A stretch of 64,000 nt of DNA from Moniliella sp. 'wahieum'. Lineage: Eukaryota. The notes under the pieces are model-generated. The model saw nothing but the letters and a program-made list of their open reading frames with translations, did no database searches and was not told the DNA's origin. The DNA lies in the NCBI GenBank assembly GCA_003971905.1, contig RSEE01000003.1, positions 992,001 to 1,056,000 on the forward strand. The letters are read 5' to 3'. Positions 1 to 64,000 of the stretch are shown here, one piece after another; within the stretch, counting starts at the first letter, position 1; every line of letters begins with the position of its first letter. The position numbers and the translations under genes are program-made.

Positions 1-194
1 ACTCCATGCTGGCATCTACGGCTGTCTAACCTTCGTCCCATAGTCCTACCTTTGCATGGTCTACAGCAAAAGTTGAGGTCGAGGCCGAGAAGAACGGGCG
101 TGATTGGGGGGTGGCCCAAGATGCAAGTGCGAATGAAAGGTCGTAAGACAGGGACTGGTCCAAACAAAAACACCAACCAGGAGGCGCAGGCAAG

Positions 195-3085
195 TCAAAG
201 GCCGTAGCGAGAAGCGAGCCGCTCGGCAATCAGGGGTGGGTACTGCTGCTTGCTGGCCTCCCAGTCAGCGGGACCAATCATCTGTTTGAATCCGTTGAGT
301 ATCTGGAGCGAGACAAGAGAAGCAGAGTCAGTCGTCCGATCCTAGGACGCATCACTCAGGGAAACCAAAACCAAAAACAAAACAACAGCGCGGGAAGGAG
401 AAATACGCACCCTGATGAAGTGGTCGTTAAGTTCCGTGCTGGGCGTTTGCCAACGCACAACGGCCATGCAAAAGTAGCCAAATGACTTGGAGATGGCATT
501 GGGATTGAGCTCGACCATACGGCAAAAGCCACGGAAGGCCGAGTCCTTCTCTTCGTTGTCCCGAATATCCCATAACGAGGTGCACCACGCTTGGGCAAAC
601 ATCTCGAGATGTGGCGCCACCACTTGGGGCGCCACTAAGCCCAACCGACCTAGCGTGACCGCCGCATTCTCTGTGAGAGACTTGCTGGTCCGGCCGAGCA
701 GAAGCGGGACAAGCCGCTGGACCAGAGGTAAGATCCACGGCTTCAGCTTGTCCTCGCCTAGTTGAAGTGCGATTTCGCCTACGGCCCAGACGGCATTGTT
801 GCACACTTGAACCGTCTCTTCTTGCGACGCCAGCTCGATTTGCCGCACCATCTCAGGCAAAATGTAGGGGAGGGAGGGCGCCAGCTGGGGGAAGGCAAAG
901 ATGGCCAGGTCACCCAACAGCGCATACGCAGATTGACGAACGTTGCTTTCAGCCACTTGGAGACACCGCACCAGAAGCGGCATCAGGTTGTGCGATGGGT
1001 CTCCTACCAAGGGCTGCGCTTGCGCCTGCAGGCCTTGCAACAGACCCGACAACAGGTCGAGCGACGTGACGACCAAGTCGCGCTCATCCCATTCCAGTTC
1101 CACCTCCGCTCCCTCGTACCTCTGCAGCACGTCCGCCACCATCTTCACACAGCGAGCGTAGACGGTAGGAGCGTACTGGCCAAAGCCCGTTCCGGACGCG
1201 ATCGCCACCGACGACAAGCATTCCAGCAGGGGGATCAAGTCCAAGTCGTCGTCATCCAGTTGGGAATAGCGGTCCATCAGGACAGGCAAGAATGCCTGCA
1301 GATGCTCGGCACGGTTCAGCTCGGCACCAACCGCATCGGCCAGGACGCAGATGGCGTCATACAGGACCAACAGATTCTTCTGTTGGTACGTGCGAAAGGC
1401 TTGGGCCAAGGTGTGCAGGACGGGTTCGAGGTAAGGGACGATTGCTTGGCCTGCTTCCTCTACAAGGGTGGCAAAGGCACTGCAGCCAGCTTCTTGCACC
1501 CTCTTGACATTGTCCAGAGTCCGGCCCAGTAAGCCTTCCAACACGGGCGCAAAATACGCGGCCAAATGCTCGGGCGAAGCATCGATGACATACCACCGCG
1601 AGTACCGGCCAAGGGTCCAACAGGTAATGGAGCGGACCAACGACTTGCTGTCAGAGAGGGTAGTGAGGAGGAGTGGGACGAGGGCAGCAAGGTGCGGGAC
1701 CATCCCGCCGAAAGCGCCTTCGGCCACCGCGCCCAGCGCCAGCAACGCCACTTCCCTCTGCAGCCAGTCTTCACTAAACAGGCGTTCTTTCAACAGTGGT
1801 AAAAACGGTTCCAACAACGATTCTCCAAATCGGACCGCCAAAACGTCCAAGGTGGCCGCGCTGCATTTGCGCAGGTTCCACCGCTGGGCTTCTTCTTCAT
1901 CGAGATCCTCCAGATCATCTTCGTCCCATTGGTCGTCGTCGTCATCGTCATCGTCGTCATTAGCAAAGCGCGCATCGATGGCTGCGCGAGAGCGCGCTTG
2001 CGTTGTCGTGGTTGGCTCCACATGCTCGTTCGTGTGGGCCGTACTACGAAGAAGTCGGGGAGCAATGTCCTCTGGACGATCGGGGACCGTCGCGTCGTCC
2101 TCGGCGGATCCGAGCAGTTGCTGATCCTCTTCCGAATAGACCATGCCATCCAACAAGCTCCCTACTAGCTTGCCCAGGTAAGGTTGCAGGCGGGGCACGA
2201 GCGTTTCCTCTTCGGCAAACTCGAGCCAAAACTCGGCCGCTTCCAGGCTCACCGCCTCGTCCTTCTCCCGCATCGAGTACATCATATAGTCTACCACACC
2301 ATCCAGATGCGGTTCGAGCTTGTCGAATCGGGTACGCAAGAGAATGGAGAAGGCCTTGCACACTTCCTTGCGGACAAAGGGGTCTTCGTCGGTGGCCAAG
2401 ACAAAGAGCGCGCTGATAAAGGGGTCCAGATGGGATTGAAACGTCAAGGAGGGCAGGTCGGCCATGCGATTGAGCGAGGTGAGCGCAGGGACACGCACCC
2501 TCTTCTCGGTGTAGGTGGCGGACTGGATCCATCCGGGAATAAGCACTTCAATGGGCTTGTTGCCATTGATGACCAAGCTTTCGAGGGCGGGGGCAATGTC
2601 TTCGGTCAGGCTGGCAAACACCTTGAACGCAGCTTCCATCTGGTCCGGGTTGTCGCTGTTCATGAGCTGGATGAGCTGGGCAATGCCGTCGGGCCAGGTA
2701 TCGAGGCCAAGTTCGAGGAGCGAGGTGAGGACCGCGCCGGCTGAACGGCGGGCCATGTCAGAGGGGAGGCGAGGAGGGGAAAGACGGCGCCACGGACATA
2801 GCTCAGGACAGACTCGGGGATGGCGTCGTAGTGTTGGTTGAGGTGGTTCTTGAGCATGATGCCGGCGATCGCCGAGGCGGCCGAGCCGGCGGGCTGGGCA
2901 TTGGCAAAGGCGTACATGAGGTAGGCGGCATAGTCGGGCACGTTGGCCTGGAGACGGGCCACGTCGGCGTGGACACGCTGCTGCGCCTCACTGTCGGGAG
3001 AGAGGGTGGCGTCGAGGAGACGGACGAAGCCGCTGTAGACGGCAGCGTCGGGCACCCATCCAGCGTCGGCAGCGGGTGCAGCCAT
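195..3085 (-). CDS. KAP104: Transportin / importin beta-2 (HEAT-repeat karyopherin)
   Basis: ORF 2660-3085 (AIAGIMLKNHL, importin N-terminal domain) joins ORF 342-2756 through a frameshift at the C-run near 2760. Acidic H8 loop followed by WNLRKCSAATLDVLA; also VRSITCWTLGRYS and ENAAVTLGRLG. Intron 410-303 (GTGCGT...CTGAC...CAG), then final exon ILNGFKQMIG...ERLASRYGL-stop at 195. Confidence 0.93.
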
Positions 3086-3464
3086 CTGCGGGGAGAGGAT
3101 GGGAGTGGTGGTGGGGGGGCGCGGCTTGGCGTTTCAAGCGGCGGCGGCCTTCTTGGGGCGGAGTGTGCTGTGTGGGAGCGGCAACCCTACCTGAGCGTTG
3201 GGGTTGATGTTGCGAGCGAGGAGGCGTTTGATGAGACGCGGGATGGATGCTCGCAGATGCGACAGCTGCTGCGTTTCAATTTCACCTGCGGCGCCGTGGC
3301 TTACCTCAGCGGCTGCGCCCCAGTGCGAACTGCCTCAGCAGCACACGTGACGCAGGGCGGCTGTGGGTGTGGGACAATAGGGCCATTGCATCACCCCAAC
3401 CCACAGGTGGCCCCTGCATGCTGGCGCTTCTGCTGCGCCCTCTGCCCCTTGCAGCACACCCACC

Positions 3465-4736
3465 ATGCCCCCTCCCAGCAGCACCCTCCGCCAGCGCCTC
3501 GTCCCCCCACTGCCGACGCTGCCGACACCGCCGACCCCACCGACACCGCCGACCCCACCGACACCGCCGACCCCACCGATACCACCGACGCCTCCGTGCC
3601 AGAGCCCTCCACAAACCCCCTCCTCTGCTCCTACGCCCAGCTGCCCGCCTGGGCCCAAGAGAACGCCTTCATCCGCCACGGCCACCGCCGCCCTGGCCCC
3701 GACCCAGGCAAGGCTCCCTCCCAGCCCGACGACCACGGCTCGATTGCCAAGTGTGTTCGCTCCATCTATGCCTACTGGCACAATGAGACGGTCAACATCC
3801 ACACCCATCTGTGGGGCGCCGTCGTCATCATCACCCTCGTCCTCCTCCACTTCTGCGGCTTCCATCACCACATCCTCTCTGAGGCTTTCGACATGGGGCC
3901 AGATGCCGATGCGGCCCGTCTGGCAGCCGTGGCAGCCGCCATGAGCAACCGAAGTTCGTCTGCCCCTCCGCGTCCTGCTCCGCGCCCCCAGCCCCACACG
4001 CGACATGCCCCCGCGCCCGCCCTCGCTGAGCGACAAGCTTGCCTTCACTTCCTTTTACGTCGGCGCTTTCATTTGTCTTGGTTTTAGCGCTACCTTCCAT
4101 ACACTCACCGCACACTCGCACCGCGTCTCTAAACTCAGCAACCGTCTCGACTACATTGGTATTGTCTGCATGATTGTAGGCTCTTACCTGCCTGCATTGC
4201 ACTACGGCTTCCACTGCCACCCCAACCTTGAACTGCTCTATGGCGGCAGCGTCTCCCTCCTGGGCGCTGTCGCAATCTACCTCGTTGCCCAAGAACGTTA
4301 CGCCACTTTGGAGTACCGCACCTTGCGCACCAACATTTTCCTTGCGCTCGGCCTCAGCGCGGTGGTGCCCACTGCCCACCTCATGTCCATGTACGGCGTA
4401 GCGACGGTGTCGCACACGATGGGCATGTACCACATCATGCTTTCCGGTGCGCTCTACGTCGTGGGCGCCTTGACGTACCTTGTGCGCTTCCCCGAACGTG
4501 TCTGGCCAGGCCGGTTCGATTACATCGGTGCGTCCCACCAGCTCTTTCACATTGCCATCCTGCTCGCCGCCTTGGCCCATTACGTTGCTCTTCGCCGTGG
4601 CTACACGTTTTGGCATACCGTTCAAGTCGGCCTCTTGGGCGATGCGGCCCAAGCGCTCGACTTGCCCATCAAAGAGGGCGATGAGGCCACAGTGCACGCC
4701 GTTTGTCAGACGTTGGAACGGTGGCGGCGCATGTGA
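3465..4736 (+). CDS. PAQR / hemolysin-III family (IZH/adiponectin-receptor-like) membrane protein
   Basis: Family motifs LPAWAQENAFI, HNETVNIHTH, SATFHTLTAHS, RLDYIGI and RFPERVWPGRFDYIGASHQLFH. Split across three frames by apparent indels (about 3500-3620 and 4010-4030). Confidence 0.9.
3519..3590 (+). repeat. 18-bp coding tandem repeat (GCCGACCCCACCGACACC, about 4 copies)
   Basis: Directly visible. Encodes TADPTD or PTPPTP units, depending on frame, in the PAQR N-terminus. Confidence 0.85.
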
Positions 4737-5001
4737 CCTGGACTGAACCTGGACTGAACCTGGACATGGACATGGAAATGGACCTGGACGTGCGAAGCAA
4801 GCTGCGCTCCCCTTCCTGTTCCATCGAAATTGAACTGCTTCATTGCTCCCCTCCATCTCATTGCAGTGCAGCAATGTAAGGTGGTAGGGGGGATGAGTGT
4901 GATAAAAAAAGTGGGAAAGGGGGAAGGGGAGGGGAGGGGTAGGTAGATGGTAGAAGAGAAAAAAAGAATGGACGGGCAGATGAGAAGTTCAAGCAGGGGT
5001 A

Positions 5002-5965
5002 TCACGGTGCCCATGCACCAAGCACATCCTCTGGCGACAGGGGTTGCACACTGGGCAGTTGATCCAACTGGGGCGCTGGTGCTGGTGCTGTGCCTGTGCT
5101 TGTGTCGGCACGGCGCCCACTAAAGCCAAGCCCAGCAGACCCACCTTGCACCCGTCGTCCCCTCGGCTTACCCGACGGCACAACTAACGAGCCAGCCAAG
5201 TCAGGCCCCGTCGTACCAAAGTCCACTAGCGCCCCAAATTCCAATTCCGTCCCGGCATCAACGACCGACGCAGCCACCTGGTCGCCCCCCGCACTCCTCG
5301 CGCTTTCGCCCGACGATGTCGTTCCCCTTGCCCCCCTGGCGGCACGGGACTGTCCCCATCAAGTGGCTCAATCGGTATGGTATCTTCCTCCTTCACCTGA
5401 CCCGAGAAGGGAGCCGCGGGCTCGACGACCTGAGCAGGCGGCGGAGGTTGCTCCGCAGCACCCGTGAAAAGCCGCTGCTTCGTCCTCGGGAGAAGGCGGG
5501 TCGTGGACCGATGGGGTACGTGTCGCCTCGGCCCCCACCGAAACGCGCGCCTCCGTCTCCTGTTCCTCTGTTTTCGAAGGTGAGTCAGGCCGGGAAGCGG
5601 ATGGCCCCGAGGCGTTGGAAGCGGGGGCGGCAGCTGGCTTCAAGCTGGCTGGCACCAAGGACGCCCGAGGTTGCTGGGACGCGGGGAGCGAGGTAGGCTT
5701 GGCCACCGGCGCCGGATGGGTGCAGGTGGATCAGGGGGGTGGTGGCAGGTGTGGATGCCGGGATGGAAGGCGAGGAAGCCAACGGCGCGAGAGACAACGC
5801 GAGCGACGACCTTCCATGCCACGCCTTGCCCGGGTGCAACACCGAGTAGAAGCTGGTGGAGCGCCTTCGGGCGTAGGGATCGGCCGCCGTCGCCGTCGCC
5901 GTCGTCGACGACGCTGAGGTGGGCGACGGTCGGGAACGATGGCGCAGTTGGTCCAACCAGCCCAT
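5002..5965 (-). CDS. Hypothetical low-complexity Ser/Pro/Ala-rich protein (frameshifted)
   Basis: Chain of overlapping minus-strand ORFs (MGWLDQLRHRSRP..., KPTSLPASQQP..., ...PLSPEDVLGAWAP-stop) with coding-like composition. No recognisable domain. Confidence 0.35.
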
Positions 5966-7892
5966 CGAAGAGGATGCAGACGGAGCCAGAACACGTAGGG
6001 AGCCAAGGACAGGTGGTGTGAGGCCTGAGGAAAGGTTGGGTGTCAACATGTCAACCACGCCTCGGACTGAGCACGCACATCTACCTGACTAACTCCATTT
6101 GCAACTCTCCCCACCCGAGTAACCCAACACAGTCCTGACGCGCCTGACGGCTGACGGCTGACGCTGCCGCCTACGCTGAGCGCTCACGCTGAGGCTGAGC
6201 CAAGCAAGCGTGCGCGATTGGCCAATGGGGGGCAGAAGGGGGCAGATCCGAGCAAATCCCACAGCACGCTCCGCACAGCCCACCTCTGTCGGCACGAGAG
6301 ACCCCGGACCAGGGCCCCAAGTGGAGCTGTTGCGGTGGGTCCAGCATGGGGTCCGTGGAGTGGCCCAACCCTACTGCCCGTGTCCACGTCGTTGTGACAG
6401 TACCCAGGCCCAAGAGAGGAGGCCTTGAAGCTTGAGCTTTAGCGCCCCTGCAACACCTGGTCATATGTAGCGTAACCGGTAAGGTCTAAGGTGGCTTGTT
6501 TCGGCAAGCGCGGGTGTGGCCTGTGTGCATGTGGGCGCTGGCGGTGGGAGGCATTGGATTGATATGGATATGTGAGGGGGTACTGCTCGCGATCCTGGGC
6601 TCCGCAGGCCACACCAGTAATATACTGATGCTGTGGCGCTGTTGAGGATCAGCCCAGTGGTTTGTGTTGGAGGAGGGATGGGCAGCGGGAACTGGCCTGA
6701 GGCAACTGTGGTAAATGAGTCCATGGGGTGAATGATTCGCGCGCGCACGGTGTATCTGGCATTGGGACGGTTGTGTGGGCTGAATGATCGACTATCTGTG
6801 CAACAGAAGCCGGTGGTGACTGGCTCGCGCCTCCTTGTAAAAGACCAGAGGACAGGCAGTTGGTGGTATATTGCATTGCACATGAGCTACAGAGGCTAGA
6901 GAATATTCCTGCCAGCCAGGAAGGAATATTGCACGGAACAAACCAGAAGGTTCCGGACTTGGGCTACCGGCGCCACTACACCAGTGTGGCGTCACACTCC
7001 TTTTCCTTGCGGCGGATCTAGTGGAGAGGCCAAAATGGTTGAACGAAATGCTGGTGGGATAGTCGAATGGCTAGCCACTGGTCACTCCAGAGCAAGGAGC
7101 AGACGACAGGCCTCTCCCATCCTCCCCTTTGAAGTTGAGGCGTTCAAGTGCGAGTAGGAGGTGCCGGGGGTGCCGGTCCGTACTGAGTGTGGTCTGATTT
7201 CTGATTCGGCTGGCATGCTGACATGCATTTGACAGTCAGGTGACAGGTGATGACAGGTGACACACGTGTGGCACATGTGATGTCAAGTAAGTAGCCACTA
7301 GGAGTAACCATCAACATTAGCGTCCCGTGTCGCAATACGTGGCCGGTATAACCGGTAGCCATTAAACGTTACGCGCTAACCCAGCAGCCCCGAGCAGGCT
7401 CCAATCGGTTCCCCGCTTCTTCCGAAGTTCACATCGTTCAGAGGAGACGGCAGCGACGGTGCTCAATGCGGCCACACTGGTTCTTTGTTGGTGTCCCTCG
7501 GTTGGACCGGGCGAGCGGAGTTGGGCATTGCGACCCCCTGGCACATGAATCATTTCGAAACAGGCCCGGTTGCCCCCTAACGGAAACAGACGAGGGCTAG
7601 AGATAACTCGACCCCTCCGCGCTATCCCGGATAAGGACCGAGGGCATGCTTGCCCCCATCGGTTCGCTCGACAGCGGTGTAGCAGGGTGTGGCCTGGGCG
7701 AGGGCCCGGGCAGGGAAGAGGAGGGCCGAGGCTCGGCCCCGAGGAGCAGCCAACGGAGCAAGCAAATCACCGGGCGGAATGGATGGTTCCGCCGTCTTCA
7801 ACGTTCAATGTTCAACGTTCAACCCATCCGGCCGGCCTTTTGTTCCAACCGAATTGTTCTGTTTCCCAACGACCCAGTCGCTTGCCCCCATC

Positions 7893-8982
7893 ATGATGGG
7901 ACCTGCTGGATTTACGCGTCTTTTGTCGGCCATCTTTCGCCCGACGTGCGCGTTCGCGATCTCGAGGACGAGTTCGGACGCTATGGGGTACGTCGGCCGC
8001 TTGCTCGTTTCTGTACTACACTAACACCTCCCGTCGTCCTAATCAGCGCCTGGTTGATGTGCGCATCATGGGCCACGGCAACTTCGCATTTGTCGAGTTT
8101 GACGACCCTCGCGACGCTGACGATGCCGCGTGTATGTCCCCCCTCCCTTGTGCTGCAGCACCAGCTCTTTGTAACCTACTCCTAACCACTGCCTCGTCCC
8201 GCTTCGCAGGACTTGCACGGCCGCATGTTTATGGGCGACCGTTATTGTCGAGCCCGCTAAGCGCCCGCCTGGCCCGGCCGGGCCCGGCCGTGGGCCGCGC
8301 GGTGGCCCCCGTCGCCCCAGATTCCGTCTGTTCGTGAGCAACCTGCCCCCCGGCACGTCATGGCAGGACGTCAAGGATCTGGGACGCAAGTACGGCCATG
8401 TCCAGTTTGCCGACATTGATCCCTACCGTCGCGACGAGGGCATGTTGGAGTTTGAAACGCCTGAAGACCTGGAGGCAGCGTTGCGCATCGACGGAATGGT
8501 GCTCCGCGGTAACACGCTCCGTGCCGAGCCGGAAGACCCCTCGTTCCTGCCGCCTCCCACGCGCCGCTCGCACTCGCCGCGCCGCTCGAGGTCCCCCCTG
8601 CCACGCGATGGCAGGGAGCCTTCCCCCCACGGTTACCGCGACGACCGATACCGCGACGACCGATACCGCGACGACCGCTACCGTGATGACCGCTACCCTG
8701 ACGACCGGTACCGTGGCGAGCCCCCGTCTCGGGATCGTGCCGAGGGATACCCTCGTCCGAGCGGCCGCCCCGTGACGACCGCCCGCGATCGGTCTCTCCC
8801 CGCCCCGAAGCGGCGGTGGTGGAGAAGGGGAAACCCCTCCCACCTCTCTGCCCCCCGTGGCTGCACCGGAAGAAACGGAAGAGACGGGAGACAAGACGAC
8901 GGACAAGACTGCCGAAGAGCCTGCCGAGGAGCTTGCCAAGGAGCCTACCAACCAGCCTGCTGAAGAGCCGATTGAGGCGTAA
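7893..8982 (+). CDS. SR-family splicing factor with two RRMs (Srp2/SRSF-like)
   Basis: RRM1 reads FVGHLSPDVRVRDLEDEFGRYG, intron 7988-8046, then RLVDVRIMGHGNFAFVEFDDPRDADDA; second intron about 8132-8209. Pseudo-RRM2 has the SWQD.KD signature (SNLPPGTSWQDVKDLGRKYG). Arg/Ser- and Arg/Asp-rich tail. Confidence 0.85.
8630..8715 (+). repeat. 15-bp coding tandem repeat encoding (DDRYR)n
   Basis: GACGACCGATACCGC-like units, about 5 copies, in the SR protein tail. Confidence 0.85.
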
Positions 8983-9255
8983 ATGCCCCCCCTCCCCCGA
9001 ACCCCCCTCCCTTCTGCGCTCACGTCTCTTCTGCGTTGACTTGGTGACCTATGTGATCTCTCTAGCACGGGGCGTTGGTCGCAGATCAGAGAAAGGGCAA
9101 GGCCATCCCCTGCCGTGGCAACGGGGCAAGACGGAGGAAAGATGAGAAATGTTATCAAGTTTAGGTATCACCGTACATCGCATGGGACAGGAGGAGATAG
9201 GAACACGGTGTTTGGGGGAACGGGGAGAGAAGGATCCACGGCTTCCATAACCGCT

Positions 9256-10518
9256 TTAATCCGTTCTTACAGGGCCAAAGCACTTACGCTTTCCCAGCCA
9301 GTAGCGTGTACGGATCGGATCGGCGTTGACCAGGCGGGTGAGCAGGCGTTAGTAAAGCGTCTGTACGATACGATTCCGCCTCCTCGGCCGGCAGATCTGG
9401 GTCACGCAAGCGTGCCTCCAAGCTGTCCAGTCTCCACTCGAGCGCATGCGGCGTCCCGTTCCCGCCCATATCGGCGTCCGGCGAAGCCACAATGTCCTCC
9501 TCTGATGGACTGAGACTGGCAGCAAACAAGTCGAGTTGGTCGCGCACTTGCTGGGCCAGGCGGCCCTTGGACCTTGCGTACGCCACCCGGTCTGCATCGT
9601 CGGAACCGAGTAACCGATTCGACTCTCTCTCCAGTTGTGCGTACGCGCCCCGCAGATACGCCCAGGGAGACGCGTTGTTCTTGGTGACTGCAATCTTGTT
9701 CTTGGTGTAGGTGATCTCGCCGCACACGCTAGCCAGGGGGTCGGAAGACGCTTGCAGAAGCCCTGCGCCAAACTGAACGAAATACCGATGATTCCAAGCA
9801 CTGTTGTTGAACACGTCACTGGCAATCATGGTCTCGGTAAAGCTCACCTCCCTGTCCCAGAGCGAGGGCACGGCGCGCGCTTGCTCCTGGCGCAACGCGC
9901 TCTCGGGACTAGTGTCCTGCTTCCCGGGCATGCCTGCAAAGTAAACCAGGGCCCACTCGCGGTGGATCCAGGTATGATAGTTTTTGCCATCCTCCGCCAA
10001 TACCGAGGCGGTCAGATCCAGTTCCGTCTGGGCCAGTTGGGCCCACAGCGCGCTGGCCGCCGTGCCTGCCTGGGGCAGACGGGCGGCAAGGCGTCGTGCC
10101 AGTTCCATGACCACGTTCTTGCGGTGCTGCCAGACTTGGTACTGCTTCATGTGCACCAGACAGCTGTGGTCGAGCATGGTCATTTCGGCCGCCAGACGCG
10201 CTTCGACGCTCAGGACGGGAGGGAGGGAGGGATCGTCACGGACTGCTCGGGCGCGGGAGGCAAGTCAGCGCACAAAAGCTGGAAGCGGTAGGCCCAGACG
10301 GTATAGTTGCTACTGGCGTGCTGGGCTAGGTAGCTGGTAAGGCCCAGCGCGCGCAAGCTCAGTTCGCCCTGGTTCGACAAGGTGCGGAAGAGGGACATGG
10401 CACGAGCAAAGTCGGGGGGGTAGAGGATGAGGCAGAGGGGCTCGGTCGTCTCTGCTTGCGGGGTGGGCACAACGTCGGCCCACACAGGGCTGGAGGCATC
10501 AAAGAAGGGTGTGTCCAT
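9256..10518 (-). CDS. RAM2: Protein farnesyltransferase / geranylgeranyltransferase-I alpha subunit
   Basis: Five PPTA repeats: SNYTVWAYRF, KQYQVWQHRK, KNYHTWIHRE, FNNSAWNHRY, NNASPWAYLRG. C-terminal DPIRTRYW. Frameshifts near 10210 and 9350. Confidence 0.9.
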
Positions 10519-11408
10519 AGGCGGGCGGGGGGAGGGGGTAACGGGAACGGGAGGCCAATGGCGGCGGTGGGCGTGGGTTTGGTCGTTGCGGCCAGCGTCA
10601 GCATCAGCTTCGCGTGAAGCTTGACCCCTTGACGCTTTTGCGCCATCCAGCTGTCACACGCTCGGGCGCTCCCCGTTGGAATCTGACGTCACTCGCGTCA
10701 CGCATCCCTCGTGGACACCCTCATGTCCAACGTTGTCCAATCCATTAATCCACGCCAGCCAGGCGCCGCCAGCGCGGCCAATTTACACACTGGCGCTGTG
10801 GCAGGCGGCGACCAACCCTAGTATCGGGGGAGGGCGACACTGCCTCCCGGCTCAGCCCTGCTTTGCCTGTTCAGTGGTTCAGTTCCAAGCGGTTGCCGTT
10901 TTCAGCCCTGGGTCTGGCGGCTGGCGGCCACTGGGAGCCACCCGAGCCGCGTTTATCGTACGGCGCATCGCCTCTTCAGGACGATGGCGACTCAGAAAAC
11001 ACATCGCCACCCCCTCGGTCCTCGTTTGTTTGTCAACCCATCAACCACAGCACAGGCAGTGGTTTTGGGCAGCAATTCGACAACAGCCAGGCTCCTCCAG
11101 CACGGATCGATTCCACTACATCGCCGGAGGCACAAAAACTACTACTAGCAGAAAGCGTGTGCAAATGTCCGGAATCCCAGTTCGACACGAATGGTTTGAT
11201 CTTTCCTAGCCTCCTATTACCGCACGTTGATAGCCCATCTTCGATACATTGGTCATACCAGTAAGTTCTGGAGCGACAGACAGAACGCGTGAAAGAGAAG
11301 CAAGTTGCGGATTTTCATTGGTTGCGCATTACATCGCTACTCCCAATTGCATTACATTCGCCGCAGAAAAAGATGTGAGAAGGCACAGGGGAAAGGGGAA
11401 GGGGCTAG

Positions 11409-13341
11409 CTAAAATTCACGTTGTTTGCCCACAATTTTTGTTTGCCTTGTGGACCGCACCCCCATCGACTGGTCCATTGTCGTTCGTCAGCTCATGTTCC
11501 CGCAACCAGCGACGCAAACCAAAAGGAAAGTTGAGACGTACCACGCGGTTGCACCCAAAAACATTGATCCGCTTCAAGCTGCCCTGGAGCAGCTGGAGAA
11601 GCAAGTTGTCTCCCACGGACCGTACGAAGGATACGTCCAGCACCTGCAACTTTGGGATCGCTTCGGGCCGTAGGAGAGCCAACCCAGCCTCGGTCAAGGC
11701 ATCATCGGAGTTGAGATTGAGGAAAGTCAATGTTTTGCCCGAATGGGATAGAATCGCAGCCAGAACGTCATTTCCCACTCCCGGAATCCGACTGATATCG
11801 AGACTCTGAAGCCCTGCTGACTTGCCCTCGGGAGGGGTCCAGGCATCAAACAATTCCCCCAACCCATCCGAGGTAAGCTGTTGGAGTTGGGACAAGTTGA
11901 GCGATTCTAGTTCACGGCTGTTCTTGACCCCGATCAACACTTGGTCCGTCAAGTCTGCATTGCCCGAAAGATTAAGGTAACGAAGGCCCGCGCCCACATG
12001 ATCCAGAAGGGCAAGAACCTCTTCATCCTGCAAACTTTTGGGGGGTACCCCAGGGGCCGACACGCCCGGGTCAGAGATATCAAGATAGGTCAAATGAGTA
12101 AAGACATGCAGCGGCTGCAGCGCCTTGGCGTCCAAGGGGCCAATTTGGGCCAAGCCCAACTGGGTCAGGTTCGGACAGTGGTTGGCCAAAGCCTGGGTAC
12201 AGGGCAGGTTGAATCGTGCCGACTCTCGGATCTTGAAACTGGTCAGACCAGCGCCCACTTGAGCAAAAACGTCTCCCATGCCTCTTGCCGAACCAGAAAG
12301 GGGCCGTAAAGCTCCACATCGGTCAGCTTTTCTCCCCATTTGGTCCCCCATGAAGCTAGGACCGAGTTGTCAATCTGCCCACACAGTTGCAAGTTGATAT
12401 TATGAATCTGGGGGCAAAAGTCGGGCAAGGTACGAAGCGTAAGTGCAGACAAGTCGCTGCAATCGTACAGTCGCAGGTCGTGAACGTCAGGTGCAAGAAA
12501 CAGTTTCACCGTCTCATTGTCCAGTCGGCGGTTTCGGCACAAGGCCTGGGCAATCTTATCCTTGTTCTCCCCCTTGACACTGGACAGATCGTCGACCTGT
12601 TCAATGTGACGGCTCAAGACATTGATGCACATCTCCTGCAGCGTCGGCAACGTCTCGGCTTTCAATTCGAGCATGGCCTTTCGTCGTGCCGCCGCGGGAC
12701 GCGGGGCGCATAGGTTTCGCCTTAGCCGTCGTGGAAGTACGAGCGTCTTCAGCGGCGTTGGCTCCACACGCATGGCAGATGGACCTTTTGCAACATAGGC
12801 AGTGTACGCCGTGACGGAAAACCGTTTCTTGCATCCGGCGCAGTAGGCCAACGCACCATTCGGTTTGATCATCGAGGCCGGTGGGCGAATTTTGACGAGC
12901 GAAGTCCCGCGCTCAACTGCTCTGACCTTAGAGGGGGGTACCCGTTTGGCCACCCTCCCCTCATCCTCATCTCTTCCTCGTCTTCATCCTCGTCGCCATC
13001 CGACTCATCAAACGTCTTGCGCTTACGGTTCCGTGCCTGTGCCGCTGCCCGGATCCGAGCGAGCTTTTCCGCCGTCGTCTCTGTCCCACTTGCCCGGGAT
13101 CCAGGAGACGAGGGCACGTCCGTAGCACCATCTTGGCCGTCGCCATCCAAATTAAACGTGTTTACTTGTTCGCCATCGCCCCGTCGGGAAAAGCGACTGA
13201 GGTTGCCACGGGCTGTAATGCCTTTTTCCTATTAGTGCGAGTAGCGTTAGTAGCGGCAGAGACAAAGAACGGAGCGAAGCGGGAGGTGCGCACCCGGAGG
13301 AACTCGGTCAGGGCACTGGTAGGGCCGCGGACGTTCGACAT
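11409..13341 (-). CDS. RAD7: Nucleotide excision repair LRR protein Rad7/Rhp7
   Basis: N-terminal MSNVRGPTSALTEFLR followed by an intron; Cys motif YCAGCKKRFSVTAYT; LPTLQEMCI; IAQALCRNRRLD; multiple LRRs ending DVSFVRSV...INVFGCNRV. Terminal intron (GTACGT at about 11541); last exon ends IVGKQREF-stop. Confidence 0.85.
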
Positions 13342-14251
13342 GGTTCTCGTACTCGATACTCGCGAGCGAAGGCGCAGAGTGTGGTGGCGGACCGCCACTC
13401 TGGCCGGCGGAACCAATTGCCGGCCTGCCGTCTGCGATAGGCTGGTTAAAGTGCGCGTACGTAACTTTCGAGGCGCGTCGTGCTGGTTATGTAACGACGC
13501 CGGAATCGTCGACTTCCGCTTCTGTCTGAGTAAGATTCCGTCCCTTCGCTCACGCTCATCCCATACAGCACTGTCACACCCATTCGGTGATCGATGATCT
13601 GAATTTCCCTGTGTCCGACGTGCCTCCGTCTTGAGTTCGGGCGTGTGGATGATGGACACGCGTCACGCGTCACGACGTTCAACCGCATCGAATCGCCCAA
13701 CAGGCCATCACACATACGTCACACATGGCACACACAGAGCCGGAGCTGCACAAAAGTCTACACCTCCCTATACACCTTCTCCCAACCTTCCCATCCAACA
13801 CCCCTTGAAGCTTGGCGCTTGGCGCTGTTCGGCCCGTTTTGACGTCATCGACTTGTCCTGGGTCTACCGAGTACTCCACTCAGCGCATTCCGCAATACTC
13901 GTCATACTCAACCAACTCAACGGTGCGTTCGACTGAGTTGGATATAGCCGTGTTAAATAACTTCCTTTGTATCAGGCCGACGTAGGTGCGCGTCATCGAT
14001 CATCCGCCCCGATCATCATGCATGAGAACAATTCGTTGTCTCATTTGGCGCGCGGAGGCTTTTCGTGGCCAATGAAATACCAACACCGCCGGGCCAGCCA
14101 CGCTGCTTGTCATCGCAGCCCTGCTCGTCTGGTTCGCCCTTCGCTCCGTTTGCCTCCTTCGCCAACATTGGGACGTGCCGACAAGCGGACCTTTGAATCG
14201 CCCTCCTTGGTCCTCATCGTCCCCTTCCAACCAGCGCCGTGCTGACAAGCC

Positions 14252-16071
14252 ATGCCCGCGTTGGCCCAAGCCACTGTCCTTGCCCTGGCTACCGCCGGGG
14301 GCGCGGCACGAGACGCTGAGCACGCGGCTCGCTACGATTGGCGTCCTGGACGCTCAGCTGGAGGCCGCCGACCAGGCTATTTTCCAGATCCGGGGGCGAC
14401 TGTGTGTGCATCTCAAGGAACTGCGGGCGTTGCGTGGGAGCGCGCAGGCATGTCAGCTGCAGCACTCCCAGCTCTCTGCTCATCTCGGCAAACGCGCCCT
14501 GTGCGCCTCTCGCCGGCCAAACGGCGTAAGGCCGCGGGGCTGCAGCAGGAGTTGGCGCGGGCGCGGAGCGCGAGGCGGGCAACCGTGCACAGCCCAGCTG
14601 ATGCAGGCGATTGAACATGCAGAGCAGACCAAGGCGGTCTACAACATTTGGCTATGGAGCGGCGCGAGCTGGTTCAAGAGCTGGATGAGTTCCATGCTTC
14701 CCTCTTTCTGCCACCTTCCTCGGCGCAGATCACAGGCCTGTGGCACGCATGTGAAAAGAAAGCTCGTTTTCAGCTGGAATCGCTTATGGACCTGGCCAAG
14801 AAGCTGCAGTCCGAAGGGAGCGGGAGAAGCACATGCGCCGTGATTATCTCGACAAGGCCAAGAATACAGCCCACGAGCTGTTGGCGTGCGTGCGCAAGGC
14901 AATTGCCAAAACCGTCGACATTCGCATCAAGTCCCGCATCCCCACCTTCAAGGAAATGCTTAATGGCCATGAGTACGAGTTGACCCGCACCATTTCCCCT
15001 ATTCTCCAGATGGCCAAGATCCTCAGCGGCCGTCTGTTCACCATCATGGCCCAAGCACGAGTGGCCAACATTGGCGTGGCCGCCTTGCCCGAGATGACGA
15101 TTGTGGAGCTACACAAGCTCCCACTCGAAAGGCTTCCGAGCATCACAAAGGCAGTCTACACCACACCCTGGAGAGCTCCTTTGCCCAGGCCACCTGGTGT
15201 ATTAACCATGTGGGACGGGAAAAGAGCGGTCGTTGATGCGCCAGCAACAGCTAGCCGAGCTCAGCAAGAAATATTCCGGACTAGCCGCCGAGGCGCGCGA
15301 GGAGCTGCGCACCTCCTCGCTCGGCGATTGTCCATCAAATCTGGACCTACCCACTGCCGAGCACATGGGACGAGGAGCAAGCCCAAGCCTTCCTCGCCCA
15401 GGTAAAGGTACCGACGCCAACAGTATACCTGGATGGCAATGTGAACGAACAGGCATTTGCCTACGAATCGTCCAAGCCGCTTCCGAGTATACAAGCAGAC
15501 ACGCTGCAACGCCTGCGGAAGCACATGCAGGCTGCACGCCAAACGGTTGACGAGGCCAAGCCGCCGCTGCAAGGACTGGAATTGCTGGAAGCAGAGCAGT
15601 TTGGAAAGGGCGCCTTTACCGCCGACCCGACTTTTTCCTCGACGCCAACAAGGCCGGGTACGAATACATGCCTGGCTCGGATGTGGTGTTTGGCCGACCG
15701 CAGGAGGCGCCATCGCGACTGCTTCTTCTCTCCGGGCAGCCTGGGCCGGCCCACATGGGATCCAAGAAACCGACCTTGTCGGGCTCGCCGCCCACGGCAG
15801 AGGACCAGTCTACCGATGCTGCGGAGCGTGTGTCCCGACAAGCCGAGGCCCGCCACGCCAGAGCTTGCCTCGGGTCCTGAGACCAGTTTTGCCCAAGAAA
15901 CGCCTCTCTCGGATACGCGCAACCCCTCCACCCCCGCCCCCCGACCACCCCCCCCTCTCCCTTCGTTGGTCCCCTACATCAGCGCCGATCCGCACCATTA
16001 TCCTTGACGGCATCGAGGACCCTGCCTCGGATGCCGAACCGATCATTGTATCCACCCAGCCAACTGCCTAG
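14252..16071 (+). CDS. Hypothetical protein, helical N-terminal half and Pro-rich tail (frameshifted)
   Basis: Consecutive + strand ORF segments with coding-like composition (14252-14614, 14648-14983, 14833-15405, 15441-16007, to stop 16071). No family recognised. Confidence 0.45.
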
Positions 16072-16175
16072 CACCATTCGTTTTGACCTGGTTCAAGTTG
16101 CTGTCTATATGAATTTCTCCACGCTCGTTGGTTTCTCAGCAGGTGTGTTCTGTAAATGACATGAGATTAGAGCAG

Positions 16176-17190
16176 TTAGAAGATACTGTCGAGCACACTG
16201 GTTAGTGCCTGGCTGCGCTCCTTTTCGACCTTGGAGCGCTTGCGTTTCGGCCCTTCGTCCTGGGAGGGTTGGTCGCGCACGTCGCGGAGAACCGCTTCGC
16301 GTTGGTGGAAGGTACGTTTCTTCTTGTCTTCCTCCTTGCTTTCCGTCTTTGTTGGCTTCGTCTCCATCTCTTTCGGGTCGACGGTAATCTTCTTGCGTGC
16401 CTTCTTCTCGTCCACCACGCGCGCACGCTCCACCTTGCGCAAATAATCCGTCTGTTCGAACTGACTTTGGGCAAGTTCGGCACGTAAACGGGCCGCACGC
16501 GATGCTCGTTCTGACGATAGCTGGGCCGTGAGCATGTGCCACTTGAACCCAGACAAGTACTTCATGGTCCACACCTCGTCCGTAAAACGACGAGACAACT
16601 TGAGTCCTTTCGGCCCATTCTTGCGCGCCTTCATGCTGCTCTTGGTCACCGCCGCCGCACCGAGCGGCTGCGCGTTCAGCAACGCTGCCACGCTTTTCGC
16701 CACTTTTTTCGAAGTAAACTCGACCCATCCTTCCTCAAAATGAGCGGTACCCTTGTCCTGCAGCCTCAGTTAGCGCATTCATGCCCTCCTAGTGAGGCCG
16801 GGCCCCGGGCGGGGGGAGAGGAGAGAAATACATACGTTTTCGCGGAGCTTCACCATCCGATCGCGGGTCGTGGAGGTAAATGCGTTCCGTGGGGCCAAAC
16901 TGTTCCAGAAGATGACGAACCTTGGCGACAGTCATGCCATGAGGAATATGGGAGATGTAGATGATGCCGCGCTTGGACTCTTTTTTCTTGTACGCTTCCA
17001 GCTCTGCAGAAGAGAGCGGGGCAAGCACCTTGGTCGGCGCTTTGGACTCGGACTCGGCCTCGGGTCCGACTCGGAGAGGCGGGATGGATGGTGACCGGAA
17101 TCCGATTGCTCCCCGGCGTCGCTCTGAGGTCCAGAGGAAGGGCCGGCAGGCGGGTCAGCGGGGGCAGGACGAAGCGCGGGTCGGCGGCAT
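16176..17190 (-). CDS. ESF2: Pre-rRNA processing protein Esf2/ABT1 (RRM)
   Basis: GIIYISHIPHGMTVAKVRHLLEQFG; intron about 16835-16759 (GTATGT...GCTAAC...GCAG); HFEEGWVEF; LLNAQPLG; WTMKYLSGFKWHMLT. Confidence 0.9.
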
Positions 17191-17754
17191 GGTGATGGAG
17201 GCGGTGGGGTACTCAAACAGGACCCACTAGCACGAAAGGCAAAAAAAAGAGGCGGAATGACCAGGGCGGAATTTCAACCCTAGCTGGCTCGTGTGGGGGC
17301 TAGGACGACCGGCGGGCGAGTTGCCCGGTTGGATGTGCCACCTCCAGTCTGGACAGCCTCCCAAGAAACACAGATGGGCGCCCGCGTTCGGTGAGAGCAG
17401 CTTACGATGTGGTTCATTTCCTGCCTGCATCCTCTGTCTTCGCGCTCCGCGCGCACAAGTCAAGTCTGCCTCGGTTGCCCCGTTCGATGGCCACCGCCCC
17501 ACCCAGCTGGGGGCTATCCTAGTCGTAGAGTGGACAGTACAAAAGCGGCCAGCACTCGCGGACTCAGGCCACAAGGGCGGTGTGTCCATATCATACTTAG
17601 ATCACGCCGCCCGACCGCCTCTACGACCCCTCCTTCCAGCACAGAACTCTCATGGCACAACAATCATTGCACCGTGGGCAAACACATGGCCATCAGCGCA
17701 CTGACAACTGACAGCGCGGCGCGTCCCACCGGACAGAGCAAAGACGGCTAGCGC

Positions 17755-19958
17755 TTAGCGGGTAAACACGCCGCGTATATCGGGCGGCAACTCGGCGTAA
17801 CGCACCCCCAACTGCGCCTCCAGCGTCGCAACAGCTCCACATCTCCCCTCGGCCCCGAGGCAGAGGAGAGAACCAAGATCGCCCCCACCGCGGGCGGCAG
17901 CAGAGCAAGTTTGCTCCCCACCTCCTCGGCCGACCGGGGCAGGTCGAACCAGATCACAACAAACGGACGAGGTCCCCAGCCATGCGGTCGAGCAAGCTAG
18001 GATCCGACAGCACCAACACGAGGTCCGGCCCTGCCGCGCCAGCGCCAGCGCTGCCGCACGCGTGTTGACCGGATGCGAGCGGGAGAGGGTAGAGGGAAGG
18101 ATACCACGGGTGCGCAAGGTGGCGCTAACTTGGTCCAAGTGCGCCTCGGCAGCCAGCACAATCGTCCGTACCTCATCCAACTCATGCACCAGCTCGGCCA
18201 CCGCTTCGGCCTTGGCCTGTTGCCTCACCCCGGCACCTTCCCCCGACGAGGGGACATAGAGATAAAATTCCTTACGCGGAAGGGGAGAGAGGCGCACGGT
18301 GGAGCGCGCCTGCGGCGGCGGCGACGGTGGGTCCAAATGATCGCGCCGGACCAAAACACGAACCGGATCTTTCATTCGCAATGTGCGCGTAAGTGCCAGC
18401 ACGTCCTGGGGCACCGTGTTGGAAAACAAGGCCAGTTGCCGCTCCCACCCGCGTAGGAGGGTCGTGACGCCCTCGGCTAGTCCACGGGCGACCAGCTGAT
18501 CCACCTCGTCCAGCACACACAGTCGGGGGGCTGGCGCCCCCGCCAAAGCTCCCACGCGGGCAGGCGTGGCAATCACCAACTCGGGCCGCGGATCGGGCAA
18601 GGCAGCACCCAGCACATGCGGCTCCACCCCCACACTGCGCCCGAGACCGGTAGCCAATCGCGCCGCCTGACTTGCCTGGTCCGCCGTCGTGCACACCACC
18701 AACGCCCAGCCCCCCGCCTCACGCCGCCCAAGCACACTTTCTCCAAGCACAGCACAATGTACGTGGCCATCCGTTCCTGTGTCGGGGGTGCCTGCACCAG
18801 CGCATCTTTGCCTGCCAACAGCGCTGGCAACGCACGTTGCTGCACGCGCGTCGGTGGGCCCAGTCCGTACGCCTGCACCGCCTTCAACAATTCGGGTACC
18901 AGGTTGGCCATCTCCCACCGCCCCAGCGGGTGCGGACTGGTAGCCCCTGCACGCGAATAAGGGCGCTGTAGATCCTCGTCCTCTTGGTGGTGCTGATGGG
19001 CGGCAAGCTCGCGTCGTGCACGACGCGATAGCGGCCGGTCCGGACCCGCACCTAGACCCACGCCAGCACCTGCACCCGTACCGGCACCGGCACCGGCACC
19101 CACGCCATTCCAAGAGTGCCGCTTATCTCCCCTCATCGGACCGAGGGGGGAGAGACGCGCACGATCGGGTACGTGGGAGGCTAAAATGGCAGGCGGAGTG
19201 GGAGCAGGGAAAAATGGTCCTGGCGGAGGGGAGATTGGGGTTGGAGGTACCTGGGCCAGAGTGGGGAGGATGGTGGGCGCCTGCCGCGGGCCCGTGGGCG
19301 GCGCTGAGGCAGGGGGGCCGGCATAGGGCGCGGGCACAGGCCCAGGACCAGGTGCCGGCCCGGGCCCAGGCCCGCGCAGTCTGAAGTGGGTAGAGAGGGT
19401 AAGCGGGGGGAGGCCCACCTGCGCTCCAGCCGCTGGATCTGCGCATTCATCCGCGCTTGCGTTTCAAGTTGAAGAGAGAACTGGAGGGTCAAGGCGCCCA
19501 GTTGGGCTTGTGTCTCGGACAGTTGGCGCTCCAGTTGGTTCACGCGTGCAGCCAGGGGTAACGAGGCGGCCGAGGCCGAGGCAGCAAAGGAGTCTTCTAC
19601 CTCAGGGTCGGGGCCATCAAGCTCGTCGTCGGGGGTCGGGTGTGGGTGGGTGGGTGCTGGCGCCACCAGACGCAAAGGAGCAGAGTTTGGAAGACGAAGA
19701 AGCGGAGTTCCACGCCTAGGAGAGCTGGGCGGGTCTTCGGCACGGAGAGCAGTGAGGGCATTGCGCTGGCGGATCAACGCGAGACGGTCTCCGCTCGGGC
19801 CGCGCCGAGAGGCACGGCGGGCGAACCAGGGGGGTGAAGAGAGTAGTTCGGGAGGGAGTGGGTGGCTGGGCGGCAAATTGTAAGGATCCGGGCACAGACG
19901 CAGGAATCGAGCCGGGATAAAAAGCGCCGTAGGCCTGGTCGAAGGACGCGTCGGCCAT
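17755..19958 (-). CDS. eIF4A-like DEAD-box fold protein with degenerate catalytic motifs and a long low-complexity N-terminus
   Basis: Q-motif region LVPELLKAVQAYGLGPPTRVQQRALPALLAGKDALVQA, then LVIATPARV, LCVLDEVDQL, LFSNTVPQDV, MKDPVRVLV and WFDLP. Several frameshifts. Confidence 0.8.
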
Positions 19959-22207
19959 GGTGGTGGAGCCGAGCGGGGGGCGGGGGTACTGCGTCGGCCG
20001 GCACCAATCGGCGGCACAGGCGAGGGCCAGCGGATGGGAGCAGGAAGGTACGCGGAGGAATCATCTCCGTCGTCAGACCGGAGCGCCAGCGACCCGCTGG
20101 TCATGGCGATCCAAGGGCGGTGGTGGTGGTGGTGGTGGTGTGCTGCTGATGAATGCTGGTGCAGGAACAAGGAAAGGCGCGCTGGGCGCGCAGCGTCGTT
20201 CCGCCGCGGAACAGCCCCGGTGGCCAGCTGGCGCGCGTTGGGCGCATGGCCCGTCACATGACCTGTATCACATGACCTTGTGCTAGCAATAGTACTGGTA
20301 ACCCTATAAGCCGATGCCAGAGCCGGCGTACTGGACAGGATTAAGATTGGATCATTACTCCGATTTTATACGCAGAAAATACTCTGCACATTGGATCGCT
20401 ATATGGCGTCAGCCACTCTACCGCATGTCAGAGCCTCATCAGGGCCATGGGGGTTCGTCGCTTTCATTCCAGTGGCTACGAGTCACTAGAGTGACAGTCA
20501 CTAGTCATGCTCGTCCAACGTACCCATGCGCTTCTTCCGCAACAGAGCGCCCTCCATCGCTGCGCCGTTCTGTCGCCGTCAGCTTGTCCCACAGGCGATT
20601 AAAGGCCGCTGGTATGTCTCCTTGTGGCTAATAGCACAGATACTATGGTCACCCTCTGGGCAGATGCATATTTCTCTTTGTTACCGGATGATCCAGAGGT
20701 ACTATGTGCGGACAGAAAGCCCCACATTTCGTAGCCCCCTCTCATCGAAATACATGTGCCGGTGTCGGTAGCCTCTCTGTATACTAATAGTAAACCCGTC
20801 AGCGGGGGGGGTATTCTTCACACTGAGTACTGGCACTGACCTCCGCCCACGTCCACATGGACTCTCTTCAACGTTACGATGCTTCAAAGCTTTACTCTCA
20901 TCACGCTTACACACCCGCACGATTCGCCTCTGTTACACAGCGAGATGGGGATACCTCTGGTGGCTGGCAGGTGGCGCTGGCTTCTCAGTTAGAACCCCGT
21001 CCAAGCGCGCCTACTAGAGGTGTATAAGCGCGTGGTAAAGTTGATGAAGCACTGTTTTTTCCGCTTACCCCGGAACTCATGTACCTTTTCAAGGGATCTT
21101 CACGACATACTCACTCCGTTCCGTTATTTGCGCGGGCGGCATGAACGTTGAACTGTATCCTTTGCTCACAGGCAGCCACCAAAATGTAGAAGGCCTCCCC
21201 ATCGTCTCAATAGATCTGTTCAGTTCTAGCTGCCAGGATGCGTGTGAAGCCAGATAACAAAACCATATGCATGGCTTCCGACTGGTCGTCCTAGAGGGGG
21301 GTTAACGCTTAGGCCTTAAGCTCTCTAAGCTACGAGGGCTCTGTCAGCGTCATGACTGTTGCTCTCGTAACGAGTAATGTTGCTAGAGAAGAGTATGGCT
21401 AATCCATGTGGTCGTCAGAGCGCAACTTCGCTGTCTCGGGCATCACATGTACTGTGTAGTATTGTATTGGCTACTTTTTGTGGAACATATGGGAGGGGTG
21501 GGAGAGGGGGTAATACATACAGCTCATATTTCCCGGTGCGCCTTTCGTTTGCTTGAGAAGGGAGCGGCGGAGTTTTGTGGGCGTACAAAATGGCACAGGG
21601 CCACACATTGTGCAGTTACTAGTTACGGCACGAGTCGGCAGAACGGGCGGCTCAGGGACACCCCGGCAAAATACAATATGGCAACGCCACCGCCACACGT
21701 AACGACATGACTTCCTCGCGCTCGCTCGCGTTCGTCACATGTCACAGTGCCCGAGGCCCTGAGGCCATGTGAGATCTGAAACCTGGGCTGCTGAGCACTG
21801 CGTCTGGTGCGTGAACGATGTATGATGGGCGGGGTAGTAGGGCACATGATTAATGATTGCCCCCACCGCCGTGCTTGCTGTAGACTGCTTTTTTGCCTTA
21901 AAGCTTAAGCTCCACAGAGATATTGTGTTTTGGGGTCAACGGCTGGTGCTCGCTCGATCAATAACCTCATGCTGTTATCAACGCTCCGGCGATGCGCTCA
22001 GCCAACATCCCCGGCACAGGGCCTATGTGCTCGCCAACGCATGCCTTATTCTGCCTCTTCGCTCTCTCCTATATATTACAGCCGGTGGTCGTTATATAAT
22101 TGGCCAAAAGTAATAATAGGTACACAGCATCCTCCGTCTTGTCATATCTCTTGCTTGCTCTCCTCCTGTCCACCTACACCCTCCCTCCTTCTCTCCTCTC
22201 TGGTGCA

Positions 22208-24660
22208 ATGTTCGGAGGCAACATCGCTGAGCTCGCTCTCACTGAGCCTGCCCACCCGCCCGTCTCCTCTTCGGAGGAGCTTCCGCCCCCCCCGTTCACC
22301 GCCAAAGACGATGGGTCGTTCAAAGGCGACGTCGACTTCACGCACACCGTCGCCGAGCTGGACTATTACCCCGGCCATTATGGCGCATGCCTTGAGGAGT
22401 ACTTGTACTGGGCCCAGGTGCAGCGGGACGAAGAGCAGGCGCGCGGAGGATCGTGGGGAGCGCGCCGAGGCATCAACCTGGGTTGAAGCCCTGATCCAGT
22501 GGCTTCGCAACCGTCGCAACAAATCCAACGAACCTGCGGGAGAAGATGGCTGTGATGGAGCCCGTGTCAACACCTCAACTGAATGGGATCACTGAACCAA
22601 AGACGCTCGAAAGTTTGTCCCAGGCGCGTACCATGCGCGTGGCTGGGGCTGCTAGTGTCTTCTTCTTGATCACCACAGAGTATGTCGTTTGCTTTTCCGA
22701 ATATTGCCCCCTCACCGGTATATAGATTCTCCTCCCCATGCTCGTGAGGGCTGACTTCTGTGCCATCCCCTAGTATCCTCGGGCCGAATTCAGCGCCGTA
22801 TGGTATGAGCCAGAACGCATGGATCCAAGGTCACATTCTTTTTGTTGTTTTTGGTGTCGCAGCCTCGGCGGCGTCTTACGCTATCCAGTGGCTCTTCCTC
22901 CGTCTCGACTCGTCCCGCTCCCGGTTAAAACGTACGGCGACATCGGGCACCGTCTCATGGGGTCATGGATGCGCCACCTCATCTCCCTTCTTCAATTCAT
23001 CCAGCTCATTTTTGTACGTCCCCTCTCTTCCTTTCATTCAACTGTTGTGTGAGAAGGACGACAGCAGTTCTCTTACACCGGTAATTTTTTTTCATTTTCC
23101 CACAGAACTGCGGGTTGTTGTGCCTTGGAAATGGACAGAGTCTGTATCAAGTTATCACAACCTATCCCCCCACACACTCTGCTTTGCCGTATGCGTTGTG
23201 ATCTTCGCTGGCATTGGTATGGTCCTATCCCAAAGTACGTTGGAACAGAACTGCACCCCTCCCGATCCGCAGCTTATTCCTCTAACACCTTGTTCTCTTT
23301 CATTTTTTCTTCCTCCTCATTCCAGTTCGAACACTCCGGGGCTTGTCAGGCTTGTCGGCCTTTTCGGTCCTTCTCAATTGGACCGTATGTATCGTAAGGT
23401 GCGTGCCTCTCTCCTCTCTCCCACTGTCCTTGGAAAACGGCGAGCTATAACATTCTATCCTCAGCATGGTGATCATCAAAACCCAGGGATTCAGCGTAAC
23501 GACGGTAGCGCTTCAGCTTGGGGAAAGCTCTTCTTGGGTTGATGATCACCCAGCCCAGACAAGCGCATGGTCACCTTTGCCCTTGTCGAATCAAATTCAA
23601 GGGGTGAATCTGCTTGTCTTTGCCTACGGTGGTACGTTTCTTCTTCCCCTAGTTCAGGAACATTCGCCGGGTTTGTTGACTAACGGTGGCCCCAATGATG
23701 CGTGCAATGATAGGGGCCATGATTTTCCCCGAGTTACTGTCGGAGATGAAGCAGCCCAAGTCGTTTTGGAAGGGATGCATCCTAGCCCAATTTGTAATTT
23801 ACGTGGTCTACATGATTTATGCGTCTGTGATCTATTCGCGTGTGGGGCAGTACGCATTGTCGATCGGGTACCAAATCATGCCTGTCTCCACCGCGTTGAC
23901 AGTCCTCAACGTCTTCTCAATTCTCACTGGCATCATTGGAGCGGCAATGTACGTTTTATTTCCTTTCCCCTTCGGTGTATGACCCGATATGCACGGATGC
24001 TTTGCTTGCTAACACATGCACGTATGTGTGCTACGCTCGTACCAAGCTATGCCAACATCGGGCTTCGGGTGTCCTATCTCCAAGTGGTGGAGAACTTGCT
24101 CCATGGCCCTTCCTACAACTCCTCGCACCTCGGCCGCTTGTTGTGGCTGGTTTGGGCGGTCGTGTTCTGGGCCTTGGCGTTTGTGATTGGCTCGGCCATC
24201 CCTCAAGTCAACTCGCTCTCAGGCCTCATCTCCAGTGTGGCAATCGTCAACTTTTCGTAAGGGTTTCTTTCTCATATACCTGATGTGCACTATTAGAAGC
24301 TGACCCTGACTTGATCCGCCGAAAACAGGTACACCTTCCCCTTCCTCTTTGTCTTTGTCTGGCTGGTGCATAAAGATGCCATGGCAGCTGATGGACCTTG
24401 GTCCCCGCAAGGAGGGCAACGCAGGATCGACTCGTGGACCCAATGGTCCCGCTGGCAGCGCGGGCTGTTCTCTGCCACGTACCGTCTAGGTCGCCTGGCC
24501 ATTCCAGGTTGGTTTGTCAAGATGTGGTCTTGTGCTTTTCCTGGGAGGAGTGTGCATGTGTGCGCTGGGTCTGTACGGAGCGGCAATCACACTACGCCAA
24601 ACCTACTCGATGGGCGGGGCGATCGGGACGAGCTTTGGATGCAAGGCACCTGTCTCGTAA
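22208..24660 (+). CDS. Neutral amino-acid permease (Aa_trans / Mtr-like), multi-intron
   Basis: LEEYLYWAQVQRDEE, SVFFLITT then intron then ILGPNSAPY, AMIFPELLSEMKQPKSFWKG, WALAFVIGSAIPQ; ends GTSFGCKAPVS-stop. Several GT-AG introns. Confidence 0.85.
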
Positions 24661-26211
24661 TCTTGTCAATCGCTGGGTTGCAGCGCTTCTTCTGCCTCAA
24701 TATCCAAGTCGAAATGGTCTTTGGTAACTCTTTGGGACTTGGTTCGTACGAGGAAGCCACAGTGGTCCTCACCGTAATGTGCCAGCACATGTTCTTCATT
24801 GCCCATATACAGGCGTCGTCGATGAACCTCATCGTCTCATCAAATATGTTTTGCTTTTTTGTTGATTCGCCTCTTTTGACTTTTTCACTCTTTCTTTCTC
24901 TCCTTTTTTCCTTACTACCCCTGTGGGTGTTCATACAGTTGAATCAGGCATTTTGGCACCATTGTGCCTTGATCTACCTTATGCCTCTATCGATGTGATG
25001 GTCTTCATATAGACGTTCCTTCGTTTTAGCCATCTCTGCGGTTCATGTCTGATCGCATTTTTCTCTGTCTGTTCAAGTATGTCATCATATAATAGTCATC
25101 GGCATCATGCCCACTGCACCATGAAATCGCAGTCTGGGCAACAGAGGAAAGCTCTCTTTCTGCTGCAGATGGATAGAACGGGGAGGAGGGGGTTTTGCCA
25201 TCCGGGGAAGTGTGAGCTAACCCCCCGTCACAGGAAGTAGGTCTGCATAGAGGCGTAGGGTGAGTACACCGGGGAAGCAGTTCTGTAACGGCTAACTGCT
25301 GTCGTGGTCTCGGACGGGATGAATTGGAATGATTTAAGCTGCGCGAGACTTCTTCAACTCCGGATGCAGCGACCAGAATTGGGCTTCTGAGTGTCTACCG
25401 TTATTGGGATTGAATACGACAGGTACAAGTGCACACCTGCGTGCTCCTCCTCTCCCTTGTGCGAGGAAACAGTCTTCGTGACCAGCAATATATCCGCCCG
25501 AACGCTCCCTCCTTCTCCCCGGTAACGTCGGCTATATATTAAAAGACCCTTCTATTCATAGCCTCCTATAACTTCCTCAGAACCACCGCATCCTCCAGTC
25601 TCCTCCCCAGTCCTTCAACACACTGTTCCTGTTTGCACAACTATTGTGGATCATCAGGGCTCCAGAGGTCTCTTCGATCCCATCAAAAGACACCCTTCTC
25701 GTGCCCCCCCCCACCATCCGAAACAAAACCCCCGAAGCTGGGCGGGGAGAGCATATCACAGAACCACATCGGCCCAGAGGGAGAAGGTGCGCCGGGTCTT
25801 CGTAGCGATGGGCGAGGGCGTGATGGCGCACTGCGCTGTTACAGACCTGGTATACAGGTGAGATGTAGCCCTGCTCTAGCATGTGGTTTTGAAGGAAGCC
25901 AAAGAAGCTGAACCCCATTTACAGTGTGGGGGAGAGCAGAAGAGTGCTTTTGTGGGTCCGCAGTATACCGGTGTCAATATCACGATACCTGAGCATGATC
26001 GACGCATGATGCATGATGCATGATTAATGATTAATGATTGGGGCCCCGTGCATGCTCCGCATTTCGCGGACCACGGGGCGGAATGAACAGCGGAATAAAG
26101 GGCCCATCGCTTGCTGGAGCGCGCTGGAGCTGGCGTGTGGCAAGCAATTCGCCACAATCGCAACCAACCACCACCTCCCCGTCCCGTCCAGGACTTCGAT
26201 TGCTGCCCTCC

Positions 26212-27326
26212 ATGGAAGATCCCGCCGAAATCGCAGCCCTTGCGCAGGAGTTTATCGGCACCCTTGACAATGTCCCCCAAGAGGTTGACTTTCTTCTTGG
26301 CGAAATCCGCGAGAAGGACAAGCGCATCGCTGACATGGTGCCTCGTATTGCCCGCTTCGAGTCCCAACTGCGCGACTTGCTGACCAAGGGCGGCACTCAA
26401 ATTTCAAACGAGGCGGTCACGCTACCTGATGTCGACCGCGTCAAGGCCGAACGTCTGGAGAAGAAAGTTGCGGACAGCAATGCGCGCATAGCCGAACTCT
26501 CGTCTCAAAAGCAGCATCTGGCTCTCCAGCTCTGGCGCCTCATTCACCGCCATACTCAACGCCTTGCCATCGAGCGCAAGAAGATCGCACCACATGTGCT
26601 AGAGGGGCTGATCGAGCCCCCACTTTTGCCTAACGCCAACCCCCGTGGTACACCGACACCCATCACATCAATTGTGCCGGCTTTGGCAGCAGCCTCAGGT
26701 GGTGGACAACCCGGCGCCGAACGCCGTAAAAGCGCGGCTGCGGTACCCCTGGCTGCCTCCAGCCAGAGAACCTCGGCCAATGCACCTACGAAGGTACGCC
26801 AAGGAACACCTACATCAGAGCAGGGCGGACAGGCGGGGCGAGCCAATTCACCCTCGGTCCGGATTGCCGGACGCAAACGACCATCCAACATGAACCTTGT
26901 CTCCCCCCCACCCGATTCGGCGGCGCCAATAGCCAAAGATCCTCTCTTCCTGTTGCCAGCCGGTCGGGGACGCCGGCTGCTCGGGGTACAACACCACGCG
27001 AACGCCGCTCAGCACAACCAGGGGGTGCCCCTGCCCGCCCCTCAGGTGGCCAGCAAGATGGCGATGAGGACGCTCTTTACTGCTTTTGCCAGCGTGTGTC
27101 TTACGGCGATGATGATGATGGGTGTGATGGGGAAGATTGCAAGTACGAATGGTTTCACATCAGTTGTGTCGGTCTCTCGAACCCGTTGCCGGACACTTGG
27201 TACTGTGACGAGTGCAAGGCGAAGTTAGAAAAGGAGCGGGGGGCCCACCCAAGAAAAAGAAGAAGACTGATTGAGTCGGTTTATTCTCTCCGTTTCTCTC
27301 GCCGGTATCACCATCCACATTTGTAG
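26212..27326 (+). CDS. ING-family chromatin reader (Yng2/Pho23-like) with C-terminal PHD finger
   Basis: ING N-terminal domain EFIGTLDNVPQEVDFLLGEIREKD. PHD finger YCFCQRVSYG...GCDGEDCKYEWFHISCVGL...WYCDEC. Frameshift between the two; exact stop uncertain. Confidence 0.88.
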
Positions 27327-30300
27327 CCACACTGTATCGTTGTACCACTAATCGTTTCTGCCCTATGTTGACTTGTTGATGAAATAAGGGGATGTGTAAT
27401 GGAGGTACAAAATCTGCTATATGTGCCAAGGAGCGTGTATCAAAGCTAGAAGCGCGTGTACTGATAACCTCAACCACAAGTTAGTTGACTTTTCTGATCG
27501 CGCACTGCACCCGTACGAAGTTTCATGACGTTCTCCGGGGCTATTCTCTCGGCAAAGGTCATCTCTATTGCGTCCTGGAACGCGATGATGACTGCAAACG
27601 TCAATGAATGAGTTGTTGGCTTCTTCACACTGTATTACCGGTTGCTTGGTACGGAAACTAGAGTGTCCATCCCTTTGACCGAATCACCTTCCTCGATGTC
27701 TTGTGCACTCCTCATGGAAGGCGTATTCCATTCCTCTTCTTTTTCGCACAAGCTCTAGAAGGACCTTCCCCTCCAGCAAAAGGCAAGAACAGATCCCCAA
27801 CCAAGTCCCATGGTTTCCGTCATTATAGGAGGGGCGGGGGGTACATCCCCCCCCTTGAATGTATATCCCCAAGTGAAGGAGAGCGACCATCAAAATGTAT
27901 GGCTGCCTCACATGTGGTTTTGAGAATCAGAAAGGTAAACACGCGTTGGTCATGGAAACACTGCTTGCTCCTCCTGGCGGGTTGTGAGGTGGCCTTCTGA
28001 CCGCACGATTCGTCCAAGCTGCATATGGTTTCCTGAAGAGCTGATGGTCGACGTCCTTTGAGCACACTATAGGATAGCATTGTTCCGGGATAAAAACGTA
28101 GTCCGCGGAGACAAGCAGTTATAGTGAACTACACCCCGTCCTATAGCCTCAGTACTACTGGTGCATACCCACACCAGCAAAGGTGCCCAAAAATGGGGGA
28201 AGCAGCAGTGCTAATAGAGGAAATGGAATCTCCCCACTGCCTCGCACGTGCCGATGTGATCGATCAATAGCAAACCGACTGAACCATTAGCCCACGATTC
28301 GCCGCAACGGCTGATGTCAATCCCTTACATCGCATCTTTGTCCAACAACACTTCCGTCCTCTCATGTGGAATTCGTGTTGCTCTGACCCTGGGATCACAA
28401 TGACTCCGGTATACACCGTAGCGGAAAACATAATATAGTATGGTCTGCTCCTCCTTACTTGCTTGTATACACTTCTTCCTCTCTAATTCCTTCACCCGCT
28501 CTATGACTTGCCCGATCACTAGTCACTGCACGTTTCTGTGTCCTACACACGCTGATACTCTTTCTCTAATATATATATTGTCGGCACTCTCTATAGTATA
28601 GCCACGGTGGACAAGGTGTCGCTTCACTGATTGCGCTAAAAACATCAGTGCACTCGATGTGGAATATAAGCTCGATGTTGAATGTATGGCGTCATGATTA
28701 TGAGACTGCAGCGAAGAAAGGGCTCTGCAAATCCATCGCGGTGTGACCCGGAAAAGCATGAATAAAAGCAAAACCCCCTTGAAGTAATTCGGCAAGAACG
28801 CCCATCATCGACCATCCCTATGCACGAAGTATATTCTGTGCAACATTTGCCGATACATGTCGATGGAGAGTTAGGCCGAGAGGTTGCATGCGCCACATAC
28901 AATCGGTATGGTGATGTTGCGGGGTTTGATAGAGATTGCGCCCACTGGGTGCTGCCGAAGACACTAATAAGTCGCAAGAGCCTATTTGTTCTCTCAGAAT
29001 CTCAGCCGAACAGACCGCCAACATTCCCCCTGAGGCCAGAGGTCAGGCCTGAGGGACTAGGCGTCTGAGGGCCTGAGAGATATAGTTGTGTTCAGTACGT
29101 AGAGGCTACGGTAAACTATGAGACGCCGGGGACAAGGAGCTGGGACATGTGGGCACGAGCCATCAAATCCAAATGTGTGCACAAGCTTCATTGCATGATG
29201 TACGCGGGAGCATGTATGATGGCGTGTGGTTACGAGTAAACTATATATCGTGCCCCGCTATCATATCTAATAAACGTTTAAACGCGTGCAACAGACGGTC
29301 GTTTTAAGAGTGCAGACTGTGTTTCAGGATGCCACTGTCAATGGGAAGATGTGGAGGACGTGGTATCCAAGAGAGGGGTAACCGGTAAAGGGTATAAGAA
29401 GAATAGGCCGACCTTATAATAGAGCCAAGCGTAGAATGCGGCGCAGGTTGAACGCCTGGGCGGGTCAGAAGGGGTTTGTCTCAGAGCCATGCCGAAAGGA
29501 GGTTCCACGAAGAGGCACCACCATAAGACGGATAGTATGCAGGCCACAAGCTGCCAGGTATGAGTACGATAAAGGGAGTCATGCTAGGCATGTGGTCCAA
29601 CAGAGCCCCACTTGGTTGGTATGGAAAAACGAAACGATGAGGGGTGGTGGACGTATGGCGTGAAGGTCATGTCTCAAGATGGCTCTCTCTTCAACATATA
29701 GAAGACGCTCCCTCCCAGTCACCTCGTGCAAGAGGGATAGGTCCCTTCGGACGCGGGGGTGGTGGGGAGAGGGAGGTACTAATGGCCGGGTTGGCCAGGC
29801 ATAATATTCCTGGCTCTGGACTAACCCAAGGCGGTATTGGCCTGAATATACACGGCGTATATATAAGCCTTGCGATTGAGGAAAGACAGAGAGGACGAAG
29901 ACATCATTCATGATTCTCATTATACGATACGCATTAAAAATTATGGCTGAAAAGGTAGCAGAACCGAACAGACTGGGCATATCATTGCATCTCTTCTCTC
30001 CCACCTTATCGTATGGCCCAACATTCCCTTCAGTGCCTACTCAGGAGACTCTCATACTCAGTTTTGCGCCCAACACCCTCCTTGGCCAGTCTCTGTCTGA
30101 CCTTTTCTTCCGTCAAATATCTCTCCTACTACTAAATGTTAAAATCGTTTCAGCGTTGTTTGTGGGTTTTCGTATAGGTTTTCAATAGTCGAACGTTTTA
30201 GCCACACAACACACACAGTGCACGTTCTATAGCTTATTAAGAGATCCATGAGGGGAGCGCCAAAGGCTTGTGCGCAGCGAAGAAAAATCGGGCATATCGG

Positions 30301-30499
30301 CCATATACGTGGGAGTCAGGCTATAGCAATAAACGCAGCAAACTCTTCAAACAGGAGGGGCGTGTGCCTAGTGCCTCCGCGTCTGCTCCACAGTAGCGAG
30401 CGATGCGTCGGGGGGCAAGGAGACTTTGGCGCGTCCACCGTGTGTGTGACCTTTAAAAGGTACTCGGGCCTGTGGAGGTACACGAAACAAGAGCAGATG

Positions 30500-32870
30500 G
30501 TGCATGCTAAGTGCATGCTGAGCGCTGAGCTTAAGCGATGTGCGTCACACACCTCTCTTGCTTCCCTTGCTTCTCCCCCCACACGGATCGGGGGCGCATG
30601 TGGTGCAAGTCCTGCTGCAAATACAGTAGTCAAACACCCGTATATGCCAGGCACCCGCACGTATCCATTGTGCGCTTTTACAGGAGGGTGCAGCCGCGTC
30701 GTCAAGCTTCACATTTTCTATAGCTTCAAGCTTCAAGCTTCAAGCTTCAAGAGCTAGCTGTGGTGCTATAGAGCGCACCTAGGTAGATTTTCAAGCCTCA
30801 GGCAAGCCTCAGGCTGAGCCTCAAGCTCCTCAAGGGCCTCAAGCTCACAAGCCTGTTGGGTGTTGGGGGGGGGTGGGACAGCCTGAGCGCCTGAGGACTG
30901 AGCGCCCTGAGCGCAGTGAGGCGGTGAGGCGGTGAGGCGTGTGACATGTGAGGCCTGAGGCTCAGTCGGTCAGCGCGATGCCCTGCTAGCACTGCAGCAA
31001 TGGCGGCAGCAGCAGCCGAAACTTGCCGACCGCCTCGTAGTTTGGTCTCAGTTTCTCCGCACCCTTGTTCCTCTCGCTCCAGGGTTCCCGGAGGGGCCTG
31101 TGGTCCTGAGGCCTGATGCATGATGCATGATGCAGGATGCAGGATGCATGACAATGCCATGTGACATGCATGACAGCTAAGCTAGTTATATCGATGATCG
31201 AGTTACTCCGCCAATCTGGCTGCTGCATGCATTATGCACGTGTCGGACGTTCCCAACCAGCTTTTGGCCCGACAACTCCTACTAAACAGCACCATCCACC
31301 ACAACACCAATGTATGTCTCCACACACGCACCAGACATAGGAAGTTCGACAGATATGTTCTGGTAGCTGTGCTTTCCCAGAGCCTCGAGCATAAGCGACG
31401 TGCATAATACACAGTATCCAGTACCGACTGAATTCTCAGTCTGAGTACTCACGGAGTACTGCGAGAGTATGAGTCTGAAGCTTGATGCATGATGCATGCC
31501 AATTGAGTGAATTGATGATCAAATACGTAGTGCTTAAAGCTTAATGGCCGATGTCAATTACGGTGATCGATTACTCGTGTACCAGTGATCGAGTGATCGA
31601 TAATCGATAGTCGGCAACCGGCAACCATCGATCGGCGGTCGGTCTTTGCCGGCTCGATGACGCCGACGAGCGAAAGGCAACAACGACACAGTGTGACATG
31701 TGGCGGACTTGGCGAGGGTTCAATCCACTAGCCGCAGTAGGCCACAGTCCATCCTGCTCAGCAGCTCAGCCGCTCATCGCGTACGGTACTACTTGGGCGC
31801 GCCCACCACTGACATGTTGAGCCACTGGGTCTGAGCCTGAGGCCGCCTGAGGCCTGAGTGTAAGTTGAACGTAACGCCGAGGCAGACGCGCTGACGCGCT
31901 GACGCGCTGACGCTCCACGCTCTTCCGTTTCCTTTGATGTGGTGCATTGGAAGAGTGGATGTAAACTCCGTATACGTTTAGTACTGAACGTTGAACCGTT
32001 GAACCTTGAAGCTTGAAGCTTGAATGAAACCGTTGCAGGAGGAAGGGCCACACAAAGTTTTAAAGGTATTGACCAAGTGGGCCAACCGGCGGCCCCCGCA
32101 ATTGCTCTAAAGTGTCTGCTGAAAAGGAAATAGGCGTAAGATCAATGATCGATGGCCCCTCTCAAGCTTCAAGTGAACGTGTAACCGGCTTCACACTGTC
32201 TCTCCATTCCGTATCTGCATGTGGGCCCAAATACGTCGTCACTCAGTTTCAATTCCGCTCAGTGGCAACTCCCATAGCCCCTCCAGTGCTAGCAGCTTCG
32301 ACAGGCGCCAATGGAGTTGAACGTTGAACGTTGAACGTTGCACGTTGAACAACGGGCAAATTCTTCAGATGCACACTGTTGCACACCACGGAGCTGTTGA
32401 TGTGCAATTGCAGACAATTGATCGATGACGCGCGGGCGCGACTCGGTAGATCTCAGATGGCAGATCTCAGACCTTCAGAGCGGCCCTAGGTGCGTCGCAT
32501 GCCACATGTCACACGCCACCTCGGTGTACATCATGCATCAGAATCCATCCGCAGATCTCAAACGTAGCCATCATGCATCATGCATCACATTATCACACGC
32601 CACACGTCGGATCGCGTCATACTGACCAGCGGCCGTACGAGTACTGACCAACGACAGCAGAGTAGTAGTCTAGTGGCCGTACATAGAATGATGCATGATG
32701 CATGATGTTCCGTAGCATTGCAAATATCATAATCATGCATCATCCATCATGCCATGTCCTCAAACGCCGCGCCAGCAAAGTTCGGTCTCACCCTTCCTTG
32801 CCGGGGCGACTGGGGCCCCCCGGGTAGGAACGATGGGGGCACTGCTTCTTAGATCTCCGATCTCAGGGGT
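30500..32870. repeat. Island of 7-bp-periodic palindromic-hexamer micro-arrays
   Basis: (AAGCTTC)n 30722-30751; ACATGT-G-AGGCCT-G 30944-30957; AGGCCT-G-(ATGCAT-G)n 31109-31150; AAGCTT-G-ATGCAT-G-ATGCAT 31478-31497; AGTACT-G-AACGTT-G...AAGCTT-G 31980-32022; (AACGTTG)n 32316-32350; AGATCT-C at 32448 and 32462. Confidence 0.85.
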
Positions 32871-33039
32871 CCAACGTGACGCATGAGGCAAGAACCGATG
32901 GGGTGGGAGGGGCGATGCCGAAGGCCAAGGCTCAAAGCCAGTGTTGCATGATGAAGGTAATTCTTCCGGCGCTTGCGGGCAGCAGTACAACGGTACCCAA
33001 TCCCGTTCTCTACGTAGTGGCTAACATTGGCCAACCATT

Positions 33040-33048
33040 GTATAAAAG
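33040..33048 (+). promoter_or_regulatory. Putative TATA box of the MFS transporter gene
   Basis: TATAAAAG about 185 bp upstream of the ATG at 33225, followed by a CT-rich leader. Confidence 0.4.
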
Positions 33049-33224
33049 AGGCCCTCTTCGCTCATGGGGCTTAGTCTTGTTCCACGTTCACGCCCTCCAT
33101 CTTCCCTTCCATCGAGCACAACTAATTCGTCCCCCGGCACCGCTCTCGTTACGCGCAGTTCTGGAATCCCACTCTCAGTGCCACATCTTTCCATTTCACT
33201 ACTTCTGTCGACTCTCTGCCTACC

Positions 33225-35084
33225 ATGGTGCTAAAAAAGCACACCAACATCCGCGCCGACTTTTTCCCCGGCAAGGAGCAATACTCTACAACAGATGCCG
33301 GCCATGAGGCAACGGCTGAGGCAGATACCCGTCTGTATCTCCTAGTATTGATCAAATCCCTGGGACCACGCTTAGCCCAGAGATCATGAAGGAGGTATCG
33401 GAGGGCAAAATCATCCTTGTCGATTGGGATGGGCCGGACGACCCTGAGAATCCCATGAACTGGTCCCACGGCAAAAAGTGGATCAACACTAGTCTCCTCT
33501 GTGCCATGTGCCTCTTTATTGGTTTGGCCACTGCCGCCTACGGCTCTGGCGTGTCAAGAATGTGCAAGGAACTCCATGCTTGTGCGTATTTTCTCTCTGT
33601 TTGATGTTCCTGGGCAGCTGTTCTAATCCTGGAATACCCACAGCCATCGAACTGGGCCGTCTGGGTTTTACTGTGTTCAACGTCGCATTTGCATTGGTAC
33701 GTATTCCCGTCGGTGTTCTGGCCCGGAGTGAGTTTCTGACAATCCTTCGTGGTGGCAGGTTCCTCCCATCCTTGGCCCCGTGTCCGAATTCGTCGGTGCG
33801 CAACCTGTCTACTTGATTGTTATGCTGGCTTTGTCATCTGGTTCATTTCCCTCTTTGAGGCCCAGAACATTTGGACCATCGTCATTGGTCGATTCTTCTC
33901 GGGCGTCTTTGGTGCAGCCGGAACGACAATCATTCCCGGTACACTTGCATCAATCTGGCGGCCTAACGAGATTGGGCTGCCTGTCGCTCTCTTCACTCTT
34001 GTCGCTGTACTGGGTACAACTGCTTCACCTCTATATGCTGGATACATCGATGCTCACAACCTGGGTGGCGTGCGATCGAGTGGATCCAAATGGCGATCAA
34101 TGGCACTGTGCTTATTCTCGAGATCATCTTCCTGCGCGAGCCCCGTGGCAGTGCCCTTCTCTCCCGTCGGGCCAAGAAGCTACGCAAGGAGACTGGAGAT
34201 GAACGCTACCGTTCCCCCGACGAATTGGAAACACCCAGCCTCAGGGAGCTTCTCAAGGTCTCGACGACTCGCGCGGCTGTAATGATTGTGAAAGAGCCTG
34301 TCGTCCTCTTCTTCTCTCTCTGGCTGGCATACGTGTGGAGTTTGATCTTTGCCCTCTTCAGTGCATCCCAATCGCCTTCTCCACTATCCGCGGCTGGGGC
34401 GAGGGCAACACCGGTTTGGCGTACATTGGCCCAATTCTTGGCACCTTTATTGGTTGGGTCTTCCTCTTCCACGACTCGTATCTCTATCAGAAGTCCGCAG
34501 ACGCTCATGGCGGCCACGCTATTCCCGAGGTTCGCTTGTACTACGGTGCCGCTGGTGGTATCGTGTGCACCATCGGCATGTTCATCTTTTCCTTTACGGC
34601 CCCCTTCACATGGGTGCATTGGATCGCGCCCGAGATTGGCCTTGTCCTTCTTCTGATCGGAATTGTGTGGATTTTCCAATCAGTGCAGGCCTACCTGACC
34701 GACGCGTACGGCGAATCGAGTGCCTCTGCCATTGGCGCTCAAGGTTTCATCCGTAACCTAATGGCCGCTAGCTTCCCGCTGTTTACCAACCAGATGTTCA
34801 ACAACATGGGGTACCAATACGCTGGTCTCTTGCTCAGTCTTCTTATCGCTATTGCCATCCCCCTCCCCTTCATCCTGATTTGGAAGGGTGAGACCATCCG
34901 TGCTCGCTCCCCCTACGCTGCTGTCCAGACGGGGACTGCGTTGGAGGCCCTGTTCGTGGCGCTCACCGTGCCAAGATCGATCGTCAGGGCGAAAAGGAAG
35001 CCGATTCTCCTGCCTCTTCGACGGACATCGAAAGCACCCCCGTGGAGGAGACAAAGGACGTTGGAAACGCCTGCCCAGCCGTAA
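33225..35084 (+). CDS. MFS drug:H+ antiporter, DHA1 family
   Basis: DHA1 signature VDWDGPDDPENPMNWSHGKKW; LAPLSEFVG-like motif; IVIGRFFSGVFG; YLTDAYGESSASAIGAQGFIRNLMAASFPLFTNQMF. Introns near 33585-33770 and several frameshifts. Confidence 0.9.
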
Positions 35085-35627
35085 ACGCCTCTTTCATTTG
35101 TCGGCCTGTAAAAGTAACTTTCTCCCAGGCAGGCCTTACCTCACTGAAAATTTCTGTCTCCTCTCTCAATACCTTCTCTTCTCCCTCATCCGCACGCCTG
35201 CCTGCCGACGACCATAACCTTGCATTTTTTTGCATTGCACGCTTATCACGCTCACACCATTCAGGAGCCGATAGCCACGTAGCACGGTATATACAAGCTC
35301 AGATGTCGTAGCGAAGTTTCTGATGCATGATACAAAAACACGTCGCCAGTATGGTGGTGTACACACGCCAATCGTTGTAAGCTATTAATGCCAGTTCGGT
35401 ATCATCGAACAGCGCCTACTATATACTACAGGGCCCTATTCGAGTATTCACACGCATGGGCTGTGTGCAAGGCTCCGCCTCCCGCCTCACGCTATGGCTA
35501 ACTCACAAACCCGAACAGTTCTTGCCCCACGAGCTAATCTTGTGCATGCTTAATGGGCCATGAGAGCAGCTAATTTTTGAAGACAGTACGAGATAGTGCT
35601 TAAAACGAGGGAGTGGAAACGGAGCAT

Positions 35628-37740
35628 CTAGTCCGAGTCCGAGTCCGTGTCTGTGCTGTCGTCATCGCTTTCGCTTGCGCTCCCGCCCGAAGCGTCCTCA
35701 TCCTCGCTTTCATCCTCGCCCGACCCAGCATCGCCATGGACAGGGGAACGTTTGACCTTCTCCCCACGCATCATGGCCAACTGGCCCGCAAGCGTATCCT
35801 CATCCGCTTCAGAAATGTCGTCTTCAAAGTCATCCTCTGCATCGAGCACAGCGGGGTCCTCCACAGTCAGCCGCAATGCTTGTTCCGCGTCCGAACCAAG
35901 GAACGAGTCGGATCGCACGACCACGTTAAACGTGTAGACACCGGGGGAAGGAGGTGCCGAGAAGGAGAGGGTGAATGTGCGTGTCGAACTCCCCACATCG
36001 GTCACTCGCGTAGGCTGCACCATGACCCGGTCCACCTTTGAGTCGCCAACAAAGACAACCCAATGCGGTTTGCGCTCGCCGATGAGGTAAGGCGCGCGAG
36101 CCGAACCGATGGGACAGAGCCAGTATCCTCTGGGCCAGCATCCCATCGTCTGCCTCAGGAGGGACAGCATCCTCCTTGGTTTCAGCGCCGGTCTCTTCAG
36201 CGACCAAAATATCTTTCGTCCGCCGTGCATCACCATCAACGCCATACTTGAGCACCTTTGGGTTATCCCCAGGTGGGGAGAGGCGGAGTTTGATGACGAG
36301 CTGAACCAGGGCTCCGGCCGTCACAGACGTTCACCGGCAACCTTGAACTGAGCACCCAAGAGTTGAATTCGGGGCCAGGTCTTGGCGGTCCTCATCAAGT
36401 CATCGTACTCCTCCTCGCTCAGACCCTTCTTGCCATCGGTAAGGAGCGCGTGCCGCTCGTGCTCAGGCATGACAAAAAGACCTTGGACACCCCAGTCAGC
36501 CCGTCCATTGGTGCCACGTACAAGCTTCTCGGCAAGCGCGAGTGTCATATGGGGAAGTTGCAGGAGTCCAGCTACAGCACGAGGGGCTTGGATGGGAACG
36601 GCCTGCACAATGCACTGTTGCAGCGCCAACACACTTTCCGTTTGTTGGAACCAATTGTGCCCAAGGCTAATTGACAAGAGTGACTGAATCAAGGGCAGGG
36701 CAGTGGAAGCGGCGCGGTACTTGGCTTTCTCAAGTTCCGGATCCGAAGCTGTAATGCGCAGCATGTGAGCATTGAGCAAAATCAGAGCGCGGCGCACACT
36801 TTCTGAACGGAATGAAGAGGGCAAGTCGGCGTTGGGCCCGAATGGCTTAAGTCCTTCACGCACTTGACGCTCGAGAGCGTCCAGGGCGGCTTGCCCGGCA
36901 TACGGTTTGCCCGACTTGGCCGCACGTTCGGCTAACAGGTCCAGACCAGGACGAGAGAACTCCTCCGAGATGGCCAAAAGAGAGAGAAGGCGCGAGGCAG
37001 GCGTATCGTCACGCATGTTTTGGAAATACGCTTGAGCAGTAGCGTTGTACACACCATCTTTGGTACGTGACCGGGATCCATACCACCACCTGCCTACAAG
37101 CATCGGCAAGAGCAGACCAAAGACGAGGCCATAGGCGCCCAGACCCAAACGTTGTTGTGGCTTTCGATGACCCAGGTGGGCAAGGCGATGCCCATGCTCA
37201 TCTCTTGCCTCCCATCTGGATGGCCATAGAGTTCAAAGTTCTTGCGGATGGTTTCGTCAGTCAAGGCCTTGTAGGCCTTGGTGAGCTCGATAAAGTGTGA
37301 CTCGGCATCAGCAGCCGTTTCGTTGGGACCAAGAACAAGCTTGTCGGGGTGGAACTTGAGACTGAGTTTGCGGTAGTGCTTGCGGATTTGTTGTTCGGTC
37401 GCGGAGGCGCCGATGCCGAGGATAGAAAGGGGTCGTATATTTTATTGGGCGATGAGGCGGTGGTGGTGGAGAGCTTGTGGGCGAGCAGACCCACGGCGCA
37501 CCATCCGAGCAGGATAAAGAGGGTGCGGAGGCTAATTCGGGGAGCCAGACGCTTTCCCAGCGCCGCAACGGGGGGGATCTTCTGGCCGGGGGCGTCAAAA
37601 GAACCCTGGTGGGACGAGCTGGTGCGGCGGCGGAATGAGACGGCGGACCAGGTAAGAGGCACGAGCACGAGACAAAGGACGCTGATGACAAAGGTGAGGA
37701 ACTGGGTCCCCTCGTCGTCGTACTTGTATGACCCAGCCAT
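35628..37740 (-). CDS. SEC63: ER translocon J-domain protein Sec63
   Basis: MAGSYKYDDEGTQFLTF start; TM segments; J domain (YDPF.ILG...HYRKLSLKFHPDK...KAYKALTDE); GIALP; Sec63/Brl domain; acidic C-terminus DDISEADEDTLAGQLAMMRG...DTDSDSD. Confidence 0.93.
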
Positions 37741-38408
37741 GGTGGGCTGGAGGCGATGCCGAGGTGCTGGAGGGGAGCGAGAGAGGAGGCGGAGGCGGAG
37801 GCCGCAGAGCCCGAGGCGGTGTCTGGGTGTCTCGTGGTCTTCGCTCCGCCTCCGCCACGGGCGTGCAACGTGGAAGAAGTGGCATCAACACGTGATTGCT
37901 GCTGCTAGGGTTGCACTGAAACGTTCATAAACGAGTGTCATTAACTTGAGCATTGCATTTGAGTTGCGCACCACTCCCCCACTGTACACCGCCTCTCCGT
38001 CGACAGACTCAATCCGCATCCATCTTAATCTTCCTGCCTTTGAGGTCCCGCTCGTCGCTATGGCATTACCGCTTTCAGAAGAATGGCAACAAGCAGTCGC
38101 GGGGCCACAGACAGCATCAATTACTGGTATGCATTCGGATTGACCTTGCTTTTTTGTGCCATTAAAACATTTCGAGTGCCCACGCCCTGCATGATCCGCA
38201 TAACTATAGCCTCAGGTTTTCGCAGTCCCTCACACCTAGGCGGTCATTGTGGAAGATATCAAATGTCATCATGTCATGCATGCCCACTCATTCGGACAAG
38301 GGTGGTGGACGTGGTACATGCATGATGGTGTGCATGAAAGAGAAGGGAAAGGATATGTACAAAGAGAACCAATCCGCCGTAATGTCAATGAAAGGGTCGA
38401 CCGTTGCA

Positions 38409-39796
38409 TCAAGCCGAAGGGGATGGGCGCGCATCGCACGCTGCCTTGACCTCGCGGAAGTTCTTGACGTCCTCCTCACCTGAAATGAGGCCCCGATCAA
38501 TTTGTCGCTGGTGCATAGCTTTGAGGTAGGGGATGACCGTCTCCTCGTAGGCGGGGGTGCCTTTGTAAACGAGTAGGTCCCGCGAAGACTCAGTCATGAC
38601 TTTGAAGATCAATTGCGGAAGCAGCGGCATATCCTCCAAATCGCGCAACTTGCGCCGCATGGGGTGCACACCAAAGAACACAGATCCACTCTTGGGCATC
38701 TTGACGAACGTCTGATGGTCCAGGCGCAAAACCAAGTCGCCGGGTCCTCAGCCTGCGCCATAGCAGGTGTGCGGCCAGTCACATGTTCTGGGCACATTGG
38801 CTTGGCCACCGCGCCATTCAGTCCAGGGGTGGGCAGCGGACCGGCAAGAGGGGCCCAAAATAGATTGTCCGGGTTGTCCACGATTTCCCAGCTGGTCCGC
38901 TCGATCGGCTGCGAAGGATGGAGACGGGTCAAGCTGCGTTCAACACTCTTGAGGATTTTTTCGTTGAACTGGGGCACTACAGCATGCGCATCGTACAACG
39001 ATTGGCCAATCTTGTTGGATATGAGGTAGAAGCCAGGGAAGCAGACCAATCCACCGGCACAGATCCATGTCCCGTCGTTCTTATCGCTTGGGTGGGAGAT
39101 CAAGTAGTCATCCTGTACCAAACGAGAGACGACCTTCATTGCTTCATTTCCTGCTTTGCGTTTGCCCGTCTCATCAACAGGGTCAGACGCTCATTGGTGA
39201 CGAGATTGTCAATCGTGTTGGAATCGATCCGAGAAAATAGATTTGGGTACCGACTTGGCAACCAGTCACTGAGATGTTCCATGAGCTCCGTGCAGGAGCC
39301 TTGCACTTGAGGTAGTGAATCTAGGACGGCGCCACCCTGTAGGATTGATGATTGGGTATGATCAGTTTCCCGTCATGTCACACAAGCGAGACAGAAGAAC
39401 TCACCTGAACTTCAATCAGCTTCTTCTTGTAGTCCAGGTCAGAGAGGTAAAACTTGTCCGGCTCGACCCAGTTTTCACTAGCCATGGGCTGGTGGGCCAT
39501 GGTTTGGTGATAAGGATAGCGGATGACTTTGTTGACATAGATGTGGTCGCGCGTGTCATGTGTGCTCAGTGTGGAGGGTCAAGCTGGGCTCAGGGCTGGA
39601 GACGCGAAAAAGGTGGGGGCATCGGCAAGCGTTTTGGAAGAAGGATAGAGCCTCTTGGGTTTCTCGGACGGTGTGAGTGGGGGTGGGGCCGTGGGGTCCA
39701 ACCCAAAGCTTGCTGGATGGACCGGCCAGCTGGCGACCAGGCTTGGTCGTTGCCACCCACCAGGAAGAGACGAGAGACGACAAGGAAGATGACCAT
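38409..39796 (-). CDS. DUF3445 / heme-dependent oxidative N-demethylase alpha-subunit-like protein
   Basis: RYPYHQTMAHQPM, LVQDDYLI, LVCFPGFYLISNKIGQSLYDAHAVVP, ERTSW and LRLDHQTFVKMPKSGSVFFGVH match the family pattern. Intron near 39340-39404. Start uncertain (39796-40000). Confidence 0.78.
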
Positions 39797-41426
39797 AGGA
39801 GGCGAGAAATGGGGATGGTCTTCAGTGACAAGAGGGGTCGGTGTCGAACCCCAGGATGATATAAAGCGGTGGTGCACGAGCGGCGACTCTGCAGCCGCGG
39901 GCCGAGTCGATGCGCTCTCTCTTCGGGAGACTGATGGGAAGGGGGGGTACTAGCGCGGTGCCGCCGTAGGAGACATGGGTGTGAGGGTAGGTAGGACATG
40001 GCTGCGGTCGCGACGGTGACGCACAGGTGTGCGGTCTGGTCTGGTGCGCAACTGTAGCATAGCACCAACCTCCAACCTGAGGCACATTTTTTTCCTCGCA
40101 AGCGCCCAGCGTGTTGCGCAGTGGGTTAAGCGCCCTGACACTGCCCCCATGGGACCGACCAGTAATTGATTAAAGATTAGATAGTCGGAGCTGGGGAGGC
40201 GCTACCTATTTTGCAAGCGCGCAGGATGTATCAAGCACCGAGCAAGTTGCAATACAGCCATCGCTGTTTCGTCGCATTCCATCACCGGCAGCACCAGCCA
40301 CTCGCCTGCTTGTGCTGTGCATAGCAGCAGCCTTCGTATCCTCAGGTCCCCTGCAGGGATATTCTGGCCCATGAACGTTGGATGAACTGCATGAACAACA
40401 CAGCCAGACGCTTGCCTGATGCTGCTCGACGCCATGCTATACCCATGCAATGTGGCTTCTGCTACGATAATTTCATCGGCGCAGTCAAGTATACACGACA
40501 CCTACGGGTACATCAGCCATCTCTGAACTATCTATAGCGGCGAGTGTTGCCCGAGGGGTTGAGCTCAGCAGTCGCCGATTGTACACGGGTCGTGTCTCTT
40601 ACATCCGTTCGCCGGAGGTGAGAAGGCTATAGGCCGCACTGGTGTACTGTGACAAAAAACACAGAAGAGTATAAGCTACTTGACATTGGAAAAGAATATC
40701 CGCGGCATGGCCAGATAGAAGGCGGTTCCAGCTGCCTCCACATCCCCCAACCTCCTGGACAGAAGGAAGTTGGATAGAAGAGCCTCAGAGATGTATTCCA
40801 GAAGCGGTGGGATGCATGGATGGCAGAGCTGTGGTCAAGCTTTGTGGTCAACGCTTCAAGGCTGACATGATGAGACAATCCAGCCATGCTCGCCGTGCTC
40901 CTTGTTAACGGAGTAGCACGCGTGAAATTTCAAAGGACCGTGCGGAGGAATTTTGATTGGGCGGCGATATCGATACGGGGAATGATTAAGGATTGAGATC
41001 AAGCTTAGGATCGGGATCTGCGATAGGCGGGCTGACGCTGGCGGGAGAACTCGCCTCGCGAATACCGAGTTGTTGACAGACCAGAAGCAGCTCCGTTATC
41101 TCACTGCCTCGAGTCGGCCCGCGGAGCCTCGTGGGTGCGCTTGGACCAGCCAGCAACACGTCGGCCCCACAGCCAGCTGTCCGCCACCCCACTTTTCTCT
41201 TCTTCCCCCCATTCCCCCCTCCCGTCGCGGAGCGCGTCGAGCCGAGCGCCGAGCCCTTGAGAGCCAAATTTGCCTGGACTTGCCTTGCCTGCTCTGCTTG
41301 CTGCGTCCTCGCCCTCCACGCTGCACCCTTCATTCTCCACTCCATCCCCCGTCCGGCCACAATGAGCCGATGGCACCAACTTGCGTGATCTTGTTTGCCT
41401 AGCATTTTCGACGCCACTCCGCTGAC

Positions 41427-44400
41427 ATGCTTCCCAACCCCCTCCTCCCATCAACCCAGCCATCATCTGGCCCGCTGTCCTTCTCCTCTATCCTCTCTCC
41501 AGCTCCACTCCCCACAGTCGAGCACGCACACGAGCCTGGCCCCCAGACTGATCCCGAAATCAACACCAACACCCGGGGGGATGAACATGGACCTCAGCAC
41601 CAACACGACCATCCCATTGGCGATGCTCCTTCCCCAGCTCCTTCCCCAGCTCCCCCAACTCCTCTCCCAGCTACTGATGCCCGCCCCGAATCTGTTGGCG
41701 ATGCCAGCCTGCCGGCTACCACTCCATATGAGCGCCAGGGTAGCGTTGCCTCTGTGTCAACCATTGGGGCCGACACGAGCCTGAAACTCCTGGTACCGCC
41801 GGGCGGTTCCACCTCTGTTCCCGGAACGGGCCGCCGAAAGCCCGCAAGCAGCGCTACACACGCGGTAGACAAGGATGCTTCACATGTCGTGCAGGCGGAA
41901 GAAGTGCGATGGAGAGAACGAGGAGGTGTGTCTGCTTCCCTTTTTTGGTTTGGAGTTTGAAGACTGACTGATCTTTGGCTTAGCAACGCGACCCGGTTAC
42001 GGGGGGGTGCATGCGATGCCGGCGTGCTGGCTTTGAATGTCTAGGGTTCCCCTCAGAGACGGTCGTTACCGTGCCCACTTCCGTGGCGGAAAGACGGCTT
42101 CCCGTGGCGCTCGAAGCCAGCACAAGTGCCTCCGCTGACGCATCTGCATCCACGTCTTCCACTCGTGGCCGAGGGCGACCGCGGGGCCGTCCGCCTGGCA
42201 CGGTCGCCGACAGATCGAAGCCCGCGCTGCTGCTGCACTGGCTGCACAGGCACAAGGAGAGGCTTCCCAAACGAACTTTCCACTGGCGCCGTGAGCGACG
42301 GCAGCATTACTGGCCCACCACCTCGCAAACGTCCACGCCAGACCAAAGCAAAAGGCAAGAAATTGAGCTACCTTCACTTCCTCCGCCTGGACGCCCATCC
42401 ATTACGCCGCGTTCCCGAAGGACAACCTTTGGTGTGGTCCTACCCAAGCTCCCACCTTCCGCAATACCTCGTTACCCCCTTCCCCCGGTACTCGACCATG
42501 GCAGTACGATGCAAGCAGGGTACCTCCTCTTCCACCTCCCATCCCTTTGATGCCCTCAAACGCAGGGTCCTTGTCCTACCTCCCACCTCCCAGCCGTTCT
42601 CCCTCCCCGAATCCCGGGAGCCATGGTGCCCCAGGTTTGGCTCGCTTTCACTTTTCTGTCCCAGGCTTGCCTAACATACCCCCTGTACCCGGAACGGCAA
42701 GTACATCGCCCGTCTTGCCCATCGCAGGCTTGGGGGACGATGGGACCACTGCACCAACGGGCAATGGGTCTCGACCGCCTCCCCCATTCCCTGCATCGAC
42801 AGTGCCGCTCGCACCAACACATGCGATGCCGCCAGGGCCACCTCCCCTCCTGTTCCTAATTCACAGCTTCTTCCTGGTGCCCCTCAAGTCGTTCTTCGGC
42901 CTCCAACGGAAGCTCCTCCCGTGACCACTACTGTCCATGCCCAATCGTCTTCCCAACTTGGCCCTGGTATCATTCCCGAAGGGTTGACGGACGAAGACAT
43001 CTTCCTTTCCCTCTTTGGCGCCTCGCCAGCCCCCTCCACTGGCGGGAACCCAACGAGCGCCATGGGGATCTGCCCCTCTGGCACCCTCGTTCGAGTTTCC
43101 AGTCCATTTGCCCCTTGTCCGCACATGTACCTCCACCGGACACCGTTCCCCGCGGCAGTCAGCGCCCATTGTCGACTCACCCACGGCTGCACACCACCCG
43201 CCTCTGGTGGAGCACGAGGCGCCTCATCGTGGTTTGGATGCCGCCCCATCTCAAGGCCCCATTGATCAAAGACACGCCGACTCGGTTTCTCTCTCCGGGT
43301 CCGACAGTGAGATCGGAGGGTACGAATCACAATCCGACACTCCGATCCCGACGGCCGAAGAGGAGGATCAGTTGGTCGATGCCCTCAATGCGGTTTATGG
43401 CGTTTTCCTGGGGTTGGTGGGGAAGTAGTGCTAACAGGGGGAGGGCTTCGGGCCACCCTGCGGGCGGTCAAGAGGATTCTGCGTCGATCTTCCTTGGTTC
43501 GCTCCTCGGCAGCAGCGGCGTAACGGCGGGGTATGTGTTTGATGACATCTCGACATTCCCGCTTGGAGCAATCCGACCTTCAAGGCCAAATGGCGCCAAA
43601 TTTTTGATTCAATTCGCAAAGAGACAGAGGGACACAAAGCCAACAAGAGTGGCCACCGCGACGGAGGAAATTGGCGCTACCTGCCCCGTGCGCTACGACA
43701 GCAAGTCCACGAGGGCACACGGGACTCTAGCCCTTTTGGTCGCCCTGGTGGGACACAAGGAATGGCGAAGGAGGGACGGGCACTGTGCAGCGACCAGGTC
43801 GGGCCCCCGACCCTCCCGAGCCACAAGAGTTGGTCGACAGCGTGGCTGAGACGCTCAACAAGATTAGCCATTTGGCTCGTGAGGATGACCTCAGCCGCCC
43901 CCCTGAAGCCACGTTATTGCGCAAAGGTGCGGTAGTGGTGATTGATGACTTTATGCACTCGGCCATGAACTTGGCGCTGTTTGACTATGCCCGCAAGACA
44001 CCCGCCGACTACATTGCCAAGATGGATGCAGCGTCTTCCTTACTGGCCAGTCTCGTGGGTCCCAGCTGCCGTGTCCGAATTGAGAACATCAATGGGCCTA
44101 ACGTTTGTGGGTTCCGCACCTTGCCTGGGGCGACATTCTACTCGCGGTAACCACGGGGCGACCTACGGCACTCCATTACCTCCTTCCGGGGCAGAAGGAC
44201 CCCACAACAGATACTTCATCAGATGAAGATGATGCTGATGAGGGACCTTCTTCCGACGAGTCTGAATCCGAGGAAGCGGTTATTCGTCCGATTCCGAGTC
44301 GGATAATGCTAGCACGACCGATCCCCCTCGCGGAAGGACTATGGCACCTCGATCCTTGTCACCAGGGTCCGAGATACCCCTTGCCCTTACACCTCTCCCG

Positions 44401-45572
44401 CTTGACTCGGACCAGGGCGAGATGGCTCGGGACGCGGCGGCACGTGTGGCAGAAGAACTACATTACGTGCAGCGGCGCCCACGGGGAAGGTCTCCAGCTG
44501 GTACACCTCACTTCTCCCCCCGCACTGGCTTGGACGCCTTTGCATCGTTCGCATCGGATGACAGCGAGGCTGGGTACAACCTAGGAAGTCCTCCCTCCTC
44601 CCTTCTCCGCAGGGCGCGTGACCGTTCCGCCTCGTTGCGCCGGGGCGCTGGGCGGTCGCGCTCACGCGCTTCCAAACGGGCCGACCCACCCGATTCCACC
44701 ACCCTGTCCGCGCGCGTGCCCAAACGGAAGCGGCCGCCCCCGTCCGGCTCGGGAGCTAGTTCAGCGGGGTCGAATGCCAGCATGCGAGCGGACGGGACAA
44801 GTCAGCTCAAGGTCAGCTTTGGTTGCCCGGATGACGTACTGGCCATCCTGGCGGCAATCGCCAACTTGAACTTTATGTTGTCCCAAGCCCGTTTGGCGGC
44901 TACCGGCACTGCCCTCTCGGCAGGGGCCGCCGCCCACGTACGATCCCAAAATCCAATACCGCATCCTACTCCAGCGCCCGAGGCGGCGACATGGCGTCCC
45001 GTGCGGGCTCGGGTCCCACCAGCCCCACCCTCGCCACGATGCCGGGCTCCACCTCGACTCAGGCCAATGGCGCTCACAATGGGCTAACGGCATGGGCCAT
45101 GCAGCTTACGAATGAGTACCAAGAGGCACTGACGACGTCCTTTGATCGTGCGGCTACCGCTCGCGGTCTTCCTCCCCTGGGAACGGCGGCGATGGAGGAA
45201 ATGTGGCGGCACGGGGCACAAATCTTGCTCAACACGACCTTGCTCGGTCTGGGCCCACTGGCACCGGCCAATCGGGTGTCGTGCACTGCGATCCTCAAGC
45301 TTTGGGATCACGGTCGTTCCGTGCCGGCGGTTACAACGGCGTGTGGGAACCCAGCACTGCCCTTGCTCCTGGCGGCGTTTGTAGCCGTGTCGGAAGAAGA
45401 CCGACGGATTTGCTGGGAAGCTCTGCATCGGATGGGGCAACGAGAACGGTGTCGCCAAGGATACAGAGACTTTGTGTACCGTCTCTGGCATAAGCAAGAT
45501 CGTCAAGGCTTTGCCATGCTGTGGACCGACTTCCAGCTGCTGTACGACACGCCTCAGATTGTCCTCATGTAA
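41427..45572 (+). CDS. Zn(II)2Cys6 fungal transcription factor with Fungal_trans_2-like C-terminal domain
   Basis: GCFTCR..RKKCDG, intron about 41926-41983, then GCMRCRRAGFECLGF gives the six-Cys cluster. Long Pro/Ser-rich linker. C-terminal EMWRHGAQILL...PLLLAAFVAVSEEDRRIC...RLW...WTD. Confidence 0.85.
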
Positions 45573-46497
45573 CGCCTCGTGCGGCTTGCTTTGTTGGCCT
45601 TTCTATGCGTTTCCCCTACTTTATTCTGGTCAATCTTGTGAATCATTCATCTTCACCGCCTGTGTCCCCCCTGTCTCTTTTCTTCTGTCACAAAACGGTT
45701 TGGGCACTTTGATCTATATGCTTCTCGTTTGAGTACTATCAATGTGGGGTTGAACGGAGAGCACCCGGCTTGAAACAGCCGCCATGCAATAGCTGCAGTA
45801 AATATCATTGAGGATGCCGCCCGTAAGATCTCAGAGCGCTCGAAAGTCAGGTGGAGGCAAGGGTTACAGGGCGCTCGAAAGTCCTGTCGAGGCAAGGCGC
45901 GAGGACAACTAGAATAAGGGCGTGCCGTGTAGAAGCGGCGAAGAGCGCAGAGCGAGACAAGCACCTCTGGTTGCGGTGAACCTTTTGCTCGAGTAGCTCC
46001 AAGTAAACCCTGAGTATGCGGGGTGGCTGAGGCGGCGCTGAGCGCAGGGCGTTGCGCCTCTTCGGCCTAAGGCCTAAACAGCAGGCCGGATTGATGGTTA
46101 TCGATTAGGAGTGGCATTGGGCTGAGCACCACAGCAAGCACACGCATGCAAGCACCTGCCGACTATCGGCAGCAGCCGGGTGGCACCCATCGGCATCACA
46201 CATGCATCACACATCGCCTTGGTCTCTGCCTGCCCGCTGAGGCTCAGTGGTGAGGCTCACCGGTCTCTCTGGGAACCAGCCCTAGTTCCTATTCTATTGG
46301 AGCGCATGGGAAACCGACTTATCGAGCACGCAGCATATGTGACGCCTCACGCGCCCCACGACAGTCTCCCGATTGGACATCCATACCACAGCCGTCGCCT
46401 CCTATCTCCTCTCGCCCCTCCCTCCACCTTGGCCTCCAGCTCCATCCCTCCTCAAGCACCGCCCCTTCCTGCATCCATGTCCCCCAGCCGGCTGCGC

Positions 46498-47748
46498 CAT
46501 GCCTCGCTTGTCCCGCCTCGCTTGTGGCTGCTCCGCCGACATTGAGTGGGTGGAAACAGCCGAGGTCATTGTCCTCCACTGTCCTGCCCCTTTCCCCACC
46601 AGCATACACCCAGGGGATGACCGCCACTTGCTTGCCTCCGTCTCCGTTGTGTGTAGCACCGACTGGGTGTCGGTGTCGGTCAGCGGTACCCCAATTGTGC
46701 TGCTGGGCCTCGGTGGCACTGTTGTTCCATCGTCTTCCTTCGCCATTGTCTCCCCTCGTCCGTCCGAGAGACGGGCTAGCCATCGGGACACGAGTCCATC
46801 TGACTCTTCCAGCCATTCGTCCGATGGAAGCTTTGCCATCGTTTCCCCCACTGCTCCGTCTACGATGGGAATCAAGATGTACCTGTCCAAAGACCCTCCT
46901 GGGCTTTGGAATGGCCCCATAGTCGGCCCGCTACTGCACTTGCCCACGCCCGACCTGCTCTCTAGTGGCATTCAACTCAACATTGCCCTTGGGTCGTTCG
47001 ACACAGAGTGGGACTGTACTTACCCCAACTCTGGTAGTCCTAGCCCATTATCCAGGTCCTCCCATCTCTCCTTTCCCCCAGTCCCCAGTTCACCCCGGCA
47101 ACGGTCCACTCGGCCGAACTGCAGACCGCGATCGTCGAGGCATTTGCAGACCTGCAAGCTGTGAGGGACGAGTTCACCCCGCCATCCCATCACCGCCCTT
47201 GTCGCCCTTGTCGCCCTTCCCGCACTGCCCGATCCCGCTCCAATGTACCCCCTCCGTCTCGCACGTGCCGACCATCCAAGGACAGTGACAGCGATGCTGG
47301 AGGGAGTCAAGCCAGCGCTACCATTCTTGCTGTGCGTCCTCCCTTTGTGCCGCTCCCCCCAACGCTGGCGCCCCCGCCTAGTCTCGAACTGGTCTTCCCC
47401 GACCCGTTAGCCGAACTGGGCCTGTCCGAACTGGCGGCCGCTGAAGGCGATGGATCCGGCTGTTCGCGCGAGCCGAGCACGCCCCGCCGAAAAGGATCTC
47501 ATGCACGGCCTTCACGCTCTGGCACTGCCCGCCCATGGAATCAAAGGTCGTCGAACGCGGCTGCATCCATGTCCACCTCATCGTCCGAAATCATACGTTC
47601 TCATCGCCGTTGCCGCCGCCGTCGACCTCGGTCTTACGCTCGCATGCCTTCCCACGTGCTTCAGATGAGCTTCGGGATCGGTGTCAGCATGATTGCGGTC
47701 TCTGCTGTGGCCCTGCTCTGGTGGCGTAAAAAGGTTCGCTCAGCCTGA
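46498..47748 (+). CDS. Hypothetical protein with a single C-terminal hydrophobic helix (tail-anchored-like)
   Basis: ORFs 46373-47164 and 47161-47748; ends FGIGVSMIAVSAVALLWWRKKVRSA. No domain recognised. Confidence 0.4.
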
Positions 47749-47890
47749 TCGTGGGTGTCTCATTTTCTATGGTATGATAGTACGATACGTTTCCCATCTC
47801 CCTCTGTTTTTCCCCACGTGCCTCTCAATCCATAACCCATTTGGCATATGCTCATCATGCTCAATTACTTTGACACCGATCAGCAGCAGG

Positions 47891-49004
47891 TCAATTCCTG
47901 GGCGCAGTACCACGTCCGCACCGTTCCAGCGCTCCACTGGCTAGTAGATAGGCTGGTTGATACGCTGTTTCCCCTTCCTTGGGGTTGGAGCGCTTGAGCT
48001 CGGGGTTGGGGAAGGTATTGTATGTGCTTCCCAGGGATGTATACCTTGGACAGCGAGTCAGTCTCCATTCACAAGCATACGAGACCAACATGGAAAACTC
48101 ACCCATTGTACAGCGAGCAGTACGGCACACCTGGCGAATCGGACACCTCTCCGTCCGATAGATAGGGGCAGCGAAGAAAGTCCCAAATGTCCTTGTATTC
48201 CCAATCCAACACGGGCTGAATCCGCTCCACTTGGGGCCACCCAGGGTCGGTCCAGGCGCGCGGGGAAAGACCGCGACCGTTGGGATCAGTGGAACGGGTG
48301 CCAATGAACATGGCGGTCACCCTTTGACCAGGCAAGAGGGGCCCATTGGGAGATTCAACCAGCGGTTTGGGCTGGCAAGCGTCCGATGAACGTAGCCCCG
48401 ACTTTGGTGACGAGTCGGATGCGCGGGAGATAATACTTTGCCTTCCCCCTTTAGGTAGCTGGCCAAAGCCTTCTTCATGTCGCCGTTGATGCATCGTACA
48501 TCCATATTGTACCGCTCGGCCGAGGAGCGGATGAAATCTTCCACCTCTGGGAACGGAGCAGGGCATTGGATGTAGATTGCATCAATGGGAGGGATGCCCG
48601 GCTGTCCGTCTGGCGTGGAGGGGGGAAAGTCCGCTCAAGCGCCTCAGAACGGCGGCGAGAATGTGCGCGAGAACAGTACCTGGAAGCTGCGGGTCAGTTT
48701 GCCCATCGAGCAGAAGAGTGGAGGACCAAGTGCACGCACAATCTTTACCGCCATTGAAGCTGAGAGCAATACGGCCGGGACCCAAGTCGCGGACAATCTG
48801 CTCGGTCAAAAGGGTGGCCGACTGTACCCGTTTGCTGAGCACTGGGTACTGCGCAGCAACCGCTGGGTCTTCGAACAGGGCGTACACGCGGTCAATAGAC
48901 TGGGACCAGCGGGCCAGATCGAACGATGGCGAGGCAGAGGGGGTTGGGTCGGGGGCAGCGCCTGGCGGTGGGTCGGAAACAGTGTGCGCGTGGCAGACGC
49001 TCAT
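47891..49004 (-). CDS. FAD1: FAD synthetase (PAPS-reductase family)
   Basis: IALSFNGGKDC, FIGTRSTDPNG, TDPGWPQVERIQPVLDWEYKDIWDFLR, YCSLY then intron then YTSLGSTYNTFPNPEL, YQPAYLL...ERCGR. Confidence 0.9.
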
Positions 49005-49435
49005 GCTGCCTGTGGTGAGGGTGCGGGCGGGGCACAGATGCTCGATGACGGCGGTGACGGCCAAGGTGCAAATGGGTGGCAGCGAGGCGAGTAAAGCCGA
49101 GACCCGAGTGCCAAATCGCCAGCCTCAGCCTGAGTGGGTGGGTGGCCATCCAGCATCACTGGTCGCCCCCTCCCGATCATGCATTCCACGCCATCCCATC
49201 TTCAGCATGCAGCGCATTCAGCAGCCTCGGTCGGCGGCCTCGGCCTCCGCCGGCGCCAGATGAAACGTTTCATATCCGGCCCTGCCCGCAGCACAATCAT
49301 GCCCGTGCCCAATCCCGATTGAATGGCTCCACCGCTCTTAACTTGCTTGTCAGACAAACACACACAACCGATTTCTCTCGACTGCCGTCTATCTTTATCC
49401 GCTCACTAGCCACTTGGTATTGGCGCATGCGTTGC

Positions 49436-51276
49436 TCATCGGCGGCGCCGGGTGGGAGCTGCTCGGGCCTGCTCACGCTTGCCCCGACGAGCTGCACGTA
49501 GCTGTTCGTGCGCCAAGCGTTCCAGCTCCTCAGGGCTGATCTGTTCCAGTGATGGCCCCGCTTCCTTGGCATCCGTCCAGTCGCGCCAAATATCTTGCAC
49601 TGGTTTGGCAGAACGATTGAGCAGGCTCATTAGCGCTGCCTCGCCCTCCTTTCGCCGTTTCATGGCCGCAAGCAAAGGCTCCGAGCCACCTTGGCCAGCA
49701 GTGTCACCATCCAGCCCCGAGGGCCGGGGATATTTGGGTGGTCGCCCTCGCCCCCGCTTTTCTGCAACAGCCGCTCCCAATGCAGGAGAGTCAATGCTGG
49801 CCGGGCCAGGGGTGGGGGTGGCGTCCTGTGACACGGCCACCTCTGTCGACAGTTGCGGAGGAGGGAGACCAAAGGCTCAGCACGTTTCTTGGCTGCCGCC
49901 CACTCGATCCTTTCTTTCCGTTCATCCTCCACTGCTTCTTCCAGCTCACGGGACGCACGCTCGTACTGATCCCCCGATCCAATCAAGTACTGCTCCATCA
50001 CAGCCAGCTTGTGCTGAGACAACTCCTCCCGCACAGCATTGGCAATCAACGGGAGAGCTTCTCCGGTTAGCCCGAGATCTTGGCAAAGTCCCGCAGCATA
50101 GTCTTCGGGGGTCAAAGGAGAGGACAAGTCCCACTCTACTCGGTCCCTAAGCATTTCGCGAAGGATCTGAACCTCATACTGGAAGAGAATGTTAGCCATA
50201 CCGTGTTGCTAAAACCGGATGTAATACTCACCGACGATCACACGTCATCTTCCATTTCGATCGTTGACGAGGCTGCGTCTGTACCTTGCATACGTGGCTC
50301 GTCGACCACGCTAGAGGATGCCTGGTACGTGCCGCATCTCCTTTTCTTCCAAGGGCGCGCATGCATCCCCTTGTCCAGTCCCCAGTCCCATGGACGCGCA
50401 TCCTTACCCTTCACTTTGGCGGGCAGCGCAGCATGCTCTTCAGACCCAGCCGCCTGTCCGGATGCCCAATGACTTCCCGGCGGTGGCCCGGCGACAACTG
50501 CAGCCTCATCGCATCATCAATCTGCTGTTTGATCAGCGCCGCCAGGGTCTCGCATGTTCTTCGGGAAGATCCAAATCACGGAGAAAGTGCTGGGCAAACA
50601 CCAAAGGTGTGAGAAGCGTCTCATTCTTGTTCCAGGTAAACACGTCATGGATTAGGTGTCCACCCACCTCCAAGTCCACCTTGATGGAGAACAAAACCTC
50701 CGGAACGCGGGAGGCAGCAAGGCGCTGGTCTTCATTCCAGACCGGGTAAGGCAGCGGACGGACTTCCTGGATCATCGTCTTGTTTGCCGGCAAGGGCAGA
50801 CCAAGATTAGCGCCTGGCACATCTTGATCTTGTGTCGAACTGTCATCGTCCTGGGTTCCAATATCATTTGCTTCGGCATCAAGGTCAAGGTCCTCCTCGT
50901 CCGATGCTTCACGATAGACGACCCGACCAGTGCGTCTGCCTGTACGCGAAGTCGAGACGCGACTGAGATCGGCCTCAGGGACACTGCGCGATCCATACAC
51001 GGTAGGCGCAGACGCATCATCCCCACTCGGAGTAACAAGGGTCGTTGTTCCCGCCTTGATGCGGCTGGGGTAGGACGTGTAGAATGCTTGGCGGCGCGTG
51101 CCAGGCGCGATAGGCCGGAACGGGGGCAGAGGCTGGGCCGACGGGCCTTGGGGCCAGGATGGGGGAGCAGCGGCATATACGGGCATGGAGGGATAAGCAA
51201 TGGAGCGACCAAAGTGGGCCGTTCCGTTCACATGGGGCACGTTTGTCGCGCTAGTCGGTACGAAGGGGGTGGCCAT
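49436..51276 (-). CDS. SFH1: RSC chromatin-remodelling subunit Sfh1 (SNF5 family)
   Basis: FYTSYPSRIKAGTTTLVTP. SNF5 repeats DVFTWNKNETLLTPLVFAQHFLRDLDL and LRDRVEWDLSSPLTPEDYAAGLCQDLGL...IANAVREEL. C-terminal EQISPEELERLAHEQLRAARR. Confidence 0.88.
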
Positions 51277-51821
51277 GAACGTGCTGGGCAAGCATACGCG
51301 ATGGTATTGGCAGAATGGGAATGGGGAGGGATGGGAAACGCGTCCCAGCAGCAGGGACGACGCGAAGACCGGGCTGGGTGAAATGTTAAAGTGCGATGGC
51401 AAAATGCTACATGCACGTCCTTTTCGATTGCTGCCTGGGGTACGCCACATTTCGTTTCGCATTTCAATTTCCACCCATCAAATGCAATGCCAACTTTCAA
51501 AAGGGGACGCTGTAGGGATTGGGCACGGGGGCGCAGCAGCGGCGGTGTGGGGATTGCCATGCGATAAGGGCCGTGCGCCTCCAAGACCACTTGAAGCCTC
51601 AAGCAGCGATCGGAGGATCTGAGCAGTGGGGTTACCGGTTAGTACTGCCTGCGCACGCCCAAGGAGAGCGCCGAGCGCCGATCTACGTTCAATTCGACAA
51701 CGACTTGTGCCCTTGCTCGCGCCACCACCCTTCCCTGCCCGCACCTGCTCCGATGGCCTGTCTTGTCGGATGCGCTGCGCCCCGGCGCTGCAGGGATGCT
51801 GGTAGTGCATCGGACCCAACG

Positions 51822-53303
51822 ATGCGCATCTTCAACTACACTTCCAGTGCTGTTGTGGTGACGCTGGAGCCTGCCCCGCTCTTGGTCGCCAAAGAGCAAG
51901 CATTGACTGTCGACAAGAAAGCAGCTTCTCTTCTGCCCTGGCTGCACGCCCTTGGGCACCACCATACAGCACAACCCACTCATCCGGCACAACTCTCCAA
52001 GTCCGTCCCATCCATGGCGGCGGCCCGGACACCTACTTGCACCTCGACCTTGCTCATCCCGCCCACGACGATACCTGGCGCCGCTTGCAGACGTCTCTCC
52101 CGCCCTGCTTTGACAAGCGCAGTAGCCTGTCCTCTACTATTCCTTCGGTTCTCGATGCCAAACTGGACGTGGCCACTCCAGCTCGTATTGGGGGCTCCAA
52201 GTATGTTGCTCTCCTGTTGCGTTCTGGGATCTCTGGCGATTAGCGCTGACTGGAAGCTCGTCCCTGCTCAGTCGGGACCGCATCTGGAAAGCAACAATGT
52301 GGACATTATTTTGTTTGACGACATTGACCCAAGTCGGTGGATGGGGCAGCTCCCCGATGACACTTTCTTGAGTCATCTCGCTGTACCTGGTACGCATGAG
52401 ACGCTGGCTCGCTACGGATACCCGCAAGCCAAATGTCAAAACGTAGAGAGTACCGTGGCGGCTCAACTTGCTGCTGGGATTCGTTTTGTCGACATACGGC
52501 TGGTTGCCAAGCCTGCAGTTGATTCCGGTTTCACGGGGGAGAAGGGAGAGGATCGTCTCTATGCCTATCATGGCAAGGTGGACGAACGCATCATGTTTGA
52601 CCAAGTGTTGGAGCAGATCTGGGCATTTTTGGATGGCCCTGGAGCACAGGAGACGTTGGTGATGAGCATCAAGTCCGAGGCCGATTCCGTGGCGATGCAA
52701 CAATGCTTGGAACGCGTTTACATTGCACCTACACGGCATCGGTGGTGGCTCAAGACCCATGTACCCACGTTGGGTGAAGCTCGAGGCAAGATCGTTCTCT
52801 TTTCACGCTACGGCAAGACGGAAGAACCTGATATGGGAATTCATCCGCCTGTGTGGCCCGACAATCTGGATGGACTGTATGTTGCAGTTCCTGTTACTTT
52901 GATGCCAAAACTGACACATGACCTAAGATGGACCTACCAGCTGCCTAAGGGTGAAACGTTCGCGACCCAAGACTGGTACAAGATTCGCAACTTGTGTGCC
53001 GTGCCGCACAAGTGGGACCTCGTCCAACGCTTGGCACAAACCTTTGGCCCGACCGACGCCTACGCTATCAACTATGTCAGCGCCAACACCTCTCCCTTTG
53101 CCTACCCACACCATGTGAGCTTGGGACTTTGGTGGTGGAAAGGACTGAACGCGCGCTTGCGTGACTATGCCGCCCATGCGCACCGAGACCGATGCTTGGA
53201 ACCGGGGCAAAGCTTGGATTCACTCCATTGTTTCTTCCTCCTAGACTTTTATGAAGTCCTTCCCGAGTTGGTGCCTTTGCTGATCCAGGCCAACTTTGCT
53301 TGA
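51822..53303 (+). CDS. Bacterial-type (Ca-independent) phosphatidylinositol-specific phospholipase C, PI-PLC X domain
   Basis: WMGQLPDDTFLSHLAVPGTHET, CQ...QLAAGIRFVDIRL, YAYHG, ETLVMSIKSE, PTLGEARGKIVLFSR. Intron near 52877-52927. Confidence 0.85.
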   Translation: MRIFNYTSSAVVVTLEPAPLLVAKEQALTVDKKAASLLPWLHALGHHHTAQPTHPAQLSKSVPSMAAARTPTCTSTLLIPPTTIPGAACRRLSRPALTSAVACPLLFLRFSMPNWTWPLQLVLGAPSMLLSCCVLGSLAISADWKLVPAQSGPHLESNNVDIILFDDIDPSRWMGQLPDDTFLSHLAVPGTHETLARYGYPQAKCQNVESTVAAQLAAGIRFVDIRLVAKPAVDSGFTGEKGEDRLYAYHGKVDERIMFDQVLEQIWAFLDGPGAQETLVMSIKSEADSVAMQQCLERVYIAPTRHRWWLKTHVPTLGEARGKIVLFSRYGKTEEPDMGIHPPVWPDNLDGLYVAVPVTLMPKLTHDLRWTYQLPKGETFATQDWYKIRNLCAVPHKWDLVQRLAQTFGPTDAYAINYVSANTSPFAYPHHVSLGLWWWKGLNARLRDYAAHAHRDRCLEPGQSLDSLHCFFLLDFYEVLPELVPLLIQANFA

Positions 53304-53780
53304 TGCGTGTCGTGTCTCTTTCCCCACAAAGATAACACGTTCCCCACCTATGAAGAAGCTTCAATCACAGAATGCCATTATACAATGCAGGACTCAGCCC
53401 GCATTTGTTTCCCGTCTAATATCGCGCGAAAGACGCCCCATGTTCGGCATAGTCTTCAAGGAGACTGGGTAAAGAGAAAATGGTCATTGAGACCCCGTGA
53501 AGCTAACAGGTCAAGACAAACAGACCCGAATTGGAAACGAAAAAGGGGAAAGATGGAGAAAATGGGAAGAACAAAGAAAGAGAATGCAGGGTTTTAACCC
53601 AAGATGATGGAAGACTTGCCGCCCGTACCGCCGGGGACTCTGAAGAGGGAATGCAAAAAAGTCAGTAGATGCGACCAACAGGGGGACTGGCCACGTACCG
53701 AACCCGGCGGGAAGGGCGAAACGTGTTCTGGGCCGGGGGCAACTCTTCGGTCTGAGCGGGACGGGTGCGCCCTTTCAACG

Positions 53781-54627
53781 TTAGCACTTGTTCCTCCTCC
53801 TCCTCGGCAAAGCTGGAAGAGCTAGGTTGGGAAGCCGCTTTCTCAGCGGCCAGCGCGGTGCGGCGTTGCCGGGAAGAATAGGTTCCTCGTCCTCAAACGA
53901 GGCAAAGAGAGCCCGCACTTGACCGCTCGAACCACCAACGTCTTGTCGCACTCGACGAGAGGGCCGGAAAACTTGGCCCGACGCATCCAGCACTTCCGTC
54001 TCAGCACCCCGGTTTGTCGGAGGTTGGACCACCCGGGCGGTTGTGGAGGGAGCCGCGGTGGAGGTAGCGACAGGAGCGGCAGGCGCAGGTGCAGGCGTAT
54101 GCACAGGTGCAGGTTCTTCCGAATCCAATGAGGCAAAGAGAGATCGCACCTGGCCACTGGATCCGCCAACGTCCTGACGCACCCTGCGAGAAGGTCGGAA
54201 CACTTGGCCCGAGGGATCGACTACCTCATGTTCGGTGCTCCGGCGGTCGGTGCGGGAGGGAGCGGCGACGGCGGTAGGGGCCTTGTTGGACTCCCCGCTG
54301 AGGCTATTGGAAAAGGAACCAACCGTGGCGTAATTGGGGAGCCGGTTGAGCTCGGTAAAGTTGGGTCCGACCTCGACTCCCTTGGTTTTGAGAAAGTCGA
54401 TCAGCCCGGCTTTGGAAAAGACAATCGAGTGGGTTTGTGGCAAGATACCTACCGAACCAGGCTGGTCAACACCCCGCTTTCACCATGAAGCAGTCATACA
54501 TAGTGGGAGGAGAGCAATAGCAGACGGTGCGCTGCACGGTGGACGTACCCATCTCATACGCCCAGTCCTTGGGGTTGGACCCGGGAGCGGTGCCCTTGTT
54601 GGGAGTGAACTCGGTCGAGATAGACAT
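53781..54627 (-). CDS. Small protein with a duplicated FRPSRRVRQDVGGSSGQVR motif (Jupiter/HN1/SPIRAL1-like GG repeat)
   Basis: ATG 54627 (MSISTEFTPNKG...DWA), probable intron at about 54559, then ORF 53781-54443 with two near-identical units of about 30 aa. Confidence 0.6.
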
Positions 54628-55192
54628 GGCGAGCGGAGGGGGTGGTGGCGTGCAGGAGGAAGGGGGTGGAGGCGGATCTCTTTTGGGCGCGACAAGCAGA
54701 GGGTGGTGGGGGAGGCGGAACAGGGGGGGCGGAGCGAATCAAGTGGCCAAGCCAGAGTTTCCTGGCAACGCTTAATAGAGCGTCTACTAGTCTACTGGGC
54801 GCTTGGAGAGAACCGGCTCCACAGCGCACACTGGCGCCATGCCAGGCCATGTCTCGGGGGGGCATCGCGCGTCGCACAGCGCGACCCTTTCACACAAACA
54901 ACACCAGCCGGCCTCTTGCAATTTCAAAGCGTACTCGTTGCCCAGCCACAACAACACACAACCCTGGCTGTATCACCTCTTCAGCCCGATGATTGATGGA
55001 TCGCCGTTATCCCGTCGTGTCCTTCTCTGGCGTCTGCACCACCCAAGCAACAACAACAACAACGCAAGGTTTACTGTACACTGGCTCCAGGCTGGCCAGT
55101 GCGCATACGGGGTGTACATGATCAAGTTCAGAGCTGTGGGGTTCTGGATCCAACTAACACAATCAAAAGAAACGATGGCAAACAACCACCTA

Positions 55193-56685
55193 TCAGCCCT
55201 GCACTTGGGCTCCCTCGCTGTGCTCAGGCCGCTTGAGCACCAGCGGTTTCCCCTTCGTAGCGCGCCGCCACACGTCGCTGATGTCCTCAGCAACCGTTTC
55301 AAAGTGGGACGTGGCGTCGTACGAACGAGTGATGAAAATGTTGTCATCGCCCCCGGACTCGAGCGGGGCCTCTTGTGGGCAATCGAGACAAACTTGTCAA
55401 GGATGGGGCCGAGCAAGTCGAGACCGGGTTTGAGCTCCAGCTCGGGCCGGTCGGTCTCCACAATGGTGGTGACTGAGGCAATGTACAGACCCTCAGGGGC
55501 CACATTGTGGTTCTTTCCCACCAAGGTGACGTAAATGTCATGCTTGCGGCCCAACTGCGCCTGAGGAATAATGAGTTGGAGCGAATCGGCGTTTCCCGTG
55601 TTGGGAATGGGGGCCTTGAGTAGGCAGATGGCTCGCACCACGTGGCCCGTTGCCTGCACCTTCTCCTTACCACCAATCTTGCCACGGAAATAGGAAGGAT
55701 CACCAATCACCAAATCTGCTGTAACCGTCTCCCCCTCGCTGGTGACGCCCTTGAACTTGCCCTGGTCGTCCAGTACCACCTCCTCAATCGGCTTGGCCAA
55801 CATGTAGGTGCCGCCATAGATGGCCGACAAGCGAGCAAAGCCTTGTGGCAGCTCACCCAGGCCGTACAGCGGGTAAATGTACGGCGACTTGCCATACCGG
55901 GCCACGGACGTGGTGTAGAGAATGATGCGTTCGTACGTCTCACGCGCAGGTCGCTTGATATACGAATCGTCCAGGTGCAGCGCCATGGCATGCCCAATAA
56001 AGTCTTTGGTGCCCTTCTCGAGACCAAACTTGGTGTACACTTGGTCCATCGAGTCACTGTCAAGATCGATGCCTAGCAGGGGGAGTTTCTATAGTCAGCA
56101 ATGGCAGCCGATGAGCATGTGGCAGAGACAGGAAGGATGGAACATGTACCTTGGTGGGTGTCCGGGTCATCATCGCGCCAGTTCTGGATGAAAAGGAAAA
56201 AGTTGCGTGCTCGACGTTTCTCAAACAGACCCATCAGAGGCGATTTGACAGTCCCATCTCGGTAGCGGGCACCTTGGCAATGCGCCCATCGCGATACACA
56301 TACGAGGCAGAAATCTGCTTGAACTCGAGGTAGCGAGTTACATCGGTGTGGACGAGCATGTTGGTGAGCTCGCCATTGCTCATGGTGAACTTGGGCACCA
56401 AGTCGATGGCCCAGTCGCGGTCGCGGCCCAGACCAGTGGGCACAGCAGCATCGGGGCGGAACTTGGCAAAGAGTTGGGACAGGGTGAGGGATGCCATGTC
56501 GCCACCATAGTACTCGTTGCGGTCCATGTGGAGCACCTTTTTGCCGTCGACCGAGAGCAGGGCGGAGAGCACACACTCGGTCACACCGGTGCCGAGGATA
56601 ATGGCGTCTGCGCAGGGTCAGCCACGCCAGCACAGCGGAGGAGACGGCGAGGAAGCCCAAGAGACGCACCATAATGCTCGTCCAT
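55193..56685 (-). CDS. GDI1: Rab GDP-dissociation inhibitor
   Basis: MDEHY then intron then DAIILGTGVTECVLSALLSVDGKKVLHMDRNEYYGG; RDWAIDLVPKF; YGKSPYIYPLYGLGELPQGFARLSAIYGGTYML; SYDATSHFET. Confidence 0.95.
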
Positions 56686-57106
56686 GGTGGCAGGGTGTGG
56701 GTGGTGGAGAGGGTGCGGGGAGGGATGGAGGCGAAACCAGGGCGATACGCTACTGGCGGGGCTGAGCTGACGAGGGGACGAGGGGCGGCCGACAGCGGCC
56801 AGGCATACGCGATAGCGAACGCAGGCCAGGCACCAACCGATGAACTGAACGAACACTGGCAGGCAACGGAAAACTTTCAAACTGCAGCGCCACGTGGGAC
56901 TGTGAAGATTGAATGTTCAAGCGGACGAGACGAAGAGGGCGAAGGCCCGCTGGACAGCCGTCTGTGGTCGCCATTCTCCAGCGCCCAGTCAGATCCCCCT
57001 TGGAGCTTGGCGGGCACCTGCTGGTGGCGCAGCACACTTCCCACCGCGTGCTGCCCCTTTGACATTGCCATTGCCATTGCCCTCAGCCCCCCGCCTTCTT
57101 TCCGGC

Positions 57107-58973
57107 ATGGCCGCCCGTCCGCACACTCGCTCCGTGTCCGAATCGTCCTTTGGCGAGTTCGCCGCGGCCCCCTCCCACGCCGCCTCCAGCTTCTCCCCCA
57201 TCCCCGAGCCCCATGCGGCTCTTGCACCTGCGCCCGCCCCACCCGGCAGCGACTCGGACTTTGATCCCGCCACATCTGGCTTCAGCGACTTTGTCGCCGC
57301 CCCGGCCGCCGCCGATGCAGCCGACCCTGACTGGGGCTCCTTCCACACTGTCTTGCCCACGCCTCCTGCGCCCCCCAGCCCGCCCATCCGCGATCTGCGG
57401 CCCGTCGAAGCTCGGTTGCGGCTCAAGGAGCGCAACGACGCAGCGGGTCAGTCGGCTGACCCAGAATACCACTCCTCTGGCCTTTATGGCCAGCAGCTTG
57501 CCGACAATGCTCATGCCCAGGCCTCGCACTTGCCCATTCCTCTCGCATCTCATCCCGATGGGGGCGGCACCCCCCCATTCGGCCAACAACCCCCGTCCGA
57601 TTCAAGTTGGTCAGGTAGCCTTTGGCGTTCGTTTGGCAACCTCAATCTACGCCAGATTGGCGGCCAGGCCCGCGGAGCGGCCGGTGAGGCTTGGAGCCAT
57701 CTCCCCCGTCCCCACCTTCCCACCGGCCTGTTTGACATGACAGCCGACGACCCCGAGTATCAAGCGTACCAGCAAACTCTCCCGGTCTCCTCCAAAGGAC
57801 CCTCGCCTTCCCCTTCTCCGGGCCCCGTGCGTCACCACCCCCCAACCGCATCCGCCCCTCTTCCGCCCAAGGCGATGCCCATCCTTTCCGGCGCGCCGGG
57901 TTTCAATGTGGCCCAAGACCGGTTTGAGAACCAAAATTGGAACCGGGGTGGGTGGACGTTACCCACCCATCAGGCCTCGCCCACGCCTACCCCGCCTTCG
58001 ACCTCTACGTCCGCGTTGCCTGCACGCGATGCGCAAGCTCTTTCTTCCCACTCTTCTCTCTCGTCTGCCAATCCCACTGCGGTTGACCCACTGGAACGCG
58101 TGCGCGTCTTGACCGGCGCCTCGCCCCAGGCTGCTGCCGAGTCGCGCTTTGCCCATCGTCGCGCTCAGGCGGTCACGCTGCATGGAAGGTACGCCGACAC
58201 GCGGCAGCTAGTCCGTCCTGGTCTGGCCGGCCAATTGCAGGGTGTCCTTCCGGCTCGTCTGCAGCTCGGTCGCGGCTGGCGCTTGGTCTACTCGACGGAC
58301 CAACATGGGATCAGTCTGCAAACCTTGTACGATCGGGTAGGACGAGCGATGAGTCAAACTTCCGCCTCGCGTTCGGCTGCGCGGGAAGGATGGTTGCGCG
58401 GTGCGTCGTCGGCTACCGCATCGGCCTTGGCCGCGGACGAGGGACCGAGCAGCTTGTCAACGTCTGCTACGCTCGCGCGAAGCAACCCAAGCAGCTGCCC
58501 AGGCGGCCGACAAAATGTCCCGCTCAGGACTGGCCATGCACGATGCCGGTCTGATTCTTGCGGTGCAGGATGCCGAAGGCAACGTGTTTGGTGCCTTTCT
58601 CAATGAGCCCATCAAGCCCCAGCCGCATTACTTTGGTTCGGGCCAATCGTTCCTATGGAAGACGGTCAAGGTTCCGGGTCGGAGTAGTGGCGAGGGCGTA
58701 TTTGAGGCGGGACGCATGCTCAAACTCTTTCCGTGGGTAGGGAGGAACATGTACGCCTGTTTGGCCCAAGGCTCTAGCCTCGCCTTTGGTGGAGGCCCAG
58801 ATGGACGCTATGGCCTGTGGCTGGACGACCAGCTGGAGAATGGCGTGTCGGATGTGTCAGTCACGTTTGACAACGACCCCTTGGCTGACACGACTGCCTT
58901 TCCGGCAGGGGAGCGCAAGGAGGAGAAATTTGAGTGCATCGCTCTCGAGGTGTGGGCAGTGGGCGTTGACTAA
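57107..58973 (+). CDS. OXR1: Oxidation resistance protein 1 (TLDc domain)
   Basis: LPARLQLGRGWRLVYSTDQHGISLQTLY; VQDAEGNVFGAFLNE...YFGSGQSFLWK; LAFGGGPDGRYGLWLD; TFDNDPL; FECIALEVWAVG-stop. Frameshift near 58470. Confidence 0.9.
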
Positions 58974-61900
58974 CAAAACGCATTGAATGGAACACCATGC
59001 TGCATAACGCCTGAGGCCTGAAGGATTGGTCGATGACCACGTTGAGTATACAGTCTACAGTTAGTATGGACGATCACTTCGACTGGCTCTTGAGTCTGCT
59101 CCTTTGGCTGTGGGAGAATGCGGCTGACCATTCTACTCGCCCCCCGTGCGCCCCAAGCCTCATGCGCATGCGGCGCCCGACGGGGTGAACGACAAACTTA
59201 TCACACTGACTCCTCTGGTTCGTACACCGCACAAGTGTTTTCGATGCAGCGCCAGCGTTGTAGGCATATGTAGTAGGAAAGCGTTGCCAAAAGCCACGCA
59301 AGAACAAAAGTCAACGAGACGGAAAGTCGTAATGTCATTCGTTGAAGACCATCATTAACAATCATTCAAACTACGCTTGGCTTTCCTCCATGTCGGCAGC
59401 CAAGTGACCCGAGCGCACCAACAAAGGCACATCTCCAGATAGCTCCATAGTATTCTCTACCATTTTAGCCGCCATTTCCCGCCCAGCAAGTGCACCTGGG
59501 GTCAAATGTCACCGCTTTTAAGCACATCGTGGTCGGCACTCGCACCCATTCCAAGTTTGGCATGTTGTGCGAGGCCAGGCGGAAGGCAATCCTCAACATT
59601 GCTCACATCATGTGCATCATGGAGGATACCCAGAAATGTTCTCATGAGAAGAGCCGGCACCGCTTGGGGAGAAGGAAATGGGATGGGGGAACAAGGACAG
59701 GCGTACGGACGCATTGTTGCAGAGTGATAAGAATTTTCCTTCTGCTCTGTCTACGACACTCTCTGCCTAATGGGTCTCCCCCACCAATCGGGTTCTTTTG
59801 GATGAGAGACAGCACTTCTTCGTCTCTCGGTTCCCTGTTTACTATAGACCCAAACCTTTAAACTACTGGGAATGTGACAAGATCGCCACTGGTGTACCGG
59901 AGAGAGGGGAGACACTCAACAGCTCGGTTCCTGCTGTTTCTCCTCCCCTAGTTGTGCATACCATCACGTCAGGCAGGTACCATATGCCACAGATATATGT
60001 GAACGACTACCACAAAAATGTTTGACTAATGGAAGGAGAACTGCCTGAAGAGTCTTATGCATCTCAGATCTCACGAGAGAAGATTTATCGACGTTCGACG
60101 TCCACCGTCGTTCAACGTTCAACGTTAATCGCTCACATGGCTCCTAATAGGTGTCTACCCCACTCATTCACATCCACTTGTGCGCTGTATCTCTGTTGGT
60201 TAGTCTGGTTGCTTGCTAAGGAAGGACATGAAAGGTAGAAAGTAAGAAACGATCCTCCCCTTTCCAGAAAGAGAGTAGCTTTCGTAACGCAACGTCAGGG
60301 TGGTGCTGCCTTACGGCCCAGCCCGGCTAGGCCTTGCCCGTATGTCCACCTAGGCACAGTAAGGAAAAGCTGGGCCCAGGTCTCCCAGCACCCCCGAAAG
60401 AGGGAAAAGGGAAGTCGTGGAAAGCCCTGTGCCAAGAGCAACCATTCTCGTAGCACGTGCTTGTCGGGAACAGACCCACTTGGTCACCGTTTGTCACCAA
60501 CTTGACTCTGGCCCCCTGATTTGTTCTAGACCCTGTTTCCCCCTTTGACTATGCTCCCCTTCTTCTTCCGTGTGACTCAGGTCGCATGTTCTCTTCTTCG
60601 AGGCATGTATACCTGACCCTCCTTTCCATACGATGAACATGTTCCTCATCCTTTCCCCCATCGCGAGTTCCTGTTAGAGCGGGCGGTAAACAGCCGTCGG
60701 GGTGCAAGGAAGGGAAAGGGCGAGGACAAGACTTACATCCCGATCGTACGAGAGGAATATAGAGTCGGTTGCATGGAGGGAAAGCAGCAACGTCTGCCCG
60801 TCAAGGTTCTGATGCGATGTGGCAGTTCCCCTCCGCATGCGCTTGCCCAAGGGGAAGGCGAAGCGCTTATTGGTCGCGAATCTGGCGTTTGGAGGAACCA
60901 GGCTCTTCTCACTTGTCCCACCGGGTGGGAGAGGGCGGCGGCCAAACTTACCGGGTTAAACGGGCTTCCATTTGGTGGGAGGCACTTGGAAGCAAACATC
61001 AAAGGGAGACGGACGGAAGCACAACTTCAATTGAGAACGAGGCAAAGGCCAGACCCGTCTTGTCCATTCCAACATCCATGTCAGATGTAGTAGGACTTTT
61101 GCGATAGCCTTATCCTTTTCCCGATTCTTCGCTTTGGAAGAAAAGATCCCATCAGGTGGCACAGAACCCACTCTGCGATGTTACAGGCGAAGGCAAGTCG
61201 TACCAGTTGGAAGGGGGCGGGGGTGTGGTAACCAGGACGGTGCCGACGACACATACAATGGCGCGTAGCCATGCAGAGGAAAACAGATTAACCTCAGCAC
61301 TCTGTTCGACTTGTAGGAAAGGGGGAGCGTTAGCAGAGGCAGGAGACCACAAAGTTCGTAACTGCGCATGCGAGAGTCACTCCCTCCGCTATGTCAGCTA
61401 GTGGCTCTGAGGGGTTTGAATTTGTTGTGTACATCGATGTTGGAGCGATCATCCGTGCCAAAGGGCCCTCAACCGTCCAACTTGTTGTTTAGTCCAGTGA
61501 CTAGTGGCGGCCAACAACTAGCTGTCTCCGGTGGCCGCGAGGCGTGCGTCCACTCCCGTTTTTCAGGGTGGGGGAAGCTTTTTGGCAAGGCAAAGGCGAG
61601 CCTACGCACCGGAGACACCGACACAACATTCCTTGGGCCCCTACGCTATGCAACAGTGTCAATAAGGCCGACTCATGCCGATAGCTCAATGCCAATGTCG
61701 AAGGGGGCTGAGGCCAAGCCTGAGAGAGGGGTGGTGAGGACAGCGTCCTTCTCGAGACCTCGACGGCTTCAGCTCCAGGCGGGTAGCTCCTAGTGGGGAG
61801 GGGAAGGAAGGAGGAAAGTTCCACTGAAACTGGACATCTGGTCGACTCGACGACCAAGCCGTTGATGGATGGTGAGATCGTGAGAGGAGCCAGAAGAGAC

Positions 61901-62029
61901 TCCGACTCCGACCAAAGCAAGCAATCTCTGGTGGTCTAGACCCCCTAACCCTTTTGATTATCAAAATACACCCAATGTATGCTCTGTTCCTGGAGTACCG
62001 ATAGTACTTTCAGGACTGTGATGCATGTT

Positions 62030-63740
62030 GTGATGACTGTGAGAGAGAGTCGAGATGTGAGTAACTGAGTTCAGTACTCATGGGCACATTTTGCGGGCCA
62101 TAGGAGGGTCTAGGGGGATTCGCTTCGACCGCGACTGATTGGGTGACCGTGTGATAAATGTTGGATTCGTATTTGTTGGATCCGTGTTCGTGTGCACTTG
62201 GTGGAGAAATACTTACTCTCGCCTTTTGTCGTTATCCATTCGACCTTATCTCACCGTTATAATTTTTCTTCAATCGGTTATCTCGTCGATGATCGATGAA
62301 TCATCGATTGCCTTTTCAACGGTTCGGCACTGAGGCACTGAGGGGCTGGCTCCCAATGAGTGCGAGACCTGAATGATTTCAGCCGAGCGCGGCCGAATGC
62401 AGCCAGACTTGTTACGTACAGTCTCCCGCTTCCCACGGAGTATACAGCGTACTGCGTACAGGCTAGGCGCTTGACGTTAAACGTTGAACGTTTAGTTGAA
62501 CTCACAAGATAAGCCCGAGCGAGCCTGATAGGCGCCCAGCGGTTCGTTGTCCCAGCCTTAATCCAACGATGCTAGATATTAACCTCTCTGGGAATGATAA
62601 GAAGGCAAGGGCGATGCTGTATGCTGTGCTCTGAAGTTCAACGTTCACGTTCACATCCAGTCTATTCACCATTCAATATTCACTATTCAATATTCACTAG
62701 CACTAGGCGCAATGCTGCGGCGGGAAAGCACAGGGACGCATACCGCAGCACCTCGCAGCATCCGCGGCACCGGGACAACCACGGCCTGTCTCGGATGGTG
62801 CTACATTCCCCATGTCACGTGCAGGTCCTATTTCTATATGGCCGAGGTCTGGGGTTCGCGCAAACCGGGCGAACAGAAAAACACGGGCATACGTATTTTC
62901 CCGAGTGATCGTGGGGTCCTCGGACTGTCTGGGGGCCGCCAGCCAGAGACCAGCCATTGGTCACTGGCACTAGTCATTCTAGTCACTACCAAGTCACTAG
63001 CTTCACTAGTCAGCTAGTGACTAGTCACTGGTCAGGCCCAGGCTGCAGGCTGCAGGCCTCAGGTGACCGATGCGACCGGTGATCGGTGTCCGGTGGCCGG
63101 TGGCCGGCGACCTCAGGGGGTGCGCCTCAGGCTGAGGCCCTCACCGGTCACCGGTCACCAGCCACACTGACCAATCGAGGTTCGAGGTTGGACGTTGGAC
63201 GCTGGGCACGGCGCCAACGTAGACGTCTCATACGCGTCATATACCTACACCACCAGTCACTAGTCACTGCTAGTACCTAGCGACGGTCACTTGTTCATGT
63301 TACCCACATCACGATTTGGCATCCGCCTAGGTAGGGGCTTGTACAGGCCGGAGCGGAGGCAAGTCCAAAGCACAAGGCCACGGCCGCCATGCCCAAACCA
63401 AATTGCTGCTATTGGATCCAGCGACCCAACGGAAGCCATGCAGGTCATCATCATCCGTCATCCATCATGGGGCCAGGAGAGGTACGTCTGGTGTTGTGCC
63501 TTGTTGTGGCTTTTTGAGCCTAGAAGAACGCATCTTCCTCCAAGTCTATAACATTACTCAGCCCCTCAATACCAAAATAGGTGCTGTGCCTCAGCGCCCA
63601 GCGCGCCCAGTGCACTCAGCCTCAGTCTGCCTCAGCGCCTCAGCGCCACAGCGCGTTCAACGACACACCGCTTGTGACCGTGACCGGCCCCTCCTCAAGC
63701 TTCAAGCTTCAAGCTTCAAGCTTCAAGCTGCCAACTTCAA
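62030..63740. repeat. Second island of 7-bp-periodic palindromic-hexamer micro-arrays
   Basis: AGTACT 62073; ATCGAT-G 62292; AACGTT-G about 62480; AATATT-C at 62675 and 62689; ACTAGT-C 62970-63030 and 63259; (ACCGGTC)2 63143-63156; (AAGCTTC)n 63695-63729. Confidence 0.85.
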
Positions 63741-63907
63741 GGATCGATGATTCCATGATAAATACTAGTCACACTGGGAGTGCTCCGCAATTGCCAACAT
63801 CGCCAATTGCTACCAAATTCAATTGTAGTATTGTAGGGCGCACGCTGGGCGCGGGGGCGCTGGGTCCTAGCCAACGAACAACCGCATCTCCTAGGCCTTG
63901 AAAAAAC

Positions 63908-63990
63908 TAACCTTAGACCTTAGGCCCTTGGTCCTTAGCCCCTAGCCCCTAGCGTCTTAGCCCTTAGCGCCGTTAGCACCTTAGCCCTTA
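63908..63990. repeat. Degenerate CCTTAGC/CCCTAGC tandem repeat at the window end
   Basis: ccttagc ccctagc ccctagc gtcttagc ccttagc gccgttagc accttagc cctta read directly. Confidence 0.7.
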
Positions 63991-64000
63991 TAATAATAGT

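Follow-up and report, generated by a model that had tools for sequence, protein, structure and literature searches.

Palindromic TGA/TCA-flanked heptamer arrays in intergenic DNA of Moniliella sp. 'wahieum' as candidate excision footprints of a cut-and-paste DNA transposon

Introduction

Transposons of the hAT, Transib, RAG, and MULE groups form hairpins on the DNA flanking the element, and end joining leaves footprints (PMC5499845). In a fungus, the footprints of Ac/Ds take the form of P-nucleotide palindromes, the two dominant products accounting for 35 and 18 of 128 clones; the palindromes of Ac-type hAT elements are centred on the complemented base next to the element, which amounts to a 1-nt offset (PMC5873905). 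Among Basidiomycota, 7-bp duplications are given for hAT7 of Pucciniales and for Kyakuja of the KDZ group in Agaricomycotina, the latter having 5'-CA..TG-3' termini without inverted repeats (PMC12730594).

The present study deals with a 64-kb stretch of the genome of Moniliella sp. 'wahieum' (contig RSEE01000003.1, positions 992,001 to 1,056,000), hereafter called the window. An initial annotation had pointed out short tandem arrays that obey a rule rather than share a sequence, each unit being a self-complementary hexamer that begins with A and ends with T and is followed by one G or C, and had suggested that the arrays could fold into hairpins or cruciforms and that they may arise by template switching or repair or be selected as structural or protein-binding elements. 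The anatomy of the units described below points to a mutational origin of the arrays, which are probably not a designed DNA element, and resembles in several respects the footprints of the transposons that form hairpins on their flanks.

Results

Genomic setting and catalogue of the arrays

The flagged arrays are situated about 0.9–3.2 kb upstream of an MFS transporter gene. The flanking genes are as follows.

26038..27323, + strand: gene for an ING/PHD-type protein, whose 3' end opens the gene-poor stretch with the flagged arrays
33740..35081, + strand: gene for an MFS transporter, in several ORF pieces

The arrays and related structures of the flagged segment are listed below, with TSA standing for TGA or TCA and square brackets enclosing repeated copies.

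30517..30530 (strand not applicable): [GCTGAGC]x2, AGCGCT core
30702..30751: single TCAAGCTTCA unit, then (AAGCTTC)x4.3 at 30722-30751; ancestral site CT-TCA-AG
30819..30843: [CCTCAAG]CT[CCTCAAG]GG[CCTCAAG], a full 7-bp duplication forming a period-9 array, with 2-nt palindromic spacers of which one is derived from the left copy and the other from the right copy
30881..30939: CCTGAGC units with 1-2 nt spacers, then (GGTGAGG.C)x3; periods 8 and 9, 7-bp duplication with 1 or 2 P nucleotides
30940..30960: TGTGACATGTGAGGCCTGAGG, with the unrelated cores CATG and GGCC; reads as [TGTGA]CA[TGTGA] and [TGAGG]CC[TGAGG], ancestral site TG-TGA-GG hit twice
31105..31151: [CCTGA]GG[CCTGA] and (TGATG.CA)n; ATGCATG array followed by ATGCAGG variants, ancestral site CC-TGA-TG
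31476..31498: one AAGCTT unit, then ATGCAT units
31584..31609: [AGTGATC]G[AGTGATC], period 8, duplication with 1 P nucleotide, then ATCGATA x2
31845..31858: GCCTGAG x2, AGGCCT core
31885..31913: (GCTGACG.C)x3.6, period-8 array
31985..32024: AACGTT units passing into AAGCTT units via AACCGTT and AACCTT
32162..32171: single TCAAGCTTCA unit, direct repeat extending exactly 2 nt rightward
32316..32350: (AACGTTG)x5, ancestral site GT-TGA-AC
32419..32471: single TGATCGATGA unit and imperfect AGATCTC units
32531..32742: four ATGCAT loci (32531 single; 32569-32587 ATGCATC; 32688-32707 ATGCATG; 32733 single)

Further members are found elsewhere in the window.

6134..6163: [CCTGACG]CG[CCTGACG], then exact 7-bp tandem copies (GCTGACG), TGA central
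7193..7206: TCTGATT x2, exact 14-bp tandem duplication with central TGA and without palindromic bases
7798..7823: AACGTTC units
13657..13674: ACGCGTC x2.6
17700..17713: ACTGACA x2, exact 14-bp tandem duplication, TGA central
26004..26039: (ATGCATG)n switching to (ATTAATG)n, [TGATG]CA[TGATG]CA[TGATT]AA[TGATT]AA[TGATT]; the order reads as a single G-to-T change followed by palindromic units apparently copied from the changed base
60109..60126: AACGTTC x2.6
62286..62343: ATCGATG x2, and [ACTGAGG]C[ACTGAGG] at 62326-62343
62970..63027: ACTAGT units in both orientations, with the period-9 units AGTCATT.CT and CTTCACT.AG
63141..63159: ACCGGTC x2.7
63255..63268: ACTAGTC x2
63629..63647: [CCTCAGC]G[CCTCAGC], period-8 array
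63695..63729: (AAGCTTC)x5, ancestral site CC-TCA-AG

Palindromic cores and their flanks

All window statistics come from this one 64-kb stretch, and the expectations include Markov simulations. The arrays named in the initial annotation are present where it had placed them, and its rule is real: the window holds 115 TSA-N4-TSA 10-mers, and N4 is palindromic in 70 of them, at 50 separate loci, where only 7.2 would be expected. The excess over the 16/256 baseline is confined to TGA and TCA, the only enriched flanks among the 64 triplets (46 palindromic versus 26 non-palindromic loci); the remaining triplets, pooled, gave 104 palindromic versus 1468 non-palindromic loci, or 6.6%. The broad use of cores reported earlier holds, but the count of 14 out of 16 has to be raised to 15 with the inclusion of AAATTT at 26397 and 40923, which leaves ATATAT as the sole absentee in the window, and the AGTACT at 31980, which had been named as a unit, lacks a TSA to its left.

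When exact runs of 14 nt or longer are counted across the window, 51 have period 7, seven have period 8, and three have period 9. A 6-bp palindrome with one further base makes up the unit in 21 of the 51 period-7 runs, an arrangement that simple arithmetic allows to a random 7-base unit in about 11% of cases. Twenty of these 21 runs have the A....T form, and the seventh base is G or C in 18 of the 20, the exceptions being CTGCAG+G at 63039, ATCGAT+A at 31596, and AGGCCT+A at 46064.

Long ORFs are depleted of the units: only 10 of 39 loci with perfect units lie inside the union of ORFs, which covers 68% of the window. Such depletion is, however, expected anyway of insertions of 7-8 bp.

Anatomy of the basic unit

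The basic unit can be written as [TSAxy]y'x'[TSAxy], that is, a 5-base direct repeat whose copies are separated by a dinucleotide, the reverse complement of the two bases beside it. Exact 12-mers of this form occur 72 times in the window, against 0.13-0.17 expected. Direct repeats of TSAxy with a 2-nt gap were found 89 times (3.4 expected), 72 of them with y'x' as the gap, while tandem copies with zero gap show little excess (6 versus 4.1 expected). Six of 36 single units have mixed TGA..TCA flanks; most units carry an identical central base in both TSA triplets, which makes them direct repeats rather than 10-bp palindromes. The rule behind the units also gives rise to arrays of periods 8 and 9.

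The borders of single units are sharp, and their modal run length is 12 nt (7+5). Beyond the second TSA, the direct repeat reaches 2 nt in 16 of 36 single units and 3 nt in only one; before the first TSA it extends at least 2 nt in 14 of 36, where chance would give a 2-nt extension in about 2 of 36 per side. Ten of the 36 have no 2-nt extension on either side.

Seven-base duplications and arrays of periods 8 and 9

Duplications of the seven bases nnTSAnn occur with 0, 1, or 2 palindromic bases between the copies, and such spacing explains why arrays of periods 8 and 9 are found alongside. Duplication with one P nucleotide was found in 13 windows versus 0.05 expected, and with two in 4 windows versus 0.0 expected; non-palindromic exact tandem 7-bp copies with a central TSA number three. 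Gaps of 3 nt that begin with d'c' number nine, and all nine have as their third base the one that precedes the first TSA (0.6 expected). The runs that fit duplication plus P nucleotides amount to 44 of 180 for period 7, 16 of 34 for period 8, and 7 of 29 for period 9, compared with 0.45, 1.3, and 0.15, respectively, in simulated sequence. One model therefore covers all three periods. Two groups of nearby repeats fall outside the model, namely period-11 units at 30793-30827 and others of TTAGC type at 63911-63990. The 5+2+5, 7+0+7, 7+1+7, and 7+2+7 structures, their TSA specificity, and their intergenic location are direct observations.

Other geometries were tried and rejected. If a 5-bp duplication centred on TSA were at work, TSA plus a 2-nt palindrome should be in excess, but it was seen 10 times versus 11.2 expected; a 9-bp duplication would favour TSA plus a 6-nt palindrome, seen once versus 1.4 expected. 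Compared with these, only the 7-bp duplication centred on TSA fits. The 1-nt offset of hAT type gave 5 matches (0.97 expected), against 72 for the model with no offset. A 3-bp duplication supplemented by transposon end bases was discarded because it would require a different element for each core, and snap-back synthesis because fold-back would need a loop, which these palindromes lack.

Ancestral sites and decay

Undoing the unit-forming events one by one removes 50 insertions at 34 sites, with the mirror types equally represented (25 + 25); the same procedure undid 0-1 events in ten Markov simulations and 0-5 with eleven other centre triplets. Arrays of mixed core, such as those at 30940 and 31105, reduce to a single ancestral 7-base site hit twice. 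In the ancestral sites, C at -3 and G at +3, the outer ends of the 7 bp, reach 44% versus a background of 28% (p=0.015, four positions tested). Decayed units are also frequent, as 74 windows carry one violation (7.5 expected) and 223 carry two (85.5 expected), and an intact scar is present on about 34 of about 725 TSA sites outside ORFs.

Search for a resident element

No inverted-repeat element was found in the window, where searches for 3-, 5-, 7-, 8-, or 9-bp duplications around 12-nt inverted ends returned array artefacts only. Pfam transposase domains were absent from 148 ORFs, comprising 137 from the gene-poor stretches and 11 long ones, and the 64 kb contained no dispersed repeats besides the arrays and no tRNA or Rfam RNA. 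Because no transposon, transposase, or dispersed repeat lies within the window, any agent has to be deduced from its scars.

Discussion

The structures found in the window suggest that the units probably arose as footprints when a cut-and-paste DNA transposon, or a whole family of them, excised from these sites; the window itself contains no such element. From the sequence of the scars we infer that a transposon was involved, that hairpins formed, and in what order the events took place. Insertion would take place at a pseudo-palindromic 7-bp target of approximately C-n-T-S-A-n-G and duplicate those 7 bp. On excision, the transposase would leave covalently closed hairpins on both flanks, with the nick exactly at the element border as in RAG or Transib, and host enzymes would open each hairpin 0-3 nt off its tip, adding P nucleotides, which repeat the end of the flank in reverse complement. 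In the end joining that follows, one overhang would usually be kept and joined to the recessed strand of the other flank, yielding ab-TSA-cd-d'c'-TSA-cd, a net gain of 7 bp with a new A-cd-d'c'-T palindrome. The dominance of this one joining product is an assumption of the model. Each event would double the target, so that re-insertion and excision, helped by slippage, might make arrays grow, and a point change in cd followed by a further event would create a new palindromic core. A fixed-length target duplication at an empty site, as expected of a footprint, is present in the nnTSAnn duplications, and the 2-nt gaps hold inserted bases that mirror the flank as its reverse complement, with no spacer. 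Of the other products that the scheme predicts, the one with both overhangs kept was seen 0 times in the window and ab-TSA-cd-d'-b-TSA-cd also 0 times, against 0.23 expected for the latter.

The units share with the products of flank-hairpinning transposons, such as the hAT elements Ac/Ds and Hermes, Transib, and MULE, and with the V(D)J coding joints of RAG the retention of the target duplication (in the transposon footprints) and of 1-3 nt of flank reverse complement without a spacer, and, as here, one or two joining products dominate per host (PMC5499845, PMC5873905). They differ in being known from scars alone, in their TSA-centred 7-bp duplication, and in being very frequent and piled into tandem arrays. 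The units do not have the 8-bp duplication and offset palindromes of Ac/Ds, whose complemented central base contrasts with the even palindromes and 7 bp found here (PMC5873905); hAT chemistry predicts odd-centred palindromes, whereas the main form here is even. In hAT7 and Kyakuja the duplication is 7 bp and the phylum is that of the host, but in the survey consulted both are described from other subphyla, and the likeness rests on duplication length, which alone does not establish membership (PMC12730594). No hAT7 or Kyakuja element was found in the 64-kb window, and no transposase domain in the 148 ORFs scanned. Transib and RAG are similar in that a hairpin exactly at the element border gives even P-nucleotide palindromes and short P tracts. 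Their target-site duplication is 5 bp. That length misfits the units, in which the TSA plus 2-nt palindrome predicted by a TSA-centred 5-bp duplication is not enriched and the base before TSA is co-duplicated in the 9 of 9 informative cases. The literature consulted documents no superfamily that combines a 7-bp duplication, a TSA-centred target, and offset-free hairpins. The literature also yielded no description of palindromic TSA heptamer arrays or of arrays derived from footprints, which agrees with the earlier statement that no element of such form is described, but the mechanism underneath, excision footprints with P nucleotides, is already well known.

A host process of breakage and repair, in which a domesticated transposase or a site-preferring nuclease makes 7-bp staggered, hairpin-ended breaks at C-n-T-S-A-n-G with no mobile element involved, is unlikely but would, after repair, leave identical scars. 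The scars fix the geometry of break and repair and not the presence of an element, the window offers no element, transposase, or dispersed repeat, and the occurrence of decayed beside intact copies indicates a long-lasting process. A hairpin break at a single site would, however, add P nucleotides without duplicating 7 bp; as may be reasoned from the mechanism set out in PMC5499845, the duplication needs a filled-in staggered cut such as arises in the strand transfer of an inserted element. In addition, no candidate gene was seen in the window.

The arrays might also be quasi-palindromic heptamer microsatellites, the self-complementary units of which stabilise slipped-strand hairpins and expand faster while template switching restores the palindrome. 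Identical units are repeated up to 5 times, two of five folded arrays do slightly better than their shuffles (z -2.1 to -2.8), and slippage probably adds to array growth; arrays of 4-5 identical units could even grow through slippage alone. This explanation nevertheless leaves out the single units with their 5-nt direct repeat, 2-nt inverted spacer, and sharp borders, the restriction to TGA and TCA among 64 triplets, the 7+1+7 and 7+2+7 forms, in which the repeating unit is no palindromic heptamer, and the mixed-core arrays derived from one site, and the folding energies are small. For comparison, 120 metagenome stretches with (AAGCTTC)3, amounting to 528 kb of contigs, were pooled. The palindromic share of TSA-N4-TSA other than AGCT in these contigs was 37 of 576, or 6.4%, which is the baseline, and 113 (AAGCTTC)n seed arrays had borders in every phase. 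Ordinary (AAGCTTC)n arrays are like those in the window in their identical 7-bp AAGCTTC unit and short tandem form, but they lack the border signature and the accompanying other cores: they begin and end in any phase, whereas here the borders lie at a constant TSA +/- 2 nt and almost every core occurs. The arbitrary phase and untemplated flanks of slippage are not seen in the window units, and an origin from microsatellite expansion is hence judged quite unlikely. Among the control contigs, the eukaryote-like L060 (AAGCTT x3, then AAATTT), L064, and L021 contain hints only, and L038 resembles a generic GAAGCT-rich repeat. Of the origins first proposed, repair is supported in the specific form of target-site duplication with hairpin-derived P nucleotides, as distinct from generic slippage or template switching.

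Selection of the units as cis-elements, either palindromic or TGA half-sites for a dimeric protein or cruciform or nucleosome-positioning DNA kept upstream of genes, seems very unlikely. The units are indeed concentrated in intergenic DNA, including that 0.9-3.2 kb upstream of the MFS transporter gene, and many cores are, as we judge, palindromes of the type bound by dimeric factors. But no single sequence-specific protein would accept 15 of 16 cores, the intergenic bias is what insertions of 7-8 bp would produce in any case, and the near-equal numbers of intact and decayed copies are those predicted by neutral turnover. Most units are direct repeats in which the two copies share their central base, and only a minority are perfect 10-bp palindromes (TGA..TCA). 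Five arrays folded as single-stranded DNA gave only -3.6 to -9.0 kcal/mol, with z of -0.1 to -2.8 versus shuffles, so that hairpin energies are weak, and cruciform or protein-binding roles are weakly supported. Artefacts of assembly or sequencing are hardly credible, as the units of 10-35 bp are well inside any read length, are scattered over more than 50 independent places, differ in core, avoid ORFs, and consist of flank-complementary insertions at TSA sites, which in our judgement no known artefact yields.

If the units are excision footprints, then in this fungal genome an entire class of short tandem repeats owes its origin to repeated visits of a transposon and not to polymerase slippage, and the scars alone would disclose the TSA-centred target of the element, the 7-bp stagger of its cuts, and the chemistry of its hairpins. 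Intact and once-hit copies are nearly equal in number, which suggests, as a rough estimate, that TSA sites acquire scars at about the rate at which a single base is substituted, and a scar rate of this order would mean that a sizeable share of intergenic insertions arises in this way. New 6-bp palindromes of every sequence would then be created steadily upstream of genes, as raw material for the binding sites of dimeric regulators. The signature of [nnTSAnn] with flank-complementary bases could be searched for in other genomes, where it would date and map the past activity of lost elements. It is conceivable, although we regard it as doubtful, that an unrecognised cut-and-paste element or a host-tamed version of one, which combines a 7-bp duplication at C-n-T-S-A-n-G with RAG-like exact-border hairpins and leaves self-propagating scars, is now or was recently highly active in this lineage of Ustilaginomycotina. 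If so, footprint microsatellites would be a major source of intergenic insertions in the lineage and a generator of palindromic promoter sites.

Results

The window contains 51 exact runs of period 7 that are 14 nt or longer, compared with 7 of period 8 and 3 of period 9. The repeated unit consists of a 6-bp palindrome and one additional base in 21 of the 51; 20 of these 21 units have the A....T form, and in 18 of the 20 the additional base is G or C. When the four bases lying between two TSA triplets (TGA or TCA) are considered, they are palindromic in 70 of 115 TSA-N4-TSA 10-mers, where 7.2 would be expected, and 15 of the 16 possible A-N4-T cores are used. These 10-mers form 50 separate loci, 36 of which are single units. 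A scan of all 64 triplets as flanks found only TGA and TCA to be enriched (46 palindromic versus 26 non-palindromic loci), while the remaining triplets pooled gave 104 versus 1468, or 6.6%. As an outside control, 120 metagenome stretches (528 kb), each bearing an (AAGCTTC)3 array, were counted with the AAGCTT core left out, and 37 of 576 TSA-N4-TSA (6.4%) were palindromic, in line with the baseline. The triplet scan and the controls together indicate that the excess is real, specific to TSA, and not general to array-bearing DNA. The palindromic-core rule described in the initial annotation, and the enrichment over baseline by which it was to be judged, are therefore borne out in the window.

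The G+C content of the window is 57.7%. The best matches to its transportin ORF (342-2987, minus strand) are 56-58% identical and belong to Ustilaginomycotina (Tilletiaria, Violaceomyces, Thecaphora, Ustilago, and Malassezia), which bears out the basidiomycete origin assumed in the initial annotation. The array-rich stretch at 30500-32870 lies in a gene-poor interval between the end of an ING/PHD gene (~27.3 kb) and the start of an MFS transporter gene (~33.7 kb). This interval (27300-33700, ~6.4 kb) and another at 58970-64000 (~5 kb) are unusually long without a coding-like ORF or Pfam match, have a lower G+C content (0.48-0.54), and hold the majority of the arrays. By our arithmetic, the density of loci is about six times higher outside long ORFs (29 in ~20 kb) than inside (10 in ~44 kb). 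At 26397, in the domain-matched span of the ING gene's stop-to-stop ORF, a TCAAATTTCA unit extended by 2 nt is probably intronic. The gene for a PF11927 haem-dependent oxidative N-demethylase-like protein (38412-39372, minus strand) is split among three ORFs in different frames, which could reflect introns or frameshifts. Coding sequence at 3508-3597 and 8634-8713 contains in-frame repeats of 9/18 bp (CACCGCCGA type) and 15 bp (TACCGCGACGACCGA), respectively, which are unrelated to the TSA units. No tRNA genes or Rfam RNAs were found in the window.

The central base of TSA is nearly always identical on both sides of a unit, so the unit is a direct repeat rather than a 10-bp palindrome. Among the 36 single units, the direct repeat extends exactly 2 nt past the second TSA in 16 (3 nt in one only) and at least 2 nt ahead of the first in 14, with 10 lacking the 2-nt extension. 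The unit can thus be written [TSAxy]y'x'[TSAxy], where primes denote complements: a 5-base direct repeat whose 2-nt spacer is the reverse complement of the two preceding bases. Two TSAxy copies lie 2 nt apart in 89 cases versus 3.4 expected, and the spacer is complementary in 72; for the exact 12-mer on both strands, third-order Markov simulations gave 0.13-0.17 against these 72. Stepwise undoing of the insertions removed 50 events, 25 per mirror form, and left 34 ancestral TSA sites, while the same procedure removed 0-1 events from simulated sequence and 0-5 for eleven other centre triplets. Units of the TGA..TCA form are a minority (6 versus 0.2 expected).

The duplicated segment is 7 bp, as shown by whole 7-mer copies, the third base of 3-nt gaps, and palindrome length. 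Direct nnTSAnn copies without a spacer include three non-palindromic cases (6150, 7193, and 17700); copies separated by one complementary base occupy 13 windows versus 0.05 expected, and those separated by two occupy 4 versus 0.0. In one array, the left copy serves as template for the first spacer and the right copy for the second:

30819: [CCTCAAG]CT[CCTCAAG]GG[CCTCAAG]

Where a 3-nt spacer starts as two complementary bases, its third base is the one before the first TSA in 9 of 9 cases versus 0.6 expected. TSA-centred duplications of 5, 7, and 9 bp predict palindromes of 2, 4, and 6 nt after TSA, respectively, and the 4-nt class alone is enriched; the 5-bp and 9-bp lengths were rejected (10 versus 11.2 and 1 versus 1.4 expected). 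Ancestral sites carry C at -3 / G at +3 in 44%, a modest excess over the 28% found for the remaining TSA sites outside ORFs (p=0.015), with no base preference at neighbouring positions, which suggests a pseudo-palindromic target, C-n-T-S-A-n-G, spanning exactly 7 bp.

The same duplication with flank-complementary bases explains the period-8 and period-9 arrays among the heptamers. It fits 16 of 34 period-8 runs (1.3 in simulations) and 7 of 29 period-9 runs (0.15), including 6 of 7 and 3 of 4, respectively, within 30500-32870. Arrays that combine unrelated cores can each be traced to a single site hit on both sides, TG-TGA-GG (30940) and CC-TGA-TG (31105). There are 39 perfect loci versus 40 independent loci with one violation (74 windows versus 7.5 expected; with two, 223 versus 85.5), and such near-equal numbers of intact and decayed copies fit steady gain with neutral decay. 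The period-11 units AAGCCTCAGGC at 30793-30827 contain CCTCAGG copies that match the target, and their spacers (CAAG and CTGAG) fall outside the simple complement rule. At the extreme end of the window (63911-63990), 7-8 bp units on CCTTAGC / CCCTAGC, with TTAG/CTAG centres, do not fit the model, and their spacers violate the flank-complement rule; this run faintly resembles telomere repeats.

Discussion

The units are rather likely to be excision footprints of a cut-and-paste transposon: their duplication has a fixed length and a pseudo-palindromic target, and it is combined with flank-complementary bases without a spacer, which is the established signature of one kind of transposon. The element would integrate through a staggered cut, and its excision would leave hairpins on the flanking DNA whose off-centre opening yields P nucleotides before the ends are joined, a course common to hAT, Transib, MULE, and RAG (PMC5499845). 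If both hairpins were nicked 2-3 nt 3' of the tip and one overhang were then joined to the other flank's recessed strand, ab-TSA-cd-d'c'-TSA-cd would result, with 7 bp gained overall; the mirror choice would account for the second form observed. With offsets of 4-5 nt the minority TGA..TCA units would arise, and with unequal offsets the +8 and +9 forms. Since each event would double the target, re-insertion and excision, or slippage, could lengthen arrays, and a point change in a flank followed by a further event would create a new palindromic core, as exemplified by:

26007: [TGATG]CA[TGATG]CA[TGATT]AA[TGATT]AA[TGATT]

Ac/Ds footprints in Candida albicans include such palindromes and are strongly biased towards two products (PMC5873905). 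The palindromes here are even, however, and the Ac-type 1-nt offset was rejected as the main route (5 versus 0.97 expected). Duplications of 7 bp are reported in Basidiomycota for hAT7 (Pucciniales) and Kyakuja (Agaricomycotina) (PMC12730594), but palindromes with an odd centre would be expected from hAT chemistry. A search of the window for inverted-repeat elements flanked by such a duplication found none, and neither a transposase domain, among the 148 ORFs scanned, nor a dispersed repeat apart from the arrays was found in it.

A host nuclease acting without a mobile element could leave identical scars, although it would have to combine a staggered cut of 7 bp with hairpin ends. Slippage aided by hairpins may contribute to array growth, but it can make neither 5+2+5 nor 7+1+7 structures and can account for neither the restriction to TSA nor the fixed borders; the borders of 113 control (AAGCTTC)n arrays occur in all phases. 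The initial annotation had proposed either a repair-type origin or a selected structural or binding element. The former agrees with the duplication bearing flank-complementary bases, while the latter is difficult to reconcile with the use of 15 cores, the direct-repeat symmetry, a decay that looks neutral, and the weak folding (-3.6 to -9.0 kcal/mol, with z-scores of -0.1 to -2.8). An assembly artefact is very unlikely, since the short units are varied, number more than 50, and avoid ORFs.

The statistics concern one 64-kb window and control DNA. Among the control stretches, an 8.8-kb metagenome contig with Hira and alcohol dehydrogenase genes (L060) carries at 5335-5480 a mixed array passing from three AAGCTT to AAATTT and then to AACGTT and AAGCT; a TCAGATCTCA unit lies 130 bp from it. 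The L060 array hints at a second eukaryote with the same repeat rule, and two further metagenome contigs (L064 and L021) give weaker hints of it elsewhere. A full-text literature search returned no description of heptamer arrays built on TSA palindromes, or of tandem arrays generated by excision scars. The mechanism itself is already known; what appear to be new are the scale on which it operates, the 7-bp target centred on TSA, and the family of palindromic repeats, with periods of 7 to 9, to which it gives rise.
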